From: Bacteroidales bacterium
Lineage (GTDB): Bacteria; Bacteroidota; Bacteroidia; Bacteroidales; JAIOZK01
Assembly: GCA_021738625.1 (NCBI GenBank)
Contig: JAIPBS010000007.1
Span: 22,100 to 86,099, forward strand
Reading direction: 5' to 3'
Length of the DNA stretch: 64,000 nt
The notes below the pieces were generated by a model, which did not search any database, was not told where the DNA came from, and saw only the letters and a list, made by a program, of their open reading frames with translations. Positions 1 through 64,000 of the stretch are shown here, one piece after another (the stretch's first letter is position 1; each line of letters starts with the position of its first letter). Both the position numbers and the translations under genes were made by a program.

Positions 1-792
1 TTGGAAATCTTTAACAAATCGCAAAAGATCATCGACCTTTCGCGAATCGCCATTGGCGAGGTGCAGGAATCCTTTCCCGATCCACCGGATACCAATCTGG
101 CCAATATCAGTTATAGAAGCATGCTTTTATTTCCACAGGAATATCTGCTTCTGACTAAAAACCCGGAAACGGTTAAAGCACAGTTTTTTACAACCAATCC
201 TTCGGCTTTTGTGCAGGTCGAATCTTTTCCTGAATACAATAAGGATAAAGGACAGGCCTTGCTGATACATAGCGAATCGGTCCTCGACAAAATGGAGTAC
301 AACCAGGACATGCAAAACCAGCTGCTAAACTTTTTTGAGGGAGTGGCGCTGGAGCGGGTGAATCCCAGCCGGCCCTCATCCGATCAAACCAACTGGCATT
401 CTGCCGCTGAAACCATTGGCTTTGGTACGCCAGGATATGAAAACTCCCAGTTTGTCGAAGATATTGAAGTGGATGATCCCATAGTGATTGAACCGGATCT
501 CTTTTCCCCGGACGGCGACGGGCAGAACGACCTGCTGAACATCCATTATGAATTCGATCAGCCCGGCAAAAACATCAGCATATTGATCTTTGATGATGAG
601 GGAAGAGAGGTCAAAAATCTCGTGAACAATAAATCGGTTGGCGTCAAAGGCTTTTTTTCCTGGGATGGCGTGAATGAAAACAAAGAAAAGGCAGGCATCG
701 GGATTTACGTGATCCTTGTTAAGGTATTTGATGCGGAAGGAAATGTGAGCCGTTATAAGAAAGCAGCCGTGCTGGGCGGTTATTTTAAATAA
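1..792 (+). CDS. C-terminal part of a secreted or surface protein ending in a FlgD-Ig-like beta-sandwich domain. The 5' end lies upstream of the window.
   Basis: The frame is open from base 1 to TAA at 790-792. The motif FSPDGDGQNDLLNIHY...FSWDGVNE...GIYVILVKV is typical of FlgD-Ig / T9SS-associated C-terminal domains. Confidence 0.5.
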   Translation: MEIFNKSQKIIDLSRIAIGEVQESFPDPPDTNLANISYRSMLLFPQEYLLLTKNPETVKAQFFTTNPSAFVQVESFPEYNKDKGQALLIHSESVLDKMEYNQDMQNQLLNFFEGVALERVNPSRPSSDQTNWHSAAETIGFGTPGYENSQFVEDIEVDDPIVIEPDLFSPDGDGQNDLLNIHYEFDQPGKNISILIFDDEGREVKNLVNNKSVGVKGFFSWDGVNENKEKAGIGIYVILVKVFDAEGNVSRYKKAAVLGGYFK

Positions 793-1530
793 TTACTCTT
801 CCCTGTCTCTGCTGATCCGGAATCCCAAAGTTGCCCTCAGGTAGATATTACGGATGGTTTTATCGAGATATTTATAATTTTTTTCATAGATGGATACCAG
901 CCCGCTTGATAGTGTCAGGCTGATATCCATTTTGTGTGTGATATGATATTTTCCACCAACAATAACGCCGTAATCCCAGGTTTTCAAATGCTCCGACTGA
1001 TCGAAAGGCTCGTCTTCAACAGTTGTAAAAGGATTTTCAGGATTGCCCACTTCAATGTCTGCTGTTCCTGAATTATCACCTTCCAACAGATAGGAAAACT
1101 GTGGCCCGAACATAATATTCCACTTGGGATTGAAACGATAGATAAACAACACAGGAATGTCCAGGTAGGTATTGTCGTATTCTCCTTCCACCCAGCCATT
1201 ATATACCGTATGCCAGTAATAGGTGTGGCCCGGGTTGGTTTCCGTATCCTTATAAATGGTATCACCTGAAACCGGCGTTCTGAAGGAACTGCCTTTTTTC
1301 GAGTAGAGAAATTCGGCCTGCACCTGCCATTTGAAATTCAGCTGGGCATTGAAATACAACCCAAAAGCCGGTCCCACCCCGGGTTTACCCGTACTGCCGT
1401 CTTCGGCTTTGCCATAAGGGGTTCCGGCATTGAATCCCCCCCTCAATCCGTATTCCAGCCCCTGGCTAAAAACCCTTAGGTTAAGTAGCATCAACAGTAA
1501 AGTTCCGGTGATGATCAGGCTGGTTTTCAT
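793..1530 (-). CDS. Outer-membrane beta-barrel (porin-family) protein
   Basis: Signal peptide MKTSLIITGTLLLMLLNLRVFSQ. Alternating aromatic/glycine beta-strand pattern, with a beta-barrel-like terminal strand (RATLGFRI) near the C-terminus. Confidence 0.55.
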   Translation of the reverse strand: MKTSLIITGTLLLMLLNLRVFSQGLEYGLRGGFNAGTPYGKAEDGSTGKPGVGPAFGLYFNAQLNFKWQVQAEFLYSKKGSSFRTPVSGDTIYKDTETNPGHTYYWHTVYNGWVEGEYDNTYLDIPVLFIYRFNPKWNIMFGPQFSYLLEGDNSGTADIEVGNPENPFTTVEDEPFDQSEHLKTWDYGVIVGGKYHITHKMDISLTLSSGLVSIYEKNYKYLDKTIRNIYLRATLGFRISRDREE

Positions 1531-1538
1531 TCTTTTAT

Positions 1539-2549
1539 CTATTCATAAATCAGCGAGATGTCATCAATATACAATGCACTTCCCGCATGTCCCATAAAAT
1601 CATCGCCCCCGGCGCTGGAAACGAAGATCACGATGATCGTATCCGGATTGTCCTGCGACAGGTAATTAAAAGGCAAATTAAACCCGGTGTAGCTTTCCAC
1701 GGTAACATCATTCACCGGGATCTGAGCTTTGGCCACAAACTCCCTTTCTCCTGCAGCTTCATTCCACCTGGTCAGGTGTGCATAAATATTACATGAATCG
1801 CCGTTAATAGGCAAGTATTTATAATAACCCTTGAAAGCAGAAGGCCTTGAGGTGAATGGCATACCTTGCTTCAGGCTTTCAACCATATTATTCCAGTCCA
1901 CCTCGAAAATACCAGTAGCCACCGTGCCGGTCATCAGGGGCAGGGAACTGTCGGCCGGCATAAAGGTGCTGATCCTGGCCGCATAGCTTCCGCTGTAAGC
2001 ATCTGTTGTGCGTTCCACCATAACCGGGGGAGGATCCAAAAAAACCAGCAGGTCGGCGACTTTGTTTGGGGTGGCCCAGTAACCGCGCGGCGCCGGTTCC
2101 ATGTACCGCTCAAAATCCTCCCAAAATTCAAATCCGCTATTCGGCAACTGGGCGTCGCCATTTGTAGTTACCTCAACGGTGTTGGAAAAACCGGATTCCG
2201 AGGATTCAAAAATGGCTTTTATTCGATAATAATATTTTGTGCTTCCCTTCAAGTTAAAGGCAAATGCCTGGTTTACGCCACCTACCTCCCGACCATTAAA
2301 GCCTTCAACATGGGTGTTGAAATTCTGGCTGGTGGAAACATAAAGCTTATAAGAAATAGCCTGATCAATGCCTTCCCAGCGGGCCAGGAAATTGCTTTTA
2401 TAAATTTGCTCTGCCTGCAGCGCAACAGGATTGTTTTCCACAGGAGGATCATCATTATCCTCATCTTTTTCCTTGCAGGAATTGAAAACCAAAATCCCTC
2501 CGATCAACATCAAAATGAACGGCGCCTTAATTGAATGTAAAACCTTCAT
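1539..2549 (-). CDS. Lipoprotein with an FN3-like domain plus a PCMD (putative carbohydrate metabolism) domain
   Basis: Lipobox ...VFNSC. NSGFEFWED...YWATPN motif. Paralogous to the next gene. Confidence 0.55.
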   Translation of the reverse strand: MKVLHSIKAPFILMLIGGILVFNSCKEKDEDNDDPPVENNPVALQAEQIYKSNFLARWEGIDQAISYKLYVSTSQNFNTHVEGFNGREVGGVNQAFAFNLKGSTKYYYRIKAIFESSESGFSNTVEVTTNGDAQLPNSGFEFWEDFERYMEPAPRGYWATPNKVADLLVFLDPPPVMVERTTDAYSGSYAARISTFMPADSSLPLMTGTVATGIFEVDWNNMVESLKQGMPFTSRPSAFKGYYKYLPINGDSCNIYAHLTRWNEAAGEREFVAKAQIPVNDVTVESYTGFNLPFNYLSQDNPDTIIVIFVSSAGGDDFMGHAGSALYIDDISLIYE

Positions 2550-2569
2550 AGGCTCGAATTTTTTATATG

Positions 2570-3478
2570 TCAGTCGATCATAAATGAACCGCTGCTCACC
2601 CGGCGGTTTCTTTCCATCAAATAAAAATGGTACGTTCCTGCTGCAAATTCAGCCACATGGAGGACTTCGCGGGTATTATCATAATCCATCTGATGGACCA
2701 GCTCACCTTTCACATTGAATATGCTGAGTTTTCCGTCATGCAGTTTTTCAGGAATTGTAAAATAAACATATTCTGAGGCAGGATTGGGATACACACTTAC
2801 ATTTACTTCAGGCATCAGATCATGTTCAATGCCGGCGGGATATTCCAGAGAAAGCGCATCCACAAAGAGTTTTGAATCGGGCCAGGGTTGCATAAGTGAA
2901 GCCGATGAAGAGATGATAACATTCATGCTATCGGGGGTGCCTTCGCCCGCAATTTCAACTTCAAATTCTGTCCATTCTTCAATTGTATCCGCCTGATAAT
3001 AAACCCCTGAACCGATGGTGTCTCTTTTCATTTCATCTTCATCCCATTTGGTGAGCAATACCAAAAACATACAACTGTCAAGATCAGCCGGAATATTTTT
3101 GTACCATCCTTTGAGTTTGTTGGGTCTGGAAGTGAACGGTATACCGCCGGTGATTTTGCCTTCCATATGCCCCATGTCGATTTCGAAAGTGCCCAGGGTG
3201 ATCACACCCGGCACATAAAATACCTGCCCGACCGTTATTCTTTTGGAGGTAAGTTCAGCGCAGTAAGGGCCTTCGTATGCCTCACCGCTGCGTTCAACCG
3301 TCACGTCGATAAATGAAATATATCCATTGGGAGTTGACCAGTGAACCGGGTCTCTGTGGTTAGTGTCAGCCAATTGTTCCCATTCATTCAGTCCGCTGTT
3401 GGGAATGTCTTGCTGAGCTATTGCGGTACCCATCATCAGTAAAAAAGTAAAGAAGAAAAATAGTACTGTTTTTTTCAT
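2570..3478 (-). CDS. PCMD-domain protein with a T9SS C-terminal sorting domain
   Basis: NSGLNEWEQ...HWSTPN motif and C-terminal VSVYPNPASEYVYF...GTYHFYL. The start was moved to the internal ATG (MKKTVLFFFF signal peptide, 3476-3478). Confidence 0.6.
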   Translation of the reverse strand: MKKTVLFFFFTFLLMMGTAIAQQDIPNSGLNEWEQLADTNHRDPVHWSTPNGYISFIDVTVERSGEAYEGPYCAELTSKRITVGQVFYVPGVITLGTFEIDMGHMEGKITGGIPFTSRPNKLKGWYKNIPADLDSCMFLVLLTKWDEDEMKRDTIGSGVYYQADTIEEWTEFEVEIAGEGTPDSMNVIISSSASLMQPWPDSKLFVDALSLEYPAGIEHDLMPEVNVSVYPNPASEYVYFTIPEKLHDGKLSIFNVKGELVHQMDYDNTREVLHVAEFAAGTYHFYLMERNRRVSSGSFMID

Positions 3479-3636
3479 GGCATTATGTTTTTGATTTTTG
3501 AGCAATTTGAATCGGATAAATTTAATCAATTTTTATTTTTAAAAAAATCAATCGGAATCCAAATTTAATGAATAAAGGGCAATGTTTCATTGTAAAGGGT
3601 TGTAAAATAATGGTCACACCTTTTTATTGGTTTATT

Positions 3637-4326
3637 TTACAGGACCGTACAAGCAATGGTGCAAACACTCACCTGCACCCTGCCTGCCGTTTGCAATGTC
3701 TGAATACAGGCTTCCATTGTTGCGCCGGTGGTGACCACATCATCCACCAGTAAAACTTTTTTTTCGCATAAATCTTCCGGATGCTTTAGCCTGAAAATGT
3801 GTTCCACATTTTTCCATCGCTCCAGACGTGATTTCTTGGTTTGTGTTTCCGAAAAAACACTTCTGCTTAAATTGTTGGTGTCCATTTTGATGTTCATGCT
3901 GTTTGCCAGGCCGGAAGCAAAAATGGCACTTTGGTTGAAACCACGCTTCAAAAGCTTTTTTCTGTGCAGCGGAACGGGTATGATCAAATCGATCTGCTCA
4001 AAAAGTTTCGATTGCATCAATTCATACCCGTATAATTTACCCAGCAGGAAACCTATATCTTTCTTTCCCTTGTATTTAAACTGATGTATAAGCGACTGCA
4101 CCATGCCCTTCTTTTTGAAATGTAAGAATGAAGCGGCAGCATTTATAGGAACCCGACCCCAGAATATTTTGTAAACAGGATTGTTTTGGTGCAAATGAAA
4201 ATTTGTTACAGGCAGTTTGTATATGCAGAGAGAGCACAGGCTTTCCTCATGTCTGAATAGATTGTTCCCGCATATATGACAAAGATTGGGAAACAACATC
4301 CCGATGAAATCATCTAGATATTTCAT
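3637..4326 (-). CDS. comF: ComF-family phosphoribosyltransferase
   Basis: N-terminal Cys pairs (CHIC...CSLC) and the PRTase motif VLLVDDVVTTGATMEAC. Confidence 0.75.
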   Translation of the reverse strand: MKYLDDFIGMLFPNLCHICGNNLFRHEESLCSLCIYKLPVTNFHLHQNNPVYKIFWGRVPINAAASFLHFKKKGMVQSLIHQFKYKGKKDIGFLLGKLYGYELMQSKLFEQIDLIIPVPLHRKKLLKRGFNQSAIFASGLANSMNIKMDTNNLSRSVFSETQTKKSRLERWKNVEHIFRLKHPEDLCEKKVLLVDDVVTTGATMEACIQTLQTAGRVQVSVCTIACTVL

Positions 4327-4434
4327 ATTGCAGGCTTTCTTTTTAATTCCTTTTTCGAGATAAAAGTTCCTTCTTCGTTGCTGTTTTTATTTATTCGCTA
4401 ATTTTGTGGCTGTTCAATCTGAAAACAACAAATC

Positions 4435-5715
4435 ATGAAAAAGAATCTGTTAATCACATTTGCCCTTGTTTTTACCCTTTCATTAATGATAACATCATGT
4501 AAAGAAGATGATGGTGACAATAACGGTAACGACAATACCGACCCCATTGCTTCTTTCACGATTACTCCGCAAACCGGCACCGTGAATACCATTTTTGAAT
4601 TCGACGCCTCCGCTTCGGCGGATAATGAAAGCGCGCTCAATCAGCTGATGTTCCGATGGGATTTCGACAACGACGGCAGCTGGGAAGAAGATTACACCAC
4701 CGATCCCAACACCAACCATCAATATGCCCAGGCCGGAACCTACACGATTAAACTGGAAGTAAAAGACGAAGGCGGACTGACCGATGAAAGCACGAAAAAC
4801 ATCACTGTGGTAGAGGAAGGCGATTTTAGCTTTACCACGGGCAATGCCTCCGAAATAAATGTTAGGTCGATTGTGATGAATGGTGAGATCCTGGGCCTGG
4901 GCGATCACCAGGTGAGCGATCACGGGCATGTCTGGTCCGTGTACCCCGACCCGGGTATGCAGGATAGCAAAAGCTCGCTTGGCGCCATTGCTTCAACAGG
5001 AACTTTCTCTAGCACCTGCGAGTTGCTGATCGAAAACATGAAATATTACATTAAGGCATATATGGTAACCGATCAGGGTGTTTTCTTGGGGGATGAAATC
5101 GCGGTAAGCACCCAAAGCAGCGGAAACGGAACACCCTGCCCGGGAGCCGAGACCGTTACGGATGCCGATGGCAATGTTTACAACACCGTTTTGATCGACG
5201 GCAAATGCTGGATGAAGGAAAATCTGAATGTTGGAAGTATGATCAATGCTTCTACGGCCCAAACCGATAATGGCACCATTGAAAAATATTGTTTTGCAGA
5301 TGATGGGTTCAATTGCGATCTTTTCGGAGGGCTTTATCAGTGGAGGGAACTGATGGATTATGCCACCAGCGAGCAAAACCAGGGCATCTGTCCGCAAGGC
5401 TGGCACATACCGACCAATGACGAGATCACAGCCCTGAAGAATTTTGTAAGCGAAGAATCCAATGCTTTGGTGGCTATGGGGCAAACCGCCAACAGCACCA
5501 ACAGTACCGGTTTCACCGGCCTGCTGAACGGTTATAAATCTTATATACCGGATGAATTTGTGGAGTTTTCAAGATACCTGAAAATCTGGTCTACCAAACA
5601 GCACCCCAGCGGCAACAGCAGCATCGACTTCACCCTGGACAAAAACAACAGCGCCTTCACCGAGCTGACCAACCATCAGGCAGCCGTTTCGGTGCGTTGT
5701 GTAAAAGACAACTAA
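4435..5715 (+). CDS. Lipoprotein with a PKD domain and a FISUMP (Fibrobacter succinogenes major paralogous) domain
   Basis: Lipobox MITSC. PKD-like FDASAS...WDFDNDG. DADGNVYNTVLIDGKCWMKENLN...GGLYQW...CPQGWHIPTNDE. Confidence 0.7.
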   Translation: MKKNLLITFALVFTLSLMITSCKEDDGDNNGNDNTDPIASFTITPQTGTVNTIFEFDASASADNESALNQLMFRWDFDNDGSWEEDYTTDPNTNHQYAQAGTYTIKLEVKDEGGLTDESTKNITVVEEGDFSFTTGNASEINVRSIVMNGEILGLGDHQVSDHGHVWSVYPDPGMQDSKSSLGAIASTGTFSSTCELLIENMKYYIKAYMVTDQGVFLGDEIAVSTQSSGNGTPCPGAETVTDADGNVYNTVLIDGKCWMKENLNVGSMINASTAQTDNGTIEKYCFADDGFNCDLFGGLYQWRELMDYATSEQNQGICPQGWHIPTNDEITALKNFVSEESNALVAMGQTANSTNSTGFTGLLNGYKSYIPDEFVEFSRYLKIWSTKQHPSGNSSIDFTLDKNNSAFTELTNHQAAVSVRCVKDN

Positions 5716-5731
5716 CAAAATATTTTTTCTT

Positions 5732-7447
5732 ATGGCTTCACTACCCTTGCTCGAAATAAAGAATCTAAAGGTTGAATTCAAGAGCGAGGAAGGCATGTTG
5801 GAAGCCGTTAAGGGCATCAACTTTCAGCTGAAACAGGGAGAGATACTCGGCATTGTCGGAGAATCCGGTTCGGGAAAATCCGTTACCGCCTTATCTGTTT
5901 TAAGACTGATCGCCCCTCCGGGAAAGATCACTTCAGGCAGCGTTCATTTTCAAAAAAACGGAAAAACTGTCGATCTTCTTCAAATTCCCGAAAAAAAAAT
6001 AAGAAACATCAGGGGGAACGATATTTCGATGATCTTCCAGGAACCCATGAGTTCACTCAACCCCGTTTACAAATGTGGCAGGCAGGTCACCGAAGCCATC
6101 CGTCAGCATATTGAGATTTCGGGAGGACAAGCAAAACAATTGGCAGTTGATTTGTTTGACCAACTTCAATTGCCGCGACCGGAAAGTATTTTTCGATCTT
6201 ATCCGCATGAACTCTCAGGTGGACAAAAACAAAGGGTGATGATCGCCATGGCCATGGGCTGCAATCCCGATATTCTGATCGCAGACGAACCCACAACAGC
6301 ACTGGATGTGACCATTCAAAAGAGCATACTTGAACAGCTCAGGCAGTTGCGTAAAGATTTTGACATGTCGGTGCTTTTTATTTCACACGATCTGGGCGTG
6401 GTCCGGCAAATCGCCGACCGGGTGATCGTCATGTACGAAGGCGAAATAGTTGAGGAAGGCGATGTAGAGAGTGTTTTTCAAAATCCCCGCCATTCCTATA
6501 CCAAAGGATTGCTTGCTTGCCGTCCACAACAAGACCGACATTTAAAAAGGCTCCCGGTTGTTCAGGATTTTCTTAAAGAATCAAGATCGCCCATTGATTT
6601 CATAAACAAACTGAAAATACCCAAAGAAGAAATTAGAAAACACAGGCAGGCGCTTTACAAAAACCCTGTTATACTTTCGGTTGAGGATATGAAAACCTAT
6701 TTTTCAGGCGACAGGCATCTGTTTGGGAAAAGTGAAGTAATCAAAGCAGTTGATGGGGTAAGTTTTGAGATTTACCAGGGCGAAACGCTTGGATTGGTGG
6801 GTGAATCGGGGTGCGGTAAAACCACGCTGGGCCGCAGCATTCTGCAACTGATCCCATCCACTGCCGGCAAGGTGATCTACGATAACAAAATGCTTACCCA
6901 AAACCGGAAAAAACAGCTGAAAGCATACAGGAAAGATTTACAGATCGTTTTCCAGGATCCTTTTTCTTCCTTAAACCCCAGGATAACGGCCGGATCGGCC
7001 ATTGAAGAACCCATGCGGGTTTACAAACTGCACGGATCCGCTAGGGAAAGGCGGTCCAAAACAATGGAACTGCTTGGGACCGTCGGCTTAAAAAAAGAGC
7101 ATTATCGCCGTTATCCCCATGAATTTTCGGGCGGGCAACGACAAAGGATCTGCATCGCCCGGGCGCTGGCCGTGGAACCCCGCTTCATCATTTGCGATGA
7201 ATCGGTTTCTGCGCTGGACGTTTCCATTCAGGCCAATATCCTCAACCTGCTGAACAAGCTGAAAAAGGAATTCGGGCTAACCTTCATCTTCATTTCTCAC
7301 GATCTCTCGGTGGTGCGGTTTATGTCGGACCGAATCGCCGTGATGAAAGACGGCAAAATCGTAGAGCTTAATGATGCAGATCAAATTTACGAACATCCGC
7401 AAAAAGAATATACCCGCAAACTAATCAACGCCATCCCACAGGCTTAG
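5732..7447 (+). CDS. ABC transporter ATP-binding protein with duplicated ATPase domains (peptide/nickel-type)
   Basis: Two Walker A motifs ([16 protein letters not shown]), two signature motifs ([16 protein letters not shown]) and two Walker B motifs. Confidence 0.85.
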
Positions 7448-7496
7448 GCCATCCGCTATTTATTTGTTAACTTTACAGATAATCAAAAAAAGGATT

Positions 7497-9647
7497 ATGG
7501 CAAGAAAGAAAAGAAAGATCAAAAAAGGAAGTAAAAACACCCTGGCATACAATATTTTGGGTGTGCTCGGTAAAAACCCCCACCGTGCCCTTAACTATAA
7601 ACAGATCGCTCATGCACTTGGCATCAAAGACAAAGCAAGCAAAAATCTTGTAGGAAATTTACTGGATGAACTTTCGATAGCGGGAGAGATCGATGAGATC
7701 AAAAAGGGGAAATACAAGCTGAACAAGGAAAACATTGCCCGGTTCGCTCACAAATACATTACCGGAAGGGTTGATATGAAAAAAACGGGCAAAGCCTATG
7801 TGATCAATGAAGAGGGAGGCGACGACATCTACATTGCATCAAACAACACCTATCACGCCCTGCACAATGATATTGTAAAGGTGATGTTGTTTCCTCAACG
7901 GAAAAACAAAAAACCCGAAGGTCAGATCATCGAGATCATCAAACGTTCGAAAGACGAATATGTCGGGATCATTGAAGTTAGTCCAACCTATGCTTTCCTG
8001 ATCCCGGACAGCAACCATATTGCTGCGGACATTTTTATTCCTGAAAGCAAACTAAAGGGCGCCAAAGACGGACAAAAAGTTGTTGTGAAGATCGCCGAAT
8101 GGCCCGAACATTCCAAAAATCCATTTGGAGAAGTAACACGCGTACTTGGCGAACCCGGCGATCACAATGTTGAAATGGAGTCTATTCTGGCCGAATACAA
8201 TGTTCCTTTTGCCTTTCCACGCCAAGCCGAAGATGAGGCCATCAACATTCCGGAAACCATCAGCAATCAGGAAATCAAAAAGAGAAAAGACTTCAGGAAT
8301 GCCTGGACCATCACCATCGACCCCGAAGACGCCAAAGATTTTGACGATGCCCTTTCTCTTCAAAAGTTGAATAACGGCAACCTGGAAGTGGGCATTCATA
8401 TAGCAGATGTTTCACATTATGTGAAACCCACCTCGGAAATTGATCAGGAAGCATACAAAAGAGCCACCTCGGTTTATCTTGTTGACCGGGTGATCCCCAT
8501 GTTGCCTGAAAAACTCTCCAACAAGGTTTGCTCGCTGCGGCCCAATGAAGAAAAACTTTGTTTTTCGGCAGTGTTTGAAATGGATCAAAAGGCAAAGGTG
8601 CAGAATGAATGGTTCGGTAAAACCATCATTAAATCAAACCGCAGATTCAATTATGAGGAGGTTCAGGACATCATCGAACAACAAAGGGGAGAATATGCCG
8701 ATGAGATATTAAGCCTGCACAAACTGGCTGAAAAGCTTCGCAGCGATCGTTTCAAAAAAGGTTCCATTAATTTCAAATCACAGGAAGTCCGCTTTAAGCT
8801 GGATAAAAACGGAGCCCCGCTGAGCGTTTACCTGAAAGAACAAAAAGACTCCAACAAGCTGATCGAAGATTTTATGCTTCTGGCCAACAGGAAAGTAGCC
8901 GAATTCGTAGGCAAACGCACGGGAAAAGAAAAACCCAAAACTTTTGTTTACCGTGTCCATGATACTCCCAGCCCGGAAAAGCTAAGCACCTTTATCGAAT
9001 TCGTTTCCAAACTCGGTTATAAGATCGATTTGAAAGACGATAGAAGCCTGGCCAGATCCTTCAATAATCTGTTCAGGGAAATTGAAGGAAAAGGGGAAGA
9101 ACATATGATCGAGAGCATTGCTATCCGAACGATGGCCAAAGCAGAGTACTCGATCGAAAACATCGGGCACTACGGATTGGCTTTTCCTTATTATACCCAT
9201 TTCACTTCTCCCATCCGGCGTTATCCCGACCTGGAAGTACATCGTTTGTTATTTGATTATTTGAACGGAAAGCCGTCGGCAAACCCGGTTGAAAAAGAAG
9301 ATATGTGCCAGCATGCTTCGGAAATGGAGAGAAACGCGGTTGAAGCCGAACGCGACTCGGTAAAATACAAACAGGCAGAGTATTTGTTGGATAAGATCGG
9401 GCAGGAATTTGAAGGCCTGATATCAGGTGTAAGCAAATGGGGGATTTACGTGGAATTGCTCGGAAACAAATGCGAGGGTATGATCCGCCTGCGCGATCTG
9501 GAAGATGATTTTTATTATCTGGATGAAGACAATTACAGGGTGATCGGGCAACGTCACGGAAATAGTTATAAGTTAGGAGATCAGGTTCGCATACGGGTTA
9601 AAAAAATTGACCTGTCACAAAAAGAGATGGATTACGAACTGGTTTAA
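7497..9647 (+). CDS. rnr: Ribonuclease R
   Basis: RNB catalytic motifs (DPEDAKDFDDA, HFTSPIRRYPDL) and a C-terminal S1 domain. The ATG at 7497 is preferred over the upstream TTG at 7464. Confidence 0.9.
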   Translation: MARKKRKIKKGSKNTLAYNILGVLGKNPHRALNYKQIAHALGIKDKASKNLVGNLLDELSIAGEIDEIKKGKYKLNKENIARFAHKYITGRVDMKKTGKAYVINEEGGDDIYIASNNTYHALHNDIVKVMLFPQRKNKKPEGQIIEIIKRSKDEYVGIIEVSPTYAFLIPDSNHIAADIFIPESKLKGAKDGQKVVVKIAEWPEHSKNPFGEVTRVLGEPGDHNVEMESILAEYNVPFAFPRQAEDEAINIPETISNQEIKKRKDFRNAWTITIDPEDAKDFDDALSLQKLNNGNLEVGIHIADVSHYVKPTSEIDQEAYKRATSVYLVDRVIPMLPEKLSNKVCSLRPNEEKLCFSAVFEMDQKAKVQNEWFGKTIIKSNRRFNYEEVQDIIEQQRGEYADEILSLHKLAEKLRSDRFKKGSINFKSQEVRFKLDKNGAPLSVYLKEQKDSNKLIEDFMLLANRKVAEFVGKRTGKEKPKTFVYRVHDTPSPEKLSTFIEFVSKLGYKIDLKDDRSLARSFNNLFREIEGKGEEHMIESIAIRTMAKAEYSIENIGHYGLAFPYYTHFTSPIRRYPDLEVHRLLFDYLNGKPSANPVEKEDMCQHASEMERNAVEAERDSVKYKQAEYLLDKIGQEFEGLISGVSKWGIYVELLGNKCEGMIRLRDLEDDFYYLDEDNYRVIGQRHGNSYKLGDQVRIRVKKIDLSQKEMDYELV

Positions 9648-9826
9648 ACCTTTATTTTCTTTTTACCAAAATAAACAACAGGGAAACCGATTAACGGGCT
9701 GAAAATCATGCAAAAGAAAAAAGCCCATTCGCGTCCCATTTTCCTTTTCACACCTGTGGTTTCCGATATCACCAGCGAAAAGGTGTACCACAAAACAAAA
9801 GCGATGACAATGATGGCTTCATTCAT
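9644..9826 (-). CDS. Small two-TM membrane protein
   Basis: 60-aa ORF with two hydrophobic helices. No recognised family. Confidence 0.35.
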   Translation of the reverse strand: MNEAIIVIAFVLWYTFSLVISETTGVKRKMGREWAFFFCMIFSPLIGFPVVYFGKKKIKV

Positions 9827-9835
9827 AGTGCAAAA

Positions 9836-10396
9836 TTATTTATAAAAATAAATGAGTAGAAAAACAATAGGGATCACGATCCCGAATAGGGTCATCCAGG
9901 CGCCCCGGCCTGTGATACCTTGTTTGCCGCGAATAATAAACAATCCACTAACAGCCAGCAAAATGAGGGCTCCGCAATAAATATCCGAAAACCAGGTCCA
10001 CCATTTCACCGGATCGTAATGCAGCCAAACCGTTTCGTTGAGAATGGGACGGGTTTGTTTGCGCTCAAAGGTTCCGGCCCCACTCGCAAGGTTTATTAAA
10101 ACTTCACCCTTGTCTTTCAGAAAAATCTTCAAATAGCTGTCATTCGGGAAAAAATGGTTTTTGTAATTATCCTCTTCACCGATCTGGTCCAGGATATTGA
10201 TGACCTTTTTCTTGTTGATTTCTCCCTGGATTTCCACCTGTATATCTTTCTGATCAACCTTTATACGCGGATCCCATTCCTTGCTAAGATGGTTCATCCC
10301 GATACCGGATATGGCATAAATGAGCGTCATCCCGAAAAACAGGTAACCGAAGTCACGATGAACGCCCCGGTTCCATTTTCTCCATTTGAATTTCAT
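9836..10396 (-). CDS. PepSY-associated TM-helix domain protein
   Basis: N-terminal WRKWNRGVHRDFGYLFFGMTLIYAISGIGMNH and a C-terminal TM pair. Confidence 0.55.
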   Translation of the reverse strand: MKFKWRKWNRGVHRDFGYLFFGMTLIYAISGIGMNHLSKEWDPRIKVDQKDIQVEIQGEINKKKVINILDQIGEEDNYKNHFFPNDSYLKIFLKDKGEVLINLASGAGTFERKQTRPILNETVWLHYDPVKWWTWFSDIYCGALILLAVSGLFIIRGKQGITGRGAWMTLFGIVIPIVFLLIYFYK

Positions 10397-10422
10397 CCCA
10401 AGATAATTTAGGCAACAAAAAT

Positions 10423-10451
10423 AAAAAAAGGCCGGTTAATAGCCGGCCTTT
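10423..10451 (-). terminator. Rho-independent terminator downstream of the lipoprotein gene
   Basis: Perfect 9-bp stem AAAGGCCGG (10427-10435) / CCGGCCTTT (10443-10451) with a 7-nt loop. On the minus strand it is followed by a T7 run (complement of 10423-10429). Confidence 0.65.
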
Positions 10452-10473
10452 CATATTCTCTTTCAAAAAAAGA

Positions 10474-11076
10474 TTATTCTTTGATCTTGTATTTATTACA
10501 AACAATTGAGTAAAAAGAAAGGTGATCCACCCCTTTTTCATTCATTTGTTTTCTGTAGCTTTCGATCTGCTCCATGCCTGCAACATGCTGACCCTGATCT
10601 GCTTTTTCGCCCATCTGACTGCCTTCATGGCTGTCCTGATCTCCTTCTTCTCCTTCTTCCATTACAGGTTGTTCGGCGTTCATTTTTAATTCTTCTTCCC
10701 ATTCGGCCAGGTACACGCTATCAATCCTAAGCTCATCCAGAACACCTGTAACCACAACGGTTTCCCCTTCCATATCGGTGCTGAAGCTTGGCATATCTTC
10801 AGCGGTAACAACTTTTACCCGTTCATCCGTATCCGTTGCCACCAAAAACATCCTTTCACCGCCATGCGCGCAAACATGGTCAACAAGGCCTTCTACAATA
10901 ACTTCCTGTCCAACCAGTTCACCCGCTTTGGCTGAGTAATCAGCAATGGCCAGAACAACAGGTTCTGCTGTTGTAATCTGGCTTTGGTCAGTGATTTGTT
11001 GATCATTTTTCTGGTTGCTTCCGCATGCGACAACGATGAGCGCCAGCAATGCAAAAAATAAATTTCTTTTAATCAT
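10474..11076 (-). CDS. Hypothetical lipoprotein with an acidic C-terminal region
   Basis: The internal ATG gives MIKRNLFFALLALIVVACGS (lipobox) and is preceded by a GGAGGA-like sequence. The longer ORF (to 11211) would overlap the upstream gene. Confidence 0.5.
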   Translation of the reverse strand: MIKRNLFFALLALIVVACGSNQKNDQQITDQSQITTAEPVVLAIADYSAKAGELVGQEVIVEGLVDHVCAHGGERMFLVATDTDERVKVVTAEDMPSFSTDMEGETVVVTGVLDELRIDSVYLAEWEEELKMNAEQPVMEEGEEGDQDSHEGSQMGEKADQGQHVAGMEQIESYRKQMNEKGVDHLSFYSIVCNKYKIKE

Positions 11077-11155
11077 TTGTTTTCCTCCTGTGGTTTGACT
11101 TTTTGATTTAACTATGCAAACATATAAATAATTTCCTATATATATCTTAAAAAAA

Positions 11156-12673
11156 TCAATCCTCCATATTGATTTTAATACCGTCGTATTTTTTCTCTTT
11201 TCCGTTTTCATAGCTTATAACCATGAAAAGCGTTCCGTCCGAATTGTATTTTTTCCATTCACCGTCTTTGCGTCCCATCACATAATATTGTTCATCCCTT
11301 ATATTTCCGTTTTCCCAGTAATAGAGATGCCGGCCATTTGGATTGTCGTCGATGAATTCGCCTTCAAAGCTTAATTGCCCATTGCTGTGGTAATGTTTCC
11401 ATTTTCCGTTGCGCAATCCGTCGACATATTCTCCTTCCATCCGGATATCGCCGTAGTCATAAATCCAGTAACCGTTTTCCAGACCTTCAATGTATTCGCC
11501 TTCCGCCACGATATTTCCATCCTCATCGTACTCTGTCATCAGGCCGTCGGCCAGGCCATTGTAATAAGATTCTTCACGAAGCAGGCCACCCTCTTTATAA
11601 TACCACTTCCAGAGTCCCTTGTATTTTCCTTCATCATTGTAAGTGCCCGTTTGCTCAAGCTTACCGTTTTTATGATAAAATTTCCATTCACCTATGCGTT
11701 TGTCTTTTTTGTATCGCCCTTCTGCTTTTAGCTTTCCGTCATCGTAATATTCCTTCCAGAATCCGTCTTTTTCTCCCCGGGTAGTAAGAATGCCTTCTCC
11801 GATCACAATGCCGTTTTTGAAAATATAAGCCTTTTCAATTAGGCCTTCTTCATTGAATTCTCTTCGCACTCCTTCGGGAACACCGTCTTTGTAGGTAGCT
11901 ACGATCCGAACCTGCCCATCGGGATAATAATCTTTTTTCACATCCAACTTGGTGAGTTCTTCCACATCTTCCTGTTTTTCACCGTTCTTATATTTGACCG
12001 CCGTCAGCAGGTTTCCTTCCAGGTCGTATTCCTTGAAATAACCGTGTTTCAGGCCATGCTTATAATTGCCTTCCATCTTCAGCACACCTTCATCATCATA
12101 GAAATATTTCCATTTGCCGTGCTTTTTATCCTGTTGGTCGTATCGGTTTATTTTTTCACGGGAGGTAATAAATCCTTTTTTATAATTGATGACGGTGACA
12201 ATGCGGCCGTCTTTGCCATATTCCCTGGCAATGCCTTCTTCAAGCCCATCTTTGAAATTCACTGTTTTATTGATGCCCCCGTCAGGATAATAATAGATTG
12301 TGAGCCCCTGTTTTACATTGTCCACAAAGTTTTCCTCAATGATCTCATCTTCCCTGTAAATTCTCCTAATGCCGTTCTTTTTTCCGTTTTCATATGTGAT
12401 CTCCATTGCCAGATTTCCGTCCTCATCATAAAACTTCCATAAGCTGTCGAGCTTATGGTTTTCACGATTCCCTTCAGAGATTAAAACACCTTCTTCATTG
12501 TATGTTTTCCAGTATCCGTCTGGTTTCCCATTCGTCATATAGCCTTCACTGGATTTTTCTCCGTTTTCATGGTAAAAAACATTATATCCGTTGGGATCAA
12601 TCTCATTTTCCTGTGAGAAGGATTGAAGTGTAAACGCTGTCAGCAGTAATATTATGTAGGATATTTTTTTCAT
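11156..12673 (-). CDS. MORN-repeat (YwqK-like) repeat protein
   Basis: Signal peptide followed by about 20 repeats of the G.W..YYE.G.L..EG.Y..G..DG type. Confidence 0.7.
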   Translation of the reverse strand: MKKISYIILLLTAFTLQSFSQENEIDPNGYNVFYHENGEKSSEGYMTNGKPDGYWKTYNEEGVLISEGNRENHKLDSLWKFYDEDGNLAMEITYENGKKNGIRRIYREDEIIEENFVDNVKQGLTIYYYPDGGINKTVNFKDGLEEGIAREYGKDGRIVTVINYKKGFITSREKINRYDQQDKKHGKWKYFYDDEGVLKMEGNYKHGLKHGYFKEYDLEGNLLTAVKYKNGEKQEDVEELTKLDVKKDYYPDGQVRIVATYKDGVPEGVRREFNEEGLIEKAYIFKNGIVIGEGILTTRGEKDGFWKEYYDDGKLKAEGRYKKDKRIGEWKFYHKNGKLEQTGTYNDEGKYKGLWKWYYKEGGLLREESYYNGLADGLMTEYDEDGNIVAEGEYIEGLENGYWIYDYGDIRMEGEYVDGLRNGKWKHYHSNGQLSFEGEFIDDNPNGRHLYYWENGNIRDEQYYVMGRKDGEWKKYNSDGTLFMVISYENGKEKKYDGIKINMED

Positions 12674-12690
12674 ATTTCAGTTCAGAAATA

Positions 12691-13218
12691 TCAACGTACC
12701 AAAACACCTTTTGCGATGCGTTGATTGATCTGGTAAATATATTTATCGTCTTTTCTGACCAGCAACCTGGCCCTTTCGCTGTTGGGATTAATATTATAAA
12801 GCAGGGAATCATAAATGATCTTACCCGCTCCCGGTCCCCGGTCGATCACTTCAATTTCATAATAATCCGCGACGTCGCTCAAAACGAAGCTTACGATCTT
12901 GTTGTCTCCCTGTTCAAAAGTTACGCCCAGAAAAGCATCTTCATCGATGCGGCATGCTCCCGGAGTGTTTCTTTTGATAATGATTTCTTCAACAAATTGT
13001 CCGTCTTCAAGTTTGATCTCCCCGTTCACTATTTTTGCATCATCATGGGGCACCACGCGTTTCAGCAAGATTTTTTCAGAATTGTAGAATTGTACCCTTT
13101 CAACGTCCAGATCGTAATAATCCAGGCGTTTTTTCATGTCGTAAGTAAAATACATCTTGTTGCTGCACGAGGCAAGAAACAAGCAAAGGAAGACAAAACA
13201 AACGGATTTATATTTCAT
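12691..13218 (-). CDS. Hypothetical lipoprotein
   Basis: Lipobox LFLASCSN. Compact 175-aa ORF immediately downstream of nadA. Confidence 0.45.
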   Translation of the reverse strand: MKYKSVCFVFLCLFLASCSNKMYFTYDMKKRLDYYDLDVERVQFYNSEKILLKRVVPHDDAKIVNGEIKLEDGQFVEEIIIKRNTPGACRIDEDAFLGVTFEQGDNKIVSFVLSDVADYYEIEVIDRGPGAGKIIYDSLLYNINPNSERARLLVRKDDKYIYQINQRIAKGVLVR

Positions 13219-13225
13219 TTCTTTT

Positions 13226-14188
13226 TCAGATTAGTTTCATTCTCCTTGAAATCTCAAGCATTTTCTCAATGGGCTTTTTGGCCTGCTCTATTGTTTCTTC
13301 CGATAAAACAATTTCCGGTCTTTCGTTTTTCAAGCACAAATATAGCTTTTGCATCGTATTCAACTTCATATACGGGCAATCATTACATGAACATGTTTCA
13401 TCCGTGGGAACAATAATAAATTGCTTATCAGGCGATTCCTTCCTCATCTGGTGCAAAATTCCTGTTTCGGTTGCCACAACGTATTTTTTGCTTTTGTCCG
13501 TTTTTGTAAAGTTAAGCATGGCTGTGGTGGATCCGACAAAGTCGGCCAGTTCGAGTACTGCAGATTTACATTCGGGATGTGCGATTAATTTGGCATCTGG
13601 ATTTTTCAATTTTAGCTTGATGACGGCCTCTGTTTCCAAAACATCGTGCACTTCACAAGTTCCGTCCCACAGAACCATATCCCTACCTGTAACATTATTG
13701 ATGTAAGCACCCAGGTTTTTATCCGGGGCAAATATGATCTTTTGTTCTTGCGGAAATGATTCCACAATCTGTTTGGCATTGCTTGAAGTGCAGATCACAT
13801 CCGACATGGTTTTTATGGCAGCCGTGCAATTGATGTAAGAAATCACGATGTGATCCGGATGCTTTTCCTTGAATTTTTTAAAATCTCCGGGCGGACATGA
13901 TTCTGCCAAAGAACACCCTGCTTCCATATCGGGTAATAGAACTTTGGTATCCGGATTCAGAATTTTTGCCGTTTCGGCCATAAAATGAACACCTGCAAAA
14001 ACGATGATGTCCGCATCCACCTCAGAAGCCTTCTGAGCCAGCCCGAGGCTATCGCCCACAAAATCGGCTATATCCTGAATTTCCCCCACCTGGTAAAAAT
14101 GCGCAAGTAATACAGCATTTTTTTCTTTTTTATATTTCAGAAATTCTTCTCTGAAATCCATATCTTTTTTCCCCCCCGCACGATCCAT
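13226..14188 (-). CDS. nadA: Quinolinate synthase
   Basis: AVLLAHFYQ, FAGVHFMAETAKILNP, and conserved Cys residues for the 4Fe-4S cluster. The true start may be the second ATG at 14161. Confidence 0.9.
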   Translation of the reverse strand: MDRAGGKKDMDFREEFLKYKKEKNAVLLAHFYQVGEIQDIADFVGDSLGLAQKASEVDADIIVFAGVHFMAETAKILNPDTKVLLPDMEAGCSLAESCPPGDFKKFKEKHPDHIVISYINCTAAIKTMSDVICTSSNAKQIVESFPQEQKIIFAPDKNLGAYINNVTGRDMVLWDGTCEVHDVLETEAVIKLKLKNPDAKLIAHPECKSAVLELADFVGSTTAMLNFTKTDKSKKYVVATETGILHQMRKESPDKQFIIVPTDETCSCNDCPYMKLNTMQKLYLCLKNERPEIVLSEETIEQAKKPIEKMLEISRRMKLI

Positions 14189-14297
14189 AATATATATATA
14201 TTCTTTAATAAATATTTTTAATATAATAATTTATAGCTGTTAGTTCTCTTAAAAAAAAACTAACGGCTTTCTTGACTTCTTCTGTTTTACATTTTAT

Positions 14298-14560
14298 TCA
14301 ACAGACAGAAAACTTATTTGTTAATTCTAATATATTCTGTCTCAACAATTTTTATATATTTTCAACAATTGTTGAAAATGAACCATGTTATCAACTTCTG
14401 AATTTTCAACAGTGAAAACCTGTTGATATCTGTTGTGAATTTTTGTAAAACTTTCTGCATTTTGTTTCTTTATCACAAAAAAACAATAATTGTTGATAGC
14501 TTTAAAAACAAGCTAACAATCGTTGACAAATTTACGTACATATAAACGTTTTATTGTTGA
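14298..14560. promoter_or_regulatory. Array of TCAACA / TGTTGA hexamer boxes in the divergent nadA-rpiB intergenic region
   Basis: TCAACA at 14298, 14342, 14362 and 14406. TGTTGA at 14370, 14421, 14491 and 14555. Perfect 16-bp palindrome TTCAACAATTGTTGAA at 14361-14376. Three one-mismatch variants. Confidence 0.4.
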
Positions 14561-14696
14561 TAATTCTCCAAAAAATTGATTTCTAAAAATATACAAAAAT
14601 TTCTTCAAAAATGTTAAATTCATATTTTCTTATATTTGAGCCAGGTAGAAAAAGCAACACGATAATTTTGAATAGCTTTGTAAAAAATTATGAACA

Positions 14697-15146
14697 ATGT
14701 TTGATAAAAGTAAGGAAATACCGATATCAGCGGATCATGGCGGATATGAAATGAAACAATACCTGATCGAAAAACTATCTGAACGGGGATATAAACTTAT
14801 AGATATGGGTACGTTTTCAAAAGAAAGCGTGGATTATCCCGATTTCATTCATCCCCTGGCCAAAGCGGTAAATGATCAAGAATACGAACTGGGTATCATT
14901 TTATGCGGTAGCGGAAACGGCGCACAAATGACGGCCAACAAATATTCGAATGTGCGTGCAGGCCTGGCCTGGGACAAAAAGCAGGCAGAACTTACCAAAC
15001 AGCATAACAAGGCAAATATTCTCTCATTACCAGGTAGATTTCTTGATTTTAATGATGCCGTTGAAATAGTTGAAGTTTTTCTTAACACAGAATTTGAAGG
15101 TGGAAGGCACAACAGAAGGGTAGAAAAGATTTCACAAAAGAGCTAA
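14697..15146 (+). CDS. rpiB: Ribose-5-phosphate isomerase B
   Basis: SADHGGYEMK...ILCGSGNGAQMTANKY..VRA, the RpiB/LacAB family pattern. Confidence 0.9.
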   Translation: MFDKSKEIPISADHGGYEMKQYLIEKLSERGYKLIDMGTFSKESVDYPDFIHPLAKAVNDQEYELGIILCGSGNGAQMTANKYSNVRAGLAWDKKQAELTKQHNKANILSLPGRFLDFNDAVEIVEVFLNTEFEGGRHNRRVEKISQKS

Positions 15147-15148
15147 AC

Positions 15149-16528
15149 ATGTCAAATTTTTCCTCCAGATTCCGAAAAGAGTCAGAACAAAAGGCATTTG
15201 ATCCGATACATCGCAAAACCATTCGGTTCAACATGTCGAGGTATGATGATGCAGTGGAGGAAGGCAAAAAGCAATATCAGAATCTCCCACTGGCAAGGCA
15301 GCGTGCCGCATTTTTAAAACGAAAAGTGATCCGCGACCTGGAAAATCACCTCACCACTTTCGAATCCAATTTCAGGAAAAACGGCGGAAAAGTGATCTGG
15401 GCAAGCGATGCCAAAGACGCCATCCGGCAAATTGCTGATGTACTTCAAAAATCGGAAGTGAAAAAGCTGGTCAAATCCAAATCGATGATCAGCGAGGAGA
15501 TCGATTTAAATGAATTCCTATCAAAGAAAAACATCGAAAGCATCGAAACCGACCTGGGCGAATATATCGTTCAGGTGAAAGGAGAAAAGCCCTATCACAT
15601 TGTTACTCCGGCCATGCATCTTTCGAAAGAAGATATAGCAAAGCTTTTCCATGAAAAATTCAATACGGAAAAAGACGCAAGCCCTGAACAATTGACCGCA
15701 TTTGTACGTGAGCTTCTACGTGAAAAATTTACTTCTGCGGATGCCGGCGTAACAGGGGCCAATTTCCTGCTCGCCGATACCGGATCGGTTTGCATTACAG
15801 AAAACGAAGGCAATGGATTGATGTCGGTTTCTTTTCCTAAAATACACGTTGTAATTGCCGGCATCGAAAAAATAATTCCTTCCATGGAAGACCTGGATCT
15901 TTTCTGGCCTTTGCTTGCTACGCATGGAACGGGACAGCATATAACGGTTTATAATTCGATCATCAGCGGCCCGAAAAAAGACAACGAAACCGACGGCCCG
16001 GAAGAAATGATCGTGGTGTTGCTCGACAACAACAGGACCAGATTGCTGGAAAAAGAAAACCAATACTTATCCCTTAGCTGCATCCGCTGCGGGGCCTGCC
16101 TGAACGCTTGCCCGGTTTACAGGAATATTGGCGGACATACTTATAACACGACTTACAGCGGCCCGATCGGTTCTGTTATCTCGCCACATATGATGGGAAT
16201 GAAAAATTACAAACACCTTAGTTTTGCCTCCTCCCTTTGCGGCAAATGCACTGAAGTGTGCCCGGTGAATATCCCGTTGCATGAATTTTTGCTTGATAAC
16301 AGAAAAGACAGCATTAAGGAAGGACATGCGAAAGGCAAGGAAAAATTCGCAATGCGATTCGCCACAATAGCTCTGAAAAGCAGAAAGCTGATGAATTATG
16401 GCGGAGGCCTGAAAAATTTTGCCATGAAACGGTTTTTCAAAAAAAGCTGGGGACCGCGTCGCGACCTGCCGCATGTGCAGAAAAAAACCTTTAATAAAAT
16501 CTGGAAAGAAAGAAATGAAGGAAAATGA
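15149..16528 (+). CDS. LutB-like iron-sulfur protein (LUD domain plus 2x 4Fe-4S ferredoxin motif)
   Basis: CIRCGACLNACPVY and CGKCTEVCPVNIP, with an upstream LUD-type domain. Confidence 0.75.
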   Translation: MSNFSSRFRKESEQKAFDPIHRKTIRFNMSRYDDAVEEGKKQYQNLPLARQRAAFLKRKVIRDLENHLTTFESNFRKNGGKVIWASDAKDAIRQIADVLQKSEVKKLVKSKSMISEEIDLNEFLSKKNIESIETDLGEYIVQVKGEKPYHIVTPAMHLSKEDIAKLFHEKFNTEKDASPEQLTAFVRELLREKFTSADAGVTGANFLLADTGSVCITENEGNGLMSVSFPKIHVVIAGIEKIIPSMEDLDLFWPLLATHGTGQHITVYNSIISGPKKDNETDGPEEMIVVLLDNNRTRLLEKENQYLSLSCIRCGACLNACPVYRNIGGHTYNTTYSGPIGSVISPHMMGMKNYKHLSFASSLCGKCTEVCPVNIPLHEFLLDNRKDSIKEGHAKGKEKFAMRFATIALKSRKLMNYGGGLKNFAMKRFFKKSWGPRRDLPHVQKKTFNKIWKERNEGK

Positions 16529-17619
16529 TTATGAATGCATTCTTTCTGGATTTCCTGATCATTGCACTCTCGCTTGCTTTCGTTTTATGGGGTCTGCGCG
16601 TATTTAAGATTTACATTGTATTGTTCGGTATTTTTCTTGGAATGATTGGTGGTGTTTATTTAATGGATTCCATCGAACCGTTTGGAAATCAAAGTGTAAA
16701 TATGCTGACTGGCGCTGTGGTCGGCGGTTTGATCGGGGGTTTGCTTGCATGGCCTTTGCAAAAAGTTATTGTTTTTATCATTGCAGGCTTTCTGATGATC
16801 ATATTTGGGATGAGTGGATTGCAATGGGCCGGATGGGAATGGTCCGGGAACTGGTACATATTTACTGCGGCCTTTTTTCTTTTGGGAGGCATCATATCTG
16901 TTTGGTTGTATGATTATCTGATCATTGTTATTATGACCATCACAGCCGTGCATAATTTGTTCAGAATATTCATAAAACCGGATATTTATTTTCAACCTGA
17001 ATATTTGAGTTTAGAAATCCTGTGGGAGAAATTCCTGGATTTTTATACCGACAACTATTTTGTTTTGCTTTTCATGATTTTGATTTACTTGTTCTATGCA
17101 TTGTATTATCAAAAATGGCTGAAACCTTCTGAAAGGAAAGAATATCAATGGAAAATGCACAAAGGTTCTGGTAAGCTTTTTGCTATTCTGATTTTAATAG
17201 CTTACGCTTCAGATTATTATTTTTCAGGAATTATTGGTAATTCTGCATTTCACATAGCTGTTGATATATTCACCTGGCCTTTGCTGGCATTTCTGTTTGG
17301 ATATGTATTTGTAACTATAACTGTTGTTTCCCGTGGTGCGGTTTCGGGGGTGCTTTCTTTTTTATTAAGATACTTTTTTACAGTGGTTTCCGGTCTTCTT
17401 TTGATCCCTTTATTCCGATGGGTGATTTCAACTATGCTAACGGATATGAACTTTGACCTGACTTATATATTTGATTATTTCAGATTTTTTATTGACGGCC
17501 CCACCTATGCCGTTATCGGAAAATGGGTTTACAGTCTGATGTTATTTCCGTTGCTGACGATGCTGTTTGTCTTCAGAAGATTTAAGAAGGCTGAATCATA
17601 CAGCACAGATCAAATCTGA
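16525..17619 (+). CDS. Polytopic membrane protein (about 10 TM helices)
   Basis: Strongly hydrophobic 364-aa ORF. ATGA overlap with the upstream stop. Confidence 0.55.
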   Translation: MIMNAFFLDFLIIALSLAFVLWGLRVFKIYIVLFGIFLGMIGGVYLMDSIEPFGNQSVNMLTGAVVGGLIGGLLAWPLQKVIVFIIAGFLMIIFGMSGLQWAGWEWSGNWYIFTAAFFLLGGIISVWLYDYLIIVIMTITAVHNLFRIFIKPDIYFQPEYLSLEILWEKFLDFYTDNYFVLLFMILIYLFYALYYQKWLKPSERKEYQWKMHKGSGKLFAILILIAYASDYYFSGIIGNSAFHIAVDIFTWPLLAFLFGYVFVTITVVSRGAVSGVLSFLLRYFFTVVSGLLLIPLFRWVISTMLTDMNFDLTYIFDYFRFFIDGPTYAVIGKWVYSLMLFPLLTMLFVFRRFKKAESYSTDQI

Positions 17620-18070
17620 ATTGATTTTTAATGATATTCACATGATACTTTTCAAATATGGGAAGGATGTCTTTGGTTTGGTTTACCGCTTCTTCAATAG
17701 AAAGCGGCTGGTATTTTTTTTCAGCATACCATTTGTGTAAATCGGTTCCACGGATCACCAGGCAGGGATAAATGCGGGTATCATCGGCATCCAGTTCACA
17801 AATCCTTTTAGCCGTGAACATATTTTTCTCAGCATCATTGCCCGGCAGGCCGATCATCATTTGCAAACAAAGCCGGAGAGCGTTTTCTTTGATCAGCCGG
17901 GAGGCCTTTTCGGTGTCTTCTGCCGTATGGCCCCTGCGGCTGGCTTTTAAAACCTCATTGTGCATAACTGTCCGCTGATTTTCTTTTGGTTGCAGTAAAC
18001 GCATTGGAACGGACAGGCCAGCTCGGGAACAAAAACCGGTATAGTGAAATGTTTTTTCTTCACACCTCAA
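17582..18070 (-). pseudogene. 5'-truncated ELP3-like radical SAM gene remnant
   Basis: Only the C-terminal half is present (RRGHTAED...LQMMIGLPG...TRIYPCLVIRGTDL...YQPLS). There is no CxxxCxxC region. The only start is a TTG, and the 3' end overlaps the convergent membrane gene. Confidence 0.5.
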
Positions 18071-18113
18071 AGATAAAAAGTAATGCAGGTAGATTTTGTA
18101 AATTTACATCATC

Positions 18114-18542
18114 ATGAAGATCAGGAATTTTACTTTGGAAGATTATCAGCAGGTCATCATATTGTGGAAAACATGCGAATTACCTTACAAACCGCTGGGC
18201 CGCGACAGCAAAGAAAGCATTGAAAAAGAGCTTAAGAAAGGAATTGCGCATTTCCTGGTGGCTGAACAAAATGGCCGGGTCACCGGAAGCGTTCTGGCCA
18301 CCCATGATGGTCGCAAAGGCTGGATCAACCGGCTGGCCGTGTTGCCTGAATTCAGGGAACAGGGACTGGCCGCTGCACTCGTAAATGAAGCCGAAAGCCG
18401 CCTTCAGGCGGAAGGCATCGGAATCATCGCCTGCCTGATAGAAGATGACAACCCAATCTCCCTGGAGGTTTTTGAACACTTCGGCTATAAAGAATTCCCG
18501 GGCATGCATTATTTGACGAAGAGAAAACATCCGGAGGTGTAG
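18114..18542 (+). CDS. GNAT-family N-acetyltransferase
   Basis: Acetyl-CoA binding motif RLAVLPEFREQGLAAALV. Confidence 0.8.
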   Translation: MKIRNFTLEDYQQVIILWKTCELPYKPLGRDSKESIEKELKKGIAHFLVAEQNGRVTGSVLATHDGRKGWINRLAVLPEFREQGLAAALVNEAESRLQAEGIGIIACLIEDDNPISLEVFEHFGYKEFPGMHYLTKRKHPEV

Positions 18543-18707
18543 CGCCTCAAATATAGAAATGATATAAAGATTCCAAAACATCGCTACATCGCTCAATTGT
18601 TCAATTTTCATTTATTCTTTTGTGCCTTATGTGGTTCAAATTATTAAAGAAACAAAGGATCAAAGATGCAGTGATGTAACGATTGAGCGATTTTCGAAGT
18701 ATAAAAC

Positions 18708-18743
18708 AAAAAAAGGGACAATCTGATCCGGTTGTCCCTTTTG
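18708..18743. terminator. Bidirectional hairpin terminator between the GNAT gene and the alpha-2-macroglobulin gene
   Basis: Stem AGGGACAA (18714-18721) / TTGTCCCT (18732-18739), flanked by an A7 run upstream and TTTT downstream. Confidence 0.6.
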
Positions 18744-18767
18744 GTTTGTTCACAATAAACCAATTAT

Positions 18768-21700
18768 CTATGGTTTAACGGATATGCGTATCCCTTCGGA
18801 ATGGCTGGTAAATTCGGGTGCGTACATGCATTGGATGGTGGCAATGCCGTTTGAGAAATCACCGGCCTGTGAAGCGATCAACGGATATTCAAATACATAG
18901 GTTCCTTTGGGTAGATAATCCATGAAGAAATTGGTGGAAGCGTCGCGGGTGCTTTCATAGTATCCAAGCCCGTCCTGCCAGTTGTAACCGGATAATACGT
19001 TTACCGGTTCAAAGGATGAAGCGCGCATGTCTTTTAGGTGGATGTATTCCATGTCTCTGTCGGAGCGCAGTATGATCCGTACGATCACCTTATCGCCGAT
19101 TTCAATATCTGCGTCTTTTTTGATGGCTTCGATCACCGGCCCGCGATCGGTATTCTTCTCAACGAAGAGTTTTTTCTCTAAACTGAGCGGTGTTTCATGG
19201 GGTGTGATCTTGTCGAGGTCCTGAAAATATTGCCAGTACAATGCTCCCCATGCAATACCCGGATCATTTTTGGTTACCGTGATATCACCCATGGAAGGCT
19301 TGATTTCTGATGCGCTCCAGGATTTTTTAAAATAACCGGTGCCGGCTTCGGTATCGATTTCGGGATCGTTTGCCGGATCGATTTTCAATGATCCCAGGGT
19401 GATCTCAACCAGCTCGTCGCTTTCCAGCAGGTCGGTGCCGCGCAGGATCAGCGCATAAACCGCTTCGGTGGTCGCCTTGGTGGTTTTCCAGCTTTGGGTT
19501 TGTTTTTGCTTAAGCAGCCAGATCTTCATCTCTTCCACCGATTTAAGGTCGTTGGCTACCTCGTCAAAAGCTTCGATCAGCAGCGCCTGCCTTTCGATGG
19601 GCGCCTGGTACCAGTACCAGCCATTGTTGTTCCGCCAGTACATGCCCATTTCTTCCGAACGCAGCGATCTTTCCTTCAGGGATTTGATGATGTCGGAAGG
19701 CGTGGTTTTATAACCATAGCTGTTCAGCGCCAGGGAGATCATTCCCTGCATATAGATGTTTTTCTCCACCCAGAATTCACTCGCCTGATCGCGGTAATAC
19801 CGGAAAGCTTCCTGGTTGGATTTCCTGATCTCGATCTCATCTTTGAAAAAACTCCTGGCATACAAATACTGGATTTGTATTTGTCCGATCTGGTCTTCAT
19901 CCATTTTATCAGGGCGGTTTTTCTTCAGTTCCTCATAATCCTCCCGGATGCGGTCGTCAAGATAAAGCACGGCCTGCCTGATCATATTGCTGGTTTTTTT
20001 ATCGTCCATGATGTTTGCCACTTTAAGATGCTTCAGGTGGCCCATACCGGTGACGATGTGCTGGGTGATGTAGCGGTTGTCGCGCATGCCTTCGAACCAG
20101 GGCCAGCCGCCGTTGGAGCTTTGCATTTGCTGCAATTTGAGCAGGGCGTTTTCCAGTTCGTACGACATCTTGTTCAGATCAAACAGCAGCGCTATCCGTC
20201 TCTTCCGTTCCGATTCGTTTTTGGCCTGTCGCACCCAGGGCGTTTCTTCCAGCAATACGGATTTCAGTTCCTGGTTTTTCTCCAGATTCGACAGCAATGC
20301 ATCCGGGCTGAGGTTTTTCCAGGATTCGAAAACCTGTTTGATCTTCGGGCTGGAATTGGCAATATGCGTGGCCAGGCTGTTGGCATAAAAACGGCTGAAC
20401 ACTTGCTCAGAACATTCGTAGGGATATTCCATAAGATAGGGCAGGGCCTGCACGGCATACCATGCCGGGTTGGAAGTGAATTCCAGTGTTAAACGGTAAT
20501 GGCTTAAAGTCGGTTCATTGGCTGATTTGACCAGCTTCTCGAATTCGAATTTTTTGGTCTCTTCACCTCTTACGGGCAACGGCAATGATTCGGTAACCAG
20601 CATGCGGTTAGGCAGAACCGGTATGGCCATCTCTTCCCCGTCGGAGAAATTGCCAGCTTTTGCAATGATGCGATAAGTAATGGCTTGCAATCCCTCCGGA
20701 ATGATCAACTGCCAACTGACCGATGTACTTTGTCCGGCTTCGAGTTTAAAGTCTTTTTTTGCATTCTTCAACTGAAGCAGATCGTCAATCGGTTTCATGT
20801 TGAGGGCGTTGAACAATTGCAATTCAACCTCTCCGCTCAGATCTTTTTCAACCAGGCTTGCAATTTTTGATGAGAACAAAATGGTATCATCTTCCCTGAA
20901 AAACCTGGGTTGATTTGGAACTACCATCAGCTCTTTCTGGGTGACCAGCTCTTTTTGCACTTTACCGACTTTCAGGTCTTTAGTATAAGCCAGGCCGAGC
21001 ATTTTCCAGCGGGTGAGGGCTTCGGGCATGCTAAAGCTCAAAACGATTTCTCCATCTTCATTGGTTTTCAGATCCGGATAGAAAAAAGCGGTTTCCCGGA
21101 AGTCTTTTCTAACCTGAACCGGAGTAGTTTCTTTTTCTGCCTGTGGCTGCTTATCCGGTTGACCGGGTTCGGCGGACTCTTTGACCATCGGTGGGGATGC
21201 CTCTTCTTCAACCACCTCAACTTCCGACAATTTCATGGGGGCTTCCATCCTGTCTTCTTCGGCGCCCATACCAAGCACGCGATACCTTCCGTAAAAGCTG
21301 AAACCAAACCAGTTGAGTTTGTCGTAACTTTGATAGATGGGTGAAGTCCAGCTGTAGTTTTCATAGGACCTGCTGCTGACTATGCCGAAATTCTGTCCGC
21401 TGTTCCAGTTCAAAGAAATGTAGCGGCTCGGGTACAGATTAAAATGCCAGCTGTTTTCTGCAAACACATCCAGCGAAGCGTCGTACATGGTGGCCAGCAT
21501 TTCGGCTGCGGCCTTTTCACCTTTGGGACCCTTGATGGTGATCTGCCATTCTTCCTTTTGCCCTGGTTTCAGCTTGTCGCGGAAAGTGGCGAATTCGATT
21601 TGCAATTCTTTGTTGGCGTATGGAACCGTAATATTTTGAATGTTCTGGAATATCCTGTTATATTTCACGAAAGAAAGACTCAGTCCGAAGTTTCCCCTGT

Positions 21701-24700
21701 ATTCCTCTTCTATGGGGACTTCCAGCTTTATTTTTTCATTCCTTAATTCGATCCATTTTCTTTTGATGACCTTGCCTTCCAGGATTACTTCAAACAAAAC
21801 CCGGACATTTGCTTTGGAACCTAAGAAGACCGCCGCTTTTTCTCCGGGTTGGCCCGTGATTTTTAAGGGTGTAAACCAGCGAATATCCATCACCTCCAGG
21901 TCATTATCATCGTGATAGATTTCGAAGTATTTCTTGGTTTCCACTTCTTCACCGAATTCATCCGTGGTTTTGGCAACGGCAACATAGGTTCCGGCTTTCC
22001 AATTGGAAAGATTTTCCGGCTCTACTTTTTTACGATCAGCAGTATTGATTGTTTTATCGAAAACCTTTTTTTGCCTTTCCCTGCTGTCGGGATTGTTTTC
22101 ATCATTATAAATATCATGCGGAAACAGCTTGACAAATTCATCCTTCGTCATGATGAATTTATCGGGCCGGCTCCATTTGCGATCAACCATCAGCCGGATG
22201 GGTTCCTTCAATTTGAATATCTGCAATTCCACTTCTGCAGCTTCGTTTTCACCATTCAGATTGGTGGTGTTAACAGAAAATGAAGAAGTTTCATCGGGGT
22301 TGAATTTATCAAGTATCCCCAGGTTGATTAGCAAAGCGTTATATCCGACCGATACCACCGTTTGGTTTGAATGGGTTTCCCCGTTGATGTCGGTCACATC
22401 CGCATAAACCCGGTAACGAAAAACCGGGTAGCTTTTCCTGGAAATGCTCTTATCCGGGATGGCCTTGAAGTCGATTATAAACTCACCGTTTTCATCCGTT
22501 TTGGCGGCGCCGTTTTCAATTTCCATGTCGGGAGAGGCGGGCCAGGGCCTGTACCAGAATCCCCAGATCCAGATCGGGAAGCTGGTTTCGCGCACAACTC
22601 GGTATTTCACATCGGCATGGTCGATGGGATTGCCGGCATAGGCTTTGGCTTTGCCGGTTACTTCAACCTCTTCGCCCAGTTTATAGGTTCCGGTAACCGG
22701 TTCGAAAGTCACCTCGAATTTTGGCCGCTTGTAGTCTTCCACCCTGAAATTCACTGATCCGCTGTTGTTTTCGATGCGCATGCTTCCGTTTAGCACTCCT
22801 TGCGGCGCAGTGAATGTGCCGTGGAAAGAACCGTATTCATTGGTCATCAAATCAAGGGAGGAGATTTCCTGATGGTTGACATCATAAAAGGTGACCGTTG
22901 TTTTTGTTTCGGGCTTGATCTCATAGGTATCGCCCGTTTTTTGAAGCATGATACCTTTGAAATAAATGCTCTGACCGGGCCGGTAAATTTTCCTGTCGGT
23001 GAAAAAATAAGTTACCGTCATATCATCGGGTTCGTTGTCATAGTGATAGCTGTAAAACAGACTTTCCGACCAAAGGGTATCATATTTATGAATGAATTTT
23101 ACCGTAAAGTTTTTCCTGTTAAGATTTTTGATGGGCAATTTCAGGTAGCCTTTTTCATCTGCCTGGTAATTCCCCAGCTCTTTGTATGAATACTCCCTGT
23201 TGTGATAGTCATATTTTTCTTCGTATAAATAAGCTTGCACATAAGGCATGGCTTCGCCCGTTTTGCGGTTCAGCAGGTAAAACTCCTGATCGCCGTTTTT
23301 GCTTCTGTGGTTGATATAGCTGATATCCGAAACAAAGAAACTGGCGTAGGCCACGGTTTCTTCATCGGTTTTGAAATCGGGATCGGAACCCACCAGCACG
23401 GCATAATATCCGGGCTCCAGGTCGGGCAGGGCGACCTGAACAGCATGTTGCTGGTAATCCCCGTCCACAGGCATGTCTTCCGTCCAGTCGGCCAGGGGTT
23501 TCAGTTCAAGAAGATATTCTTTGATCAGCTCCACATTTCGTTTGCCGCGGCTTTCTTCATTGTATTTTTTGTAATCCAGTTCCAGGATCCTGAAGTGCGC
23601 CTTTTCAACATTTTTAAAATTCAGCAATGCCAGGATGGACTCGCGGGGTATATTCACACTTTCGGTTTGCAGGCTGAGTGATTTTTTCTCTATCTGCTTT
23701 AAAAGCGATTTGCAGTTTTTAGCGCCCCTTGATTCGGGAAAGCGGTTCATGGCCGAGAGGCAGGTTTCAAAGGCTTTTTTCTTGTCCCATTTGTGATTGT
23801 CAGAGGTTAGCGGATCATATTGCTCACCCAGTGAAGAATACGTTTGAGCAATTTTATAAGACACATCTGTTGAGGCGGGATCATCGATGTATTTCTTTTC
23901 CAGATTTTGCAAAACGGAAAGGTAAAGACTGTCTTTCTGGTTGGGCAGGATGGCGTTGTTGTAAACAAAGTTCAGGCGTTTCAGGTCGGCGTCGATCAGG
24001 GGAGCGGGATCTTCATCATCCAGGTGAAAAGCGATCAGATCCTGCATGATCAGCAAGGCATGGTATTTCAGGGAAAGGCTGTCTCTGGTTTTTAGATTTA
24101 GTTTTGCGAATTCCCCGGCCGGATCAAAATATTTGGTTTCATCAATCTCGAAACGGTAAGAAGGCCGGTTCACGGCGCTTTCATCATTCATAAAAAAGTC
24201 GACGGCGCGATGGGCCAAAAAATCGTAAAGCGTTGGCCGGTATTCATCCGATCCGTTGGCTTGCTGCAGGATGGCCGAGAACTTATCTATCTTGATTTCC
24301 TTCAGCTTTTCTGAATTTTCGAGGGAGGCCTTGTAATGCCCGATGATCTTTTCCAGGATTTTGTTGAGGTCCCAGGTGAGTATATCGTCATCCTGAATTT
24401 CCGTGGTGGTGGTCTTTTCCAGAAAACGGTATCTGTTTTTCTGGTAATAACCCCAATAGACTTCGGCCAGGATGGAATGCAGCAATTGCTTGTCGGGTGT
24501 ATCCGAGGTCTCAATATCCTGCTGAAGGTCATCGATGACTTTCACAAGAAAATCTTCCTCATAATTGCTGATGAGTCGCATTTTGTACAGGACGGCTTTG
24601 ATAAACTGCGGGCTGTTGTTTTCCTTGCGAGCGTCCTGGTATATCTCTTCAACGATTTCCAGGGCGGATTTAGGAAGGCCTTTGCTGATCAGCTCTTCTA

Positions 24701-24845
24701 CTTCTTTCCATTGTTTTTCGTAGTTTTTGTCTTTGGGCATGCCGGTTTGCGGGTTCATGGGTGCGGGATTTGAATCATTGATTGTTGAGGCGATCAGGCC
24801 CGCTGCGAGCAGGGCGAGCAGGATCGCAAAAAATTTTGCTTTCAT
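18768..24845 (-). CDS. Alpha-2-macroglobulin family protein (2025 aa)
   Basis: Signal peptide, MG-type repeats, and a thioester-type CxEQ motif (YPYECSEQVFSRF) followed by a thioester-domain-like helical region. Confidence 0.85.
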   Translation of the reverse strand: MKAKFFAILLALLAAGLIASTINDSNPAPMNPQTGMPKDKNYEKQWKEVEELISKGLPKSALEIVEEIYQDARKENNSPQFIKAVLYKMRLISNYEEDFLVKVIDDLQQDIETSDTPDKQLLHSILAEVYWGYYQKNRYRFLEKTTTTEIQDDDILTWDLNKILEKIIGHYKASLENSEKLKEIKIDKFSAILQQANGSDEYRPTLYDFLAHRAVDFFMNDESAVNRPSYRFEIDETKYFDPAGEFAKLNLKTRDSLSLKYHALLIMQDLIAFHLDDEDPAPLIDADLKRLNFVYNNAILPNQKDSLYLSVLQNLEKKYIDDPASTDVSYKIAQTYSSLGEQYDPLTSDNHKWDKKKAFETCLSAMNRFPESRGAKNCKSLLKQIEKKSLSLQTESVNIPRESILALLNFKNVEKAHFRILELDYKKYNEESRGKRNVELIKEYLLELKPLADWTEDMPVDGDYQQHAVQVALPDLEPGYYAVLVGSDPDFKTDEETVAYASFFVSDISYINHRSKNGDQEFYLLNRKTGEAMPYVQAYLYEEKYDYHNREYSYKELGNYQADEKGYLKLPIKNLNRKNFTVKFIHKYDTLWSESLFYSYHYDNEPDDMTVTYFFTDRKIYRPGQSIYFKGIMLQKTGDTYEIKPETKTTVTFYDVNHQEISSLDLMTNEYGSFHGTFTAPQGVLNGSMRIENNSGSVNFRVEDYKRPKFEVTFEPVTGTYKLGEEVEVTGKAKAYAGNPIDHADVKYRVVRETSFPIWIWGFWYRPWPASPDMEIENGAAKTDENGEFIIDFKAIPDKSISRKSYPVFRYRVYADVTDINGETHSNQTVVSVGYNALLINLGILDKFNPDETSSFSVNTTNLNGENEAAEVELQIFKLKEPIRLMVDRKWSRPDKFIMTKDEFVKLFPHDIYNDENNPDSRERQKKVFDKTINTADRKKVEPENLSNWKAGTYVAVAKTTDEFGEEVETKKYFEIYHDDNDLEVMDIRWFTPLKITGQPGEKAAVFLGSKANVRVLFEVILEGKVIKRKWIELRNEKIKLEVPIEEEYRGNFGLSLSFVKYNRIFQNIQNITVPYANKELQIEFATFRDKLKPGQKEEWQITIKGPKGEKAAAEMLATMYDASLDVFAENSWHFNLYPSRYISLNWNSGQNFGIVSSRSYENYSWTSPIYQSYDKLNWFGFSFYGRYRVLGMGAEEDRMEAPMKLSEVEVVEEEASPPMVKESAEPGQPDKQPQAEKETTPVQVRKDFRETAFFYPDLKTNEDGEIVLSFSMPEALTRWKMLGLAYTKDLKVGKVQKELVTQKELMVVPNQPRFFREDDTILFSSKIASLVEKDLSGEVELQLFNALNMKPIDDLLQLKNAKKDFKLEAGQSTSVSWQLIIPEGLQAITYRIIAKAGNFSDGEEMAIPVLPNRMLVTESLPLPVRGEETKKFEFEKLVKSANEPTLSHYRLTLEFTSNPAWYAVQALPYLMEYPYECSEQVFSRFYANSLATHIANSSPKIKQVFESWKNLSPDALLSNLEKNQELKSVLLEETPWVRQAKNESERKRRIALLFDLNKMSYELENALLKLQQMQSSNGGWPWFEGMRDNRYITQHIVTGMGHLKHLKVANIMDDKKTSNMIRQAVLYLDDRIREDYEELKKNRPDKMDEDQIGQIQIQYLYARSFFKDEIEIRKSNQEAFRYYRDQASEFWVEKNIYMQGMISLALNSYGYKTTPSDIIKSLKERSLRSEEMGMYWRNNNGWYWYQAPIERQALLIEAFDEVANDLKSVEEMKIWLLKQKQTQSWKTTKATTEAVYALILRGTDLLESDELVEITLGSLKIDPANDPEIDTEAGTGYFKKSWSASEIKPSMGDITVTKNDPGIAWGALYWQYFQDLDKITPHETPLSLEKKLFVEKNTDRGPVIEAIKKDADIEIGDKVIVRIILRSDRDMEYIHLKDMRASSFEPVNVLSGYNWQDGLGYYESTRDASTNFFMDYLPKGTYVFEYPLIASQAGDFSNGIATIQCMYAPEFTSHSEGIRISVKP

Positions 24846-25136
24846 GACGTCGGTTTTTGTTAAACAAAGAAAATCAAAAAATTAACGCGTAGAGTTTTTT
24901 CGATGCCGATAGTTTTTAAGCTTTCCGGCTGTGAAAACAAATATTGTACCTTTTTGAAGCAGGCTTCTGTCTGATAAAAATGTAATGCCACCAAATCAAA
25001 AAATCACAAAAAGTAAGTAAATGATTTTTATGCAATAAAATTCCGGCATTGCCGTTAATCTTTCCAACAAAAACCAAAAACATATTTTATAGATACTTTT
25101 TCTACCCTGAACAACCAATATAAAAAACTCAGTGTC

Positions 25137-26513
25137 ATGAAAAAAGTATCATTATTATTCCTTGCAAGCTTAATCGGCATTACTGTATTCTCTCAATCCG
25201 TTTCCGACAACTATGATGATGTGGCTGTTATCATGAACAGCAACAGCGATGCTTCGTTGGAAATCGGAACTTACTTTGCCCAGCAACGTGAAATTCCCTT
25301 AGCAAATCTGATCTATATCGATTGTCCTGATGTGGAGATCATCGATACTGCAGGGTTCAGGATTCTGAGCAATCAGATCAGAAACGGCCTTGAAGAAGCA
25401 GGCCTGTCAGAGCAAATCAACTACCTGGTTACCACAAAAGGCATTCCCGTCAACATTCAATACGGTGACAGCTGTGTGGGAGTTGAAGCTGTCAAGTGCC
25501 GTTCGGTGGACAATAAGCTGACCACCCTGAACAGCAGCTGGGTAGATGATTATATGAGGCCTCAATATCAGAATAACCCCTATTATAAATCTCTGGTAAA
25601 TTTCAACAGTGAGGATTTTGAAATGTATTTGGTTTCCCGGCTTGACGGCTTTACGGCAGACAGCGTCAAATCTTTGATCGACCGGAGCGGACCCGCTCAA
25701 CTGATCGAAAAAGAACAGGCCCGGATAGTTATAGATTTTTATCATCATGATACCGCCGGCCTCATAAATGTATTCGAACACCGGTTTCAAGAAGCTATCG
25801 CCTTTTTAAACAATAACAACTGGAATTTGATCTATGATCCTGATAGCAGCCTGATTACAGAACAAGATAATGTTTTGATCTATGCCGGCCTGATCTATGA
25901 TACGGGTTTAAACCAACCCGGATTCAGCTGGACGAATGGTGCCATTGCTTCCAGGATGCTGACCAACAGCAATTATTCTTTTTATTACGACGGTAATGAT
26001 ATTCAATACAGTGCGATGAAACTGGTGAATTCGGGCGCTACGGGTGGCGGCAGCTACATCAATCCGTATTTTGCTTCCATGAGCTATGACCCTTATGTAT
26101 GGTATTCGAGGTATCTGAATGATACTTCAGAAACCACATTCAACCTGGCTGAAAGTTATCATGCATCTTTAAGAAACTTATCTGCACAATACATTTTAGT
26201 GGGCGATCCCAAAACCAGCCTGCTGATCAGTCATACCGGTTTTGATGAAAACCCGGTCATCAGCGGCATATCTGTTTTTCCCAATCCGGTTGATGATGAC
26301 TTTACCATTGAATTCAGCAGCAAATCGAAGGGGGAGGTCAACATCCGTATCGTCGATTTGAAGGGGCGGGTTGTTTCCAGCCGTTTCCATGAACAGGCTG
26401 AGGGCATCAACCGCATTCGCCTGGACGCCTCCGAGATCCCGCAGGGAATTTATGCCATCATCCTGGGCGATGAAAATGGATACAGATTTTCTAAAAAGCT
26501 TGTGAAACTTTAA
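25137..26513 (+). CDS. Secreted protein with a T9SS C-terminal sorting domain. The N-terminal region resembles the TIGR03790 family.
   Basis: Signal peptide. C-terminal ISVFPNPVDDDFTIEF...GIYAIIL. The family call for the N-terminal part is from memory only. Confidence 0.5.
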   Translation: MKKVSLLFLASLIGITVFSQSVSDNYDDVAVIMNSNSDASLEIGTYFAQQREIPLANLIYIDCPDVEIIDTAGFRILSNQIRNGLEEAGLSEQINYLVTTKGIPVNIQYGDSCVGVEAVKCRSVDNKLTTLNSSWVDDYMRPQYQNNPYYKSLVNFNSEDFEMYLVSRLDGFTADSVKSLIDRSGPAQLIEKEQARIVIDFYHHDTAGLINVFEHRFQEAIAFLNNNNWNLIYDPDSSLITEQDNVLIYAGLIYDTGLNQPGFSWTNGAIASRMLTNSNYSFYYDGNDIQYSAMKLVNSGATGGGSYINPYFASMSYDPYVWYSRYLNDTSETTFNLAESYHASLRNLSAQYILVGDPKTSLLISHTGFDENPVISGISVFPNPVDDDFTIEFSSKSKGEVNIRIVDLKGRVVSSRFHEQAEGINRIRLDASEIPQGIYAIILGDENGYRFSKKLVKL

Positions 26514-27319
26514 TCGATCCTTGCTGTTAGCGGATTTGCCAAATTGTTGTAGTCGATCAGCTCGATCTTCACCGAACCGATGATCACTTCCGATTCCACA
26601 AGCAATGGGATGTGGTTTCTATCGTCGCTCACCCACAGGGTCATGGGATATTCGGTGTCGAACACTTCTCCTTTGGCAACTTTAGGCTGGAAAACCAGTG
26701 ATCTGAAGCGGCCAAGCTTGGTTTCGATGTCCTGTCGGCCCCTGAAGAGAATTTTGGAATTGTAAACCGAATCATCCAGGTGGAACATTACACTGAGGGT
26801 ATCGCCCTTTTCCAGGTCGGTCATGGGCAGGTTTCGCATATAGAAAAAAGCCGAAACAATATCCTGCACGTAGGGTGGCACATCCCGTTCCATAGTGGTA
26901 CTTTTGGCCGTGTTTTCAAACTGGTTGAACACCACTTTATCATCCTTTCTGAAACTGCCTTCCCGGGTTTGCCTGATAAAGAGCCAGGGGGCTAAAGTTT
27001 CGGTATCCACATAGGACTCGAACTTATCGCGTACCTTAAAAAACCAGTTGAACAATCCAACCGATCTGCCGATCACTTCCAGATGGTAGGTATCCCGTCC
27101 GTGAAATTTCTTGTTGTCATCAAGTACCCTAACCGTTCCAATTCCTGCAGTGAGTCCGGAAGTAACCCACGAATCATAAAAAACGCGGTATTTTAAATAC
27201 TCACCTCGTTTGAATGCCCGGTTATCAAGAGATCTTAAATTATCCGTAAAGGAAACCAACAGAATCAATCCTGATAGAATAAAAAGTGCTAAGATTGTTT
27301 TTTTCATAAAATAATTCAA
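26510..27319 (-). CDS. DUF3108-like protein
   Basis: Signal anchor and the pattern GEYLKYRVFYDS...GIGTVRV...YHLEVIGRSVG. Confidence 0.5.
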   Translation of the reverse strand: MNYFMKKTILALFILSGLILLVSFTDNLRSLDNRAFKRGEYLKYRVFYDSWVTSGLTAGIGTVRVLDDNKKFHGRDTYHLEVIGRSVGLFNWFFKVRDKFESYVDTETLAPWLFIRQTREGSFRKDDKVVFNQFENTAKSTTMERDVPPYVQDIVSAFFYMRNLPMTDLEKGDTLSVMFHLDDSVYNSKILFRGRQDIETKLGRFRSLVFQPKVAKGEVFDTEYPMTLWVSDDRNHIPLLVESEVIIGSVKIELIDYNNLANPLTARID

Positions 27320-30300
27320 TTAAACAACCACATTGATGATCCGTTTGGGTACAAAAATGATCTTTTTGGGCTGCTTGCCGGCCAGCCATTTTTGAGCCCC
27401 TTCTGCTTGCAGAACGGCTTTCTCGGCATCTTCTTTTGAAATATCCAGAGGCAGTTCCAGTTTAAAACGCAGTTTACCATTAAACGATACGGGGTATTCA
27501 AAAGTATTTTCTTTGATATATTCTTCCTTATAATCCGGAAAAGCAATAATCGCAATGCTTGGTCGATGGCCCAACTTGCTCCACAGCTCCTCGGCTGTAT
27601 GAGGGGCATAGGGCGAAAGCAAAACAAGCAGGGGTTCCAGAATATCCCTTTTATTGCATTTCAGATCGGTGAGCTCGTTCACACAGATCATGAAAGCGCT
27701 GACCACGGTATTGAAAGAAAAACGCTCGATGTCGTTCCTCACCTTCTGAATGGTTTTGTGCAATACTTTCAATTCATCTTTTGTGGGCTGGTCTTCAGAA
27801 ATATTTAAGTTGTTGTCCTTGTCGAAATACAGCCTCCACAATTTCCTGATGAAACGGTACACCCCTTCGATGCCCTGTGTATCCCAGGGCTTATGGGTTT
27901 CCAACGGACCCAGAAACATTTCGTAAAGCCTGAAAGTATCGGCTCCGTACTTTTCGATCAGTTCGTCGGGGTTTTGTACATTGTGCTTTGATTTCGACAT
28001 TTTCTCCACTTCCCATCCGCAGACATATTTGTCATCCTTCATAATGAACTCTGCATCTGCAAACTCAGGTCGCCATTTTTTAAATGCTTCGATGTTGAGG
28101 ATATCGTTTTCAACAAGATTGATATCCACATGAATGGGAGTGGTAAACTGGATCAGCTCTTTCACATCTTTTGACACAAACACCGGGTTGATCTTTTTGA
28201 TCTCATGCTCGAAGTTGATTTCCAGGTCGTCAGCCTTTATGGCTTCTTTGATCCGGTTCACAACATGATCGACGTTTTCCTTGATGTCGTAAAGCGGAAT
28301 AAACAAAAACCTGACATTCTTTTCCCGGGCGTATGGTTTATAATAATGCGCTAGTTTTTCCAGGTTTTTCTGGCTTTTGATCTCCAGGATCAAACCGGCC
28401 TCTCTACTGTAAAAGTCAAACTGTCTGTGTCCGTCTTTAAAATCTCTTACAAACTCTACGCCCAGTTTTTTGTCTTTGATGGCTTCCCAAATAAGGTGTT
28501 CAGCGTATTTTTCATAATTCAGCCGGTAAACAAAACTGCTCCTACCCTGTATCTTGCCCTGGTTGATCAGCTTTTTAAAAGGTTCTTCCTCGCAAACCCG
28601 GCCCAGGTCGTAGAGGAACATATTCCAGAAACGGGCATAGATCAGGTGGCCGGTGCCGTGCTCATCGCCGCCCAGGTACAGATCAACGTTGCGCCAGTAT
28701 TCATTGGCTTCCTTTGAAAAATATTCGTTTTGATTTTTTGGGTCCATATAGCGGAGATAATATCCGCTTGATCCTGCAAAACCGGGCATGGTATTGGTTT
28801 CGAGCGGATAACCTTCTTTGGTCTTCCAGTCTTTGGCCCGGGCCAGGGGCGGTTCCCCGCTTTCTGTTGGGAGATACTTATCCACATCGGGCAGCCTGAG
28901 CGGCAATTCGCTTTCGTCCAGGGGATAAGGCATGCCGTCCTTATAATAGATCGGGAAGGGTTCTCCCCAATATCGTTGCCTGCTGAAGATGGCGTCACGC
29001 AGGCGGTAATTGATCCTGCCTTCGCCCAGCTCGTTTTCCTCAAGCCATTTGATGGTGGCTTTGATGCCTTCTTCCACATTCATTCCTGTAATGAAACCCG
29101 AATTGATCATCACACCCTCTTTGGCGTCATAGGAATCATCCCATGTTTGAGGGTCGGATTCTTCTTCCCCTTCTTTTTTCACCACCTGAACGATGGGAAT
29201 GTTGAAATGCCTGGCAAATTTAAAATCGCGGCTGTCGTGGGCCGGTACCGCCATGATGGCTCCGGTGCCGTAGCCTGACAACACATAATCCGCCACCCAT
29301 ATCGGTATCTTTTTACCGTTCACCGGGTTGATGCCGTATGCTCCGGTGAACTCCCCAGTGATCTTGTTGACCTCTGAGATCCTGTCGCGCTCGGAGCGGT
29401 TTTTAGCCCAATTTACATATTTTCCAATTTTTGATTTTCGATCTTCAGAAGTGATTTTTTCAACTAGTTCGTGTTCGGGAGCCAGAACCATAAAAGTAGC
29501 TCCCCACAAGGTATCTGGTCGAGTAGTGAATACTACAATAACATCATCAAAACCCTCCAGGTTGAATTCGACAGAAGCTCCTTCAGAGCGGCCAATCCAA
29601 TTCCTTTGCACTTCTTTCAACGATTCGAACCAGTCGATTTTTTCCAGTCCATCGAGCAAGCGCTGGGCATAAGCCGAGATGCGCAGCGACCATTGTTTCA
29701 TCAGCTTGCGTTCCACCGGGTGGCCGCCCCTTTCCGAAAAGCCGTCTTTCACCTCGTCATTGGCCAGAACGGTTCCCAGGGCGGGGCACCAGTTCACCAT
29801 GGTATTCGACAAATAGGCCAGGCGATAGTTCATCAGAACTTCCTGCTGCTGCTTTTCATTCATCTGCTTCCATTCATCCGCCGAAAACACTTCTTCCTGG
29901 CTGCAGGCAGCTTCTAGATTGCCGTTGCCTTCTTCACCGAAAAGTTCAATCAGTTTGTCGATTCCTTCCGCCTTGTCCGTCTTTTTGTTATACCATGATT
30001 TGAAAAGTTGTATAAACGTCCATTGCGTCCATTTGTAATAATCCGGATCGCAGGTTTGCACTTGCCGGTCCCAGTCGTAGGAAAAACCGATTCGGTCCAT
30101 CTGTTCGCGATAACGCTTAATATTTTTCTCAGTAGTCACCGCCGGATGGGTTCCGGTTTGAATGGCGTATTGCTCGGCTGGAAGTCCGTAGGCATCATAG
30201 CCCATCGGATGCAATACATTAAATCCCAGGTGTTTTTTGTATCTTGAATAGATGTCGGAAGCGATATACCCCAGGGGATGGCCCACATGCAGCCCGGCTC

Positions 30301-30457
30301 CCGAGGGATAAGGAAACATATCGAGCACATAATACTTGGGTTTTTTGTGATCGATCTCAACATGAAAAGTCTTGTTTTCACTCCAGTACTTTTGCCACTT
30401 CTTCTCAATTTCCTGATGATTGTAATCCATTCTTTGCGTTTTATTTGGAATGTGCAA
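27320..30457 (-). CDS. leuS: Leucine--tRNA ligase (1045 aa, with an extra inserted domain)
   Basis: [16 protein letters not shown] (HIGH-type), CP1 editing domain, and KMSKS at residue 819 (28001-28003 is its first Lys codon). Confidence 0.95.
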
Positions 30458-30516
30458 AGTTAATCAATCGGGAAGAACTGTGAATGAGCGTAGGATAAGT
30501 TAAGAATCAGTTTAAA

Positions 30517-30846
30517 ATGCTTACTTTTATGCTGATTATGGAAGAGAAGAAAAACACACCGGAATTCATAAAACCACAGTATTTCTGGGATGTGGATGTT
30601 GAGAATTTGCATCTTCAGGAATCCGAAAGATTGATCATCGAAAGGATATTTAGTTTGGGAACACTGGATGATATTAAATCCGTGATCAGGTTTTATGGAA
30701 AAGAAGATGTGATAAATACCCTCATGAAAATCAACTACCTTGATCCGAAAACCCTGAATTTTGTCTCGAAAATGTTCAACAAGCCCAAGACCCAATTTAA
30801 ATGTTATACAAGAATGCAGTCGAAGAGTCCACATTGGAACTCTTAA
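30517..30846 (+). CDS. Small DUF6922-like protein (partner of the AbiEii-type gene)
   Basis: Similar in length and C-terminal pattern to ORF 63457-63753. It overlaps the downstream AbiEii-like ORF. Confidence 0.4.
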   Translation: MLTFMLIMEEKKNTPEFIKPQYFWDVDVENLHLQESERLIIERIFSLGTLDDIKSVIRFYGKEDVINTLMKINYLDPKTLNFVSKMFNKPKTQFKCYTRMQSKSPHWNS

Positions 30847-31124
30847 AATCTATACAATCGAAGGATTATTTAAAGGGCTTTTATTTGGTAGGAGGCACTG
30901 CACTTTCATTGTACTTGGGTCATAGAAAATCGATTGACCTGGATTTGTTTTCAAATTTCAGTCTTAGCGAGCTGCTGGAATTTTACCAGAAAAAATACGG
31001 ACAGGAAAGCAGGATGCCGGCTTTAAAAAATCTGATTTATTTTGATGATGTTGACACCTCAGATTGGCCGGTATTATTGAAAAAGCATGATCTTAACTGG
31101 AAAACTGTAAAAAACGAAACTTGA
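30801..31124 (+). pseudogene. Internally deleted AbiEii/AbiGii-type nucleotidyltransferase toxin gene
   Basis: N-terminal FYLVGGTALSLYLGHRKSIDLDLFS is joined to a short C-terminal end. It is 107 aa, versus an expected length above 200 aa (from memory). Confidence 0.45.
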
Positions 31125-31160
31125 AGACGAGGTATCAGAAATTTTGCAAGTTTAGTTCAC

Positions 31161-31892
31161 TTAATTTTCGGTTAGCTCCCCAAACGAAACATCCATCAGC
31201 TTGTAATCCTCCCATCCCTGGTAATCGTAATGCCACCATTCATAAGGGTAAACCGTGAAACCGTGTTGGTTCATCACATCGATCAGGATTTGCCTGTTTT
31301 GGATCACCTCTTCGGCAAGGTCATCGTAAGTGGGATGAGCGGCTTCGGTAAAGGCGTCGAAAGGTGTGGGCATAGGGATTTCTTCGCCTGTTTCCCGGTC
31401 CACCAGGCTCACATCCACCGCGCAGCCCCTGTTGTGCCTTGATCCGTGCCAGGGAGCTGCCACATACATGGTGTCTGGGTATACTTCATAAAACCTCATG
31501 GTGGCGGCATAGGGGCGGTACGCGTCAAATATCTTCAATGTAAGACCTTGTTCTTTCAGGTCTGATTGTACCTTTTGCAATGATTTGGCAACCGGCAAAC
31601 GTGCAAATGCTTTGGCTTCCGTATAAATAACCTCCCCGGTGAAATTGTTATCGGTAGCATAACGAATATCCAAAACAGCATCAGGCAGGTATTCTTCAAG
31701 GTCAACAAATTTTTTATTTGAATCCCGCTCAACGATCTCAAGATAAGTTTGATAATCATTTACGATCTCAAGATCATAAGGATTTTTGCTGTCCTTTTCG
31801 GTTTTTTCAGTGGCAGGCCCGCAGGCCGTGAATGCCAAAAGGCTAAGCAATATTAGGTAATTGAGAGTTTTCATAAGGATTTTTGTTTTCAA
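31161..31892 (-). CDS. D-alanyl-D-alanine dipeptidase (M15, VanX-like) lipoprotein
   Basis: Lipobox AFTACG. YRPY...HGSRHNRGCAVDVSLVD...EIPMPTPFDAFTEAAH. Confidence 0.8.
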   Translation of the reverse strand: MKTKILMKTLNYLILLSLLAFTACGPATEKTEKDSKNPYDLEIVNDYQTYLEIVERDSNKKFVDLEEYLPDAVLDIRYATDNNFTGEVIYTEAKAFARLPVAKSLQKVQSDLKEQGLTLKIFDAYRPYAATMRFYEVYPDTMYVAAPWHGSRHNRGCAVDVSLVDRETGEEIPMPTPFDAFTEAAHPTYDDLAEEVIQNRQILIDVMNQHGFTVYPYEWWHYDYQGWEDYKLMDVSFGELTEN

Positions 31893-32090
31893 AATTAAAA
31901 AATTAATTTGCTATATTTATCCCTGATGAATGAGAAAAGGATCATTTGGAGCACCATACCTACCGTGCTCGAATCGGACAAATACAAGCGCAAAAAGAGT
32001 GGTAAAAAGAAAGTTCCTTTATGAACAAATTGTAAACGTCAGACCGAAAGCTCTCGTACGAACATATTTTATTAATTTAGCCCCCAAAAT

Positions 32091-32969
32091 ATGGGAAAGC
32101 CAGAAGAGAAATACAGCCGCAGAAGATACCGGTCGTCTTACGTAACCACGGTGGTATCCATAACTTTGGTTTTGTTTATGTTGGGCATGCTTGGCCTGAT
32201 CATCCTGAATGCCCGGCAGTTATCGGACCGGGTGAAGGAAAATATCGGCTTTTCCATCATCATGAAAGAAGGCGTCAGGGAAGCCGGTATCATCCAGCTT
32301 CAAAAAACACTGGATGCTTCGGAGTTTGTAAAATCAACCGAATATGTTACCAGGGAAAAAGCAGCTAAGAGAATGCAGGAAGACCTGGGGGAGGATTTTA
32401 TCAGTTTTTTGGGTTACAATCCCCTGCTGCCATCCATCGAGCTCAGGTTGAGTGCCGAATACACCAACATCGATAGCCTGATGGTGATTGAAGAGAAACT
32501 GCTGGCAAACGAGAACGTAAAAGAAGTCTGGTACCAAAAATCGCTGGTACACCTCATCAACCGGAATATTCGGATCATCAGTTTGGTATTGCTGTCTTTC
32601 AGCTTGCTGCTGTTGCTTATCGCGATCGCCCTGATCAACAATACGATCCGTTTGTCGGTATATTCCAGGCGATTCCTGATCAGAAGCATGCAGCTGGTGG
32701 GTGCAACCCAGTCGTTCATACGAAAACCTTTTATCATACAGGGAATTATGCAGGGTGTTTATGCGGCGCTCATTGCCATTCTGATGCTGATGGGTATATT
32801 GTATTTGATCCAGAACCAATTGCCCGAATTTATCAGCATCAAAGATTTGCAAATGATCCTGAGTCTGTTTGGGATCGTACTGATACTCGGTTTGATCATC
32901 AGCGGAGTTTCCAATTGGTTTGCAGTACGGAAATACCTGAGGATGCGAACCGACGATCTATATATGTAA
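32091..32969 (+). CDS. ftsX: Cell division permease FtsX
   Basis: N-terminal TM helix, periplasmic domain and three C-terminal TM helices of the FtsX-like permease type. Confidence 0.75.
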   Translation: MGKPEEKYSRRRYRSSYVTTVVSITLVLFMLGMLGLIILNARQLSDRVKENIGFSIIMKEGVREAGIIQLQKTLDASEFVKSTEYVTREKAAKRMQEDLGEDFISFLGYNPLLPSIELRLSAEYTNIDSLMVIEEKLLANENVKEVWYQKSLVHLINRNIRIISLVLLSFSLLLLLIAIALINNTIRLSVYSRRFLIRSMQLVGATQSFIRKPFIIQGIMQGVYAALIAILMLMGILYLIQNQLPEFISIKDLQMILSLFGIVLILGLIISGVSNWFAVRKYLRMRTDDLYM

Positions 32970-33057
32970 TGAAGAAATACCGGGTTAAAAATCGTTAAAA
33001 TTTAAGCGTTTACAAAAAATACCATTATTTTTGACCTGTTAAAAGGATATTGATATT

Positions 33058-33375
33058 ATGACTAAAAAGAATAAGAACGGGGAAAAACCGGTTATTAAAA
33101 AGAAACAAATACCTGAAAGCGGAACTTCACAGAAGATGACCGATCAGGGATCCATATTTGCATTTAATAGAGAAAACTACAAACTGCTCTTCATTGGTCT
33201 TGGTTTGCTCGTGCTGGGTTTTCTTCTGATGATAGGTGGTGGCTCCGACGATCCGGATGTTTTCAACGACGCCATTTTCAATTTCCGTCGTATGGTGCTG
33301 GCCCCCATTCTGATTCTGGCTGGCTATGTGGTTGAAATCTTCGCCATTATGAAGCGGCCCGGAAAATCGGAATAA
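33058..33375 (+). CDS. DUF3098-like small membrane protein
   Basis: Lys-rich N-terminus plus two TM helices, in the conserved position downstream of ftsX. Confidence 0.55.
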   Translation: MTKKNKNGEKPVIKKKQIPESGTSQKMTDQGSIFAFNRENYKLLFIGLGLLVLGFLLMIGGGSDDPDVFNDAIFNFRRMVLAPILILAGYVVEIFAIMKRPGKSE

Positions 33376-33451
33376 GCAGCTTTCGGGAGATCAATCACAT
33401 CAAAAATTACCTTAAATTCGCAGCTTTATTCTTATTTTAAAAGCCTGAAAA

Positions 33452-34240
33452 ATGGATTGGTTACAAGCTTTGATTCTTGGTTTGGTGCAGGGACTGACCG
33501 AATTCCTGCCGGTGAGTTCCAGCGGGCATCTCGAACTCGGCAAAGTAGTTCTGGATATACAGGCCAAAGAAAACACAATATTTGCTGTGGTGGTGCACGG
33601 CGCAACCGTTTTAAGCACCATTGTTGTTTTTAGAAAAGATGTGTGGGTTTTACTAAAGGGATTGTTCAAATTCCGCTGGAACGAAGAAACCATTTACATT
33701 GCCAAACTGGCCTTTTCGATGATTCCTGTATTGATCATGGGATTTATTTTTGATAAAGAGATCAAATCCCTTTTTACCGGAAACCTTGTCTTTGTCGGGT
33801 CCATGCTGTTTGTTACCGCGATTCTGCTTTCCCTTACTTATATTCCTGTAAAAAAAAGAAGAAAGATTCATTTTTGGGATGTTCTGATCATCGGAATTGC
33901 TCAGGCTGCATCGGTAATACCAGGTATATCCCGGTCGGGAGCGACCATTTCCACCGGCCTCATCATCGGCAATAAAAAGGAAAACATTGCTCGCTTTTCT
34001 TTTTTGATGGTACTTGTTCCCATCATCGGGGCAAACCTGAAAGACTTGTTTTCTGAAGATATGGCAACCGAACAAACGGTAAGCGCCCTGCCACTGATAA
34101 TTGGCTTTTTTGCGGCTTTCATTTCCGGGCTACTGGCCTGTAAATGGATGATCAACCTTGTGAAAAAAGGAAAGTTATTGTATTTTGCAATCTATTGTTT
34201 AATTATAGGAATTACCGCTATTCTTGTCGGAATATTATAA
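33452..34240 (+). CDS. uppP: Undecaprenyl-diphosphate phosphatase
   Basis: GLVQGLTEFLPVSSSGHL and PGISRSGATI motifs. Confidence 0.9.
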   Translation: MDWLQALILGLVQGLTEFLPVSSSGHLELGKVVLDIQAKENTIFAVVVHGATVLSTIVVFRKDVWVLLKGLFKFRWNEETIYIAKLAFSMIPVLIMGFIFDKEIKSLFTGNLVFVGSMLFVTAILLSLTYIPVKKRRKIHFWDVLIIGIAQAASVIPGISRSGATISTGLIIGNKKENIARFSFLMVLVPIIGANLKDLFSEDMATEQTVSALPLIIGFFAAFISGLLACKWMINLVKKGKLLYFAIYCLIIGITAILVGIL

Positions 34241-34244
34241 AAAA

Positions 34245-34967
34245 ATGGACGAACAGCAAAGTATTTATTTTGATTTCCTGAAAGGCGAAACCCTGCTCAT
34301 TGATAAACCTCTTGAATGGACTTCTTTTGATGTGGTGAATAAAATCCGGTCGATGATCAAATACAAGATGAAGATCAACAAGATCAAAGTGGGCCATGCA
34401 GGTACGCTGGATCCTATGGCCACCGGGTTACTTATCATTTGCACGGGCAAGACCACCAAAAAAATTGAATTGTTTCAGGAACTAGAAAAGGAATACACCG
34501 GTACCTTTGTCCTGGGCGCCACGACGCCTTCCTTTGATATGGAAACCGCCACAGACCGGGAGTTTTCCGTTGATCATATTACAGAGAACCTGATACGGGA
34601 GGCCACAGAACAGTTCACTGGCAATATTGAACAAATACCTCCTATCTATTCTGCCCTTCAGATAAAAGGTGAGCGGGCCTACAATCTGGCCAGGGATAAA
34701 AAGAAAGTCGAATTGAAATCACGTTTGGTTAGCATTCATGCCTTCGATATTATCCGGACCAACCTACGGGAAGTCGATTTCAGGATCGTTTGTTCAAAAG
34801 GTACCTACATCAGGGCCTTGGCGCGGGATTTCGGACAGGCGCTGGGAACGGGGGCCTATTTGAATAAGCTAAGAAGAACCCGGATTGGAAAATTTACAGT
34901 TGCTGAGGCTTTAGTGATTGAACAGTTTGAACAGATTCTTGATTATTTCCTTAAAAATAAATCTTGA
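34245..34967 (+). CDS. truB: tRNA pseudouridine(55) synthase
   Basis: KVGHAGTLDPMATGLL catalytic motif. The ATG at 34245 is preferred to the TTG at 34224, which overlaps uppP. Confidence 0.9.
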   Translation: MDEQQSIYFDFLKGETLLIDKPLEWTSFDVVNKIRSMIKYKMKINKIKVGHAGTLDPMATGLLIICTGKTTKKIELFQELEKEYTGTFVLGATTPSFDMETATDREFSVDHITENLIREATEQFTGNIEQIPPIYSALQIKGERAYNLARDKKKVELKSRLVSIHAFDIIRTNLREVDFRIVCSKGTYIRALARDFGQALGTGAYLNKLRRTRIGKFTVAEALVIEQFEQILDYFLKNKS

Positions 34968-35002
34968 CAAAAGCTGTTATATTGTTTAACTTAGACAGTA
35001 TG

Positions 35003-35033
35003 TTGACAAAAGCCGCAATTTTTCATACCTTTG
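35003..35033 (+). promoter_or_regulatory. Putative promoter of queA
   Basis: TTGACA (35003-35008), 17-nt spacer, TACCTTTG (35026-35033, matching TAnnTTTG), 33 nt upstream of the ATG. Confidence 0.4.
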
Positions 35034-35065
35034 CAAGCTTTTAAAATTATAGAAGATATATACAT

Positions 35066-36115
35066 ATGAAATTATCACAATTTCGTTTTCAATTGCCATC
35101 GGAGCTGATCCGTAATTTTCCACCCGATAACAGGGATGAATCGAAGCTCATGGTTCTGGACAGGAAGAAGAAGGAAATCAGGCACGCTATATTTAAGGAT
35201 ATACTTGATTATTTTGAAGAAGGCGATATTTTTGTATTGAATAATACCAAAGTATTTCCGGCCCGTCTTTATGGAACAAAAGAAAAAACAGGCGCCAGGA
35301 TAGAAGTTTTCCTGTTGCGCGAACTCAACCGCGAAACACGCCTCTGGGATGTATTGGTTGATCCGGCCAGAAAAATACGCATTGGAAACAAATTGTATTT
35401 CGGGGAAGATGAAACCCTGGTGGCTGAGGTAATCGATAATACAACCAGCAGAGGAAGAACCTTAAGGTTTTTGTACGACGGGCCTTATGAGGAATTCAAA
35501 AAAACCATACAGAGCCTGGGTCAAACTCCCCTTCCCAAATTGCACAGACGACCGGTTGAACCGGAAGACAAAAGCCGCTATCAAACCATTTATGCCAAAC
35601 ATGAAGGAGCCGTGGCTGCCCCCACCGCAGGTTTGCATTTCAGCCGGGAGCTGATGAAAAGACTGGAGTTGTTGGGTGTTAACTTTGCAGAGATCACCTT
35701 GCACGCCGGATTGGGAAATTTCAGAAACATCGAAGTAGAAGATCTTACCAAACACAAAATGGATTCTGAGGAAATGGCCCTCGAAGAAACAGAAGCTCAG
35801 AAAATCAACAGGGCCAAGCAAAGTAAACATAAGGTTTGTGCCGTGGGTACAACCACCATGAAAGCTCTGGAAACAGCTGTTACCATTAGCGGTAAGGTAA
35901 AGCCGTTTAAGGGATGGACAAACAAATTTATCTTTCCGCCATACGAGTTCGGAATAGCCGATGCCATGGTCACCAACTTGCATCTGCCGCAATCAGCCAT
36001 GATGATGATGGCAGCCGCTTTTGCGGGTTATGATTTTCTGATGGAGGCTTATGAAACTGCAGTGAAAGAAAAATACAAATTCTTCACCTATGGCGATGCC
36101 ATGCTGATCATTTAA
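35066..36115 (+). CDS. queA: S-adenosylmethionine:tRNA ribosyltransferase-isomerase
   Basis: Full-length QueA pattern (FDFxLP-type N-terminus, [19 protein letters not shown]). Confidence 0.95.
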
Positions 36116-36125
36116 AAAATTTCTG

Positions 36126-36791
36126 TTGAAGAATTATCTTATCATCGTTGCCGGGGGTACGGGAAAACGGATGCAGTCCGATATTCCCAAGCAATTTATC
36201 AGGGTAGCCGGCATGCCTGTTTTGTATCACAGCCTGAAACGCTTTCAGGGCCTTTTTGAAAATCTGCATACCGTTTTGGTGCTTCCTGCCCAACACATTT
36301 CCAAATGGAAAGAACTTTGCATTGATTTGAATATCAATATCCCGCATCAGTTAGTGGCAGGAGGAAAACAAAGATTCGAGAGCGTTAAAGCCGGTTTGTC
36401 TTTGCTACCTGATGAAGATGGACTGGTTGCCATACACGATGGCGTGCGGCCGCTGGTGGCCGTTGAGCTAATAAAAAATGCATTCCAAACCGCCGCTGAA
36501 AAGGGCAATGCCATACCCGCCATAAAAGTGCCCGAATCGATCAGGCAGTTGAAAGGGGGTAACTCTACAGCCGTTAACCGGGATTATTACCGGCTTATAC
36601 AAACACCCCAGGTGTTCAGGATAAACCTTATCAAAAAGGCTTACCTTCAGCCCTACCGGGAAAGCTTTACCGACGATGCCTCCGTACTCGAAAGCATGGG
36701 TGATAAAATTCATTTGATTGAAGGAAATCCCCAGAACATCAAGATCACCAACAAATCAGACCTGAATATCTTTGAAGCCCTGCTAAAATAA
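36126..36791 (+). CDS. ispD: 2-C-methyl-D-erythritol 4-phosphate cytidylyltransferase
   Basis: IIVAGGTGKRM...PKQF, and VAIHDGVRP. TTG start. Confidence 0.85.
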   Translation: MKNYLIIVAGGTGKRMQSDIPKQFIRVAGMPVLYHSLKRFQGLFENLHTVLVLPAQHISKWKELCIDLNINIPHQLVAGGKQRFESVKAGLSLLPDEDGLVAIHDGVRPLVAVELIKNAFQTAAEKGNAIPAIKVPESIRQLKGGNSTAVNRDYYRLIQTPQVFRINLIKKAYLQPYRESFTDDASVLESMGDKIHLIEGNPQNIKITNKSDLNIFEALLK

Positions 36792-36792
36792 G

Positions 36793-37935
36793 TTATTTTA
36801 CCTTTCTTCCTTTCCAGTTGAAACCTAAAAAGTTGCCTGCAAAACCGATCAACGAAACATAGATCACATAAATGATCTGTAAGGCCAAATAAAACCATAG
36901 CAGTTTTTGCTTTTTAGCAAAAGAAGAGATACCTAGTAAAATTGGAAAATCGATGATGATCTTTGCAATTAGAAAGATCAAAGCAAACATAAGCAAGTCG
37001 GGAAACCAGATACCTAAAAGTGCGGTGGCAAAAAGCATGTAATTAAACAGGTAGATGATCAGGCTGGCCTGCACGATGGCCAGGTTGGTATAGGCGCGGC
37101 TTTTTGAGATCCAGCGAATGCGTTGCTGCAAAAACTCCTTCAGATTTTGCTTTGCATGTGTTTTTACAATGGCGTTTTTATCTTTCAAAAAATGAACCGA
37201 ATCACTGCCATATTGTTTTTTGATCTTCAACAATAAAAACACATCATCCCCCGAAACAAAGCCTGCATCGGAAGCATAACCACTCACAGCTTCAAAGGCT
37301 TTTTTCTCGTAGGCCAGGTTGGCCCCGTTGCACATGATGGGGGCTTTGATGGAAATGCTGCCGGCCCCGGAAGCGATTAGGCTGAGAAATTCCAGGGATT
37401 GAAATTTTTTGAAAAGACTATTTTCCTGATGAAATACAACCGGACCCGAAATCATTTTTGAATCGCTTTGTTCGTAATGATTCACCATGGAGGAGATCCA
37501 GCCTTCAGGAAGGCGGCAGTCGGCGTCGGTGGTGAGGATCAGTTGGCCGCTTGCTGTTGAGATCGCTTGCGTGATCGCGGCTTTTTTACCTGATTTACCC
37601 CTTAGCTGGACCACCTGGATTTGCCGGTCCGGATAGTCCGTTACAACTTCTGAGATTTTTTCCAGGGTGTCGTCTTCCGAATGGTCGTTTATAACGATAA
37701 TTTCGATCAACTCCGAAGGGAAATCCTGATGCATTAAATCTTTTAAACAAGCTGCAATATTGGCTTCCTCATTTCTGGCCGGGATGAGCACGGAAACCCT
37801 GCTAACCGGTTTTCTTTTGCTCCGGGCGGGTTGTTTCAACAGGTACCAGCCAATGGTGTAAAATCCGATAAGAATACCATAGGCAATAAAAAAGCTGAAC
37901 AAAAAGGCTACGATTATGAGGACAAAGCTGTTCAT
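36793..37935 (-). CDS. Family 2 glycosyltransferase with flanking TM helices
   Basis: VSVLIPARNEE...IIVINDHSEDDT...TDADC...QRIRW. Confidence 0.8.
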   Translation of the reverse strand: MNSFVLIIVAFLFSFFIAYGILIGFYTIGWYLLKQPARSKRKPVSRVSVLIPARNEEANIAACLKDLMHQDFPSELIEIIVINDHSEDDTLEKISEVVTDYPDRQIQVVQLRGKSGKKAAITQAISTASGQLILTTDADCRLPEGWISSMVNHYEQSDSKMISGPVVFHQENSLFKKFQSLEFLSLIASGAGSISIKAPIMCNGANLAYEKKAFEAVSGYASDAGFVSGDDVFLLLKIKKQYGSDSVHFLKDKNAIVKTHAKQNLKEFLQQRIRWISKSRAYTNLAIVQASLIIYLFNYMLFATALLGIWFPDLLMFALIFLIAKIIIDFPILLGISSFAKKQKLLWFYLALQIIYVIYVSLIGFAGNFLGFNWKGRKVK

Positions 37936-38957
37936 ACGCTTTTGTTGTTTTTCCTGAAGAATTTCAATCTGAAAACAAAGAAAGTACCGGCAATGGCAGG
38001 GATAACAATATTGATCAGCCAGAGCATTGAAGAAGCGGATAGAATTCCGATATCGAGCATTTGCATATCTGCTTCGCCCTTTTGAAAGTAAAGCCCGAAA
38101 ACAAACAGGCCGATGCTTCCACGTACGCCAATCTCCGCCAGTGCAATGGTTGGGATGGCTGTGAGGATGAAGAAAAAGAAAAAGATCAGCAAAAAGGCCT
38201 CTGCAAAAGGTATGTTCACACCAAACAATCGCAGCAAAAAATAAAATTGAATGCTGAAAACCAAATATCGTAATGCGCTGAGCGCCAAGGCTGTCAGCAA
38301 TTCTTTTCTGCTGAAATAAGAAAAAGCGATCAGATGTTTGCGAAGCTTCTGCCAGCTTTTGCGGGTGAATCGGAGCAAAAAGCCGCTCAATATGGAAATG
38401 TTGAAATAAAACAGAATGATGAAAAAGTTAATGACCACCACCGAAATAAAAATACCCCAATAGATCAGCTCACTGTAATAGCTATTTTCGGAAAAATATT
38501 TTGGCAGGGCGATCAGCAGAGCAACCGATCCGATAAATATGATCACGATCAGCTGGCTGATGCTGCCCACCATGGTGATCAGGATCCCTTCCACATGATT
38601 GGCTTTGCGAAGAATGAAAACGCGCCCCAGGTAGTCCCCGATGCGGTTCGGGAGAAAAGCGCTTACCGAGATTCCCGTTAGCACGCCCTGGTAAGCCTGG
38701 AAAAATTTTGTGTGCTCGATCTTTTTGATAAGAAACTTCCACTTCCAGGTTTCTATGGCCCAGTTTAGCAGCATCACCAGGAAAACCAGGATCAGGCCCG
38801 CGACAAAAAAATCCTGTTTGATCAGGGTTTTAAACATCTGGTAAACTTCCAACAGGTTGCGCTTGTGAAAGATATGAAAATAAAGGAATCCATAGGTTGC
38901 CAGCACAATGCTGATCCTGATCAGATAGTTGTATGTTTTATTTACCTTTGTTTTCAT
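37932..38957 (-). CDS. Flippase-like (UPF0104 / LPG-synthase TM region) membrane protein
   Basis: Polytopic membrane ORF. ATGA-type overlap with the GT2 gene. Confidence 0.6.
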   Translation of the reverse strand: MKTKVNKTYNYLIRISIVLATYGFLYFHIFHKRNLLEVYQMFKTLIKQDFFVAGLILVFLVMLLNWAIETWKWKFLIKKIEHTKFFQAYQGVLTGISVSAFLPNRIGDYLGRVFILRKANHVEGILITMVGSISQLIVIIFIGSVALLIALPKYFSENSYYSELIYWGIFISVVVINFFIILFYFNISILSGFLLRFTRKSWQKLRKHLIAFSYFSRKELLTALALSALRYLVFSIQFYFLLRLFGVNIPFAEAFLLIFFFFFILTAIPTIALAEIGVRGSIGLFVFGLYFQKGEADMQMLDIGILSASSMLWLINIVIPAIAGTFFVFRLKFFRKNNKSV

Positions 38958-38975
38958 TCAAAAAACAAGCATTTT

Positions 38976-39527
38976 TTGGGACAGGAAAAGATCATATTGG
39001 GCATTGATCCGGGTACAAATATCATGGGTTACGGTCTTATTTTAAGCAAAGATAAAAAGATTGAACTCATGAGCCTCGGTATCCTGAAACTGAGTAAATA
39101 TACGAACCATCCCCTGAAACTTCAAAAAATATTCGAGCGAGTGCTTTCCCTGGTCGAAGAATACAAACCCGACGAGTTTGCCATCGAGGCGCCTTTTTAC
39201 GGAAAAAACGTACAATCGATGCTGAAGCTCGGAAGGGCACAAGGTGTGGCCATGGCGGCAGCGCTCTCAAGAAATGTTCCCATTTTTGAATACTCCCCGC
39301 GTAAGATCAAACAATCCATCACCGGAAAAGGAAATGCATCCAAAGAACAGGTAGCGGCAATGATTTGCAATTTGCTCAGCATCAAAGAACAACCTGATCA
39401 GCTGGACGCCACCGACAGTGTGGCGGTGGCTGTTTGCCATTATTTTCAGCAAGGTACGACCGGTGCGGAAAAGAAATATTCCGGCTGGAAAGCTTTTATC
39501 AAAGAAAATCCAAAAAGAACAATTTGA
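38976..39527 (+). CDS. ruvC: Crossover junction endodeoxyribonuclease RuvC
   Basis: IILGIDPGTNIMGYG, AIEAPFYGKN. The TTG at 38976 was chosen because the upstream part of the ORF overlaps the divergent gene and has no RuvC similarity. Confidence 0.85.
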   Translation: MGQEKIILGIDPGTNIMGYGLILSKDKKIELMSLGILKLSKYTNHPLKLQKIFERVLSLVEEYKPDEFAIEAPFYGKNVQSMLKLGRAQGVAMAAALSRNVPIFEYSPRKIKQSITGKGNASKEQVAAMICNLLSIKEQPDQLDATDSVAVAVCHYFQQGTTGAEKKYSGWKAFIKENPKRTI

Positions 39528-39574
39528 AAATTTGAATGACCTATTCATTTTCAAATTGTCACCTTTTCAAATTG

Positions 39575-40747
39575 TCACATCAGCTTCTGATAGGCCTGCC
39601 ACCAGCGGTCGGGGATTTCGTCTTGGAGAGCGGTTTGATAATCCTTATAGGAGCAAGGGATGAAATGGTGCCTTTCGTATTTGGTGCGGATGCTTGCTTT
39701 CACCGGGACTTCCATCCACCATCTGTCGCTTTTCTTGCTTTTATAAAAAACAATTTGTTCTTGATGATCCTGTATGGTGACGGTGTATTTCAGGAATTCA
39801 TTTTTGAATTTATAAGGAATGTCATTCAGGCGGTTGTAAAATCCTTCAATAAAATACCAGAGCATTTGTGAGGCCAGGCTGGCGGTTTGCCCGTTCCGGT
39901 CTTCTTGCGGATTCATTTCAAACAAACCGAGTGCGGTCAGTTTGTCGCTCATGCCCGCATAACGTAATATCTGGCAGGCTTCCTCTCCATAAAAACCATT
40001 GGGGCATGCATTTTTGTTGGCAGGTGCATCGGATGCCCGGATGGCTGAAAAATCGAAGGTAAGCATATCGGCATTTCTCAGCAGGGGTTCGGCTTCACTC
40101 AGGTCGGAGCGAACCTGCCCCAGCCGGTAACAGTCGAAAAACAAATTGTTCATCAGTTCGATGGCTTCCTGATCCACATAATAGGTTTGATAGCCCAGAT
40201 TTGTATAATTGAACAGATAATTCGGCTGATGCAGAATGATCTTGCTCAGGTAAGATTGCGAGCTCAGTTCCTCATCCTTTTCGCCCAGGTCGAAAAGCGG
40301 GTCAACGGCCACGATATTGATGATCTGTCCGATTTTCTCGTAGGCTTTGTACATGCTGTAAGACAGGTCCTGGCTGCCGCCCAGCACCACCGGGAAGATG
40401 TCATGTTTCAACAATTCGGCCATGGCCTCCGTCAGGGCATAATAGGTATCGTTAATGTTGTTGCCCGCCCGGATATTGCCGAGGTCGGCCAGGCGGACGT
40501 CTTCCCCCTGAAATAGTTTGTAAAAGTGTTTGCGGATCTGGTCGGCTGCATCGGCGCTGCCCCGGTTGGAAATTGCATTTCTGTCTTCCTGAACACCGAT
40601 CAGGGCGATATCGACATCTTCCAGATCGGGAAATTTACCTTTGCTGTGATAGCTTCTTACAACATCACCCATTCGTTTGTGAAGGGGTTTTTCGGCAAAT
40701 TCGTAACCCTCAAGGTTTATGGGTTCGAAATAAAGGTCTGTTTCCAT
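39575..40747 (-). CDS. Arginase-family protein (formimidoylglutamase-like) with a C-terminal extension
   Basis: Ureohydrolase-type pattern (VVLGGSQDLSY, VAVDPLFD, FDFSAIR). Confidence 0.65.
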   Translation of the reverse strand: METDLYFEPINLEGYEFAEKPLHKRMGDVVRSYHSKGKFPDLEDVDIALIGVQEDRNAISNRGSADAADQIRKHFYKLFQGEDVRLADLGNIRAGNNINDTYYALTEAMAELLKHDIFPVVLGGSQDLSYSMYKAYEKIGQIINIVAVDPLFDLGEKDEELSSQSYLSKIILHQPNYLFNYTNLGYQTYYVDQEAIELMNNLFFDCYRLGQVRSDLSEAEPLLRNADMLTFDFSAIRASDAPANKNACPNGFYGEEACQILRYAGMSDKLTALGLFEMNPQEDRNGQTASLASQMLWYFIEGFYNRLNDIPYKFKNEFLKYTVTIQDHQEQIVFYKSKKSDRWWMEVPVKASIRTKYERHHFIPCSYKDYQTALQDEIPDRWWQAYQKLM

Positions 40748-40765
40748 GCAGACAAAGCTACAGCA

Positions 40766-43084
40766 TTATTTCTTTTTCCTGAAGCGTTTTTTCGGTGCAT
40801 TTTTCGGATCTTCGGAAATCCTGATGCAATCTTCAAGAGATAACTTTTCGGGGTCCTCTCCCTTGGGGATCTTAAAGTTTTTCTTATCGATCTTGATATA
40901 AGGTCCGTATCTTCCTTTAAGCACCTTTACATCCGGTCTTTCTTTGAATTCCCTGATGGTGTTCTGATCGGCCTGTTTGCGTTTTTCTTCAATGATCTCA
41001 ATGGCGCGTTCACGGTCCACATTGGATGGATCTTCTTTTTTGATTGAATAAAAAGCATTTTTGTGTCGCACATAAGGACCGAACCGGCCGATGTTAACCG
41101 TAAGCTCTTCTCCTTCATATTCACCGATGCTGCGAGGGAATTTAAAAAGCTCCAGCGCTTCTTCCAGGCTAATGGTTCCGATGCTCTGGTTCTTTTTTAA
41201 ACCGGCAAACCTGGGTTTTTCTTCGCTATCGGTATCTCCGATCTGTATCATGGGTCCGTACCGACCGATCTTTGCATACACGTTTTTACCCGTTTCGGGG
41301 TCTTTCCCAAGCAGTCGCTCGCCACTGAACTTTTTGGTTTTTTCTGTGGTTTCCTCGATTTTATCGTGAAAGGGGCCGTAGAATTCTTTGATTATCTGGT
41401 TCCATTCTTTCCGGCCTTCTGCAATTTCATCGAATTCCTTCTCAACGCTCGCCGTGAAGTTATAATCCAGGATATCATCAAAATATTCCATCAGGAATTT
41501 GTTCACCAGGGTGCCTATATCTGTCGGGAAAAGCTTGCCTTTCTCAAAACCGCTGTTTTCCTTTTTTAATTCTTCTTTGATATCGTCATTTTTCAGGGTC
41601 ATCTGCTTGTAGCTACGCGGCTCGCCTTTCCGGTCTTCCTTCACCACATATTCTCTTCTTTGTATGGTGGAAATAGTGGGTGCATAAGTGGAAGGGCGTC
41701 CGATACCGAGCTCTTCCATTTTCTTCACCAGGCTGGCCTCGGAGTACCTTGGCGGGTGTTGGGTGAAACGCTCCGACGCTTGAATTTCTTTCATGTTAAG
41801 TTGATCGCCCAGCTCAAGCGGAGGCAAAACGCCCGCTTTTTCTTCCTGGCTCTCTTCATCCGTTGATTCAAAATACACTTTTAAAAAACCGTCGAATTTG
41901 ATGATTTCTCCTTTGGCAACGAATTTTTCCTTCGATTGGGAAACGCTGATGTCGATATTGGTTTTTTCAAGCAGTGCCTCGCTCATCTGCGAAGCAATGG
42001 TTCGTTTCCAGATCAGGTCGTAAAGTTTTTGTTCCTGTTCCCTGCCCTTGATGTTTTTGTTTTCCATAAAGGTGGGCCGGATGGCTTCGTGTGCTTCCTG
42101 GGCGCCTTTTGATTTGGTGGCAAACTTGCGGGTTTTCACATAATCTTTCCCGTAGCTTTTTTCAATTTCCTTTTTCGCCATTGAAATAGCCAGGTTGCTA
42201 AGGTTAACCGAATCCGTTCTCATATAAGTGATCTTACCCGATTCGTAAAGATTCTGTGCGATCCGCATGGTATTGTCGACCGAAAAGCCCAGTTTGCGGC
42301 TGGCTTCCTGTTGCAGCGTGGAGGTGGTGAAGGGAGGTGCGGGGGATTTTTTAGCGGGCCTGGTTTCTATGTTTTCTATTTTGAATTCGGAGCCCCTGCA
42401 TTTTTCCAGGAATTCAACTGCCTCTTTTTTGGTTTTGAACCGTTTGGGAAGTTCTGCACGAACCTGGTGCGTGCTTTCTTTTTTCTCAATTTCAAAATCG
42501 GCGATCACCCGGTAGGAGGATGAGATTTTGAAATTATTGATCTCTTCTTCGCGTTCAACGATCAACCTGACTGCAACACTTTGAACACGGCCGGCAGACA
42601 AGGCGGGCTTCACCTTCTTCCATAACAGGGGTGAAAGTTCAAAACCAACCAGGCGGTCAAGTACCCGGCGTGCCTGCTGGGCATTCACAAGGTTGATGTC
42701 GATGTTGCGCGGATTGGAAATGGCCCGATCGATTGCACTTTTGGTGATCTCGTGGAAAACAATGCGTTTGGTCTTTTCATCACTGATCTTCAGCTGGTTG
42801 GCCAGATGCCAGGAGATGGCTTCCCCCTCGCGGTCTTCATCCGTTGCCAGCCATACCGTTTTGGCACCCTTTGAACTTTTTCTAAGGTCCGCAACGATCT
42901 TTTTCTTATCAGGTGAAACCTCATATTGTGGTTCGAAATCATGCTCAATGTCAACGCCGAGGTCTTTTTTCTTCAGGTCAACCACATGTCCCATACTTGA
43001 CATAACCAAATATTCTTTGCCTAAGAATTTTTCAATGGTTCTTGCCTTTGCCGGTGACTCAACGATTACAAGATTCTTTATCAT
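40766..43084 (-). CDS. topA: DNA topoisomerase I
   Basis: TOPRIM (LVIVESPAKARTI, ATDEDREGEAI), active-site region YITYMRTDS, and a C-terminal Lys-rich tail. Confidence 0.95.
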   Translation of the reverse strand: MIKNLVIVESPAKARTIEKFLGKEYLVMSSMGHVVDLKKKDLGVDIEHDFEPQYEVSPDKKKIVADLRKSSKGAKTVWLATDEDREGEAISWHLANQLKISDEKTKRIVFHEITKSAIDRAISNPRNIDINLVNAQQARRVLDRLVGFELSPLLWKKVKPALSAGRVQSVAVRLIVEREEEINNFKISSSYRVIADFEIEKKESTHQVRAELPKRFKTKKEAVEFLEKCRGSEFKIENIETRPAKKSPAPPFTTSTLQQEASRKLGFSVDNTMRIAQNLYESGKITYMRTDSVNLSNLAISMAKKEIEKSYGKDYVKTRKFATKSKGAQEAHEAIRPTFMENKNIKGREQEQKLYDLIWKRTIASQMSEALLEKTNIDISVSQSKEKFVAKGEIIKFDGFLKVYFESTDEESQEEKAGVLPPLELGDQLNMKEIQASERFTQHPPRYSEASLVKKMEELGIGRPSTYAPTISTIQRREYVVKEDRKGEPRSYKQMTLKNDDIKEELKKENSGFEKGKLFPTDIGTLVNKFLMEYFDDILDYNFTASVEKEFDEIAEGRKEWNQIIKEFYGPFHDKIEETTEKTKKFSGERLLGKDPETGKNVYAKIGRYGPMIQIGDTDSEEKPRFAGLKKNQSIGTISLEEALELFKFPRSIGEYEGEELTVNIGRFGPYVRHKNAFYSIKKEDPSNVDRERAIEIIEEKRKQADQNTIREFKERPDVKVLKGRYGPYIKIDKKNFKIPKGEDPEKLSLEDCIRISEDPKNAPKKRFRKKK

Positions 43085-43271
43085 GGTGTTTTTCCTTTCC
43101 TGGATTCAAAAAATTGGCTACAAAAGTATATAAATTCTTTGGTAAAGAGTTTTTTCCCAAAATTCCTACCCCAATCCTGAAGCCCATAAAAGATTCAATG
43201 ATAATATGATTGGTCCTGTTGATACCTGATCAACTGCTGGTTTGAGGCAGATGAACTGCGACTTATATCCC

Positions 43272-43943
43272 TTAAACGGTTTTCAATGCAGTATCCAATG
43301 TGTCGAAGCGATGGAAGTAATCGTCCATGGAACGTTTGATGATCTCATGGGATTCCTCAATATCAAAGGTATGGGTTATTTCCACATCTCTTTGTTGGCC
43401 GGGCAGATCTTTGTAGGTTAAAAAATAATGTTTCAGCCGGTCGATCACCAGTTCGGGACAGTCGGAAATGTTGCCGTAATCGCCGTAAACCGCATCATCC
43501 TTAAGTACGGCAATGATCTTGTCGTCTGATTGTTTCCCGTCTATCATGCGAAAACCGCCAATGGGCCTGGCTTTTACCAGGATGTCGCCATGTACGATCT
43601 CTTTTTCGGTCAGGATGCAAATATCGATCGGATCGCCATCTCCTTCAATGTTCTTCCGGTTTGTTTTTTCCATACAGAATTCCGCTACTTTTTTCCCGCT
43701 GAAGGTTTGGGGAATAAACCCATAAAGGGCGGGAACGGTATTGGAATATTTCTGCGGCCTGTCGATGCGCAGGTATCCGGTTTCCTTATCCACTTCGTAT
43801 TTAACCGTATCTGTCGTTACCATTTCGATGAAACAGGTAAGCACCTTGGGAGCTTTTTCTCCGATGTCTACTCCGTGCCAGGGATGTGATTTATAGCGAA
43901 GGCCCATCAAACGGCCTATTGGATCCATGATTTTGTTCGGCAT
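43272..43943 (-). CDS. ppa: Inorganic diphosphatase (family I, long form)
   Basis: DGDPIDICIL and KIIAV motifs. Confidence 0.8.
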   Translation of the reverse strand: MPNKIMDPIGRLMGLRYKSHPWHGVDIGEKAPKVLTCFIEMVTTDTVKYEVDKETGYLRIDRPQKYSNTVPALYGFIPQTFSGKKVAEFCMEKTNRKNIEGDGDPIDICILTEKEIVHGDILVKARPIGGFRMIDGKQSDDKIIAVLKDDAVYGDYGNISDCPELVIDRLKHYFLTYKDLPGQQRDVEITHTFDIEESHEIIKRSMDDYFHRFDTLDTALKTV

Positions 43944-44211
43944 ATGTGTTTGTGTATTGTATTGCTAATTTACAAATTGTTTTCTTGTTTGTTTATTAAA
44001 ATGCTTTTGTCTATTGAACATGATTGCTTGCGTTTTGTTTTCAACATTGTATTAAATTTGCCTGAAAAGAAGTTAAAGGTATCATTAAAAAAAGATTAAC
44101 TGAACTTTAAAAGAAACCGGCCGGAACAGGAATAACTAAAAATGATTTACATTTGCAAACTGAGCCGCCGACGGCATAGAATAAAATTGACAAACAAACA
44201 TTAATATCCTG

Positions 44212-45003
44212 ATGAATAATACACGACCATCTCACAACAAGGGTTTCCTCTTTGTGCTGGCTATTGCTTTGTTGCTGGGCTCATGCGTTCCGCAAAAAAA
44301 GATCAAATATCTTCAAAGCAAAGTCGAAGAAACACAAGCGCAAACGAATTTTGAAAATCCAAGGAAATTTGAATACAAAATACAGCCGGGTGATAACCTG
44401 TACATTAAGATCGTGAGCGTGGATGAAAAGCACAGCAATATGTTCAACACCATGGATTCACGATATGCCAACGCCATGCAGAGTGATGCCGGCATATATT
44501 TGAATAGTTATACGGTGAATGAAGAAGGCGATGTGGATTTTCCCCTCATCGGAAAGGTACATGTTAAGAACCTAACTGTGGAAGAGGTTAAAGAAGAACT
44601 GCAGGAATCTCTGAATGAATACATTAAAGAGTCTGTTGTGATCGTGAAAATGGTGAATTTTTACGTGACCATGCTGGGTGAGGTGACCCGCCCCGGCGAA
44701 TACAAGATTTTTCAGGACGAGTTGAACATTTTTGAAGCCATTTCCATAGCAGGCGACCTGACCGATTTTGCCAACCGCAATGAAGTGAAACTGGTGAGAC
44801 AGACCAAAAAAGGATCCGAGATCATCAACATCGACCTGACGGACCGCAGCCTCCTGGCATCGGATTATTATTTTCTGATGCCCAATGATATTCTTTATGT
44901 GGAACCTCTAAAAGGCAAGCAATTTACCTTTGCCAATTTTCCCTATGGAATTATTTTCTCGGCCATTTCAACCACACTCTTGTTAATCAACTACTTTAAT
45001 TAA
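44212..45003 (+). CDS. Polysaccharide export outer-membrane protein (Wza-like)
   Basis: Lipobox LLGSC. YKIQPGDNLYIKV, PLIGKVHVKNLTVEEV, and an SLBB-type segment. Confidence 0.85.
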   Translation: MNNTRPSHNKGFLFVLAIALLLGSCVPQKKIKYLQSKVEETQAQTNFENPRKFEYKIQPGDNLYIKIVSVDEKHSNMFNTMDSRYANAMQSDAGIYLNSYTVNEEGDVDFPLIGKVHVKNLTVEEVKEELQESLNEYIKESVVIVKMVNFYVTMLGEVTRPGEYKIFQDELNIFEAISIAGDLTDFANRNEVKLVRQTKKGSEIINIDLTDRSLLASDYYFLMPNDILYVEPLKGKQFTFANFPYGIIFSAISTTLLLINYFN

Positions 45004-45005
45004 TC

Positions 45006-47471
45006 ATGAACACAGATAATCTTCAGGAAATACAAAAAGAAGAATCCGTTGATATAAAGGCGCTGTTTTACAGATTTTACCACTATTGGTATTTCTTCGC
45101 CATAACGATCTTCATTACGCTGATCATTGCATTTTTATTCAATAAATACACCAAACCGGTTTACAAGGTTGACACCACCGTGCTGGTTAAAGACGATAAA
45201 TCCAAAATGGATCCGCAGGCCCTGCTTGGGTTTGGCATATCCAATACCCAGCAAAACCTGGAGAATGAGATCGGCATACTGAAATCATACTCCCTCACGC
45301 ACAGAACAATAAAAGATCTGGATTTTGACGTCAGCTATTTTGAAGAAGAAAACTTCATCAAAAAGGAACTTTATCAAAACGCACCCTTTGAGGTTTTGAT
45401 GGACACCAATCATCCGCAGCTGGTCGGTTTGGAATTCAGGATCAACTTTACGCCCGATGGTGATTTCACCCTGGAAGCCGAAGGACAGGAGCTTGTTTTG
45501 TATGACTTTGCAAACGATAAAGCCCTGGATGAAAAAGTTCCCTACATCAGCTTTTCTAAGTCATACAAACTGAATGATGTGGTCAATGAAGAATTTTTCA
45601 AATTTAAAGTCTATCTAACGGAGAATTTCATTCCGAAAGACATGAAAGGTAAGGTTTACTCTTTCCAGTTTAACAGCGTGGAAAGCCTGGTGGAGAAATT
45701 CAGGGGCATTGAGATCGAACCCATTAACAGGGAAGCTTCCATTGTTAAAATAAGCATGGAAGCCAATAATGCCCCCAAAGCCGTTGACTTCCTGAATGAG
45801 CTTACCCATCAATATCTGCAATCCGGACTGGAAAAGAAGAACCAGATCGCCATAAACACCATCAAATTTATCAATTCAGAGTTGAAAGGCATCACTGATT
45901 CCCTGCAATATGTAGAAAGGAATCTTGAAGAATTCCGCACAAAGCATGAGATCATGGACCTGGATTTTCAGGCTCAGCAAATCTTTGAATACATGGAGGA
46001 ACTGCAGAATCAGAAAGCGGAACTGATCGTTAAATCCAAGTATTATCGCAACCTGAAAGAATACCTGGCCAGAAGAGATGAAGCCGATGAAATTGTGGTA
46101 CCTTCATCTATTGGCATTGAAGACCCAACAGTAAATCAACTGGTGATGGAACTTACGGATCTTTATATGCAACGTGCCGAATACATGCTCACTTCAACGG
46201 GAAAAAGTCCGCTGGTGATCAGCATCAACCGGAAGATCAGGGATATGAAGGACGCCCTCATCGAGAACATAAATAACCTGATCCAGACTTCACAGATCGG
46301 CATTGCCGATATCAATGAGCGGATTAACGAACTCACCCGCAGGATCAGCAATTTGCCTGAAAACCAACGGGAACTGATCACCATAGAGCGGAAATACAAA
46401 CTGAATGAAGCGCTTTATACCTTTCTTTTGGAAAAACGTTCCGAGGCCCAGATCACCAAAGCATCCAATCTTCCTGACAACGAAATCGTTGATACAGCCA
46501 GGGAAGGAGGTGCAGCAACCGTTGCTCCCAAGAAAAGCCTGAATTACCTGATCGCACTCATTATCGGACTGATCATCCCTGTGGTCTATATCTATGGTAA
46601 GGACTATTTCAACGATAAGATCGTCGAACGCAAGGATGTGGAGAACATCACCAGTTTGCCAATAATCGGGCACATCATTCACACCAATAAGGAGTCGAAG
46701 ATCGTGGTGGCGGAATCGCCTAAATCATCCATTGCCGAGTCTTTTCGCTCGGTGCGTACCAATTTGCAATATTATGCGCAGGGCAAAGAGAAACAAATCG
46801 TTCTGGTGACTTCCGATATGGTTGTTGCCGGGAAGACCTTTATCTCGATCAACCTGGCTTCGATTTTTGCGCAATACGACAAGAAAACCCTTTTGCTGGG
46901 TTTCGACCTCAGAAAACCCAAAATATACCAGGATTTCGGTTTGTCCAACACGGAAGGGATCAGCTCATATCTGATCAACAAAAGCACCATGGATGATATT
47001 ATACAGACTTCGCCCATTGAGAACCTGGACATTATCATGGCAGGTCCGGTACCGCCTAACCCGGCCGAGTTGATCGCGTCAAACAGGACTGCTGAGTTTT
47101 TTGATGAGATCAAAAAAAGATATGATTATGTCGTAATTGATACCCCGCCGGTAGGACTGGTTACAGATGCATTCCTGTTGATGAAATATACGGATGTGAA
47201 CATGTTTGTTGTGAGGCAAAACTACACCCACAAAAAAGTTTTTGGCTCGATCATCAAGGATGTTGAGAAAAGAAAAATTCCCAATGTAGGTATCCTTGTC
47301 AATGATGTTAAACTTACCCGCGATTCCTATGGTTACGGCTATGGTTACGGTTATGGCTATGGCTATGGCTATGGTTACGGTTACGGCTATGGCTACGGTT
47401 ATGGTTATGGATATTATACGGATGATAAAGATGAACAGCGACAGGGTTTCTGGAGCAAGTTGTTCAGGTAA
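45006..47471 (+). CDS. Polysaccharide co-polymerase / tyrosine autokinase (Wzc/GumC-like)
   Basis: Wzz-type N-terminus with coiled coil, Walker A-like VAGKTF, and IIMAGPVPPNPAEL, VIDTPPVG plus a Tyr-rich tail. Confidence 0.85.
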   Translation: MNTDNLQEIQKEESVDIKALFYRFYHYWYFFAITIFITLIIAFLFNKYTKPVYKVDTTVLVKDDKSKMDPQALLGFGISNTQQNLENEIGILKSYSLTHRTIKDLDFDVSYFEEENFIKKELYQNAPFEVLMDTNHPQLVGLEFRINFTPDGDFTLEAEGQELVLYDFANDKALDEKVPYISFSKSYKLNDVVNEEFFKFKVYLTENFIPKDMKGKVYSFQFNSVESLVEKFRGIEIEPINREASIVKISMEANNAPKAVDFLNELTHQYLQSGLEKKNQIAINTIKFINSELKGITDSLQYVERNLEEFRTKHEIMDLDFQAQQIFEYMEELQNQKAELIVKSKYYRNLKEYLARRDEADEIVVPSSIGIEDPTVNQLVMELTDLYMQRAEYMLTSTGKSPLVISINRKIRDMKDALIENINNLIQTSQIGIADINERINELTRRISNLPENQRELITIERKYKLNEALYTFLLEKRSEAQITKASNLPDNEIVDTAREGGAATVAPKKSLNYLIALIIGLIIPVVYIYGKDYFNDKIVERKDVENITSLPIIGHIIHTNKESKIVVAESPKSSIAESFRSVRTNLQYYAQGKEKQIVLVTSDMVVAGKTFISINLASIFAQYDKKTLLLGFDLRKPKIYQDFGLSNTEGISSYLINKSTMDDIIQTSPIENLDIIMAGPVPPNPAELIASNRTAEFFDEIKKRYDYVVIDTPPVGLVTDAFLLMKYTDVNMFVVRQNYTHKKVFGSIIKDVEKRKIPNVGILVNDVKLTRDSYGYGYGYGYGYGYGYGYGYGYGYGYGYGYYTDDKDEQRQGFWSKLFR
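47328..47417 (+). repeat. (Tyr-Gly)14-Tyr-Tyr coding repeat at the Wzc-like C-terminus
   Basis: 14 consecutive TAY-GGN codon pairs with mixed synonymous codons (tat/tac, ggt/ggc/gga), followed by tat tat. Confidence 0.95.
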
Positions 47472-47629
47472 ACGGCTTTGAATAATGCATATCAGAAACT
47501 TTTCATAAAGTCATGAATAATTATATTTGCCGGAAGATATCTCCCTTTGCCCCAAAAAAGAATATTATATCATATCGAGCGAAACGAGATATCTGTTTGC
47601 GATAGTTAAACAACGTAAGAAAAAGCATT

Positions 47630-48595
47630 ATGTTAGAAGACCAAATCAAAAACTTCGGATTGATCGGAGCGGCAGGCTACATTGCCCCCCGTCATATGAA
47701 AGCCATTAAAGGTACGGGCAACCACCTTGTGGCCGCCCTGGATAAATTTGATAGCGTCGGCATTATAGATTCTTTCTTCCCTGAAGCCGACTTTTTTGTG
47801 GAAACCGAACGCTACGACAGGCATCTTGATAAATTGAGAAGACAGGGGGACAGGAAAATTGATTATGTCAGTATTTGCTCGCCCAATTACCTGCACGACG
47901 CCCACATTCGTCTTGCACTGAGGAATGACGCCGACGCCATTTGTGAAAAACCACTGGTGCTGAATCCCTGGAATGTGGATGCCCTGCAGGAGATCGAATC
48001 GGAAACCGGCAGAAAAATATACAACATCCTGCAGTTGCGCCTGCATCCTTCCATCGTCGCGCTGAAGAAAAAAGTTGAGGAAGGCCCCGCCGACAAGATA
48101 TATGATCTCGATCTGACCTATATCACCAGCCGGGGTCACTGGTATTTTATGTCCTGGAAAGGAGATGTTGAAAAATCGGGAGGCGTGGCCACCAATATCG
48201 GGGTACATTTTTTTGATATGATATGCCATGTGTTTGGTAAAGTAAAACAAAACATCGTGCATGTAGTAGAAAAAAATACCGCCAGCGGCTACCTTGAAAC
48301 AGAAAAAGCCAGGGTGAGATGGTTCCTCAGTCTCGATTCGAAATATATCCCCGAAAAATTGTTGGAGCAGGGTCAACGTACCTATCGCTCCATCAATATG
48401 GAAGGGGAGGAAATTGAATTTAGCGGCGGTTTTACTGATCTCCACACCGAGATATACAAAAAGACCCTTGCCGGAAAGGGATACGGTGTGGAAGAAGCCA
48501 GAAACAGCATTGAGATCGTTCATTTTATCAGGAATACCAAAGCGGTTGGCCTAACCGGAGATTATCATCCGGTACTGAAAAAGTTCTGGCCCTGA
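47630..48595 (+). CDS. Gfo/Idh/MocA-family sugar-nucleotide oxidoreductase (WbpB-like)
   Basis: N-terminal Rossmann GLIGAAGYIAPRH, and EKPL motif (CEKPLVLN). Confidence 0.75.
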   Translation: MLEDQIKNFGLIGAAGYIAPRHMKAIKGTGNHLVAALDKFDSVGIIDSFFPEADFFVETERYDRHLDKLRRQGDRKIDYVSICSPNYLHDAHIRLALRNDADAICEKPLVLNPWNVDALQEIESETGRKIYNILQLRLHPSIVALKKKVEEGPADKIYDLDLTYITSRGHWYFMSWKGDVEKSGGVATNIGVHFFDMICHVFGKVKQNIVHVVEKNTASGYLETEKARVRWFLSLDSKYIPEKLLEQGQRTYRSINMEGEEIEFSGGFTDLHTEIYKKTLAGKGYGVEEARNSIEIVHFIRNTKAVGLTGDYHPVLKKFWP

Positions 48596-48682
48596 AGCAG
48601 CCCCTTATCATTTTTAACATTTTATCAACCCAGGCAAATTAGAACAGAATGCCGGCCTGCTTACTTTTGTCGCACAATGTGC

Positions 48683-48713
48683 TTGACAGCTATGATAAAA
48701 TTGAGTAGTTTTG
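48683..48713 (+). promoter_or_regulatory. Putative promoter of the regulator-UpxY-biosynthesis operon
   Basis: TTGACA (48683-48688), 17-nt spacer, TAGTTTTG (48706-48713). Closely resembles the box at 60885-60914, including the downstream T.ACTCG. Confidence 0.4.
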
Positions 48714-48831
48714 TTACTCGTTTTTAAAATTGATGTTTTTATCCTGACAGACAATGATTTAAATATGCGAATAAATCTCCTGATCAAGAAAACCGACAAC
48801 ATAATCATTTTCAAGGGGAAAAACCAAAGCC

Positions 48832-49377
48832 ATGCTTGATGCACTAATTACATCCAAAACCCGTCTTAAGATCCTGCTCAGGTTTTTTCTGAATAGCGGG
48901 AACAGTTCCTATCTAAGAAACCTGGCTACGGAGTTCAACGAATCAACCAACAGCATCAGGGTGGAGCTGAACCGATTTGAGGAAGCCGGATTGTTGAATG
49001 CATATCAGAAAGGAAATAAGAAAATATTCAGGGCGAACACCACGCATCCTTTATATCCGGATATACAAAACATTCTGATGAAACATATCGGACTGGATAA
49101 GATCATCGACAATGTGATTAACAAATTGGGGGATGTAAAAAAGGTTTTTGTTGCCGGTGATTTTGCCAGAGGCATCGACAGCAGGATCATCGATTTGATA
49201 TTTGTTGGGGACATCAACCAGCAATATCTGATCATGCTGATCGATAAAGTAGAGAAACTGATCAGCAAAAGGATCAGGTATGTGGTTTTTAGCGAACAGG
49301 AGTTCGGTGAATACAAAGAAATAAATAAAGAAGCCAAAACACTGTTGCTGTGGGAAAAACAAATGATTGAACAATGA
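48832..49377 (+). CDS. Winged-helix (ArsR-like) regulator with a nucleotidyltransferase-like C-terminal domain
   Basis: KTRLKILLRFFLN...YLRNLATEF...SIRVELNRFEEAGLL, and VFVAGDFARG...DLIFVGD. Confidence 0.55.
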   Translation: MLDALITSKTRLKILLRFFLNSGNSSYLRNLATEFNESTNSIRVELNRFEEAGLLNAYQKGNKKIFRANTTHPLYPDIQNILMKHIGLDKIIDNVINKLGDVKKVFVAGDFARGIDSRIIDLIFVGDINQQYLIMLIDKVEKLISKRIRYVVFSEQEFGEYKEINKEAKTLLLWEKQMIEQ

Positions 49378-49901
49378 AGGGTGAAAACAGGAAATGGTAT
49401 GCGGTTTATACGAAGTCGCGGGGAGAGAAGAAAGCCAAAATGCTTTTGGACGAGCAGGAAATACCGAACTATTTGCCGCTGGTGAGAACGCTGAAGCAAT
49501 GGAGCGACAGAAAAAAATGGGTGAATGAACCCCTGATTCGTTCTTATATTTTTGTTCATCTGGCAAATGACAGGGAATATCTTGACGTGCTCCAGACGGA
49601 TCACATAGTCAGGTTTATCACCTTCGAAGGGAAAGCCGCTCCGATTCCGCAAAAGCAAATTAACAACATCAAATTGCTGTTGGCCTCTGAAGCTGATCTT
49701 GAGGTGACTTCGGAGAATTTTGAGGAAGGAGTGGAAATTGAAGTGAGAGCCGGACTTTTAAAAGGCCTAACCGGCACTTTGATCGAGCAAAGAGGAAAGA
49801 ACAAGGTTCAGGTCAGGTTGGAAGCCATCGGCCAAAGCATCTTGGTGGAGATACCGGTGGTTTATTTGAAGAAGAGGAGAGAGGTGAGAGGAGAGAGATG
49901 A
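49374..49901 (+). CDS. UpxY-family (NusG paralogue) transcription antiterminator
   Basis: WYAVYTKSRGEKKA NGN domain and a C-terminal KOW-like segment. ATGA overlap with the upstream gene. The last 10 codons lie in a purine heptamer array. Confidence 0.8.
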   Translation: MKGENRKWYAVYTKSRGEKKAKMLLDEQEIPNYLPLVRTLKQWSDRKKWVNEPLIRSYIFVHLANDREYLDVLQTDHIVRFITFEGKAAPIPQKQINNIKLLLASEADLEVTSENFEEGVEIEVRAGLLKGLTGTLIEQRGKNKVQVRLEAIGQSILVEIPVVYLKKRREVRGER

Positions 49902-49906
49902 GAAGA

Positions 49907-49935
49907 GGTTGAATCCGCCTGAGGCGAATTCAACC
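49907..49935 (+). other. Hairpin immediately downstream of the UpxY gene, with no U-tract
   Basis: GGTTGAAT-CCGCC-TGA-GGCG-A-ATTCAACC inverted repeat. Confidence 0.6.
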
Positions 49936-49994
49936 CCAATGGGTGAAAATATTGAAAAATTATTTTGGTTCCATTTGAAAGATGGGACTTAGGA

Positions 49995-50006
49995 GGCGGA
50001 GCTGTG
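49995..50006 (+). promoter_or_regulatory. ops-like 12-mer GGCGGAGCTGTG (copy 1 of 3)
   Basis: Identical 12-mers occur at 49995-50006, 60995-61006 and 62232-62243, all on the + strand and all preceded by purines. Confidence 0.35.
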
Positions 50007-50011
50007 TAAAA

Positions 50012-50068
50012 GTTACAGGTTGCACATTACAGGTTGCAAGTTTATACCTGTAACATGCAACTTGCAAC
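50012..50068. repeat. Cargo-less imperfect inverted repeat built of heptamers (TTACAGG/TTGCAAG words)
   Basis: TTACAGGT (50028-50035) pairs with ACCTGTAA (50046-50053). The flanking heptamers are partly complementary. Confidence 0.7.
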
Positions 50069-50125
50069 AGATTATTTTGTGCTATACTTGAACTTTTTAT
50101 GTGAATAAGAAAAAATAATTAAAAA

Positions 50126-51436
50126 ATGATCGAAACAAAAATCGCTGTTATCGGCCTTGGATACGTCGGACTGCCCCTGGCAGTGGAGTTTTCGAAGAAA
50201 TACCCGGTTGTAGGTTTTGATGTTAAAAAGGAACGGGTGGAAGAGCTGGAAGAAGGCCATGACGCCACCATGGAAGTGGAGAGCGATTTGCTGAAATCAG
50301 TGCTGGTAGACAACCATGATCATGATAAAGGATTGTACGTTACCCATAGTAAAATATTCATTCAGGATTGCAATTATTATATCATAACGGTACCCACCCC
50401 TATTGATAAAAATAAACGGCCGGATCTGACGCCCCTGCTGAAGGCTTCCGAAACCGTTGGCAGCGTGCTGAAAAAGGGAGATATTGTTATTTATGAATCC
50501 ACGGTATATCCGGGAGCAACCGAAGAAGAATGTGTGCCGGTGCTTGAAAAATTCAGCGGCATGAAATTCAACAGGGATTTCTATTGCGGCTATTCGCCCG
50601 AACGCATTAATCCGGGTGACAAGGTGCATACGGTGAGCAAGATCAAAAAGGTAACCTCCGGCTCCACCCCTGAAGTGGCCGAGCAAGTCGATCAGCTTTA
50701 TAAAGCCGTGATCGAAGCGGGGACCCACAAGGCATCTTCCATGAAGGTTGCCGAGGCAGCCAAGGTGATCGAAAATTCTCAAAGAGACATCAATATCGCC
50801 TTTGTGAACGAACTGGCCGTGATTTTCGGCAAACTGGGTATCGACACCAACGAAGTGCTGGTAGCCGCCGGAACCAAATGGAATTTCCTTCCCTTTAAAC
50901 CCGGACTGGTTGGCGGGCATTGCATAGGGGTTGATCCTTATTACCTCACCCACAAGGCACAGGAGATCGGGCACAATCCCGAGATCATCCTCTCGGGCCG
51001 ACGCATGAACGACAATATGGGCGTTTACGTGAGCAACCAGGTGATCAAGCTGATGATCCAAAAAGGCCATAAAGTGGCAGGCTCGAAAGTTTTGGTACTG
51101 GGCATCACCTTCAAGGAAAATTGTCCCGACATCCGAAACTCAAAAGTTATCGACGTGATCAACGAACTAAAAGATTTCGAATGTGATGTAGACGTTTACG
51201 ATCCCTGGGCCAGCTTCGAAGAAGTTAAACATGAGTATGGCATTAATTTAATTTCTTCCACAAACTTTCCCCCTTTAGGGAGGACCGAGGGGGGTAAAGG
51301 CTACGACGCCATCATTCTCGCCGTTGCCCACGATAAATTCAGGGAACTCGACATTGAGGCCCTCAAAAACGGGAATGCAGTGGTTTATGATATTAAGGGA
51401 TTTTGGGATAAGGCTATGGTTGATGGGAGACTGTAA
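50126..51436 (+). CDS. Nucleotide-sugar 6-dehydrogenase (UDP-glucose/GDP-mannose dehydrogenase family, TviB/WbpO-like)
   Basis: [30 protein letters not shown]. Confidence 0.9.
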
Positions 51437-51475
51437 GTGGTGAATGGTGAATGGTGGGTAGTGAATGATGAATAG
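51437..51475. repeat. Left arm of cassette 1 (GGTGAAT-type heptamers)
   Basis: Starts 1 nt after the dehydrogenase stop. GGTGGGTAGTGAAT is complementary (13/14) to the right arm at 51946-51969. Confidence 0.75.
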
Positions 51476-51498
51476 ATTTTTTAATTGCTAAATGGATT

Positions 51499-51693
51499 CA
51501 TTACTGTCCGGTTAAACGCAACGGGATTCCTCGCTTCGCTCGGAATGACATGCTATTTGGGAGATACAAAGGGGATTGGGGGTAGTACGGCGGCTTTGCC
51601 GCCGTACTACCCCCAATCCCCTTCCAAGCCTCTGAAAACACTGTCATTCCGAGCAAAGCGAGGAATCTCCCCAAATTTCCCCGGACAGTAGTG
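51499..51693. mobile_element. 195-bp palindromic MITE-like element flanked by a 9-bp direct repeat
   Basis: AAATGGATT at 51490-51498 and 51694-51702. Termini TCATTACTGTCCGG / CCGGACAGTAGTGA (13/14). Inner arms GATTCCTCGCTTCGCTCGGAATGACA / its complement (25/26). Perfect 24-bp central stem with a TTT loop. Confidence 0.6.
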
Positions 51694-51695
51694 AA

Positions 51696-51917
51696 ATGGA
51701 TTATAAAAACCTAGATGTCTGGAAAAAATCTGTTGATTTTGTGACATTGATTTATTCCATTATTATTTATTGCACTTGGGTCATCAGCAGAAATTGAGAG
51801 CAACTTATTATTTCAGAAAATCTGAATTTCATCGAGGACAAAGAATCTATACTTGATCATTTAGCCACCGTAAGAAAACTTTTAAAAGGAACCATCAATT
51901 ACTTACAAAACAAATAG
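51696..51917 (+). pseudogene. Decayed four-helix-bundle (23S IVS protein / Avd family) gene, cassette 1
   Basis: N-terminus MDYKNLDVWKKSVDFV. The central FP..E.YGL..Q.RR..SI..NIAEG block is missing. ALGSSAEIE and the C-terminal helix are readable only in other frames. Confidence 0.6.
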
Positions 51918-51945
51918 AAGTAAAAAAATAATAGAACTAAGCACT

Positions 51946-51969
51946 CTATTCACTACTCACCGTTTACCG
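51946..51969. repeat. Right arm of cassette 1 (C/A-rich)
   Basis: CTATTCACTACTCACCGTTTACCG ends 7 nt before the epimerase ATG. Confidence 0.7.
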
Positions 51970-51975
51970 TAAGAA

Positions 51976-53211
51976 ATGGAAAAGATTCTAATCACCGGGA
52001 CAGCCGGCTTCATCGCTTACCACACAACCCTCAAATTCCTCTCCGAAGGATATGAAGTGGTAGGACTGGATAATATCAACGATTACTATGATATCAACCT
52101 GAAATATGGCAGGCTGGCTGAATCAGGTGTTACGGAGGATTCTGCAAGCAACTATTCGTTACAAGTTGCAAGTTCCATGTTGCAGGTAATAAGAGCAGAG
52201 AACACCCAAGCTGCAACCTGCAACTTGCAACCTGCAACTTTCAAAACCATGCAGGAATCCTCCCTCTTTGAATACGGGACCCTTTACCAAAGCAATACCT
52301 ACAAAAACTACCGCTTCATACGCCTGGCCCTGGAAGATTACGAAAGCCTGAAAGAGCTCTTTGAAAAGGAAAAATTCGACAAAGTGGTGCACCTGGCTGC
52401 ACAGGCAGGGGTACGCTACAGCCTGACCAATCCCTTTACCTATGCGGATTGTAACCTCAACGGCCACCTGAACATCATGGAAGCATGCAGGCATCATAAA
52501 GTCAAACACCTCGTCTATGCTTCCAGTTCCAGCGTTTACGGCTCCAACACAAAGATGCCTTTGTCCACCTCCGACAATGTGGATCATCCCATCAGCCTGT
52601 ACGCTGCCACCAAAAAAGCCAATGAGCTGATGTCATATACCTACAGTCATTTGTATGGCCTGCCTACAACCGGGCTGCGCTTTTTTACGGTTTACGGTCC
52701 CTGGGGCCGCCCCGATATGGCTCTTTTCCTGTTCACCAAAGCCATGCTCGAAGACAAACCCATCGACGTGTACAATCACGGTGAAATGTGGCGCGACTTT
52801 ACGTACGTGGAGGATATTGTGGAGGGAGTTTATCGTGTCACCTTTGATTCAAAAGCAATGACTTCAAAGATTTCAGATACCAAATTCCAGATACCAAATT
52901 CCGGCCCAGCTCAAAATTCAAAGTTCAAAACTCAAAACTCAATTGCCGATCCTTCAACATCAGCTCCTTTCAAGGTATATAACATCGGCAACTCCTCCCC
53001 GGTCAAGCTGCTGGATTTTATCAAAGCCATTGAAGATAAACTCGGGGTAAAGGCAAAGATGAACATGATGGACATGCAGCCGGGCGACGTTCCCAAAACC
53101 TGGGCCGATACCACCGACCTGGAAGCTGATGTGGGGTATAAACCGGATACTAGCGTGGAGGTGGGAGTTGGGAGGTTTGTGGAATGGTACAGGGAATATT
53201 ATTGTTCGTAG
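51976..53211 (+). CDS. NAD-dependent nucleotide-sugar epimerase (UDP-glucuronate 4-epimerase-like) with two in-frame simple-sequence insertions
   Basis: ITGTAGFIAYH, LAAQAGVRYS, YASSSSVYG, YAATKK, TGLRFFTVYGPWGRPDMA. Confidence 0.85.
   Translation: MEKILITGTAGFIAYHTTLKFLSEGYEVVGLDNINDYYDINLKYGRLAESGVTEDSASNYSLQVASSMLQVIRAENTQAATCNLQPATFKTMQESSLFEYGTLYQSNTYKNYRFIRLALEDYESLKELFEKEKFDKVVHLAAQAGVRYSLTNPFTYADCNLNGHLNIMEACRHHKVKHLVYASSSSVYGSNTKMPLSTSDNVDHPISLYAATKKANELMSYTYSHLYGLPTTGLRFFTVYGPWGRPDMALFLFTKAMLEDKPIDVYNHGEMWRDFTYVEDIVEGVYRVTFDSKAMTSKISDTKFQIPNSGPAQNSKFKTQNSIADPSTSAPFKVYNIGNSSPVKLLDFIKAIEDKLGVKAKMNMMDMQPGDVPKTWADTTDLEADVGYKPDTSVEVGVGRFVEWYREYYCS
52158..52238. repeat. 81-nt heptamer inverted repeat inside the epimerase CDS
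   Basis: Left arm GTTACAAGTTGCAAGTTCCATGTTGCAGGT versus right arm AGCTGCAACCTGCAACTTGCAACCTGCAAC (25/30 complementary) with a 21-nt loop. Confidence 0.8.
52884..52954. repeat. Second in-frame heptamer tract in the epimerase CDS
   Basis: CAGATAC-CAAATTC twice, then CTCAAAA/TTCAAAG/TTCAAAA/CTCAAAA/CTCAATT. Both parts are C/A-rich. Confidence 0.7.
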
Positions 53212-53234
53212 TTGGTTGTTGGTAGTTGGTAGTG
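53203..53234. repeat. Left arm of cassette 2 (GTTGGTT/GTTGGTA heptamers)
   Basis: Overlaps the last codons and the stop of the epimerase gene. Confidence 0.75.
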
Positions 53235-53251
53235 TGTCATAACAAATTATT

Positions 53252-53624
53252 GTGGAAAAATCTGATTTTGAAAATTTAGAAGTATGGCAAAAAGGAATGA
53301 CCTTAGCTGAGTTTTGCCTTGATTTAACTAATAGACTATCAAATCAGAAAAAACATTACAGATTAATCGAACAACTTGAGAGTTCTTCGATGGGTATTCC
53401 ACAAAATATTGCTGAAGGTAAAGGCCGTTTTTCAAAAAAATGAATTTTTACAGTTCTTATATTATGCCAGAGGATCATTATATGAAACTATAACCATAAT
53501 AATCATCTTTTATCGAAAGGAATGGATAAACCAAGATGAGCATGCTTCATTCAGAGTAATGTCGAATGAATTAAGTATAAAATTAAATGCATTAATTAAC
53601 AGTATTAAAAGAGGCATGAAATAA
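53252..53624 (+). pseudogene. Frameshifted four-helix-bundle gene, cassette 2
   Basis: GTG start. FENLEVWQKG...IPQNIAEGKGRFSKK then TGA. The family continues in the +1 frame (EFLQFLYYARGSLYET...). The shift lies at the A7 run 53434-53440. Confidence 0.7.
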
Positions 53625-53710
53625 ATAAATAGTTGATTGCTTATTGCAGGTATTCAAGAAGAAAATTCTAAATATATTTTAAAAACAAATAGTTAACATA
53701 AGCCACAAAC

Positions 53711-53737
53711 CTGCTACGAGCAACGAACAACGAACTA
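53711..53737. repeat. Right arm of cassette 2 (CTACGAG/CAACGAA heptamers)
   Basis: About 22/29 complementary (counting G-U pairs) to 53203-53234. Ends 5 nt before the cysD ATG. Confidence 0.6.
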
Positions 53738-53742
53738 ATATT

Positions 53743-54651
53743 ATGAATCAATACAAACTAAACAACCTCCGCGAACTCGAGGCCGAAAGCATCCACATCA
53801 TCCGCGAGGTGGCTGCCGAATTTGAAAATCCCGTGATGCTCTATTCCATCGGGAAAGATTCATCGGTGATGGTACGCCTGGCCGAAAAAGCCTTTCATCC
53901 CGGTAAAGTGCCTTTTCCGTTGATGCACATCGACTCCAAATGGAAGTTCAGGGAAATGACGGCCTTTCGCGACAGGTATGCCAAAGAAAACAACTGGGAC
54001 CTGATCGTGCATTACAATAAAAAGGGTTTTGAGGAAGGCGTCGGGCCGTTCACCCACGGCAGCAAAGTACATACCGACATCATGAAAACCCAGGCCCTGC
54101 TGGAAGGGCTTACCAAATACGGCTTTGATGCAGCCTTCGGGGGCGCCCGCCGCGACGAGGAGAAATCACGCGCCAAAGAGCGGGTCTTTTCTTTTCGCGA
54201 CCGTTATCATCAATGGGATCCCAAGAATCAGCGTCCGGAGCTGTGGAATATTTATAATGCACGGGTCCATAAAGGTGAATCCATTCGCGTGTTCCCGCTC
54301 AGCAACTGGACCGAGCTGGACATCTGGCAGTACATCCGCCTGGAGGAAATCCCCATCGTGCCCCTGTATTTTGCAAAGGAAAGACCCATCGTGGAATGGA
54401 GCAACGCCCTTATTCTGGTTGACGACGAACGCATGCCCAAAGAGCTGGCTGATACTGCCAAAATGCGCAAGGTGCGCTTCCGCACGCTCGGTTGTTATCC
54501 CCTCACCGGTGCAGTTGAATCTGAAGCCGATACCGTTGAAAAGATCGTGGAAGAAATGATGACAGTGACCAAATCGGAAAGAACCACCAGGGTGATCGAC
54601 TTCGACCAGGAAGCGAGTATGGAGCAGAAGAAACGGGAAGGGTATTTTTAG
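53743..54651 (+). CDS. cysD: Sulfate adenylyltransferase subunit 2
   Basis: PAPS-reductase-fold N-terminus ([11 protein letters not shown]). High overall CysD-like pattern, ending ...EQKKREGYF. Confidence 0.95.
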
Positions 54652-54865
54652 GTTCAGAAGCTGAGAGGTTCAGAGGTTCAGAAGCTGAGAGGTTCAGAGG
54701 TTCAGAAGCTGAGAGGTTCAGAGGTTCAGAAGCTGAGAGGTTCAGAGGTTCAGAAACTGAGAGGTTCAGAGGTTCAGAAGCTGAGAGGTTCAGAGGTTCA
54801 GAAGCTGAGAAGTTCAGAGGTTCAGAAGCTGAGAGGTTCAGAGGTTTAAAAGTTCAAAGGCTTAG
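54651..54865. repeat. Left arm of cassette 3: 8 copies of a 24-bp unit (octamers GGTTCAGA/AGCTGAGA/GGTTCAGA) plus a degenerate copy
   Basis: The period-24 register was verified at 54651, 54675, 54699, 54723, 54747, 54771, 54795 and 54819. The array starts on the last base of the cysD stop codon. Confidence 0.95.
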
Positions 54866-54870
54866 TAGAA

Positions 54871-55233
54871 ATGGCGACTCATGAAACACTGGATATCTGG
54901 AAAATGTCTATTGATCTTGTTGAATTGATTTATAAATTGACCAGGCAGTTTCCAACCGAAGAAAAATATGGCCTTACAAATCAAATCAGAAGATGTGCTG
55001 TCTCAATTCCATCTAATATTGCTGAAGGTTCTGCAAGACAGACAGACAAAGAAAATTTACAGTTTCTATACATTGCATTGGGTTCAGTGGCTGAACTCGA
55101 AACTCAGTTGATCATTGCCAGGCGACTGAATTATATTCAGGATGATTCTATTTTAACTCAGACCAAAATGATCAAAGCCAAAATGATCAATTATATGAAA
55201 TACCTTAAATCATTAAAAAACAAAAACCGGTAG
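54871..55233 (+). CDS. Four-helix-bundle protein (23S rRNA IVS protein / Avd family), cassette 3, intact
   Basis: [10 protein letters not shown]...[27 protein letters not shown]...[19 protein letters not shown]. Confidence 0.85.
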
Positions 55234-55295
55234 TCATTCAAATACAATAGATTCTCAAAGTATTTAATAAATCGCTCAACTCTTAAACCATTGAG

Positions 55296-55440
55296 CATTT
55301 GAACCTCTGAACCTCTGAACATTTGAACCTCTGAACATTTGAACCTCTGAACATTTGAACCTCTGAACATTTGAACCTCTGAACATTTGAACCTCTGAAC
55401 TTCTGAACCTTTAAACTTCTGAACCTTTAAGCATTTAAAC
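55296..55440. repeat. Right arm of cassette 3: octamer array (CATTTGAA/CCTCTGAA, 16-bp unit)
   Basis: Its reverse complement (TTCAGAGG-TTCAAATG)n shares GTTCAGAGGTTCA with each left-arm unit. Confidence 0.9.
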
Positions 55441-55457
55441 CAACTACCAACTACCAA
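55439..55457. repeat. CCAACTA heptamer tract directly upstream of cysN, complementary to the cassette-2 left arm
   Basis: The reverse complement TTGGTAGTTGGTAGT matches 15/15 within 53218-53233. Confidence 0.7.
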
Positions 55458-55460
55458 AAT

Positions 55461-57365
55461 ATGGACATAAAAGAATTTCTTGATCAAGATCAAAAGAAAG
55501 ACCTGCTCAGGTTATTAACCGCAGGCTCAGTTGACGATGGTAAGAGTACATTAATCGGTCGTTTGCTTTTCGATAGCAAAAAACTCTACGAAGACCACCT
55601 GGCCGCCCTCGAACGCGACAGCAAACGCGAAGGCCACGCCGGAGGTGAAATAGATTATGCCCTGCTGTTGGACGGCCTGAAAGCCGAACGCGAACAGGGC
55701 ATCACCATCGATGTGGCCTATCGCTATTTTTCCACCAATAAAAGAAAGTTCATCATAGCCGATACCCCCGGCCATGAACAATACACCCGCAACATGATCA
55801 CAGGCGGTTCCACGGCCAACCTTGCCATCCTATTGGTGGACGCCCGCCACGGCGTGATCACACAAACCAAAAGGCATACCTTCCTGGTTAGCCTGCTGGG
55901 CATAAAGCATGTGGTGGTGGCCATCAATAAAATGGATTTGGTGGACTATAGCAAGGAGGTGTATGATAAGATCGTGGAGGATTACAAAAGTTTTGTGACT
56001 TCACTCGGTATCCCCGACATCAATTTCATACCGCTTTCCGCACTCAAAGGCGACAACGTGGTTGACCTTTCGGAACGAATGCCCTGGTACCATGGCACAA
56101 GCATGCTGGAGTTCCTGGAAACGGTGCACGTAACCTCCGATAAAAACTTTGAAGACCTGCGCTACCCGGTTCAGTATGTGATCCGCCCCGACCTCAAATA
56201 CAGAGGATTCGCCGGCAGGATGGCTTCCGGCATCCTCCGCAAGGGAGACGAAGTGATGGTGTTGCCTTCCCGACAGAAGGCCTTTGTGAAAAGCATAGAT
56301 ACCTATAACGGGGAGCTGGCCTATGCTTTCCCTCCGCAATCCGTAACCGTTGCGCTCGACAGGGAAATAGACGTTTCCCGCGGTGAAATGCTGGTGCCCC
56401 CCAACAACATCCCGCGCATCGAACGGCACTTTGAAGCCATGCTGGTGTGGATGGATGAAAAACCCATGGATCCCTACACCCAGTTCTACATCAAGCAAAC
56501 CACCAACAACACCAAGGCGCGCATCGACAAGCTCCGTTTTAAGATCGATGTGAACACCCTGGAAAAATCCCAAGCCGATCACTTCGAGCTGAACGAGATC
56601 GGAAGGGTAGTGATGACCACGGTTAAACCGCTGTTCTTCGATCCCTATAAAAAGAATCACAATACCGGTTCGTTCGTGTTGATCGATCCCATCACCCACA
56701 ATACCGTGGCCGTGGGAATGATCCTGGACAAGGTTTCCGGTGATCACTATTCACGACTCACCCTTCACGATTCACAAAAGATCGTGAAAGGGGAATCCCT
56801 GATAAGTGAAAAGGAACGTCAAAAAAGATACAACCAGAAAGGCTCGACTCTTTGGATCACGGGATTGCACGGAAGCGGCAAAAACGAACTGGCCTATTCT
56901 CTCGAGAAACGTTTGTTCGAAATGGGCGCCACGGTGGTGCTGCTCGACGGCAAATCGGTGCGCTCGGGGCTGAGCCGCGAACTCGACTTTTCTCCCGCCG
57001 ACCGGGCAGAGCACCTCAGAAGGGTGGCGCACATCTGTAAGCTGCTCAACGATCAGGGTGTCATCACCATTTGCTCCTTCGTGTCACCTGACGAAAATAC
57101 ACGCACCCAGGTTGCTGAGATCATCGGTGAAAACCGCTTCAAACTTATTCATCTGGATGCAGACATCGAATTTGCCAAAAAGAACGACAAATACGGCCTG
57201 TATAAAATGGCTGAAAACGCTGAGCTCAAACATATGCCCGGCATCGACGATCGCTACGAAGAACCCCAATCCGCAGACATCACAATCAAAGCGGAAGACG
57301 ACGGGAAGAACGTGGAAGGAATATTGGAGAAGCTGGCGGAGTGGAAGATTTTCCCCAGGGAGTGA
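55461..57365 (+). CDS. cysN: Sulfate adenylyltransferase subunit 1 (GTPase) fused to a degenerate APS-kinase-like domain
   Basis: [18 protein letters not shown]. The C-terminal domain from 56841 has GLHGSGKNE and LDGKSVR in place of GLSGSGKST and LDGDNVR. Confidence 0.9.
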
Positions 57366-57382
57366 GATGGTTGCAAGCAGGA

Positions 57383-57487
57383 GTGTATGGATGTATGATT
57401 GTATGAATGCATGGATGTATGATTGTATAAATGCATGGATGTATGAATGCATGGATGTATGAATGTATGAATGATGCATGATTGTGG
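57383..57487. repeat. Left arm of cassette 4 (GTATGGAT/GTATGATT/GTATGAAT/GCATGGAT octamers)
   Basis: Begins 18 nt after the cysN stop. Period is 8 nt. Confidence 0.9.
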
Positions 57488-57515
57488 GAATACAATGCAA
57501 TCAATCATTTTTTAA

Positions 57516-57968
57516 ATGAATGAGGAACTTATCAATAGAAATCGGAATATTAACAGAGGTTTTCGTAAGCTAATTGTTTGGCAGGAAGCTATCAATTTTT
57601 ATGCATTTATTAGCAAGCAACTAACCCTCATGATAGATATTTCATTCAAGGTAAAAGGGCAGGTAGATGCATCCGCTTTTTCGGTTCATTCCAATATTGC
57701 GGAAGGGTATGCAAGAAGATCATTAAAAGATATTATTAACTTTAATAATTATGCGCTTGGATCCCTTGCTGAAAACTACAGTCAAATATATGCGCTTTTT
57801 ACTGCTGAAAAGATTGATAAAGAGTGGTTTGATAACTTTGACAAAGTCCATTATTCTTTAGAGAACAAACTTTTAGCCTACAACAAATCATTGTTGAAGA
57901 AACTTAAAAACAAGGATGAATGGTTTGATGATTACACTGCCAGGGAAGATGATATAACTTATGAATGA
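57516..57968 (+). CDS. Four-helix-bundle protein, divergent member, cassette 4, intact
   Basis: FRKLIVWQEAINF...SVHSNIAEGYARRS...ALGSLAENYSQ. Confidence 0.7.
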   Translation: MNEELINRNRNINRGFRKLIVWQEAINFYAFISKQLTLMIDISFKVKGQVDASAFSVHSNIAEGYARRSLKDIINFNNYALGSLAENYSQIYALFTAEKIDKEWFDNFDKVHYSLENKLLAYNKSLLKKLKNKDEWFDDYTAREDDITYE

Positions 57969-57976
57969 AGGTCCCA

Positions 57977-58042
57977 ATGCATACAACCATACAATCATAC
58001 AATCATACAACCATACATCCATACATCCATATAGTCATACAT
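57977..58042. repeat. Right arm of cassette 4 (CCATACAA/TCATACAA/CCATACAT octamers)
   Basis: Its reverse complement contains TGGATGTATGG and GTATGATTGTATG, as in the left arm. Ends 8 nt before the permease ATG. Confidence 0.9.
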
Positions 58043-58050
58043 TAAATTAA

Positions 58051-59841
58051 ATGTCTGCTGATCAGATAGTCGTCCTCCTCGTCCTCCTCTTCATCATCCT
58101 CTCCCTTTACTTTAACTGGGTAGGGCCGGGATTTACTTTCACCATCGGGGTGGTGGTGCTGGGGATATTCGATGTGCTGACACCGTCGGAGATCCTGAGG
58201 GGTTTTTCCAATGAGCAGATCGCCGTGATCGTTTTGTTGCTGATCATAGGCGATACCATCCGACGATCGGCTATGCTGGATGTTGTGTTTGGGAAATATT
58301 TCAAGGACAGGCTCTCGCACAAAGGCTACCTCTTCAGGATGACCACCCTGGTGGCTACCTTTTCGGCTTTCCTGAACAATACCCCCCTGGTGGCCATCCT
58401 CATGCCGCATGTACATGCCTGGGGCAAGAAAAACAAGATCAACCCGTCCAAGCTGCTGATCCCCCTGTCTTTTGCCGCCATCCTGGGCGGATGCCTTACC
58501 CTGATCGGGACCTCCACCAACCTGGTGGTAAACGGACTGGTGGAAGAGCAAAACATCTTTACGGATTTCAAATCCCTCAACATCTTCGACTTTACCCCGG
58601 TGGGGCTGCCCATGGCGGTTATCGGGATCGTTTACCTGGTATTCTTCAGCAAAAAGCTGTTGCCCGAAAGAGAAGACGTGCTGGAAGACTTTACCAAAAA
58701 ACAAAGGGAATACATGGTGGAGGTGCGTGTGAAAACGGCTTCCAAGCTGCATGGCAGGAGCATAGAAGAAGCCGGCCTGCGGAGCCTGCCCGGCCTGTTC
58801 CTGGTGGAGATCGTGCGCAATCAGATCGCCCTGGCGGCTGTATCCCCGCAAACCAAAATATTTGAAGAAGACATCCTGCACTTTGCCGGTGAAACCGAGA
58901 CCATCGCTGAACTGATCAACGAGAAAAACGGCCTGCAACTCGCCCAGATGGGCATGTTCAGCAAGAAGAAACATACCGAACTGCTCGAGGTGGTGGTATC
59001 CTATAACTCCACCCTTATCGGAAAGCTGGTCAAAGACAGTAACTTCCGGGCGCGTTTCGACGCTGCCATCATCGCCATCCACCGCAACGGCGAAAAGATC
59101 ACCGGCAAGATAGGGGATGTAAAGCTGATGGCCGGCGACGTATTATTGCTTATCGCCGGTGACGACTTCAAAAACCATTACAAAGAAACCAACGAGTTTT
59201 ACCTGATCAGCAAAGTGCGCGATTTCCGCAAACCCAATGTATTCAACAACTACTTCCTGATCGGGGGAACCATACTGGCCATTTTGCTTTCGGCTTTCAA
59301 GCTCATAAGCCTGTTTCTGGCCCTGATCATATTGTTGTCACTGATCATGATCTTTAAGATCACATCGCCCAAAAGCGTGGCCAAAAGCATCGACTTCAAC
59401 CTGATCATCGTCATTGCCCTGGCCCTGTCGCTGGGCACGGCCATGATCAAAACCGGCGTGGCCGGCCAAATGGCGCATTTCACCTTTGAAGTCCTTAAGC
59501 CTTTCGGCATTATCGGCATCATGGCAGGCATCTATGCCATCACCACCCTGTTGGGCGCCCTCATCACAAACAAGGCCGCTGTGGCGCTCATTCTGCCCGT
59601 AGCACTCACCCTGGCCCTGGAGATGAACCTCGATCCCAGGCCCTTTGCCCTGCTGGTCGCCTTTGCCGGCGCCGCCAGCTTCCTCACGCCCATCGGCTAC
59701 CAGACCAACCTCATGGTATACGGTCCGGGCGGCTACAACTTCCGCGACTTCCTGCGCATTGGAACACCACTGACGGTGATCTACCTGCTGGGGACGGTGT
59801 TGATTTTGGTGTGGCAGTTTGGGTTGGTGCGTCGTTGGTAG
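58051..59841 (+). CDS. SLC13/DASS-family anion permease with two central TrkA-C (RCK_C) domains. Likely a sulfate transporter by context.
   Basis: Polytopic N- and C-terminal halves with two cytoplasmic RCK_C-like segments (EVRVKTASKLHGRSIEE..., VVVSYNSTLIGKLVKD...). Confidence 0.8.
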   Translation: MSADQIVVLLVLLFIILSLYFNWVGPGFTFTIGVVVLGIFDVLTPSEILRGFSNEQIAVIVLLLIIGDTIRRSAMLDVVFGKYFKDRLSHKGYLFRMTTLVATFSAFLNNTPLVAILMPHVHAWGKKNKINPSKLLIPLSFAAILGGCLTLIGTSTNLVVNGLVEEQNIFTDFKSLNIFDFTPVGLPMAVIGIVYLVFFSKKLLPEREDVLEDFTKKQREYMVEVRVKTASKLHGRSIEEAGLRSLPGLFLVEIVRNQIALAAVSPQTKIFEEDILHFAGETETIAELINEKNGLQLAQMGMFSKKKHTELLEVVVSYNSTLIGKLVKDSNFRARFDAAIIAIHRNGEKITGKIGDVKLMAGDVLLLIAGDDFKNHYKETNEFYLISKVRDFRKPNVFNNYFLIGGTILAILLSAFKLISLFLALIILLSLIMIFKITSPKSVAKSIDFNLIIVIALALSLGTAMIKTGVAGQMAHFTFEVLKPFGIIGIMAGIYAITTLLGALITNKAAVALILPVALTLALEMNLDPRPFALLVAFAGAASFLTPIGYQTNLMVYGPGGYNFRDFLRIGTPLTVIYLLGTVLILVWQFGLVRRW

Positions 59842-59892
59842 TCATTTGCTTCGCGTAATTAATAGTTGTTTGCTTGCGTAATTGTTATTGTC
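59841..59892. repeat. Left arm of cassette 5 (two copies of TTTGCTTSGCGTAATT)
   Basis: Starts on the last base of the permease stop codon. T/G-rich. Confidence 0.6.
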
Positions 59893-59914
59893 AATTAACC
59901 AAAACTTAATAAGA

Positions 59915-60115
59915 GTGAAACTTGAAGATTTTAAGGTATATAATCTGGCCATGGAACTGGGCGAAGTGATTTATGAGATTGTAATAAAATGGGATTATTT
60001 TCATAAGGATACCATGGGAAAACAATTGGTTCGTGCAGCCGACTCGGTGGCTTCAAACCTGAGTGAGGGGATCGGAAGATATCATTATAAGTTGATCCGC
60101 ATTTCAACAAATTGA
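59915..60115 (+). pseudogene. 3'-truncated four-helix-bundle gene, cassette 5
   Basis: GTG start. LEDFKVYNLAMELGEVIY...GKQLVRAADSVASNLSEGIGRYHYK then runs out of the family into the right arm and stops. Only helices 1-2 are present. Confidence 0.55.
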
Positions 60116-60161
60116 CGCACGACATAAATAAATAGACAAACCCACAGCAAGACGAGACAGC
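60106..60161. repeat. Weak C/A-rich right arm of cassette 5
   Basis: AATTGACGCACGA is partly complementary to TGCTTGCGTAATT of the left arm. Ends at the cysC ATG. Confidence 0.35.
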
Positions 60162-60773
60162 ATGAAACCAACCAACATCCACCCGGTCTTTCACCAGATA
60201 CTCACGCGGGCCGACAAGGAGAAATTCCTCAACCAGCGGGCCTGTGTGATCTGGATGACGGGACTGTCGGGCAGCGGCAAGACCACCATTGCCCGCAACA
60301 TCGAACTGGAGCTCAACCGGCGCGGCCACCTCACCCAGGTACTCGACGGCGACAACATCCGTACCGGCATCAACAACAACCTGGGCTTTACGGAGGAGGA
60401 CAGGATTGAGAACATCCGCCGAATAGCCGAGGTGAGCAAACTGTTCGTGCACTGCGGCATCATCTGCATCAACAGCTTTATCAGTCCCACCAGGGAGATC
60501 CGTAATATGGCCCGGAACATCATCGGTGAAGAGGATTTCATTGAGGTCCATATCAATGCCCCGTTGGAAGTCTGCGAGCAACGCGACGTAAAAGGCCTCT
60601 ACAAAAAAGCCCGTGAAGGTAAGATCAAAAACTTTACCGGCATAGACGCTCCCTTCGAAACACCGGAAAAGCCGGCCATAGAACTCAAGACCGGAGAGCT
60701 CAGCATACCCCAATGCGTTGAACAGGCCATGGAAGTGCTGGGGCCGAGGGTGAGTTATGTTGGGGATGAGTAG
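60162..60773 (+). CDS. cysC: Adenylyl-sulfate kinase
   Basis: Canonical GLSGSGKTT, LDGDNIRTGIN, DRIENIRR, FISP, RDVKGLYKKAREG..NFTGID. Confidence 0.9.
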   Translation: MKPTNIHPVFHQILTRADKEKFLNQRACVIWMTGLSGSGKTTIARNIELELNRRGHLTQVLDGDNIRTGINNNLGFTEEDRIENIRRIAEVSKLFVHCGIICINSFISPTREIRNMARNIIGEEDFIEVHINAPLEVCEQRDVKGLYKKAREGKIKNFTGIDAPFETPEKPAIELKTGELSIPQCVEQAMEVLGPRVSYVGDE

Positions 60774-60814
60774 GAAGTATGGAGTAAGGAGTATGGAGTA
60801 AGGAGAGGGTAGAG
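60771..60814. repeat. Orphan G/A/T-rich heptamer arm (GTATGGA/GTAAGGA) after cysC
   Basis: Starts at the cysC stop codon. I saw no complementary CTCCTTAC tract in the window. Confidence 0.7.
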
Positions 60815-60884
60815 ATTTATTCTATGGGGAATTAACGAGGCTGTTAATCAGTATTCAGTCAATCATAATTTATCCTTTTTACAC

Positions 60885-60914
60885 TTGACAAACTTCAAAA
60901 AATGAGTAAATTTG
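60885..60914 (+). promoter_or_regulatory. Putative promoter
   Basis: TTGACA (60885-60890), 16-nt spacer, TAAATTTG (60907-60914), then TAACTCG. Near-duplicate of 48683-48720. Confidence 0.4.
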
Positions 60915-60994
60915 TAACTCGAACTTTATCCGGCCTGCTGATACATTATCATACAGCAAGCTCTCTTAGCTTCTGAGAAACATGGGAGTGAAGG

Positions 60995-61138
60995 GGCGGA
61001 GCTGTGAAAAACCGGATGCTGGAAGTTGGAAGTTGGAAGCCGGAAAATTGATCCCGAAAATAATAATTGGTGTGAATTGGCTTATTTAGCGAAAATTCGC
61101 GGACAGAAATACCAAACCCAAAACAACAAACCCAAAAT
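60995..61138 (+). repeat. Leader-type repeat element, copy A (ops-like 12-mer, GGAAGTT heptamers, conserved ATTGGCTTATTTAGCGAAAATTCGCGGAC, C/A-rich tail)
   Basis: Aligns along its length with 62232-62368. The only length difference is in the heptamer block. Confidence 0.8.
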
Positions 61139-61166
61139 TCACTACCTTTGATACAAACGAAGTAAA

Positions 61167-61409
61167 ATGGATACCATCATCATAAATCCAAGAGACAAGG
61201 AAGAGCGTAATTTCTTCCTCGAATTGGCCAGAAGACTGGGTGTGAAAGCTAAAACGTTTGAGGATCTGCAGGATGAACAACTCCTCGAGGCGATGGAAAA
61301 AAACAAAAACACCCCGCTTACAGATAAACAAAATGTTCTGGATACATTGCAAAACAATTTAAACGAGGATAAACCAAACTATAAACAAAAAACACCTGCC
61401 TACCGGTAG
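61167..61409 (+). CDS. Small antitoxin-like protein (solo)
   Basis: 80 aa. The N-terminal about 35 aa (TIIINPRDKEERNFFLELARRLGV) resembles the N-terminus of ORF 61479-61718. A TACCTTTG -7-like box lies at 61143-61150. Confidence 0.35.
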   Translation: MDTIIINPRDKEERNFFLELARRLGVKAKTFEDLQDEQLLEAMEKNKNTPLTDKQNVLDTLQNNLNEDKPNYKQKTPAYR

Positions 61410-61414
61410 GCAGG
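61395..61414. other. Perfect 20-bp palindrome spanning the stop codon
   Basis: CCTGCCTACC|GGTAGGCAGG. No T-tract follows. Confidence 0.8.
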
Positions 61415-61478
61415 CAAAACAACACTTGCACAATAAACCCAGATATCGTAACTTTATAGTTAACACTACATCGAAAAA

Positions 61479-61718
61479 ATGAATACAATAAAAATATCGG
61501 TCAAGTCAGGGAAGGATGCTAATTTGTTGATCAGGCTCTTGAAATCTTTAAACTTTGTTTCAAGTGTTGAACAAATTGATGAAAAGAACTCAAGGCAATC
61601 CCTTAATCATTATGATCAGCTTCAAAAAACCTTAGATAAACTAAACCAGGAAGAACTATTCAGTGGTATTGATAATCCTGACCATTGGCAAAAAGAACAA
61701 AGAAATGAATGGAATTGA
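61479..61718 (+). CDS. Putative antitoxin of the downstream PIN toxin
   Basis: 79 aa, overlapping the PIN gene by 14 nt. Confidence 0.5.
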   Translation: MNTIKISVKSGKDANLLIRLLKSLNFVSSVEQIDEKNSRQSLNHYDQLQKTLDKLNQEELFSGIDNPDHWQKEQRNEWN

Positions 61719-62088
61719 TAAGTTACTGGACTCAAATATCCTGATTTATTTATCAAAGAAGCTACTCAAACTTTCTTCATTCTCAAAACCTGGTGATAGG
61801 ATATTGATTTCTGTAATTACCTATATGGAAGTACTGGGATACCCATTCAAGACTAAGAAAGAAGAAAAATTAGTAAAATCAATTTGTGATAGCCTGGAGG
61901 TTATTTACCTTGACCAAAACATTGTACATGAAGTTATCCGGATCCGAAAATCTGCAAAGATAAAACTACCGGATGCCATCATTGCTGCCTCAGCAATTGT
62001 TAATCATAGTGAACTGATTACGAGAAACACAAAAGACTTTGAAATCCCGGGCAGTCAACTTAAACTATTTAATCCTTTTGATAATTAA
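61705..62088 (+). CDS. PIN-domain (VapC-like) toxin
   Basis: LLDSNILIY (Asp), YMEVLG (Glu), LPDAIIAASA (Asp), ITRNTKDF. The ATG at 61705 is preferred to the upstream start. Confidence 0.75.
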   Translation: MNGIDKLLDSNILIYLSKKLLKLSSFSKPGDRILISVITYMEVLGYPFKTKKEEKLVKSICDSLEVIYLDQNIVHEVIRIRKSAKIKLPDAIIAASAIVNHSELITRNTKDFEIPGSQLKLFNPFDN

Positions 62089-62157
62089 AAAATAGCTGTT
62101 TAGTACTTCGGCAAAGTTTATCATGAGCCTGTGAATGACTCAGTATAAAATTGTTTA

Positions 62158-62221
62158 GTGTTTGGTGTTTGGTGTTCAGTGTTCAACAAACACAAAACAA
62201 CGAACACCAAACACCAAACAC
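62158..62221. repeat. Cargo-less perfect 20-bp heptamer stem
   Basis: GTGTTTGGTGTTTGGTGTTC (62158-62177) and GAACACCAAACACCAAACAC (62202-62221) are exact reverse complements. The loop is 24 nt. Confidence 0.95.
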
Positions 62222-62231
62222 AGAACAAGAA

Positions 62232-62368
62232 GGCGGAGCTGTGGGAAACCGGATGCTGGAAGTTAGAAGCTGGAAGTTAGAAGCCGGAAATTTGATCCTG
62301 AAAATAATAAATTGTGTTAATTGGCTTATTTAGCGAAAATTCGCGGACTGAAACACCAAACACAAAAT
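62232..62368 (+). repeat. Leader-type repeat element, copy B
   Basis: GGCGGAGCTGTG (62232-62243), CTGGAAG/TTAGAAG heptamers, then the same ATTGGCTTATTTAGCGAAAATTCGCGGAC block and a C/A-rich tail. Confidence 0.8.
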
Positions 62369-62402
62369 TTTACTAAATTTGTTAGAAACCAATCAATAAT
62401 AA

Positions 62403-62702
62403 ATGCTGTCTTCTGCTGAAATATTAAAGTTTTTAAAAGAAAACAAACATTACCTCAAAACCCATTTTAACTGCACAGAAATAGGTTTGTTTGGTTCATT
62501 TGCCAGGAATGAGCAATCGGAGAAAAGCGACATAGACATCCTGGTAAGTTTTGATCCAGACACCCCTGACCTGTATCATAAAGAACAGCAATTGAAGAAA
62601 TACCTGGAAGCAAATTTCAAACGGCCGGTGGATATCTGCGCCAAAAAATGGATAAGGCCGGTATTTAAACCAATGGTACTCAAGGAAGCAATGTATGCAT
62701 AG
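62403..62702 (+). CDS. MntA-type nucleotidyltransferase (type VII antitoxin)
   Basis: GLFGSFARNEQSEKSDIDILV. Overlaps the HEPN gene by 8 nt. A TAAATTTG box lies at 62374-62381. Confidence 0.8.
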   Translation: MLSSAEILKFLKENKHYLKTHFNCTEIGLFGSFARNEQSEKSDIDILVSFDPDTPDLYHKEQQLKKYLEANFKRPVDICAKKWIRPVFKPMVLKEAMYA

Positions 62703-63030
62703 CAAAGACTATTACATACTTCTCTCAATTATTGAAACAATTGAAAAAATCCTGAAATACACTGCTGATTATGCAACAGCAGAGGAGTTGTATGAAAACG
62801 ATCGGGATTTTGATGCAGCCATGATGAATTTCATTGTCATTGGTGAAAATGTTGGTAAGCTCTCTGATGCACTGAAAGAAGTTAACCAGCAAATTGACTG
62901 GCAAAAGATTTACGGTTTAAGAAACATCATTGCACATCATTACTTTGGAATCAATGTAGATATTGTCTGGGAGATCATACAAACAGACCTGCCAGCACTT
63001 AAAACAAACCTACAAAAGATCATCGAATGA
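62695..63030 (+). CDS. HepT-type HEPN (DUF86) toxin
   Basis: R-x4-H motif RNIIAHHY. Confidence 0.8.
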   Translation: MHSKDYYILLSIIETIEKILKYTADYATAEELYENDRDFDAAMMNFIVIGENVGKLSDALKEVNQQIDWQKIYGLRNIIAHHYFGINVDIVWEIIQTDLPALKTNLQKIIE

Positions 63031-63070
63031 ATCATCAGATACATCAATAACATATTGTTTTTTAGACATT

Positions 63071-63097
63071 AACACCAAACAACAAACACAAAACAAA
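63071..63097. repeat. C/A-rich heptamer tract
   Basis: AACACCAAACAACAAACACAAAACAAA, the same word family as 62349-62368 and 63361-63412. Confidence 0.7.
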
Positions 63098-63123
63098 TTC
63101 GTACCTTTAAAGAAAACAATAAA

Positions 63124-63315
63124 ATGCTCGACATAAAGAAAACATACGTTACAGATGAAAACAAGCGGCCAATAGCTGTTCAAATCGACATCAAAACATT
63201 TAAGAAAATCGAACAGGCTTTGGAAGATTATGCACTGGCTAAACTGATCGAAGAAAATGACCCCGCTGAATCATTATCGCTGAACGAATCAAAAGAGTAT
63301 TACGACAAAAATTGA
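63124..63315 (+). CDS. Orphan antitoxin-like small protein
   Basis: 63 aa. ...RPIAVQIDIKTFKKIEQALEDYALAKLIEE resembles the antitoxin N-terminal fold. No toxin follows. Confidence 0.4.
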   Translation: MLDIKKTYVTDENKRPIAVQIDIKTFKKIEQALEDYALAKLIEENDPAESLSLNESKEYYDKN

Positions 63316-63317
63316 TA

Positions 63318-63412
63318 TGTGTTTGGTGTTCGGTGTTTCGTGTTCGGTGTTCGCAGCATAACACAAAACAACAAACACAAAACACAAAACAACAAACACA
63401 AAACACAAAACA
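63318..63412. repeat. Cargo-less imperfect heptamer arm pair (GTGTTTG/GTGTTCG versus ACACAAA/ACAACAA)
   Basis: G/T arm 63318-63353 and C/A arm 63361-63412 are separated by 7 nt. Roughly 70 percent complementary by eye. Confidence 0.75.
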
Positions 63413-63456
63413 AGGGTTTTATCACTGGGTAATCTTGAAGAATTTAAATTTAATAC

Positions 63457-63753
63457 ATGCATCACTATACTGAAATAAAAAAATTAATTAATCAAAATAG
63501 CCATTTATTTTGGTTTGTGCCTGACGATCAAAAGAAGAACCTAAGCATAGCAGTTGTTCTGGAAACAATTTTCAATTATGGAGATATCAATGCAGTAAGA
63601 AACCTTATAAAAATATTAGGTATTGAACAGGCCGAAAAGATCTTCAACGAACAGATTGCAGCAAGCAACCGCCGTAAGGGAAATTTTCATGAACTGACAC
63701 TCAATTTCTTTAAGGAGTTTTTCAATCACTATGCATCTCGAAATATTCAATAA
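63457..63753 (+). CDS. DUF6922-like small protein (partner of AbiEii)
   Basis: Same gene order, and a similar overlap, as 30517-30846 / 30801-31124. Confidence 0.45.
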   Translation: MHHYTEIKKLINQNSHLFWFVPDDQKKNLSIAVVLETIFNYGDINAVRNLIKILGIEQAEKIFNEQIAASNRRKGNFHELTLNFFKEFFNHYASRNIQ

Positions 63754-64000
63754 AGATCAACAAGTATTATTATCTTGGCTAGCTCGATTTAGCCGAAAAT
63801 ACTATCTGGTAGGTGGCACTGCCATTGCCCTCCATCTTGGGCACAGGCGTTCGTTGGATTTCGATTTATTTACAAAAGATACAATATCGAAAAGCCGACT
63901 TAAGAATCAGCTTTCACAAATTCCATATGATCATCAGCCGCTTTTTGAGGATATAGATCAGTTACACATGATGATTAATCGGGTTAAAATTACCTTTTTT
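63731..64000 (+). CDS. AbiEii/AbiGii-type nucleotidyltransferase toxin. The 3' end lies beyond the window.
   Basis: The ATG at 63731 opens a frame to the window end. YYLVGGTAIALHLGHRRSLDFDLFT. Not in the supplied ORF track because it has no stop. Confidence 0.6.
   Translation, partial: MHLEIFNKDQQVLLSWLARFSRKYYLVGGTAIALHLGHRRSLDFDLFTKDTISKSRLKNQLSQIPYDHQPLFEDIDQLHMMINRVKITFF

Follow-up and report, generated by a model that had tools for sequence, protein, structure and literature searches.

Four-helix-bundle gene cassettes framed by complementary tandem-word arms in the stop-start junctions of a Bacteroidales operon

The 64 kb stretch of Bacteroidales DNA analysed here (the window) contains an operon of the sulfate-activation/polysaccharide type, in which five consecutive junctions, from ugd to cysC, hold small cassettes. 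A cassette consists of a left arm rich in G and T, a small cargo gene of the four-helix-bundle family and a right arm rich in C and A, whose sequence is the left arm's reverse complement. The two arms form inverted repeats that are specific to a lineage and have each been amplified locally into tandem 7-8-nt words. Arms and gene are inherited as one unit and have, over evolutionary time, come to occupy various stop-start junctions in conserved operons whose genes run in one direction. Comparison with relatives suggests that the cassettes are mobile, and the explanation we favour, with a probability of about 0.6, is that they are oriented, promoter-less selfish elements, kin of the ORF-bearing intervening sequences (IVS) of 23S rRNA, that are looped out by their arms. 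Four-helix-bundle cassettes framed by complementary arrays have apparently not been described before.

The comparison covered about 200 related loci. Most of the sequences, the window included, are metagenome assemblies, in which array lengths and copy numbers may be inexact, and many of the compared cassettes are phylogenetic kin, so that the counts given below overstate the number of independent events.

Cargo genes in five consecutive junctions

Cargo ORFs were assigned by scans with Pfam and NCBIfam profiles, and all five ORFs or remnants belong to PF05635/TIGR02436. One such gene, on the same (+) strand as its neighbours, lies in each of the junctions ugd|epimerase, epimerase|cysD, cysD|cysN, cysN|permease and permease|cysC (5/5), as a sequence-only reading of the window had proposed; its division of the copies into two intact, one frameshifted, one internally deleted and one 3′-truncated was likewise borne out by profile matches and translations. 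The intact cargo of cassette 3 (54871-55233) encodes 120 aa and scores 130.6 bits against PF05635 and 129.5 bits against TIGR02436, with a match to PDB 2GSC at E = 4e-30. The intact cargo of cassette 4 (57516-57968; 150 aa, profile score 66.1 bits) has N- and C-terminal extensions, an orthologue in the related locus L001 (74% identity) and about 65 relatives in metagenomes. For intact cargo, pN/pS is about 0.2-0.5 with saturated synonymous sites, indicating purifying selection.

The other copies decayed by frameshift, internal deletion or truncation. In cassette 2 (53252-53624), nts 53252-53443 match profile positions 1-56 and nts 53376-53624 match positions 54-105 in a different frame. The dead gene of cassette 1 (51696-51917) shows an internal deletion, an in-frame stop and a frame change in its translations, and its score falls just below the Pfam cut-off (31.5 vs 33.8 bits) but passes that of TIGR02436 (30.1 vs 24 bits). 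The gene of cassette 5 (59915-60115) covers profile positions 1-56 only, and the right arm was lost together with its 3′ half. A tblastn search of the 64 kb window revealed no sixth copy, and no rRNA lies within it. At the head of the operon, outside the cassettes, is a NusG/UpxY-like gene (49374-49901, + strand), recognized by PF02357 on the identical contig L081.

Complementary arms and their pairing

The arms were delimited by tandem-repeat (TRF), inverted-repeat, RNAduplex and minimum free energy (MFE) analyses, all features being given on the + strand. The left arm of cassette 1 (51437-51482; TRF, inverted repeat, MFE) begins 1 nt past the ugd stop and consists of GGTGAAT-type heptamers (51438-51473, period 7), and its right arm (51935-51975; inverted repeat, RNAduplex, MFE) ends about 5 nts before the epimerase ATG; the inverted repeat 51446-51466/51948-51968 spans 21 nts at 86%. 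In cassette 2 (TRF, RNAduplex and MFE for both arms), the left arm of GTTGGTA heptamers (53202-53245, array at 53204-53233) overlaps the epimerase stop codon, and the CAACGAA-type right arm (53700-53742, ACGAACA array at 53716-53735) ends about 5 nts before the cysD ATG. The left arm of cassette 4 (57383-57491; TRF, inverted repeat, RNAduplex) is built of GTATGAAT/GCATGGAT octamers and its right arm (57977-58043; inverted repeat, TRF, MFE) of CCATACAA/TCATACAA, ending 7 nts before the permease ATG; both arrays (57384-57473 and 57980-58031) have a period of 8, and the inverted repeat covers 66 nts at 79%.

The left arm of cassette 3 (54649-54867; TRF, RNAduplex, MFE) starts within the cysD stop codon and repeats a 24-nt unit, GGTTCAGA/AGCTGAGA (54650-54846, 8.2 copies, 97% matches), and its right arm (55265-55441; inverted repeat, TRF, RNAduplex, MFE) repeats a 16-nt unit, CATTTGAA/CCTCTGAA (55300-55441, 8.9 copies), hence the two arrays were amplified independently. 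They form an inverted repeat of 177 nts at 73%, and the MFE fold pairs 143 nts of the left arm with nts of the right. The right arm had been said to end 0-8 nts before the next ATG, which is so in cassettes 1, 2 and 4 but not here, where the paired part stops 19 nts before the cysN ATG. The gap holds a different array, ACCAACT (55439-55457; TRF), just 5′ of the cysN ATG and complementary to the left arm of cassette 2. This array is probably the relic of an older cassette, because GTTGGTA/TACCAAC arms fill the cysD|cysN junction in L004 and L034.

Cassette 5 retains a left arm of GCGTAATT-type words (59839-59883; TRF, period 24), which make up both arms of a related intact cassette in L052. Its right arm is absent and arm pairing does not stand out from shuffles in RNAduplex (z = -0.7); the bracketing of each gene by complementary arms therefore holds for cassettes 1-4 only. 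When cognate arms were compared with 200 dinucleotide shuffles in RNAduplex, z was -7.2, -4.7, -13.8 and -5.9 for cassettes 1 to 4, and none of the 200 shuffles paired as well. Every non-cognate combination was weaker than the cognate pair in cassettes 1, 3 and 4, but the right arm of cassette 2 pairs equally well with the left arm of cassette 4 (-41.0 vs -40.0 for the cognate pair). The outermost MFE pairs of cassettes 1-4 are 51444-51970, 53209-53737, 54651-55441 and 57390-58043, placing the base of the stem at most 24 nts from the stop and 5-19 nts from the start codon.

Across relatives and window, a long-range stem closes 34 of 35 folded junctions. Long-range pairs average 49.5, vs 26.6 with shuffled arms, and in 17 of 32 junctions their number is above that of each of the 8 controls; when shuffles preserve the G/T vs C/A composition of the arms, long-range pairing is still substantial. 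Arms at z <= -3 flank 18 of 39 four-helix-bundle genes vs 4 of 100 ordinary genes (Fisher p ~1e-8), an association specific to cargo genes; at this stringent threshold, only about half of the relatives' four-helix-bundle genes have arms. Among the exceptions are one-sided arrays in L086 and direct, not inverted, flanking repeats in L007 and L014.

Arms and gene as one unit

For pairs of proteins at least 45% identical that lie in different contexts, shared flank 8-mers amount to 19 vs 9 nts upstream (p = 2e-4) and 20 vs 8 nts downstream (p = 0.006), with no effect in the reverse-orientation control. Lineage h3 retains GGTTCA words in three settings: the cysD|cysN junction, a site 5′ of an rpoD-like gene and one 3′ of a DUF4143 gene. 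In lineage h4, that of cassette 4, 34 of 41 non-redundant relatives have TGNTTG-type words in the left arm and the complementary words in the right arm, in other gene contexts; word matches average 6.8/8.6 in the expected orientation, 0.8/1.2 in the wrong orientation and 0.8/1.3 in other lineages. In 27 of 35 cassettes, the variant that dominates the left arm is also the one that dominates the right arm after reverse complementation (permutation p < 1e-4), and in L084, L085 and L091 GGTTCA has become GATCA on both arms together. The idea that pairing is kept while sequence is not thus applies at the family level, where arms switch words together; within a lineage the words are strongly conserved, which implies that sequence matters as well as pairing. 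Because this conservation within a cargo lineage extends far past the saturation of synonymous sites, the four-helix-bundle protein probably recognizes its own arm words.

Selection on a stem in RNA or single-stranded DNA had been proposed. Sense and antisense pairing are equal, with no G:U asymmetry in either of two tests (16 vs 30, p = 0.19; 24 vs 17, p = 0.11), hence selection at the RNA rather than the DNA level is not demonstrated.

Junction turnover and orientation

The proposal of mobile cassettes targeting stop-start junctions is well supported by presence/absence polymorphism, and empty junctions were found in orthologous operons. The cysD|cysN spacer ranges from 23 nts, empty, in L047 and L070 to about 1170 nts elsewhere. 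It is empty in many congeners, it carries a four-helix-bundle gene in 24 of 80 relatives, representing at least 8 clusters at <45% identity, and in other genomes it is occupied by GxxExxY, GIY-YIG or RhuM-like genes, the GxxExxY gene having its own arms in L001, L002 and L019. CysD of the window is 96% identical to that of L001, yet only one of the five junctions holds cargo common to both. A given lineage, arm words included, recurs in different junctions, and cassette lineages are also present in unrelated operons, namely at fliQ|fliR, 5′ of an rpoD-like gene and at ugd|epimerase.

Neighbouring genes are co-oriented with the cassette gene in 39 of 41 cases upstream and 37 of 37 downstream, and 36 of 46 cassettes have a left arm rich in G and T. 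No terminator-like site was found on the + strand of any junction. Since the cassettes are always sense-oriented, the host transcript presumably serves for expression of the cargo as well.

Cargo-less hairpins and nested elements

Hairpins without cargo that share words with cassettes occur in congeners (L009 and L027 vs L020) and in the window. One, upstream of ugd (50015-50068, + strand; read from the sequence), consists of CAGGTTGCA/TGCAACCTG words, a family that flanks a four-helix-bundle gene in L044. Another (52158-52244, + strand; TRF arrays GTTGCAA and CAACCTG) lies in frame within the epimerase ORF, which stays open across it; L001 has another array at the same site. Adjacent complementary heptamer arrays form two more on the + strand, TGTTTAG/CAAACAC at 62152-62228 and GTGTTCG/AACACAA at 63319-63413 (TRF, sequence). 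In cassette 1, a nested palindromic, MITE-like element (51497-51695; inverted repeat) has two 98-nt arms, 77% complementary and 3 nts apart.

Proposed mechanism and alternative explanations

In the explanation we favour, the arms of the transcript would close a long stem whose base adjoins the upstream stop and the downstream start, looping the insert out in the manner of rRNA intervening sequences at helix 25 or 45. The host operon could be kept working by translational coupling or re-initiation over the stem base, or by RNase III excision, and the G-poor right arm may double as the unstructured A/C-rich leader needed by Bacteroidota genes. Movement might proceed by array recombination, by recombination via conserved flanking genes or by a protein-assisted step; neither a target-site duplication nor a recombinase or transposase was detected. 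As the intact cargo is under purifying selection and could itself be the element's own factor, the cassettes need not be non-autonomous, as first proposed.

The arms might instead matter at the DNA level only, as terminal inverted repeats of a MITE- or foldback-type element inflated by the replication slippage that is generally active in this genome, the stem in the transcript being a by-product without function in host expression or RNA processing. We regard this as the strongest competitor, though rather unlikely. Arm pairing without G:U strand asymmetry and the independent amplification of the cassette 3 arrays both fit it, as does the abundance in the region of unpaired arrays and cargo-less hairpins, even in frame inside genes; moreover, cassette 5 of L001 has near-perfect, MITE-like inverted repeats of about 110 nts (z = -19). 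Such an element would, however, be strand-neutral, and the strict polarity of words and arm composition relative to transcription, together with the co-orientation with neighbours (76/78), would be surprising without selection on the transcript. The arms are also flush with stop and start codons, and neither transposase nor target-site duplication accompanies them.

That the four-helix-bundle genes are instead accessory or regulatory proteins that benefit the host (e.g., RNA chaperones or helpers of antitermination), for which the arrays would serve as binding or regulatory sites, appears improbable. Purifying selection on intact copies, the retention of h3 at cysD|cysN across distant Bacteroidota and the location of the operon behind a NusG/UpxY-like gene would suit a non-selfish role, but three of the five window copies are dead, the junction is empty in many congeners or holds unrelated genes, and the same lineages sit in unrelated operons. 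An origin by chance or misassembly of repeat-rich metagenomic DNA is scarcely credible: tandem arrays are hard to assemble and their copy numbers may be wrong, but three separate assemblies agree with the window (L081 and L082 at 100%, L083 at 99.94% identity), the architecture recurs in the isolate genome of Mariniphaga sediminis SY21 (L020) and in the single-contig, Mb-scale assemblies L001, L084 and L085, and the results of shuffles and controls lie well outside chance expectation.

Comparison with known systems

Free-standing homing endonuclease genes and integron cassettes are, like the cassettes described here, promoter-less small genes in sense orientation between conserved genes, expressed from the host transcript, and integron attC sites are more conserved in structure than in sequence. 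The alternative cargoes GxxExxY (PD-(D/E)XK-like) and GIY-YIG have nuclease folds; the four-helix-bundle protein is not known to have nuclease activity. The arms here stand on both sides of the gene, not just behind it, and neither an integrase nor an attI site is present in the neighbourhood. MITEs, REP elements and Rickettsia palindromic elements are likewise palindromic, non-coding and multi-copy, and the latter insert in frame into ORFs, like the cargo-less hairpin in the epimerase. The present cassettes differ in lacking a consensus, in their tandem-word arms and in full-length forms that carry a non-transposase gene.

The Avd protein of diversity-generating retroelements shares a homologous four-helix-bundle fold, with weak matches to PF22296 and NF033474. 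The cargo stays far below the NF033474 cut-off (25.3 vs 80 bits); beside every copy the neighbours are identified housekeeping genes, with no reverse transcriptase or template/variable repeats. The resemblance to cyanobacterial STRR repeats is purely formal. STRR and the TAACTGA arrays of Beggiatoaceae, Cyanobacteria and Bacteroidetes are intergenic tandem 7-nt words, often directly 5′ of start codons, phylogenetically sporadic and variable in copy number (PMC4679880). There, one word is used genome-wide in direct repeats, with a single indirect repeat noted (PMC4679880), whereas the words here are cassette-specific, form complementary left/right pairs and bracket a gene.

The closest parallel is the 23S rRNA IVS with its 'S23p' ORF in Leptospira, Coxiella, Xanthomonas and Brucella. 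The host there is an rRNA, here a protein-coding operon with stop-start insertion points and long arrays of lineage-specific words. The cargo family is the same (PF05635, as in the 2GSC match above), and in both systems a sense gene, often decaying, sits within a loop that flanking inverted repeats close with a long stem. In Coxiella, RNase III cuts the stem whose loop contains the S23p ORF, and tandem heptamers of variable copy number precede the ORF; an origin of ORF-bearing IVS from mobile elements has long been proposed (PMC4990558). By this analogy, the earlier suggestion that the cassettes are IVS-like units processed by RNase III is plausible.

Four-helix-bundle genes in the sulfate-activation operon

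The bracketing of four-helix-bundle genes by complementary arrays is real and general. In the window, these genes are found in an operon of six + strand genes, identified by ORFs and profile matches, namely the UDP-glucose dehydrogenase gene ugd (50126-51436), an NAD-dependent epimerase gene (51976-53211), cysD (53743-54651), a cysN-cysC fusion (55461-57365), a CitMHS/SLC13-type permease gene (58051-59841) and cysC (60162-60773). Pfam and NCBIfam scans found a PF05635/TIGR02436 gene on the same strand in each of the five junctions, numbered cassettes 1 to 5 in operon order, as a sequence-only reading had claimed. Translations and profile spans also bore out its account of the copies: two are intact (cassette 3, 54871-55233; cassette 4, 57516-57968), one is frameshifted (cassette 2, 53252-53624, with profile halves 1-56 and 54-105 in two frames), one carries an internal deletion, an in-frame stop and a frame change (cassette 1, 51696-51917) and one is 3′-truncated (cassette 5, 59915-60115, profile positions 1-56 only). 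Cassettes 3, 4, 5 and both halves of cassette 2 exceed the Pfam (33.8) and TIGR02436 (24) cut-offs; the cassette 1 gene reaches 30.1 bits with TIGR02436, above the cut-off, and 31.5 bits with Pfam, just below it. No further copy was detected by tblastn in the remaining ~55 kb of the window.

The five copies share only ~26-39% identity where alignable, hence they are not recent duplicates. The intact copies are under purifying selection (pN/pS ~0.2-0.5). The family is large, with at least 7,996 matches at E <= 1e-5, and we know of no function for it outside diversity-generating retroelements (DGRs). The closest solved structure is 2GSC (phmmer E = 3.6e-30, residues 3-112), that of XCC0516 of Xanthomonas, a pentameric four-helix bundle (PMC4990558).

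From 44 kb on, the window is a polysaccharide-export and sulfate-activation locus. Poly_export, GFO_IDH_MocA oxidoreductase and NusG/UpxY-like genes (the last at 49374-49901, + strand) are Pfam matches on L081, a contig 100% identical to the window. No Pfam match is on record for the 821-aa ORF that separates the first two; because of the Tyr-Gly repeat at its end it is read as a putative tyrosine-kinase-like chain-length regulator. This YGYGYG... tail near the C-terminus is encoded by a hexamer/30-nt tandem repeat (47327-47414) and looks like an ordinary BY-kinase tyrosine cluster. The position behind a NusG/UpxY-type gene may help the operon to tolerate structured inserts. The region is 99.94-100% identical in three further public assemblies of the same study, which are the only other contigs with an identical protein, the next-closest genomes being Bacteroidota/Bacteroidales MAGs with 93-96% identical CysD. 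Within the cysN-cysC fusion, an in-frame heptamer array of TCACGAT type (56744-56775) encodes the CysN-CysC linker, and a similar word, CTCACGATTCACAAA, is found in the cysC leader of the related locus L001 (~17020); a former junction array may have given rise to the linker.

Complementary arms and their folding

Tandem Repeats Finder confirmed the arrays described earlier, a G/T-rich left arm 5′ of each gene and a C/A-rich right arm 3′ of it. The proposal that the arms are complementary within a cassette stands for cassettes 1-4, with RNAduplex z-scores of -7.2, -4.7, -13.8 and -5.9 that none of 200 dinucleotide shuffles equalled, but not for cassette 5, which pairs no better than its dinucleotide shuffles (z = -0.7) and in which the right arm has evidently been lost together with the 3′ half of the gene. 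Cognate arms outpair every non-cognate combination in cassettes 1, 3 and 4, cassette 2 being ambiguous.

In the minimum-energy fold of the whole junction, cassettes 1-4 are each closed by a stem between the left and right arms, with outer pairs at 51444-51970, 53209-53737, 54651-55441 and 57390-58043. These cassettes thus carry terminal inverted repeats, and the ORF sits in the loop of a long stem. The base of each stem thus lies at most 24 nt from the stop codon before it and 5-19 nt short of the ATG that follows; the 19 nt, in cassette 3, exceed the 0-8 nt given by the sequence-only reading. No terminator-like site was found on the + strand in any of the five junctions, and Sigma-70 promoter and terminator scans gave hits at chance level, the promoter tool being one that does not cover Bacteroidota promoters.

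In cassette 3, the left arm is built of a 24-nt higher-order unit and the right arm of a 16-nt unit, with only the GTTCAGAGGTTCA core in common, and the left array of cassette 4 spans ~360 nt in L001 against ~105 nt in the window. This separate amplification of the two arms, together with the differences in array length between orthologues, points to local slippage as the proximate generator of the arrays. Since the arrays themselves generate long spurious ORFs, masking flanks by long ORFs is unsuitable.

An ACCAACT array directly before the cysN ATG (55439-55457) is complementary to the GTTGGTA left arm of cassette 2 (53204-53233), on the opposite side of cysD, and GTTGGTA/TACCAAC arms fill the cysD|cysN junction in L004 and L034. 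The array is probably what remains of an older cassette, in which cassette 3 is nested or which it has replaced. In addition, a 98+98-nt palindromic, MITE-like element (51497-51695, core GTCATTCCGAGCRAAGCGAGGAATC, central GC-rich hairpin) is nested between the left arm and the dead gene of cassette 1 and, among the loci compared, is present in this genome only.

Arms around four-helix-bundle genes of relatives

A four-helix-bundle HMM built from the matches was applied to 80 cysD-centred loci from species-representative genomes, yielding 53 ORF segments that correspond to 51 genes and remnants. Arm detection relied on the z-scores of duplexes, on controls from ordinary genes and on counts of lineage words; coverage of the 350-nt flanks by exact 8-mers was dropped, its chance background of ~15 nt being too high. 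With 150-nt flanks, arm pairing at z <= -3 was found for 18 of 39 full-length four-helix-bundle genes, against 4 of 100 ordinary long genes in the same loci (Fisher p ~1e-8). Strong arms are hence a specific feature of the cargo genes; about half of the family members in relatives are without them.

A closing long-range stem was present in 34 of 35 folded junctions. The mean number of long-range pairs was 49.5, compared with 26.6 when the arms were shuffled at constant composition; in 17 of 32 junctions, none of the eight controls reached the observed count. Part of the pairing is already accounted for by composition, the left arms being G/T-rich and the right arms C/A-rich.

Arms and gene as one unit

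Relatives of the cassette 4 gene (56-74% identity) are located in cysN|permease (L001), upstream of ugd (L005) and in cysD|cysN (L013, L024). In L001 and L005 the left arm has GATTG/GGATG-type and the right arm CAATC/CATACAA-type words, while the words are seen on the left only in L013, within the sequence shown, and mainly on the right in L024. Similarly, relatives of cassette 5 (69-76% identity), in cysD|cysN of L052 and upstream of cysD in L014, carry the words GCGTAATT / AATTACGC, and the window cassette retains their left-arm words. The nearest homologues of cassette 3 (58-70% identity) occupy cysD|cysN in other Bacteroidota (L084, L085, L088, L089, L091); L090 has one upstream of an rpoD-like gene, and L092 one downstream of a DUF4143 gene. 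In L088, L089, L090 and L092 the left arm keeps GGTTCA(G/A/T)-type words and the right arm TGAAC-type words, and in the L084/L085/L091 sub-branch both arms have switched jointly to GATCA / TGATC. The arms thus co-vary, so that complementarity is kept through word changes.

The sharing of flank 8-mers was compared across all protein pairs from different contexts, with true ATG boundaries. Pairs of at least 45% identity share more, both upstream (19 vs 9 nt, p = 2e-4) and downstream (20 vs 8 nt, p = 0.006), with no effect in the reverse-orientation control.

The strongest test that arms and gene move as one unit is a metagenome scan with the cassette 4 protein, from which 41 non-redundant cassettes were used, both flanks being present. 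In 34 of these 41, the left arm has three or more TG[A/C/T/G][A/T]TG-family words in sense and the right arm as many in reverse complement. Mean word matches in this lineage were 6.8 and 8.6 in the expected orientation vs 0.8 and 1.2 in the wrong one, and 0.8 and 1.3 in 39 cassettes of other lineages, only two of which reached the threshold. In 27 of 35 cassettes the left and right arms agree in their dominant variant, be it TGATTG, TGCATG, TGTATG or TGAATG (permutation p < 1e-4). Most of the sequences compared are metagenome assemblies, and related cassettes do not count as independent observations. Neighbouring genes are co-oriented upstream in 39 of 41 cases and downstream in 37 of 37.

Within a lineage, arm words are conserved at protein divergences at which synonymous sites are saturated (pS 0.62-0.80), and therefore the sequence is constrained as well as the pairing. 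The view that pairing is conserved and sequence is not accordingly needs amending: the arms do co-vary, but words are kept within each lineage.

Presence, absence and turnover at junctions

In L047 and L070 the cysD|cysN spacer is 23 nt long; many genomes have 35-100 nt, and occupied junctions 450 to ~1170 nt. A four-helix-bundle gene is present there in 24 of the 80 loci, and these genes form at least eight clusters with less than 45% identity between clusters. Empty and occupied junctions are found among relatives, also within genera: the junction is occupied in L020 (the isolate Mariniphaga sediminis SY21) and empty in the Mariniphaga loci L027, L029 and L039, occupied in L042 and empty in L009 and L065 of Draconibacterium, and occupied in L054 and empty in L008 and L041 of Maribellus. 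All that the junction of L027 (M. anaerophila DSM 26910) contains is a hairpin of 90 nt.

Other contents occur at the same site. L001 (10907-11620), L002 and L019 have a GxxExxY gene there instead (TIGR04256, E = 6e-44), set between inverted repeats particular to it and made of TTAGCGAAAATTCGCGGAC-type words. In translation, the content of L005 looks like a GIY-YIG remnant and that of L046 like a RhuM-like fragment; other cysD|cysN junctions hold REP/MITE-like hairpins. The GxxExxY genes and the GIY-YIG-like remnant, both bracketed by arms, indicate that the cassette format is not limited to four-helix-bundle cargo.

Turnover is also visible between close relatives. Although CysD is 96% identical between the window and L001, the two have common cargo in one of five junctions only, cassette 4, at 74% identity and frameshifted in L001. 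In L001, ugd|epimerase holds a cargo-less hairpin of different words, epimerase|cysD holds arrays without a gene, and permease|cysC holds an unrelated intact four-helix-bundle gene with inverted repeats of ~110 nt. No target-site duplication was seen at the cassette boundaries, and no transposase in the loci examined.

A separate case is L086 (2964-3413, Gastranaerophilales MAG), where a four-helix-bundle gene 59% identical to that of cassette 3 separates fliQ from fliR. The spacers measure only 36 and 28 nt; the left one has a GTGAAGA heptamer array, and there is no complementary right arm. It is a minimal form in another phylum.

Cargo-less hairpins and layout variants

The commonest layout is left arm, gene, right arm. 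A variant, in which left arm and right arm are followed by the gene and a second right arm, is found in L042, L034, L092 and cassette 4 of L001, and in L007 the gene is flanked by 71-nt direct repeats. Empty junctions in congeners hold a short left-right hairpin beginning with the words of the occupied site; for example, empty L009 starts with AGAGGTTGTCCGC and occupied L020 with AGAGGTTGTCTGCG. Genes could be gained or lost through recombination between right-arm arrays, which would leave the left-right hairpin behind, and the duplicated-array layouts are compatible with such a route.

Hairpins without a gene occur in the window at 50015-50068, 62152-62228 and 63319-63413, and in frame within the epimerase ORF at 52158-52244. 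Two of the window hairpins have CAGGTTGCA / TGCAACCTG words, which in L044 form the arms of a cassette with cargo. The cargo-less hairpins are to the cassettes what MITEs are to full-length insertion sequences. Those at 62152-62228 and 63319-63413 are complementary heptamer hairpins separating small toxin-antitoxin-type genes (PIN, NTP_transf_2/HepT, RelB-like, AbiEii), which form a run at 61100-64000. The leaders at ~60990-61150 and ~62230-62380 are copies of one ~150-nt element containing TTAGCGAAAATTCGCGGAC, the word from which the GxxExxY cassettes of L001 and L002 build their arms. The exact 12-mer GGCGGAGCTGTG is present three times on the + strand (49995-50006, 60995-61006, 62232-62243), always in an intergenic leader and shortly before an array, and also in L002-L005, L007 and L091.

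The epimerase ORF of the window contains two in-frame repeat-array insertions (52150-52245 and 52860-52945) in a protein of 411 aa. At the same two sites, L001 (8270-8360, 8990-9440) has different arrays, the second of ~360 nt, in a protein of 553 aa; arrays therefore invade coding sequence at tolerated loops. Rickettsia palindromic elements likewise insert in frame into coding sequence.

Interpretation

The sequence-only reading had offered a class of mobile cassettes targeting stop-start junctions. Turnover, empty sites and shared arm words make this reading well supported at the level of sequence comparison. An operon-specific host function, in which the four-helix-bundle genes would serve the operon that carries them, is unlikely: of the five copies in the window three are dead, in keeping with a selfish element that the operon can do without.

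Beyond the mobile-cassette reading, our inferences concern a possible function in RNA processing or looping-out, what the protein does and how the cassettes move. The arm words may be the recognition site of a lineage-specific factor, for which the cargo protein would be the obvious candidate. There is no G:U strand asymmetry, the classical mark of selection on RNA, sense and antisense strands pairing equally in two data sets (not significant), so that pairing does not decide between DNA and RNA as the level of selection. A constraint at the transcript level is suggested by the strict polarity and co-orientation, by the stem base at stop and start codons and by a G-poor right arm at the leader position. 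Bacteroidota genes need an unstructured A/C-rich leader for translation initiation. A more far-reaching scheme, which we consider rather doubtful, is that four-helix-bundle proteins bind their own arm words sequence-specifically, that protein and arms together form transposase-less mobile cassettes colonising the most highly conserved of the co-transcribed loci, among them rRNA genes (as intervening sequences, IVS) and operon stop-start junctions, and that the stem functionally splices the insert out at the RNA level.

The locus and its relatives suggest that this gene family forms discrete, oriented cassettes with complementary arrays of each lineage's own, which have repeatedly colonised the junctions of conserved operons. 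A selfish-looking small gene would thereby become a defined element, with a protein, a possible recognised word, a possibly processed stem and empty and occupied sites in cultured congeners. Such cassettes would explain part of the tandem-heptamer landscape of Bacteroidota genomes. They also flag an annotation problem, with dead cassettes and arrays being read as ORFs or as in-frame insertions.

Comparison with known systems

The origin and mobility of ORF-bearing rRNA IVS have been a question since the 1990s. In the literature searched, with most subscription journals outside it, no description was found of complementary arrays bracketing this family or of cassette colonisation of operon junctions. 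Several known classes were considered and set aside. The cargo is not a DGR Avd, scoring 25.3 bits with NF033474 against a cut-off of 80 and having no reverse transcriptase among its neighbours. In contrast to integron cassettes, each gene is bracketed by its arms and adjoins housekeeping genes, and the operon contains no integrase. A free-standing homing endonuclease gene does not fit either, as the four-helix-bundle cargo matches no nuclease family, although GxxExxY (L001, L002, L019) and GIY-YIG (L005) cargoes fill the same junction. The STRR1-3 repeats of heterocystous cyanobacteria are heptamer words shared genome-wide, whereas here the host is a Bacteroidales MAG and the words differ between cassettes, which places the arrays outside STRR. 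Beggiatoaceae, Cyanobacteria and a few Bacteroidetes have heptamer arrays ahead of start codons, which are direct repeats of a single word (PMC4679880).

Among known systems the ORF-bearing 23S rRNA IVS comes closest and has in common with the present elements the protein family, the sense orientation and an ORF in the loop of an inverted-repeat stem. The 23S IVS of Coxiella is excised by RNase III and contains a decaying ORF with variable-number tandem heptamers directly upstream of it (PMC4990558). The location that defines such IVS, helix 25 or 45 of the 23S rRNA gene, is absent here, no Rfam family having matched across the whole window; the present elements differ in lying at stop-start junctions of mRNA operons and in their long, lineage-specific complementary arrays. 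We class them as IVS-type selfish cassettes, here in mRNA operons and with arms made of word arrays.

Follow-up and report, generated by a model that had tools for sequence, protein, structure and literature searches.

A heptamer-armed hairpin element, probably translated, in a permissive loop of a Bacteroidales epimerase

The genome of a Bacteroidales bacterium (GenBank assembly GCA_021738625.1) contains a UDP-glucuronate 4-epimerase-like gene whose reading frame runs through an 81-nt hairpin made of two inverted arrays of 7-nt units. These 81 nt are probably a cargo-less, heptamer-armed hairpin element that sits in a permissive loop of the enzyme, where it is tolerated and translated. The gene was analysed within a window of 64,000 nt (contig JAIPBS010000007.1, positions 22,100 to 86,099); coordinates refer to this window, and all features described here are on its forward (+) strand.

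The left arm of the hairpin (52158..52187; GTTACAAGTTGCAAGTTCCATGTTGCAGGT) comprises 30 nt with four GTTGCAG-type heptamers (GTTACAA GTTGCAA GTTCCAT GTTGCAG GT). It is followed by a genome-unique loop of 21 nt (52188..52208; AATAAGAGCAGAGAACACCCA) and by a 30-nt right arm with four CTGCAAC-type heptamers (52209..52238; AGCTGCAACCTGCAACTTGCAACCTGCAAC), which is complementary to the left arm at 25 of 30 positions. With its 81 nt, equivalent to 27 codons, the hairpin at 52158-52238 keeps the epimerase ORF in frame, and the anatomy given in the preliminary description is confirmed on the sequence. An inverted-repeat search returned arms of 28 nt with 86% complementarity, and TRF detected period-7 arrays at 52158-52184 and at 52207-52238. 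Folded as RNA, the segment 52140-52260 has a free energy of -36.4 kcal/mol (z = -3.8), a stability equalled by 1 of 200 dinucleotide shuffles, and the 87-nt hairpin core reaches z = -5.4, with none of 300 mononucleotide shuffles being as stable. As the arms are tandem repeats, pairing is possible in several registers, and 'compensatory' changes are not rigorously scorable. When covariation was considered between G000 and P0002, the 93-nt regions aligned without gaps and their best folds were shifted by two heptamers; per-pair compensatory counts were therefore dropped and hairpin z-scores used.

The host gene (51976..53211) is an ORF of 411 aa and is assigned by its sequence to the UDP-glucuronate 4-epimerase-like extended SDRs. 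The Pfam family Epimerase (PF01370) matches with E 1.8e-50, 285 residues being laid on 224 profile positions. The best solved homologue is PDB 5u4q (E 6e-131), to which the epimerase model aligns with a Foldseek TM-score of 0.86 (normalised to 5u4q). Extended SDRs are characterised by an N-terminal GxxGxxG/A NAD-binding motif and a catalytic Ser...YxxxK signature; G8 and G11 of the cofactor motif and the catalytic residues Y209 and K213 are invariant among 120 epimerase homologues. The substrate is predicted from the source names of the homologues and from the UDP-glucose 6-dehydrogenase gene (50126-51436) that adjoins the epimerase gene. The core of the gene is under purifying selection, with a pN/pS of 0.11 against the closest orthologue. 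This value and the invariant catalytic and cofactor motifs argue against an inactive pseudogene. An assembly artefact might be suspected in a draft MAG of 82 contigs, in which repeats can mislead assemblers, but the exact protein is on record in 5 contigs and the same architecture is found in independent assemblies of relatives. Artefact and pseudogene alike are therefore extremely improbable.

The hairpin lies in a segment that sets this epimerase apart from most of its homologues. Between L47 and Y112, 93 of the 120 homologues have 24-26 aa, in agreement with the roughly 25-30 aa given for homologues in the preliminary description, compared with 66 aa in this epimerase; 5u4q has 4 residues where this epimerase has 61. 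By alignment, the loop-1 segment is an insert relative to the baseline homologues, which lack it, and its clade-specific envelope extends over approximately aa 56-97 (52141..52266). Of the 41 additional residues, 27 are encoded by the hairpin. The originally proposed size of 81 nt thus holds for the hairpin, which is only the core of a whole insert of ~41-42 aa (~52141-52266). The possibility that this is an ancestral loop devoid of heptamers had also been raised; the corresponding segments of close homologues are themselves heptamer-periodic, hairpin-forming and variable in length. The encoded excursion contains ...SLQVASSMLQVIRAENTQAATCNLQPAT..., and LAESGVTEDSASNYSLQVASSMLQVIR and AENTQAATCNLQPATFK are the tryptic peptides expected to mark the insert. 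AlphaFold2 predicts short helices with pLDDT values of 75-90 for this segment, which would probably be exposed at the protein surface but does not correspond to the disordered loop initially envisaged.

Translation of the hairpin into an additional loop of the protein is the most likely outcome. In a six-frame search, the epimerase insert frames were open in all genus genomes found. The GTTGCAG unit is free of stop codons in all six frames, and in P0003 and P0004 the sole repeat unit that would read an in-frame TGA has CGA or GGA. Together with the low pN/pS of the core, the open frames and these stop-removing point changes argue for translation. Stop-free units are only slightly more frequent than in random sequence: 50% of the arrays have units that are stop-free on both strands versus 41% of random heptamers, a difference too small to suggest an adaptation of the family to coding regions. 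The preliminary description had offered removal at the RNA level as an alternative, e.g., RNase III-type cleavage of the stem followed by ligation, resulting in a mature protein without the insert. The stem of ~25-28 bp indeed resembles the RNase III-excised stems of 23S rRNA intervening sequences (IVSs; PMC4990558), and the element family is associated with IVS-type PF05635 genes in this genome. However, IVS excision leaves fragmented RNA that is not rejoined (PMC4990558), and an mRNA treated in this way would be destroyed. Removal would also not explain the multiples of three, the stop-freeness and the mutated in-frame TGA in every variant. Inserts that lack a hairpin (site 2 of G000, and G001) are still in frame, and no Rfam family matched positions 51900-53300 at E values up to 1. 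Excision from the transcript is thus hardly credible.

Hairpins with the same arm family occur outside the epimerase gene. This genome contains at least four intergenic GTTGCAG-type hairpins and about eight single arms, with a hairpin of this arm family in the dehydrogenase leader (50009..50068, C74:72108-72167; GTTACAG GTTGCAC ... / ... CATGCAA CTTGCAAC). Genome-wide, 406 period-7 arrays were detected, compared with 74 in a shuffled genome. Some of these repeats are within coding sequences: in-frame heptamer arrays are found in histidine-kinase linkers, a hairpin insert of 27 aa sits in a HATPase_c domain elsewhere in the genome, and an in-frame TCACGAT-type array (56744..56775) lies in the linker of a cysN/cysC fusion, between the Pfam domains GTP-eEF1A_C (aa 333-431) and APS_kinase (aa 470-620).

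Heptamer arrays are also linked to genes of the PF05635 family, named '23S rRNA IVS protein', an Avd-like four-helix bundle. This genome gives 18 PF05635 hits. At least 6 of 17 such genes are flanked on both sides by heptamer arrays in inverted orientation, with a unit particular to each gene, and the decayed copy at C18:78341 shows a left arm of the GTTGCAG type. A GTTGGTA heptamer array (53202..53233) runs over the stop codon of the epimerase gene itself and constitutes the left arm of an adjacent four-helix-bundle cassette. At the same position in relatives, GTTGGTA arms surround an intact or decayed PF05635 gene, a decayed remnant being found in L100. The initial suggestion that an intergenic 'bracket' type of structure resides in the coding sequence is therefore well founded, considering the additional same-arm intergenic hairpins, the arrays around PF05635 genes and the baseline homologues without the segment. 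The epimerase hairpin resembles these cassettes in having two inverted arrays of 7-nt units. A PF05635 gene is absent between its arms, and no remnant of a cargo gene was found in the 21-nt loop. In a blastn search of the hairpin against the whole genome only the arms were matched, with no second copy of the loop, and the hairpin flanks (...AACTATTC / TTTCAAAACC) show no direct repeat of more than 2-3 nt that could represent a target-site duplication. For this particular copy, entry as a discrete mobile unit or descent from a full cassette is therefore no more than possible, and the recurrence of the arms alone likewise weighs against an inserted element.

A second in-frame repeat insert, absent from the preliminary description, occupies loop 2 (52870..52942) and consists of ATTCCAGATACCAA x2.4 followed by TCAAAAT x4.6. 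Its fold has z = +1.15, the hairpin being lost in this genome, and loop 2 of the orthologues holds GTTGCAG-type or other hairpins. With a pN/pS of 1.29, site 2 evolves neutrally by this measure, and the AlphaFold2 pLDDT of its insert is 55-64. The loop-1 insert has a pN/pS of 0.41, and this value in combination with the predicted helices suggests that the site-1 peptide may not be selectively neutral.

All same-genus orthologues and about ten metagenomic relatives possess variable, open, repeat-built inserts at both loops. The repeat units across both loops include GTTGCAG, GTTACGG/CCCGCAA, TTGAAAT/ATTTCAA and CAGATTA/CAATCGA, and hairpins with z <= -3.6 are formed by 8 of 9 site-1 inserts and by 3 of 8 site-2 inserts. 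The patterns of unit families at the two loops do not match core relatedness, as P0002 and P0003 have the same site 2 and a different site 1. G041 contains an 83-nt hairpin element that is 100% identical at both epimerase loops and shares 74-77% identity with an intergenic hairpin (-89 kcal/mol) located ~1.2 kb upstream. These sequence relationships indicate that element copies move or convert. The contig of P0002 carries one GTTGCAG-type hairpin within the epimerase coding sequence and another directly 3' of the stop codon. No gene was found within either epimerase loop in the orthologues examined. A PF05635 cassette nested in the epimerase of L008 and L042 had been considered on the basis of a tblastn span of ~1750 nt, but the additional length proved to come from a paralogue further downstream in L042 and, in L008, from duplication of 3' fragments. 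One of the same-genus genomes is a soil MAG from the Salar de Ascotan. As to the proposal that a bracket-type structure had landed in the coding sequence, the type of element is upheld, but a recent single landing is not, since the site has been filled from the base of the clade and is turning over.

That loop 1 is filled in the whole clade would also be expected if nothing had been inserted and a lineage-specific loop had instead grown by slippage of a proto-repeat, with an inverted duplication (template switching) generating the hairpin. A conserved HPAT motif that follows the insert and is itself a CCTGCAAC unit in several orthologues fits such an in-situ origin, as do the genome-unique 21-nt loop and the lack of a target-site duplication. 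It is nevertheless unlikely, because it accounts neither for the recurrence of this arm family in several single arms and at least four intergenic hairpins of the genome nor for the two identical copies in G041 and their intergenic relative, and because the unit families of P0002 and P0003 do not follow core relatedness.

The retention of the insert across the clade, the site-1 pN/pS below neutrality and the predicted helices could alternatively reflect an adaptive insert, either an added functional sub-domain for oligomerisation or regulation, or an on/off switch of a polysaccharide-locus enzyme based on heptamer slippage, in which each 7-nt step, not being divisible by three, would shift the frame. 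A precedent for the latter is the capsule-modifying gene neuO, in which heptanucleotide repeats (5'-AAGACTC-3') in the coding sequence are translated as long as the reading frame is preserved and can phase-vary (PMC13001214). Contingency loci of this SSR type are characterised by a long, perfect tract that shifts the frame as its copy number changes between and within strains. However, the ~4 imperfect units per arm provide a poor slippage substrate in comparison to the 3-53 perfect units in neuO, and all sampled orthologues are in frame, i.e., 'on'. Furthermore, entire loop contents have been replaced between closely related genomes, and site 2 is neutral. A Sulfurimonas genome carries unrelated palindromic repeats at the same two epimerase loops, which points to tolerance rather than function. 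An adaptive insert is therefore distinctly improbable, and the element is presumably without benefit to its host.

A tolerated, translated element in a permissive loop would have arisen as follows. One heptamer-armed element may have entered loop 1, the crossover from strand beta2 to strand beta3 of the Rossmann domain, in the ancestor of the genus-level clade, and a second one a loop of the C-terminal domain. As the GTTGCAG unit and its complement are stop-free in any frame, a copy with a length divisible by three can be read through, which would give an extra excursion of 27-41 residues. The copies would subsequently have evolved in place by slippage, coordinated arm change, nested insertions, decay and copying or gene conversion between copies, with selection retaining only in-frame, stop-free versions. 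A further-reaching interpretation, conceivable though doubtful, is that heptamer-armed hairpins constitute an undescribed mobile or self-copying class, with an autonomous form that contains the PF05635 gene and cargo-less copies that are copied or converted by a dedicated hairpin-directed mechanism. If so, hairpins landing in permissive enzyme loops would create fast-evolving translated segments, the two epimerase loops would serve as landing pads time and again, and G041, with the identical 83-nt element in both of them, would record a recent copying event.

Among known systems, the Rickettsia palindromic elements (RPEs; Ogata et al. 2000, 2002, reviewed in PMC10969869) show the closest parallels: they are short and palindromic, present in many copies per genome, located in frame within housekeeping genes that are unrelated to one another, read through as additional peptide segments, compatible with protein folding and deemed selfish DNA. 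The epimerase hairpin is likewise a palindromic repeat in frame in a coding gene, and is probably read through. RPEs form families of ~100-150 bp that encode a conserved consensus peptide, and their hosts are obligate intracellular Alphaproteobacteria; by contrast, the epimerase hairpin has 81 nt, only its arms recur, its unit varies by copy, its loop is unconserved and its host is a free-living-type Bacteroidota MAG. Further differences from RPEs are that the heptamer arm type also brackets PF05635 genes and that the same two loops are repeatedly re-occupied.

The 23S rRNA IVSs of Coxiella and Leptospira combine an S23p/PF05635 ORF with a ~28-bp stem in which the terminal inverted repeats pair (PMC4990558). 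A stem of similar length is present here, and the IVS protein family is the cargo of the heptamer-armed cassettes in this genome, but the epimerase hairpin is cargo-less and located in a protein-coding ORF instead of rRNA helix 45. Heptanucleotide arrays such as the cyanobacterial STRR and the G-rich heptamers of Xanthomonas and Nostoc are over-represented in bacteria and little studied (PMC4692102). The arrays described here share with these and with neuO the 7-nt units, the strong over-representation and the mostly intergenic position near gene ends. They differ in that two complementary arrays form a hairpin and that the sampled genomes showed no phase variation, whereas STRR, G-rich and neuO repeats are single-stranded-type direct arrays that are G4-forming or phase-variable. 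MITEs are defined by IS-related terminal inverted repeats and a target-site duplication. The epimerase element has neither a target-site duplication nor a conserved full-length consensus, by which it differs from MITEs and REP/BIME elements, although it is similarly small, non-autonomous, hairpin-forming and dispersed, and in-frame fusions occasionally occur in those families too (PMC10969869).

Heptanucleotide repeats (PMC4692102) may thus be linked to PF05635, a gene family that is still unexplained. For genome annotation, the findings are a warning: an unusual low-complexity stretch in an otherwise conserved enzyme can be a repeat element that is translated. To our knowledge, palindromic repeats lying in frame within housekeeping genes have so far been described mainly from Rickettsia. 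The same outcome would have been reached in a Bacteroidota lineage by a structurally different element, a tandem-heptamer hairpin. The epimerase provides a testable example of protein lengthening by selfish repeats and of the sites at which a common fold can accommodate ~30-170 extra residues.

The hairpin lies in an open reading frame of 411 aa (51976-53211, plus strand), directly following a UDP-glucose 6-dehydrogenase gene and encoding an extended short-chain dehydrogenase/reductase (SDR) of the UDP-glucuronate 4-epimerase type. The protein matches PDB 5u4q with an E value of 6e-131, and the best Foldseek matches are 5u4q and the UDP-GlcA 4-epimerase of Bacillus cereus. Judged by its sequence, the epimerase is a working gene; a pseudogene is ruled out by this homology, by cofactor and catalytic residues that are unchanged over 120 homologues, and by a core pN/pS of 0.11 relative to the orthologous protein P0002, the nearest relative (82% identical).

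The hairpin consists of a left arm (52158-52187, GTTACAAGTTGCAAGTTCCATGTTGCAGGT), a 21-nt loop (52188-52208) and a right arm (52209-52238, AGCTGCAACCTGCAACTTGCAACCTGCAAC), in total 81 nt or 27 codons, and a renewed reading of the sequence bears out the preliminary description in its coordinates and architecture. An inverted-repeat search returned arms of 28 nt with 86% complementarity, and TRF detected a period-7 array on either side of the loop. The RNA between 52140 and 52260 folds at -36.4 kcal/mol (z = -3.8), while the 87-nt hairpin core reaches z = -5.4, with none of 300 shuffles equally good. The in-frame heptamer hairpin in the epimerase is thus real.

The Pfam Epimerase match spreads 224 profile positions over 285 residues. 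In an alignment with the 120 homologues, the L47-Y112 stretch comprises 66 aa, versus 24-26 aa in 93 of the 120, and 5u4q has just four residues at the position of the insert. The extra material at this first site covers approximately aa 56-97 (52141-52266), with the 81-nt hairpin as its core; the alignment therefore upholds the proposed insertion, which is larger than the 81 nt originally assigned to it. A second in-frame repeat insert (site 2, 52870-52942) contains ATTCCAGATACCAA (2.4 copies) followed by TCAAAAT (4.6 copies), in a loop that is about 20 aa shorter in baseline homologues. Its hairpin has been lost here; in orthologues, this site holds hairpins of GTTGCAG type or of other types.

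When 40 related genomes were searched in six frames, the epimerase gene turned up in all five that belong to the same genus, with open frames of 405-555 aa, compared with 349-386 aa in the other families of the order, and with no internal stops. The DNA of eight further metagenomic orthologues was added to the comparison. Both loops are filled in nearly all of these genes, with differing content. GTTGCAG/CTGCAAC hairpins occupy site 1 in the genome under study (G000), P0002, P0006 and genome G004, and site 2 in G004 and P0004. GTTACGG/CCCGCAA-type hairpins are present at both sites of P0005, TTGAAAT/ATTTCAA hairpins at site 1 of P0003 and P0004, and CAGATTA/CAATCGA at site 2 of P0002 and P0003. 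P0006 and P0007 contain a second heptamer array nested within the loop, P0006 retains a single arm at site 2, and other repeat families occur in genomes G003 and G002. Repeats of 'ARGDHAWGDTRDD' make up about 170 aa at site 2 in G002; in a MAG of the same genus, obtained from soil of the Salar de Ascotan (locus L085, identical to L001), they extend in tandem over about 500 nt in frame, yielding a 555-aa epimerase. Hairpin potential (z <= -3.6; 0/300 shuffles as good) is kept in 8 of 9 inserts at site 1 and 3 of 8 at site 2, and is gone from site 2 of G000 and P0006 and from G001. An ancestral loop of equivalent length would be expected in close homologues devoid of heptamer periodicity; none was found, their loops carrying repeat units instead.

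How the unit types are distributed disagrees with how closely the gene cores are related. By their cores, P0002 and P0003 form a sister pair, and they have site 2 in common, yet the site-1 content of P0003 is like that of P0004 and unlike that of P0002. This indicates replacement or recombination at the loops. Long segments occur in 27 of the 120 homologues at site 1 and about 51 at site 2. Even in another phylum, an orthologous epimerase of a Sulfurimonas sp. MAG (L069) has unrelated, strongly palindromic repeats in frame in both loops, with folds of -52 and -75 kcal/mol.

Copies are also found within single genes and their surroundings. P0019 (locus L099, genome G041) carries an 83-nt hairpin element that is 100% identical between its two loops. 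A third copy, intergenic and 74-77% identical, lies upstream of the locus at a distance of about 1.2 kb; it is a near-perfect GGGTTTT/AAAACCC heptamer hairpin of -89 kcal/mol (L106 1480-1600; G041:C2 ~9535-9619), adjoining the start of a regulator-like gene. On the contig of P0002, one GTTGCAG hairpin lies within the coding sequence and another directly 3' of the stop codon. In a Prolixibacteraceae genome, the 3' end of the epimerase gene is apparently repeated two more times downstream (L008 2650-3280), the copies being marked by near-identical antisense ORFs starting MRWLHPLGAGVAMASGFKIMF.

The preliminary description left two fates for the insert, a tolerated loop or removal at the RNA level. 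All orthologues are in frame and stop-free through both loops, although the repeats would naturally change in steps of 7 nt. GTTGCAG and its complement contain no stop in any frame; in P0003 and P0004, where the third unit of the AATTTGA left arm would create an in-frame TGA, CGA or GGA is found instead; and inserts without a hairpin are still open. Together, these sequence features favour translation and hence the tolerated loop. RNA-level removal is not supported: no route is known, an Rfam search of the insert region returned no match, and when RNase III excises the hairpin-bounded intervening sequences of rRNA, the cut RNA stays fragmented (PMC4990558). Possibly, the ~25-bp stem could draw RNase III and reduce the mRNA level as a side effect.

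Going by the known SDR fold, both loops would lie at the protein surface. The AlphaFold2 model (120 sequences; mean pLDDT 87.6) predicts short helices at site 1 (63-73, 77-80 and 86-93; pLDDT 75-90), which speaks against a disordered loop there, while pLDDT values of 55-64 at site 2 (291-320) are consistent with a flexible loop. Relative to P0002, pN/pS is 0.41 at site 1 and 1.29 at site 2, from small counts over 32 codons each; site 2 looks neutral, and some constraint, on either the protein or the nucleic acid, may act on site 1.

The genome contains 406 period-7 arrays versus 74 in a shuffled genome (~5-fold enrichment) and 60 period-21 arrays versus 2. About 208 arrays are clean, ~90% of them outside long open frames; 14 of the clean arrays fall within the final 14 kb of the window (49.8-63.4 kb), a local hot spot at a polysaccharide and sulfate-activation locus. 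The loop of the epimerase hairpin is unique in the genome, and its arms alone recur: four further GTTGCAG-type hairpins, all intergenic (C76:103578, C44:4751, C25:187208 and window 50009-50068), and about eight single arms exist. In-frame cases include a TTAGCTT/AGCTAAA hairpin that two paralogous hybrid sensor kinases carry within their HATPase_c domain (C36:14865-14943 and C8:89-167), lengthening it by ~27 aa (136 residues aligned to 109 profile positions), ATCCAGT arrays in translated kinase-receiver linkers of hybrid histidine kinases (C8:511-538 and C8:17041-17131), and a TCACGAT-type array (56744-56775) in the linker of a 644-aa CysN (EF-Tu-like)/CysC (APS kinase) fusion protein.

Of 18 matches to PF05635, the four-helix-bundle '23S rRNA IVS protein' family, at least six are genes bracketed by inverted heptamer arrays, the unit differing from gene to gene, and a GTTGCAG array stands ahead of a decayed copy (C18:78341). 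Beside the epimerase, GTTGGTA arms enclose a PF05635 gene both here and on the contig of P0005 (L097), and surround a decayed remnant on that of P0004 (L100). Cassettes, decaying cassettes and cargo-less hairpins thus form a series in one neighbourhood. Bracket arms are not always heptamers: around an intact PF05635 gene (54871-55233), the inverted arrays (54650-54846, AGGTTCAG...; 55300-55441, TGAACCTC...) repeat every 24 and 16 nt.

Heptanucleotide repeats are over-represented and little studied (PMC4692102), and in neuO they are translatable within a capsule-related gene (PMC13001214). The searched literature yielded no account of coding regions that contain heptamer-armed hairpins. The 23S rRNA intervening sequences share stem architecture and the associated protein family with the epimerase hairpin (PMC4990558), which differs in residing in an mRNA and in lacking cargo. 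Of the phenomena described so far, the Rickettsia palindromic elements (RPEs), which are in frame and read through in housekeeping genes (PMC10969869), come closest. Although its 81 nt, its heptamer-built arms and its lack of a conserved consensus place it outside the RPE families, the epimerase hairpin works in the manner of an RPE.
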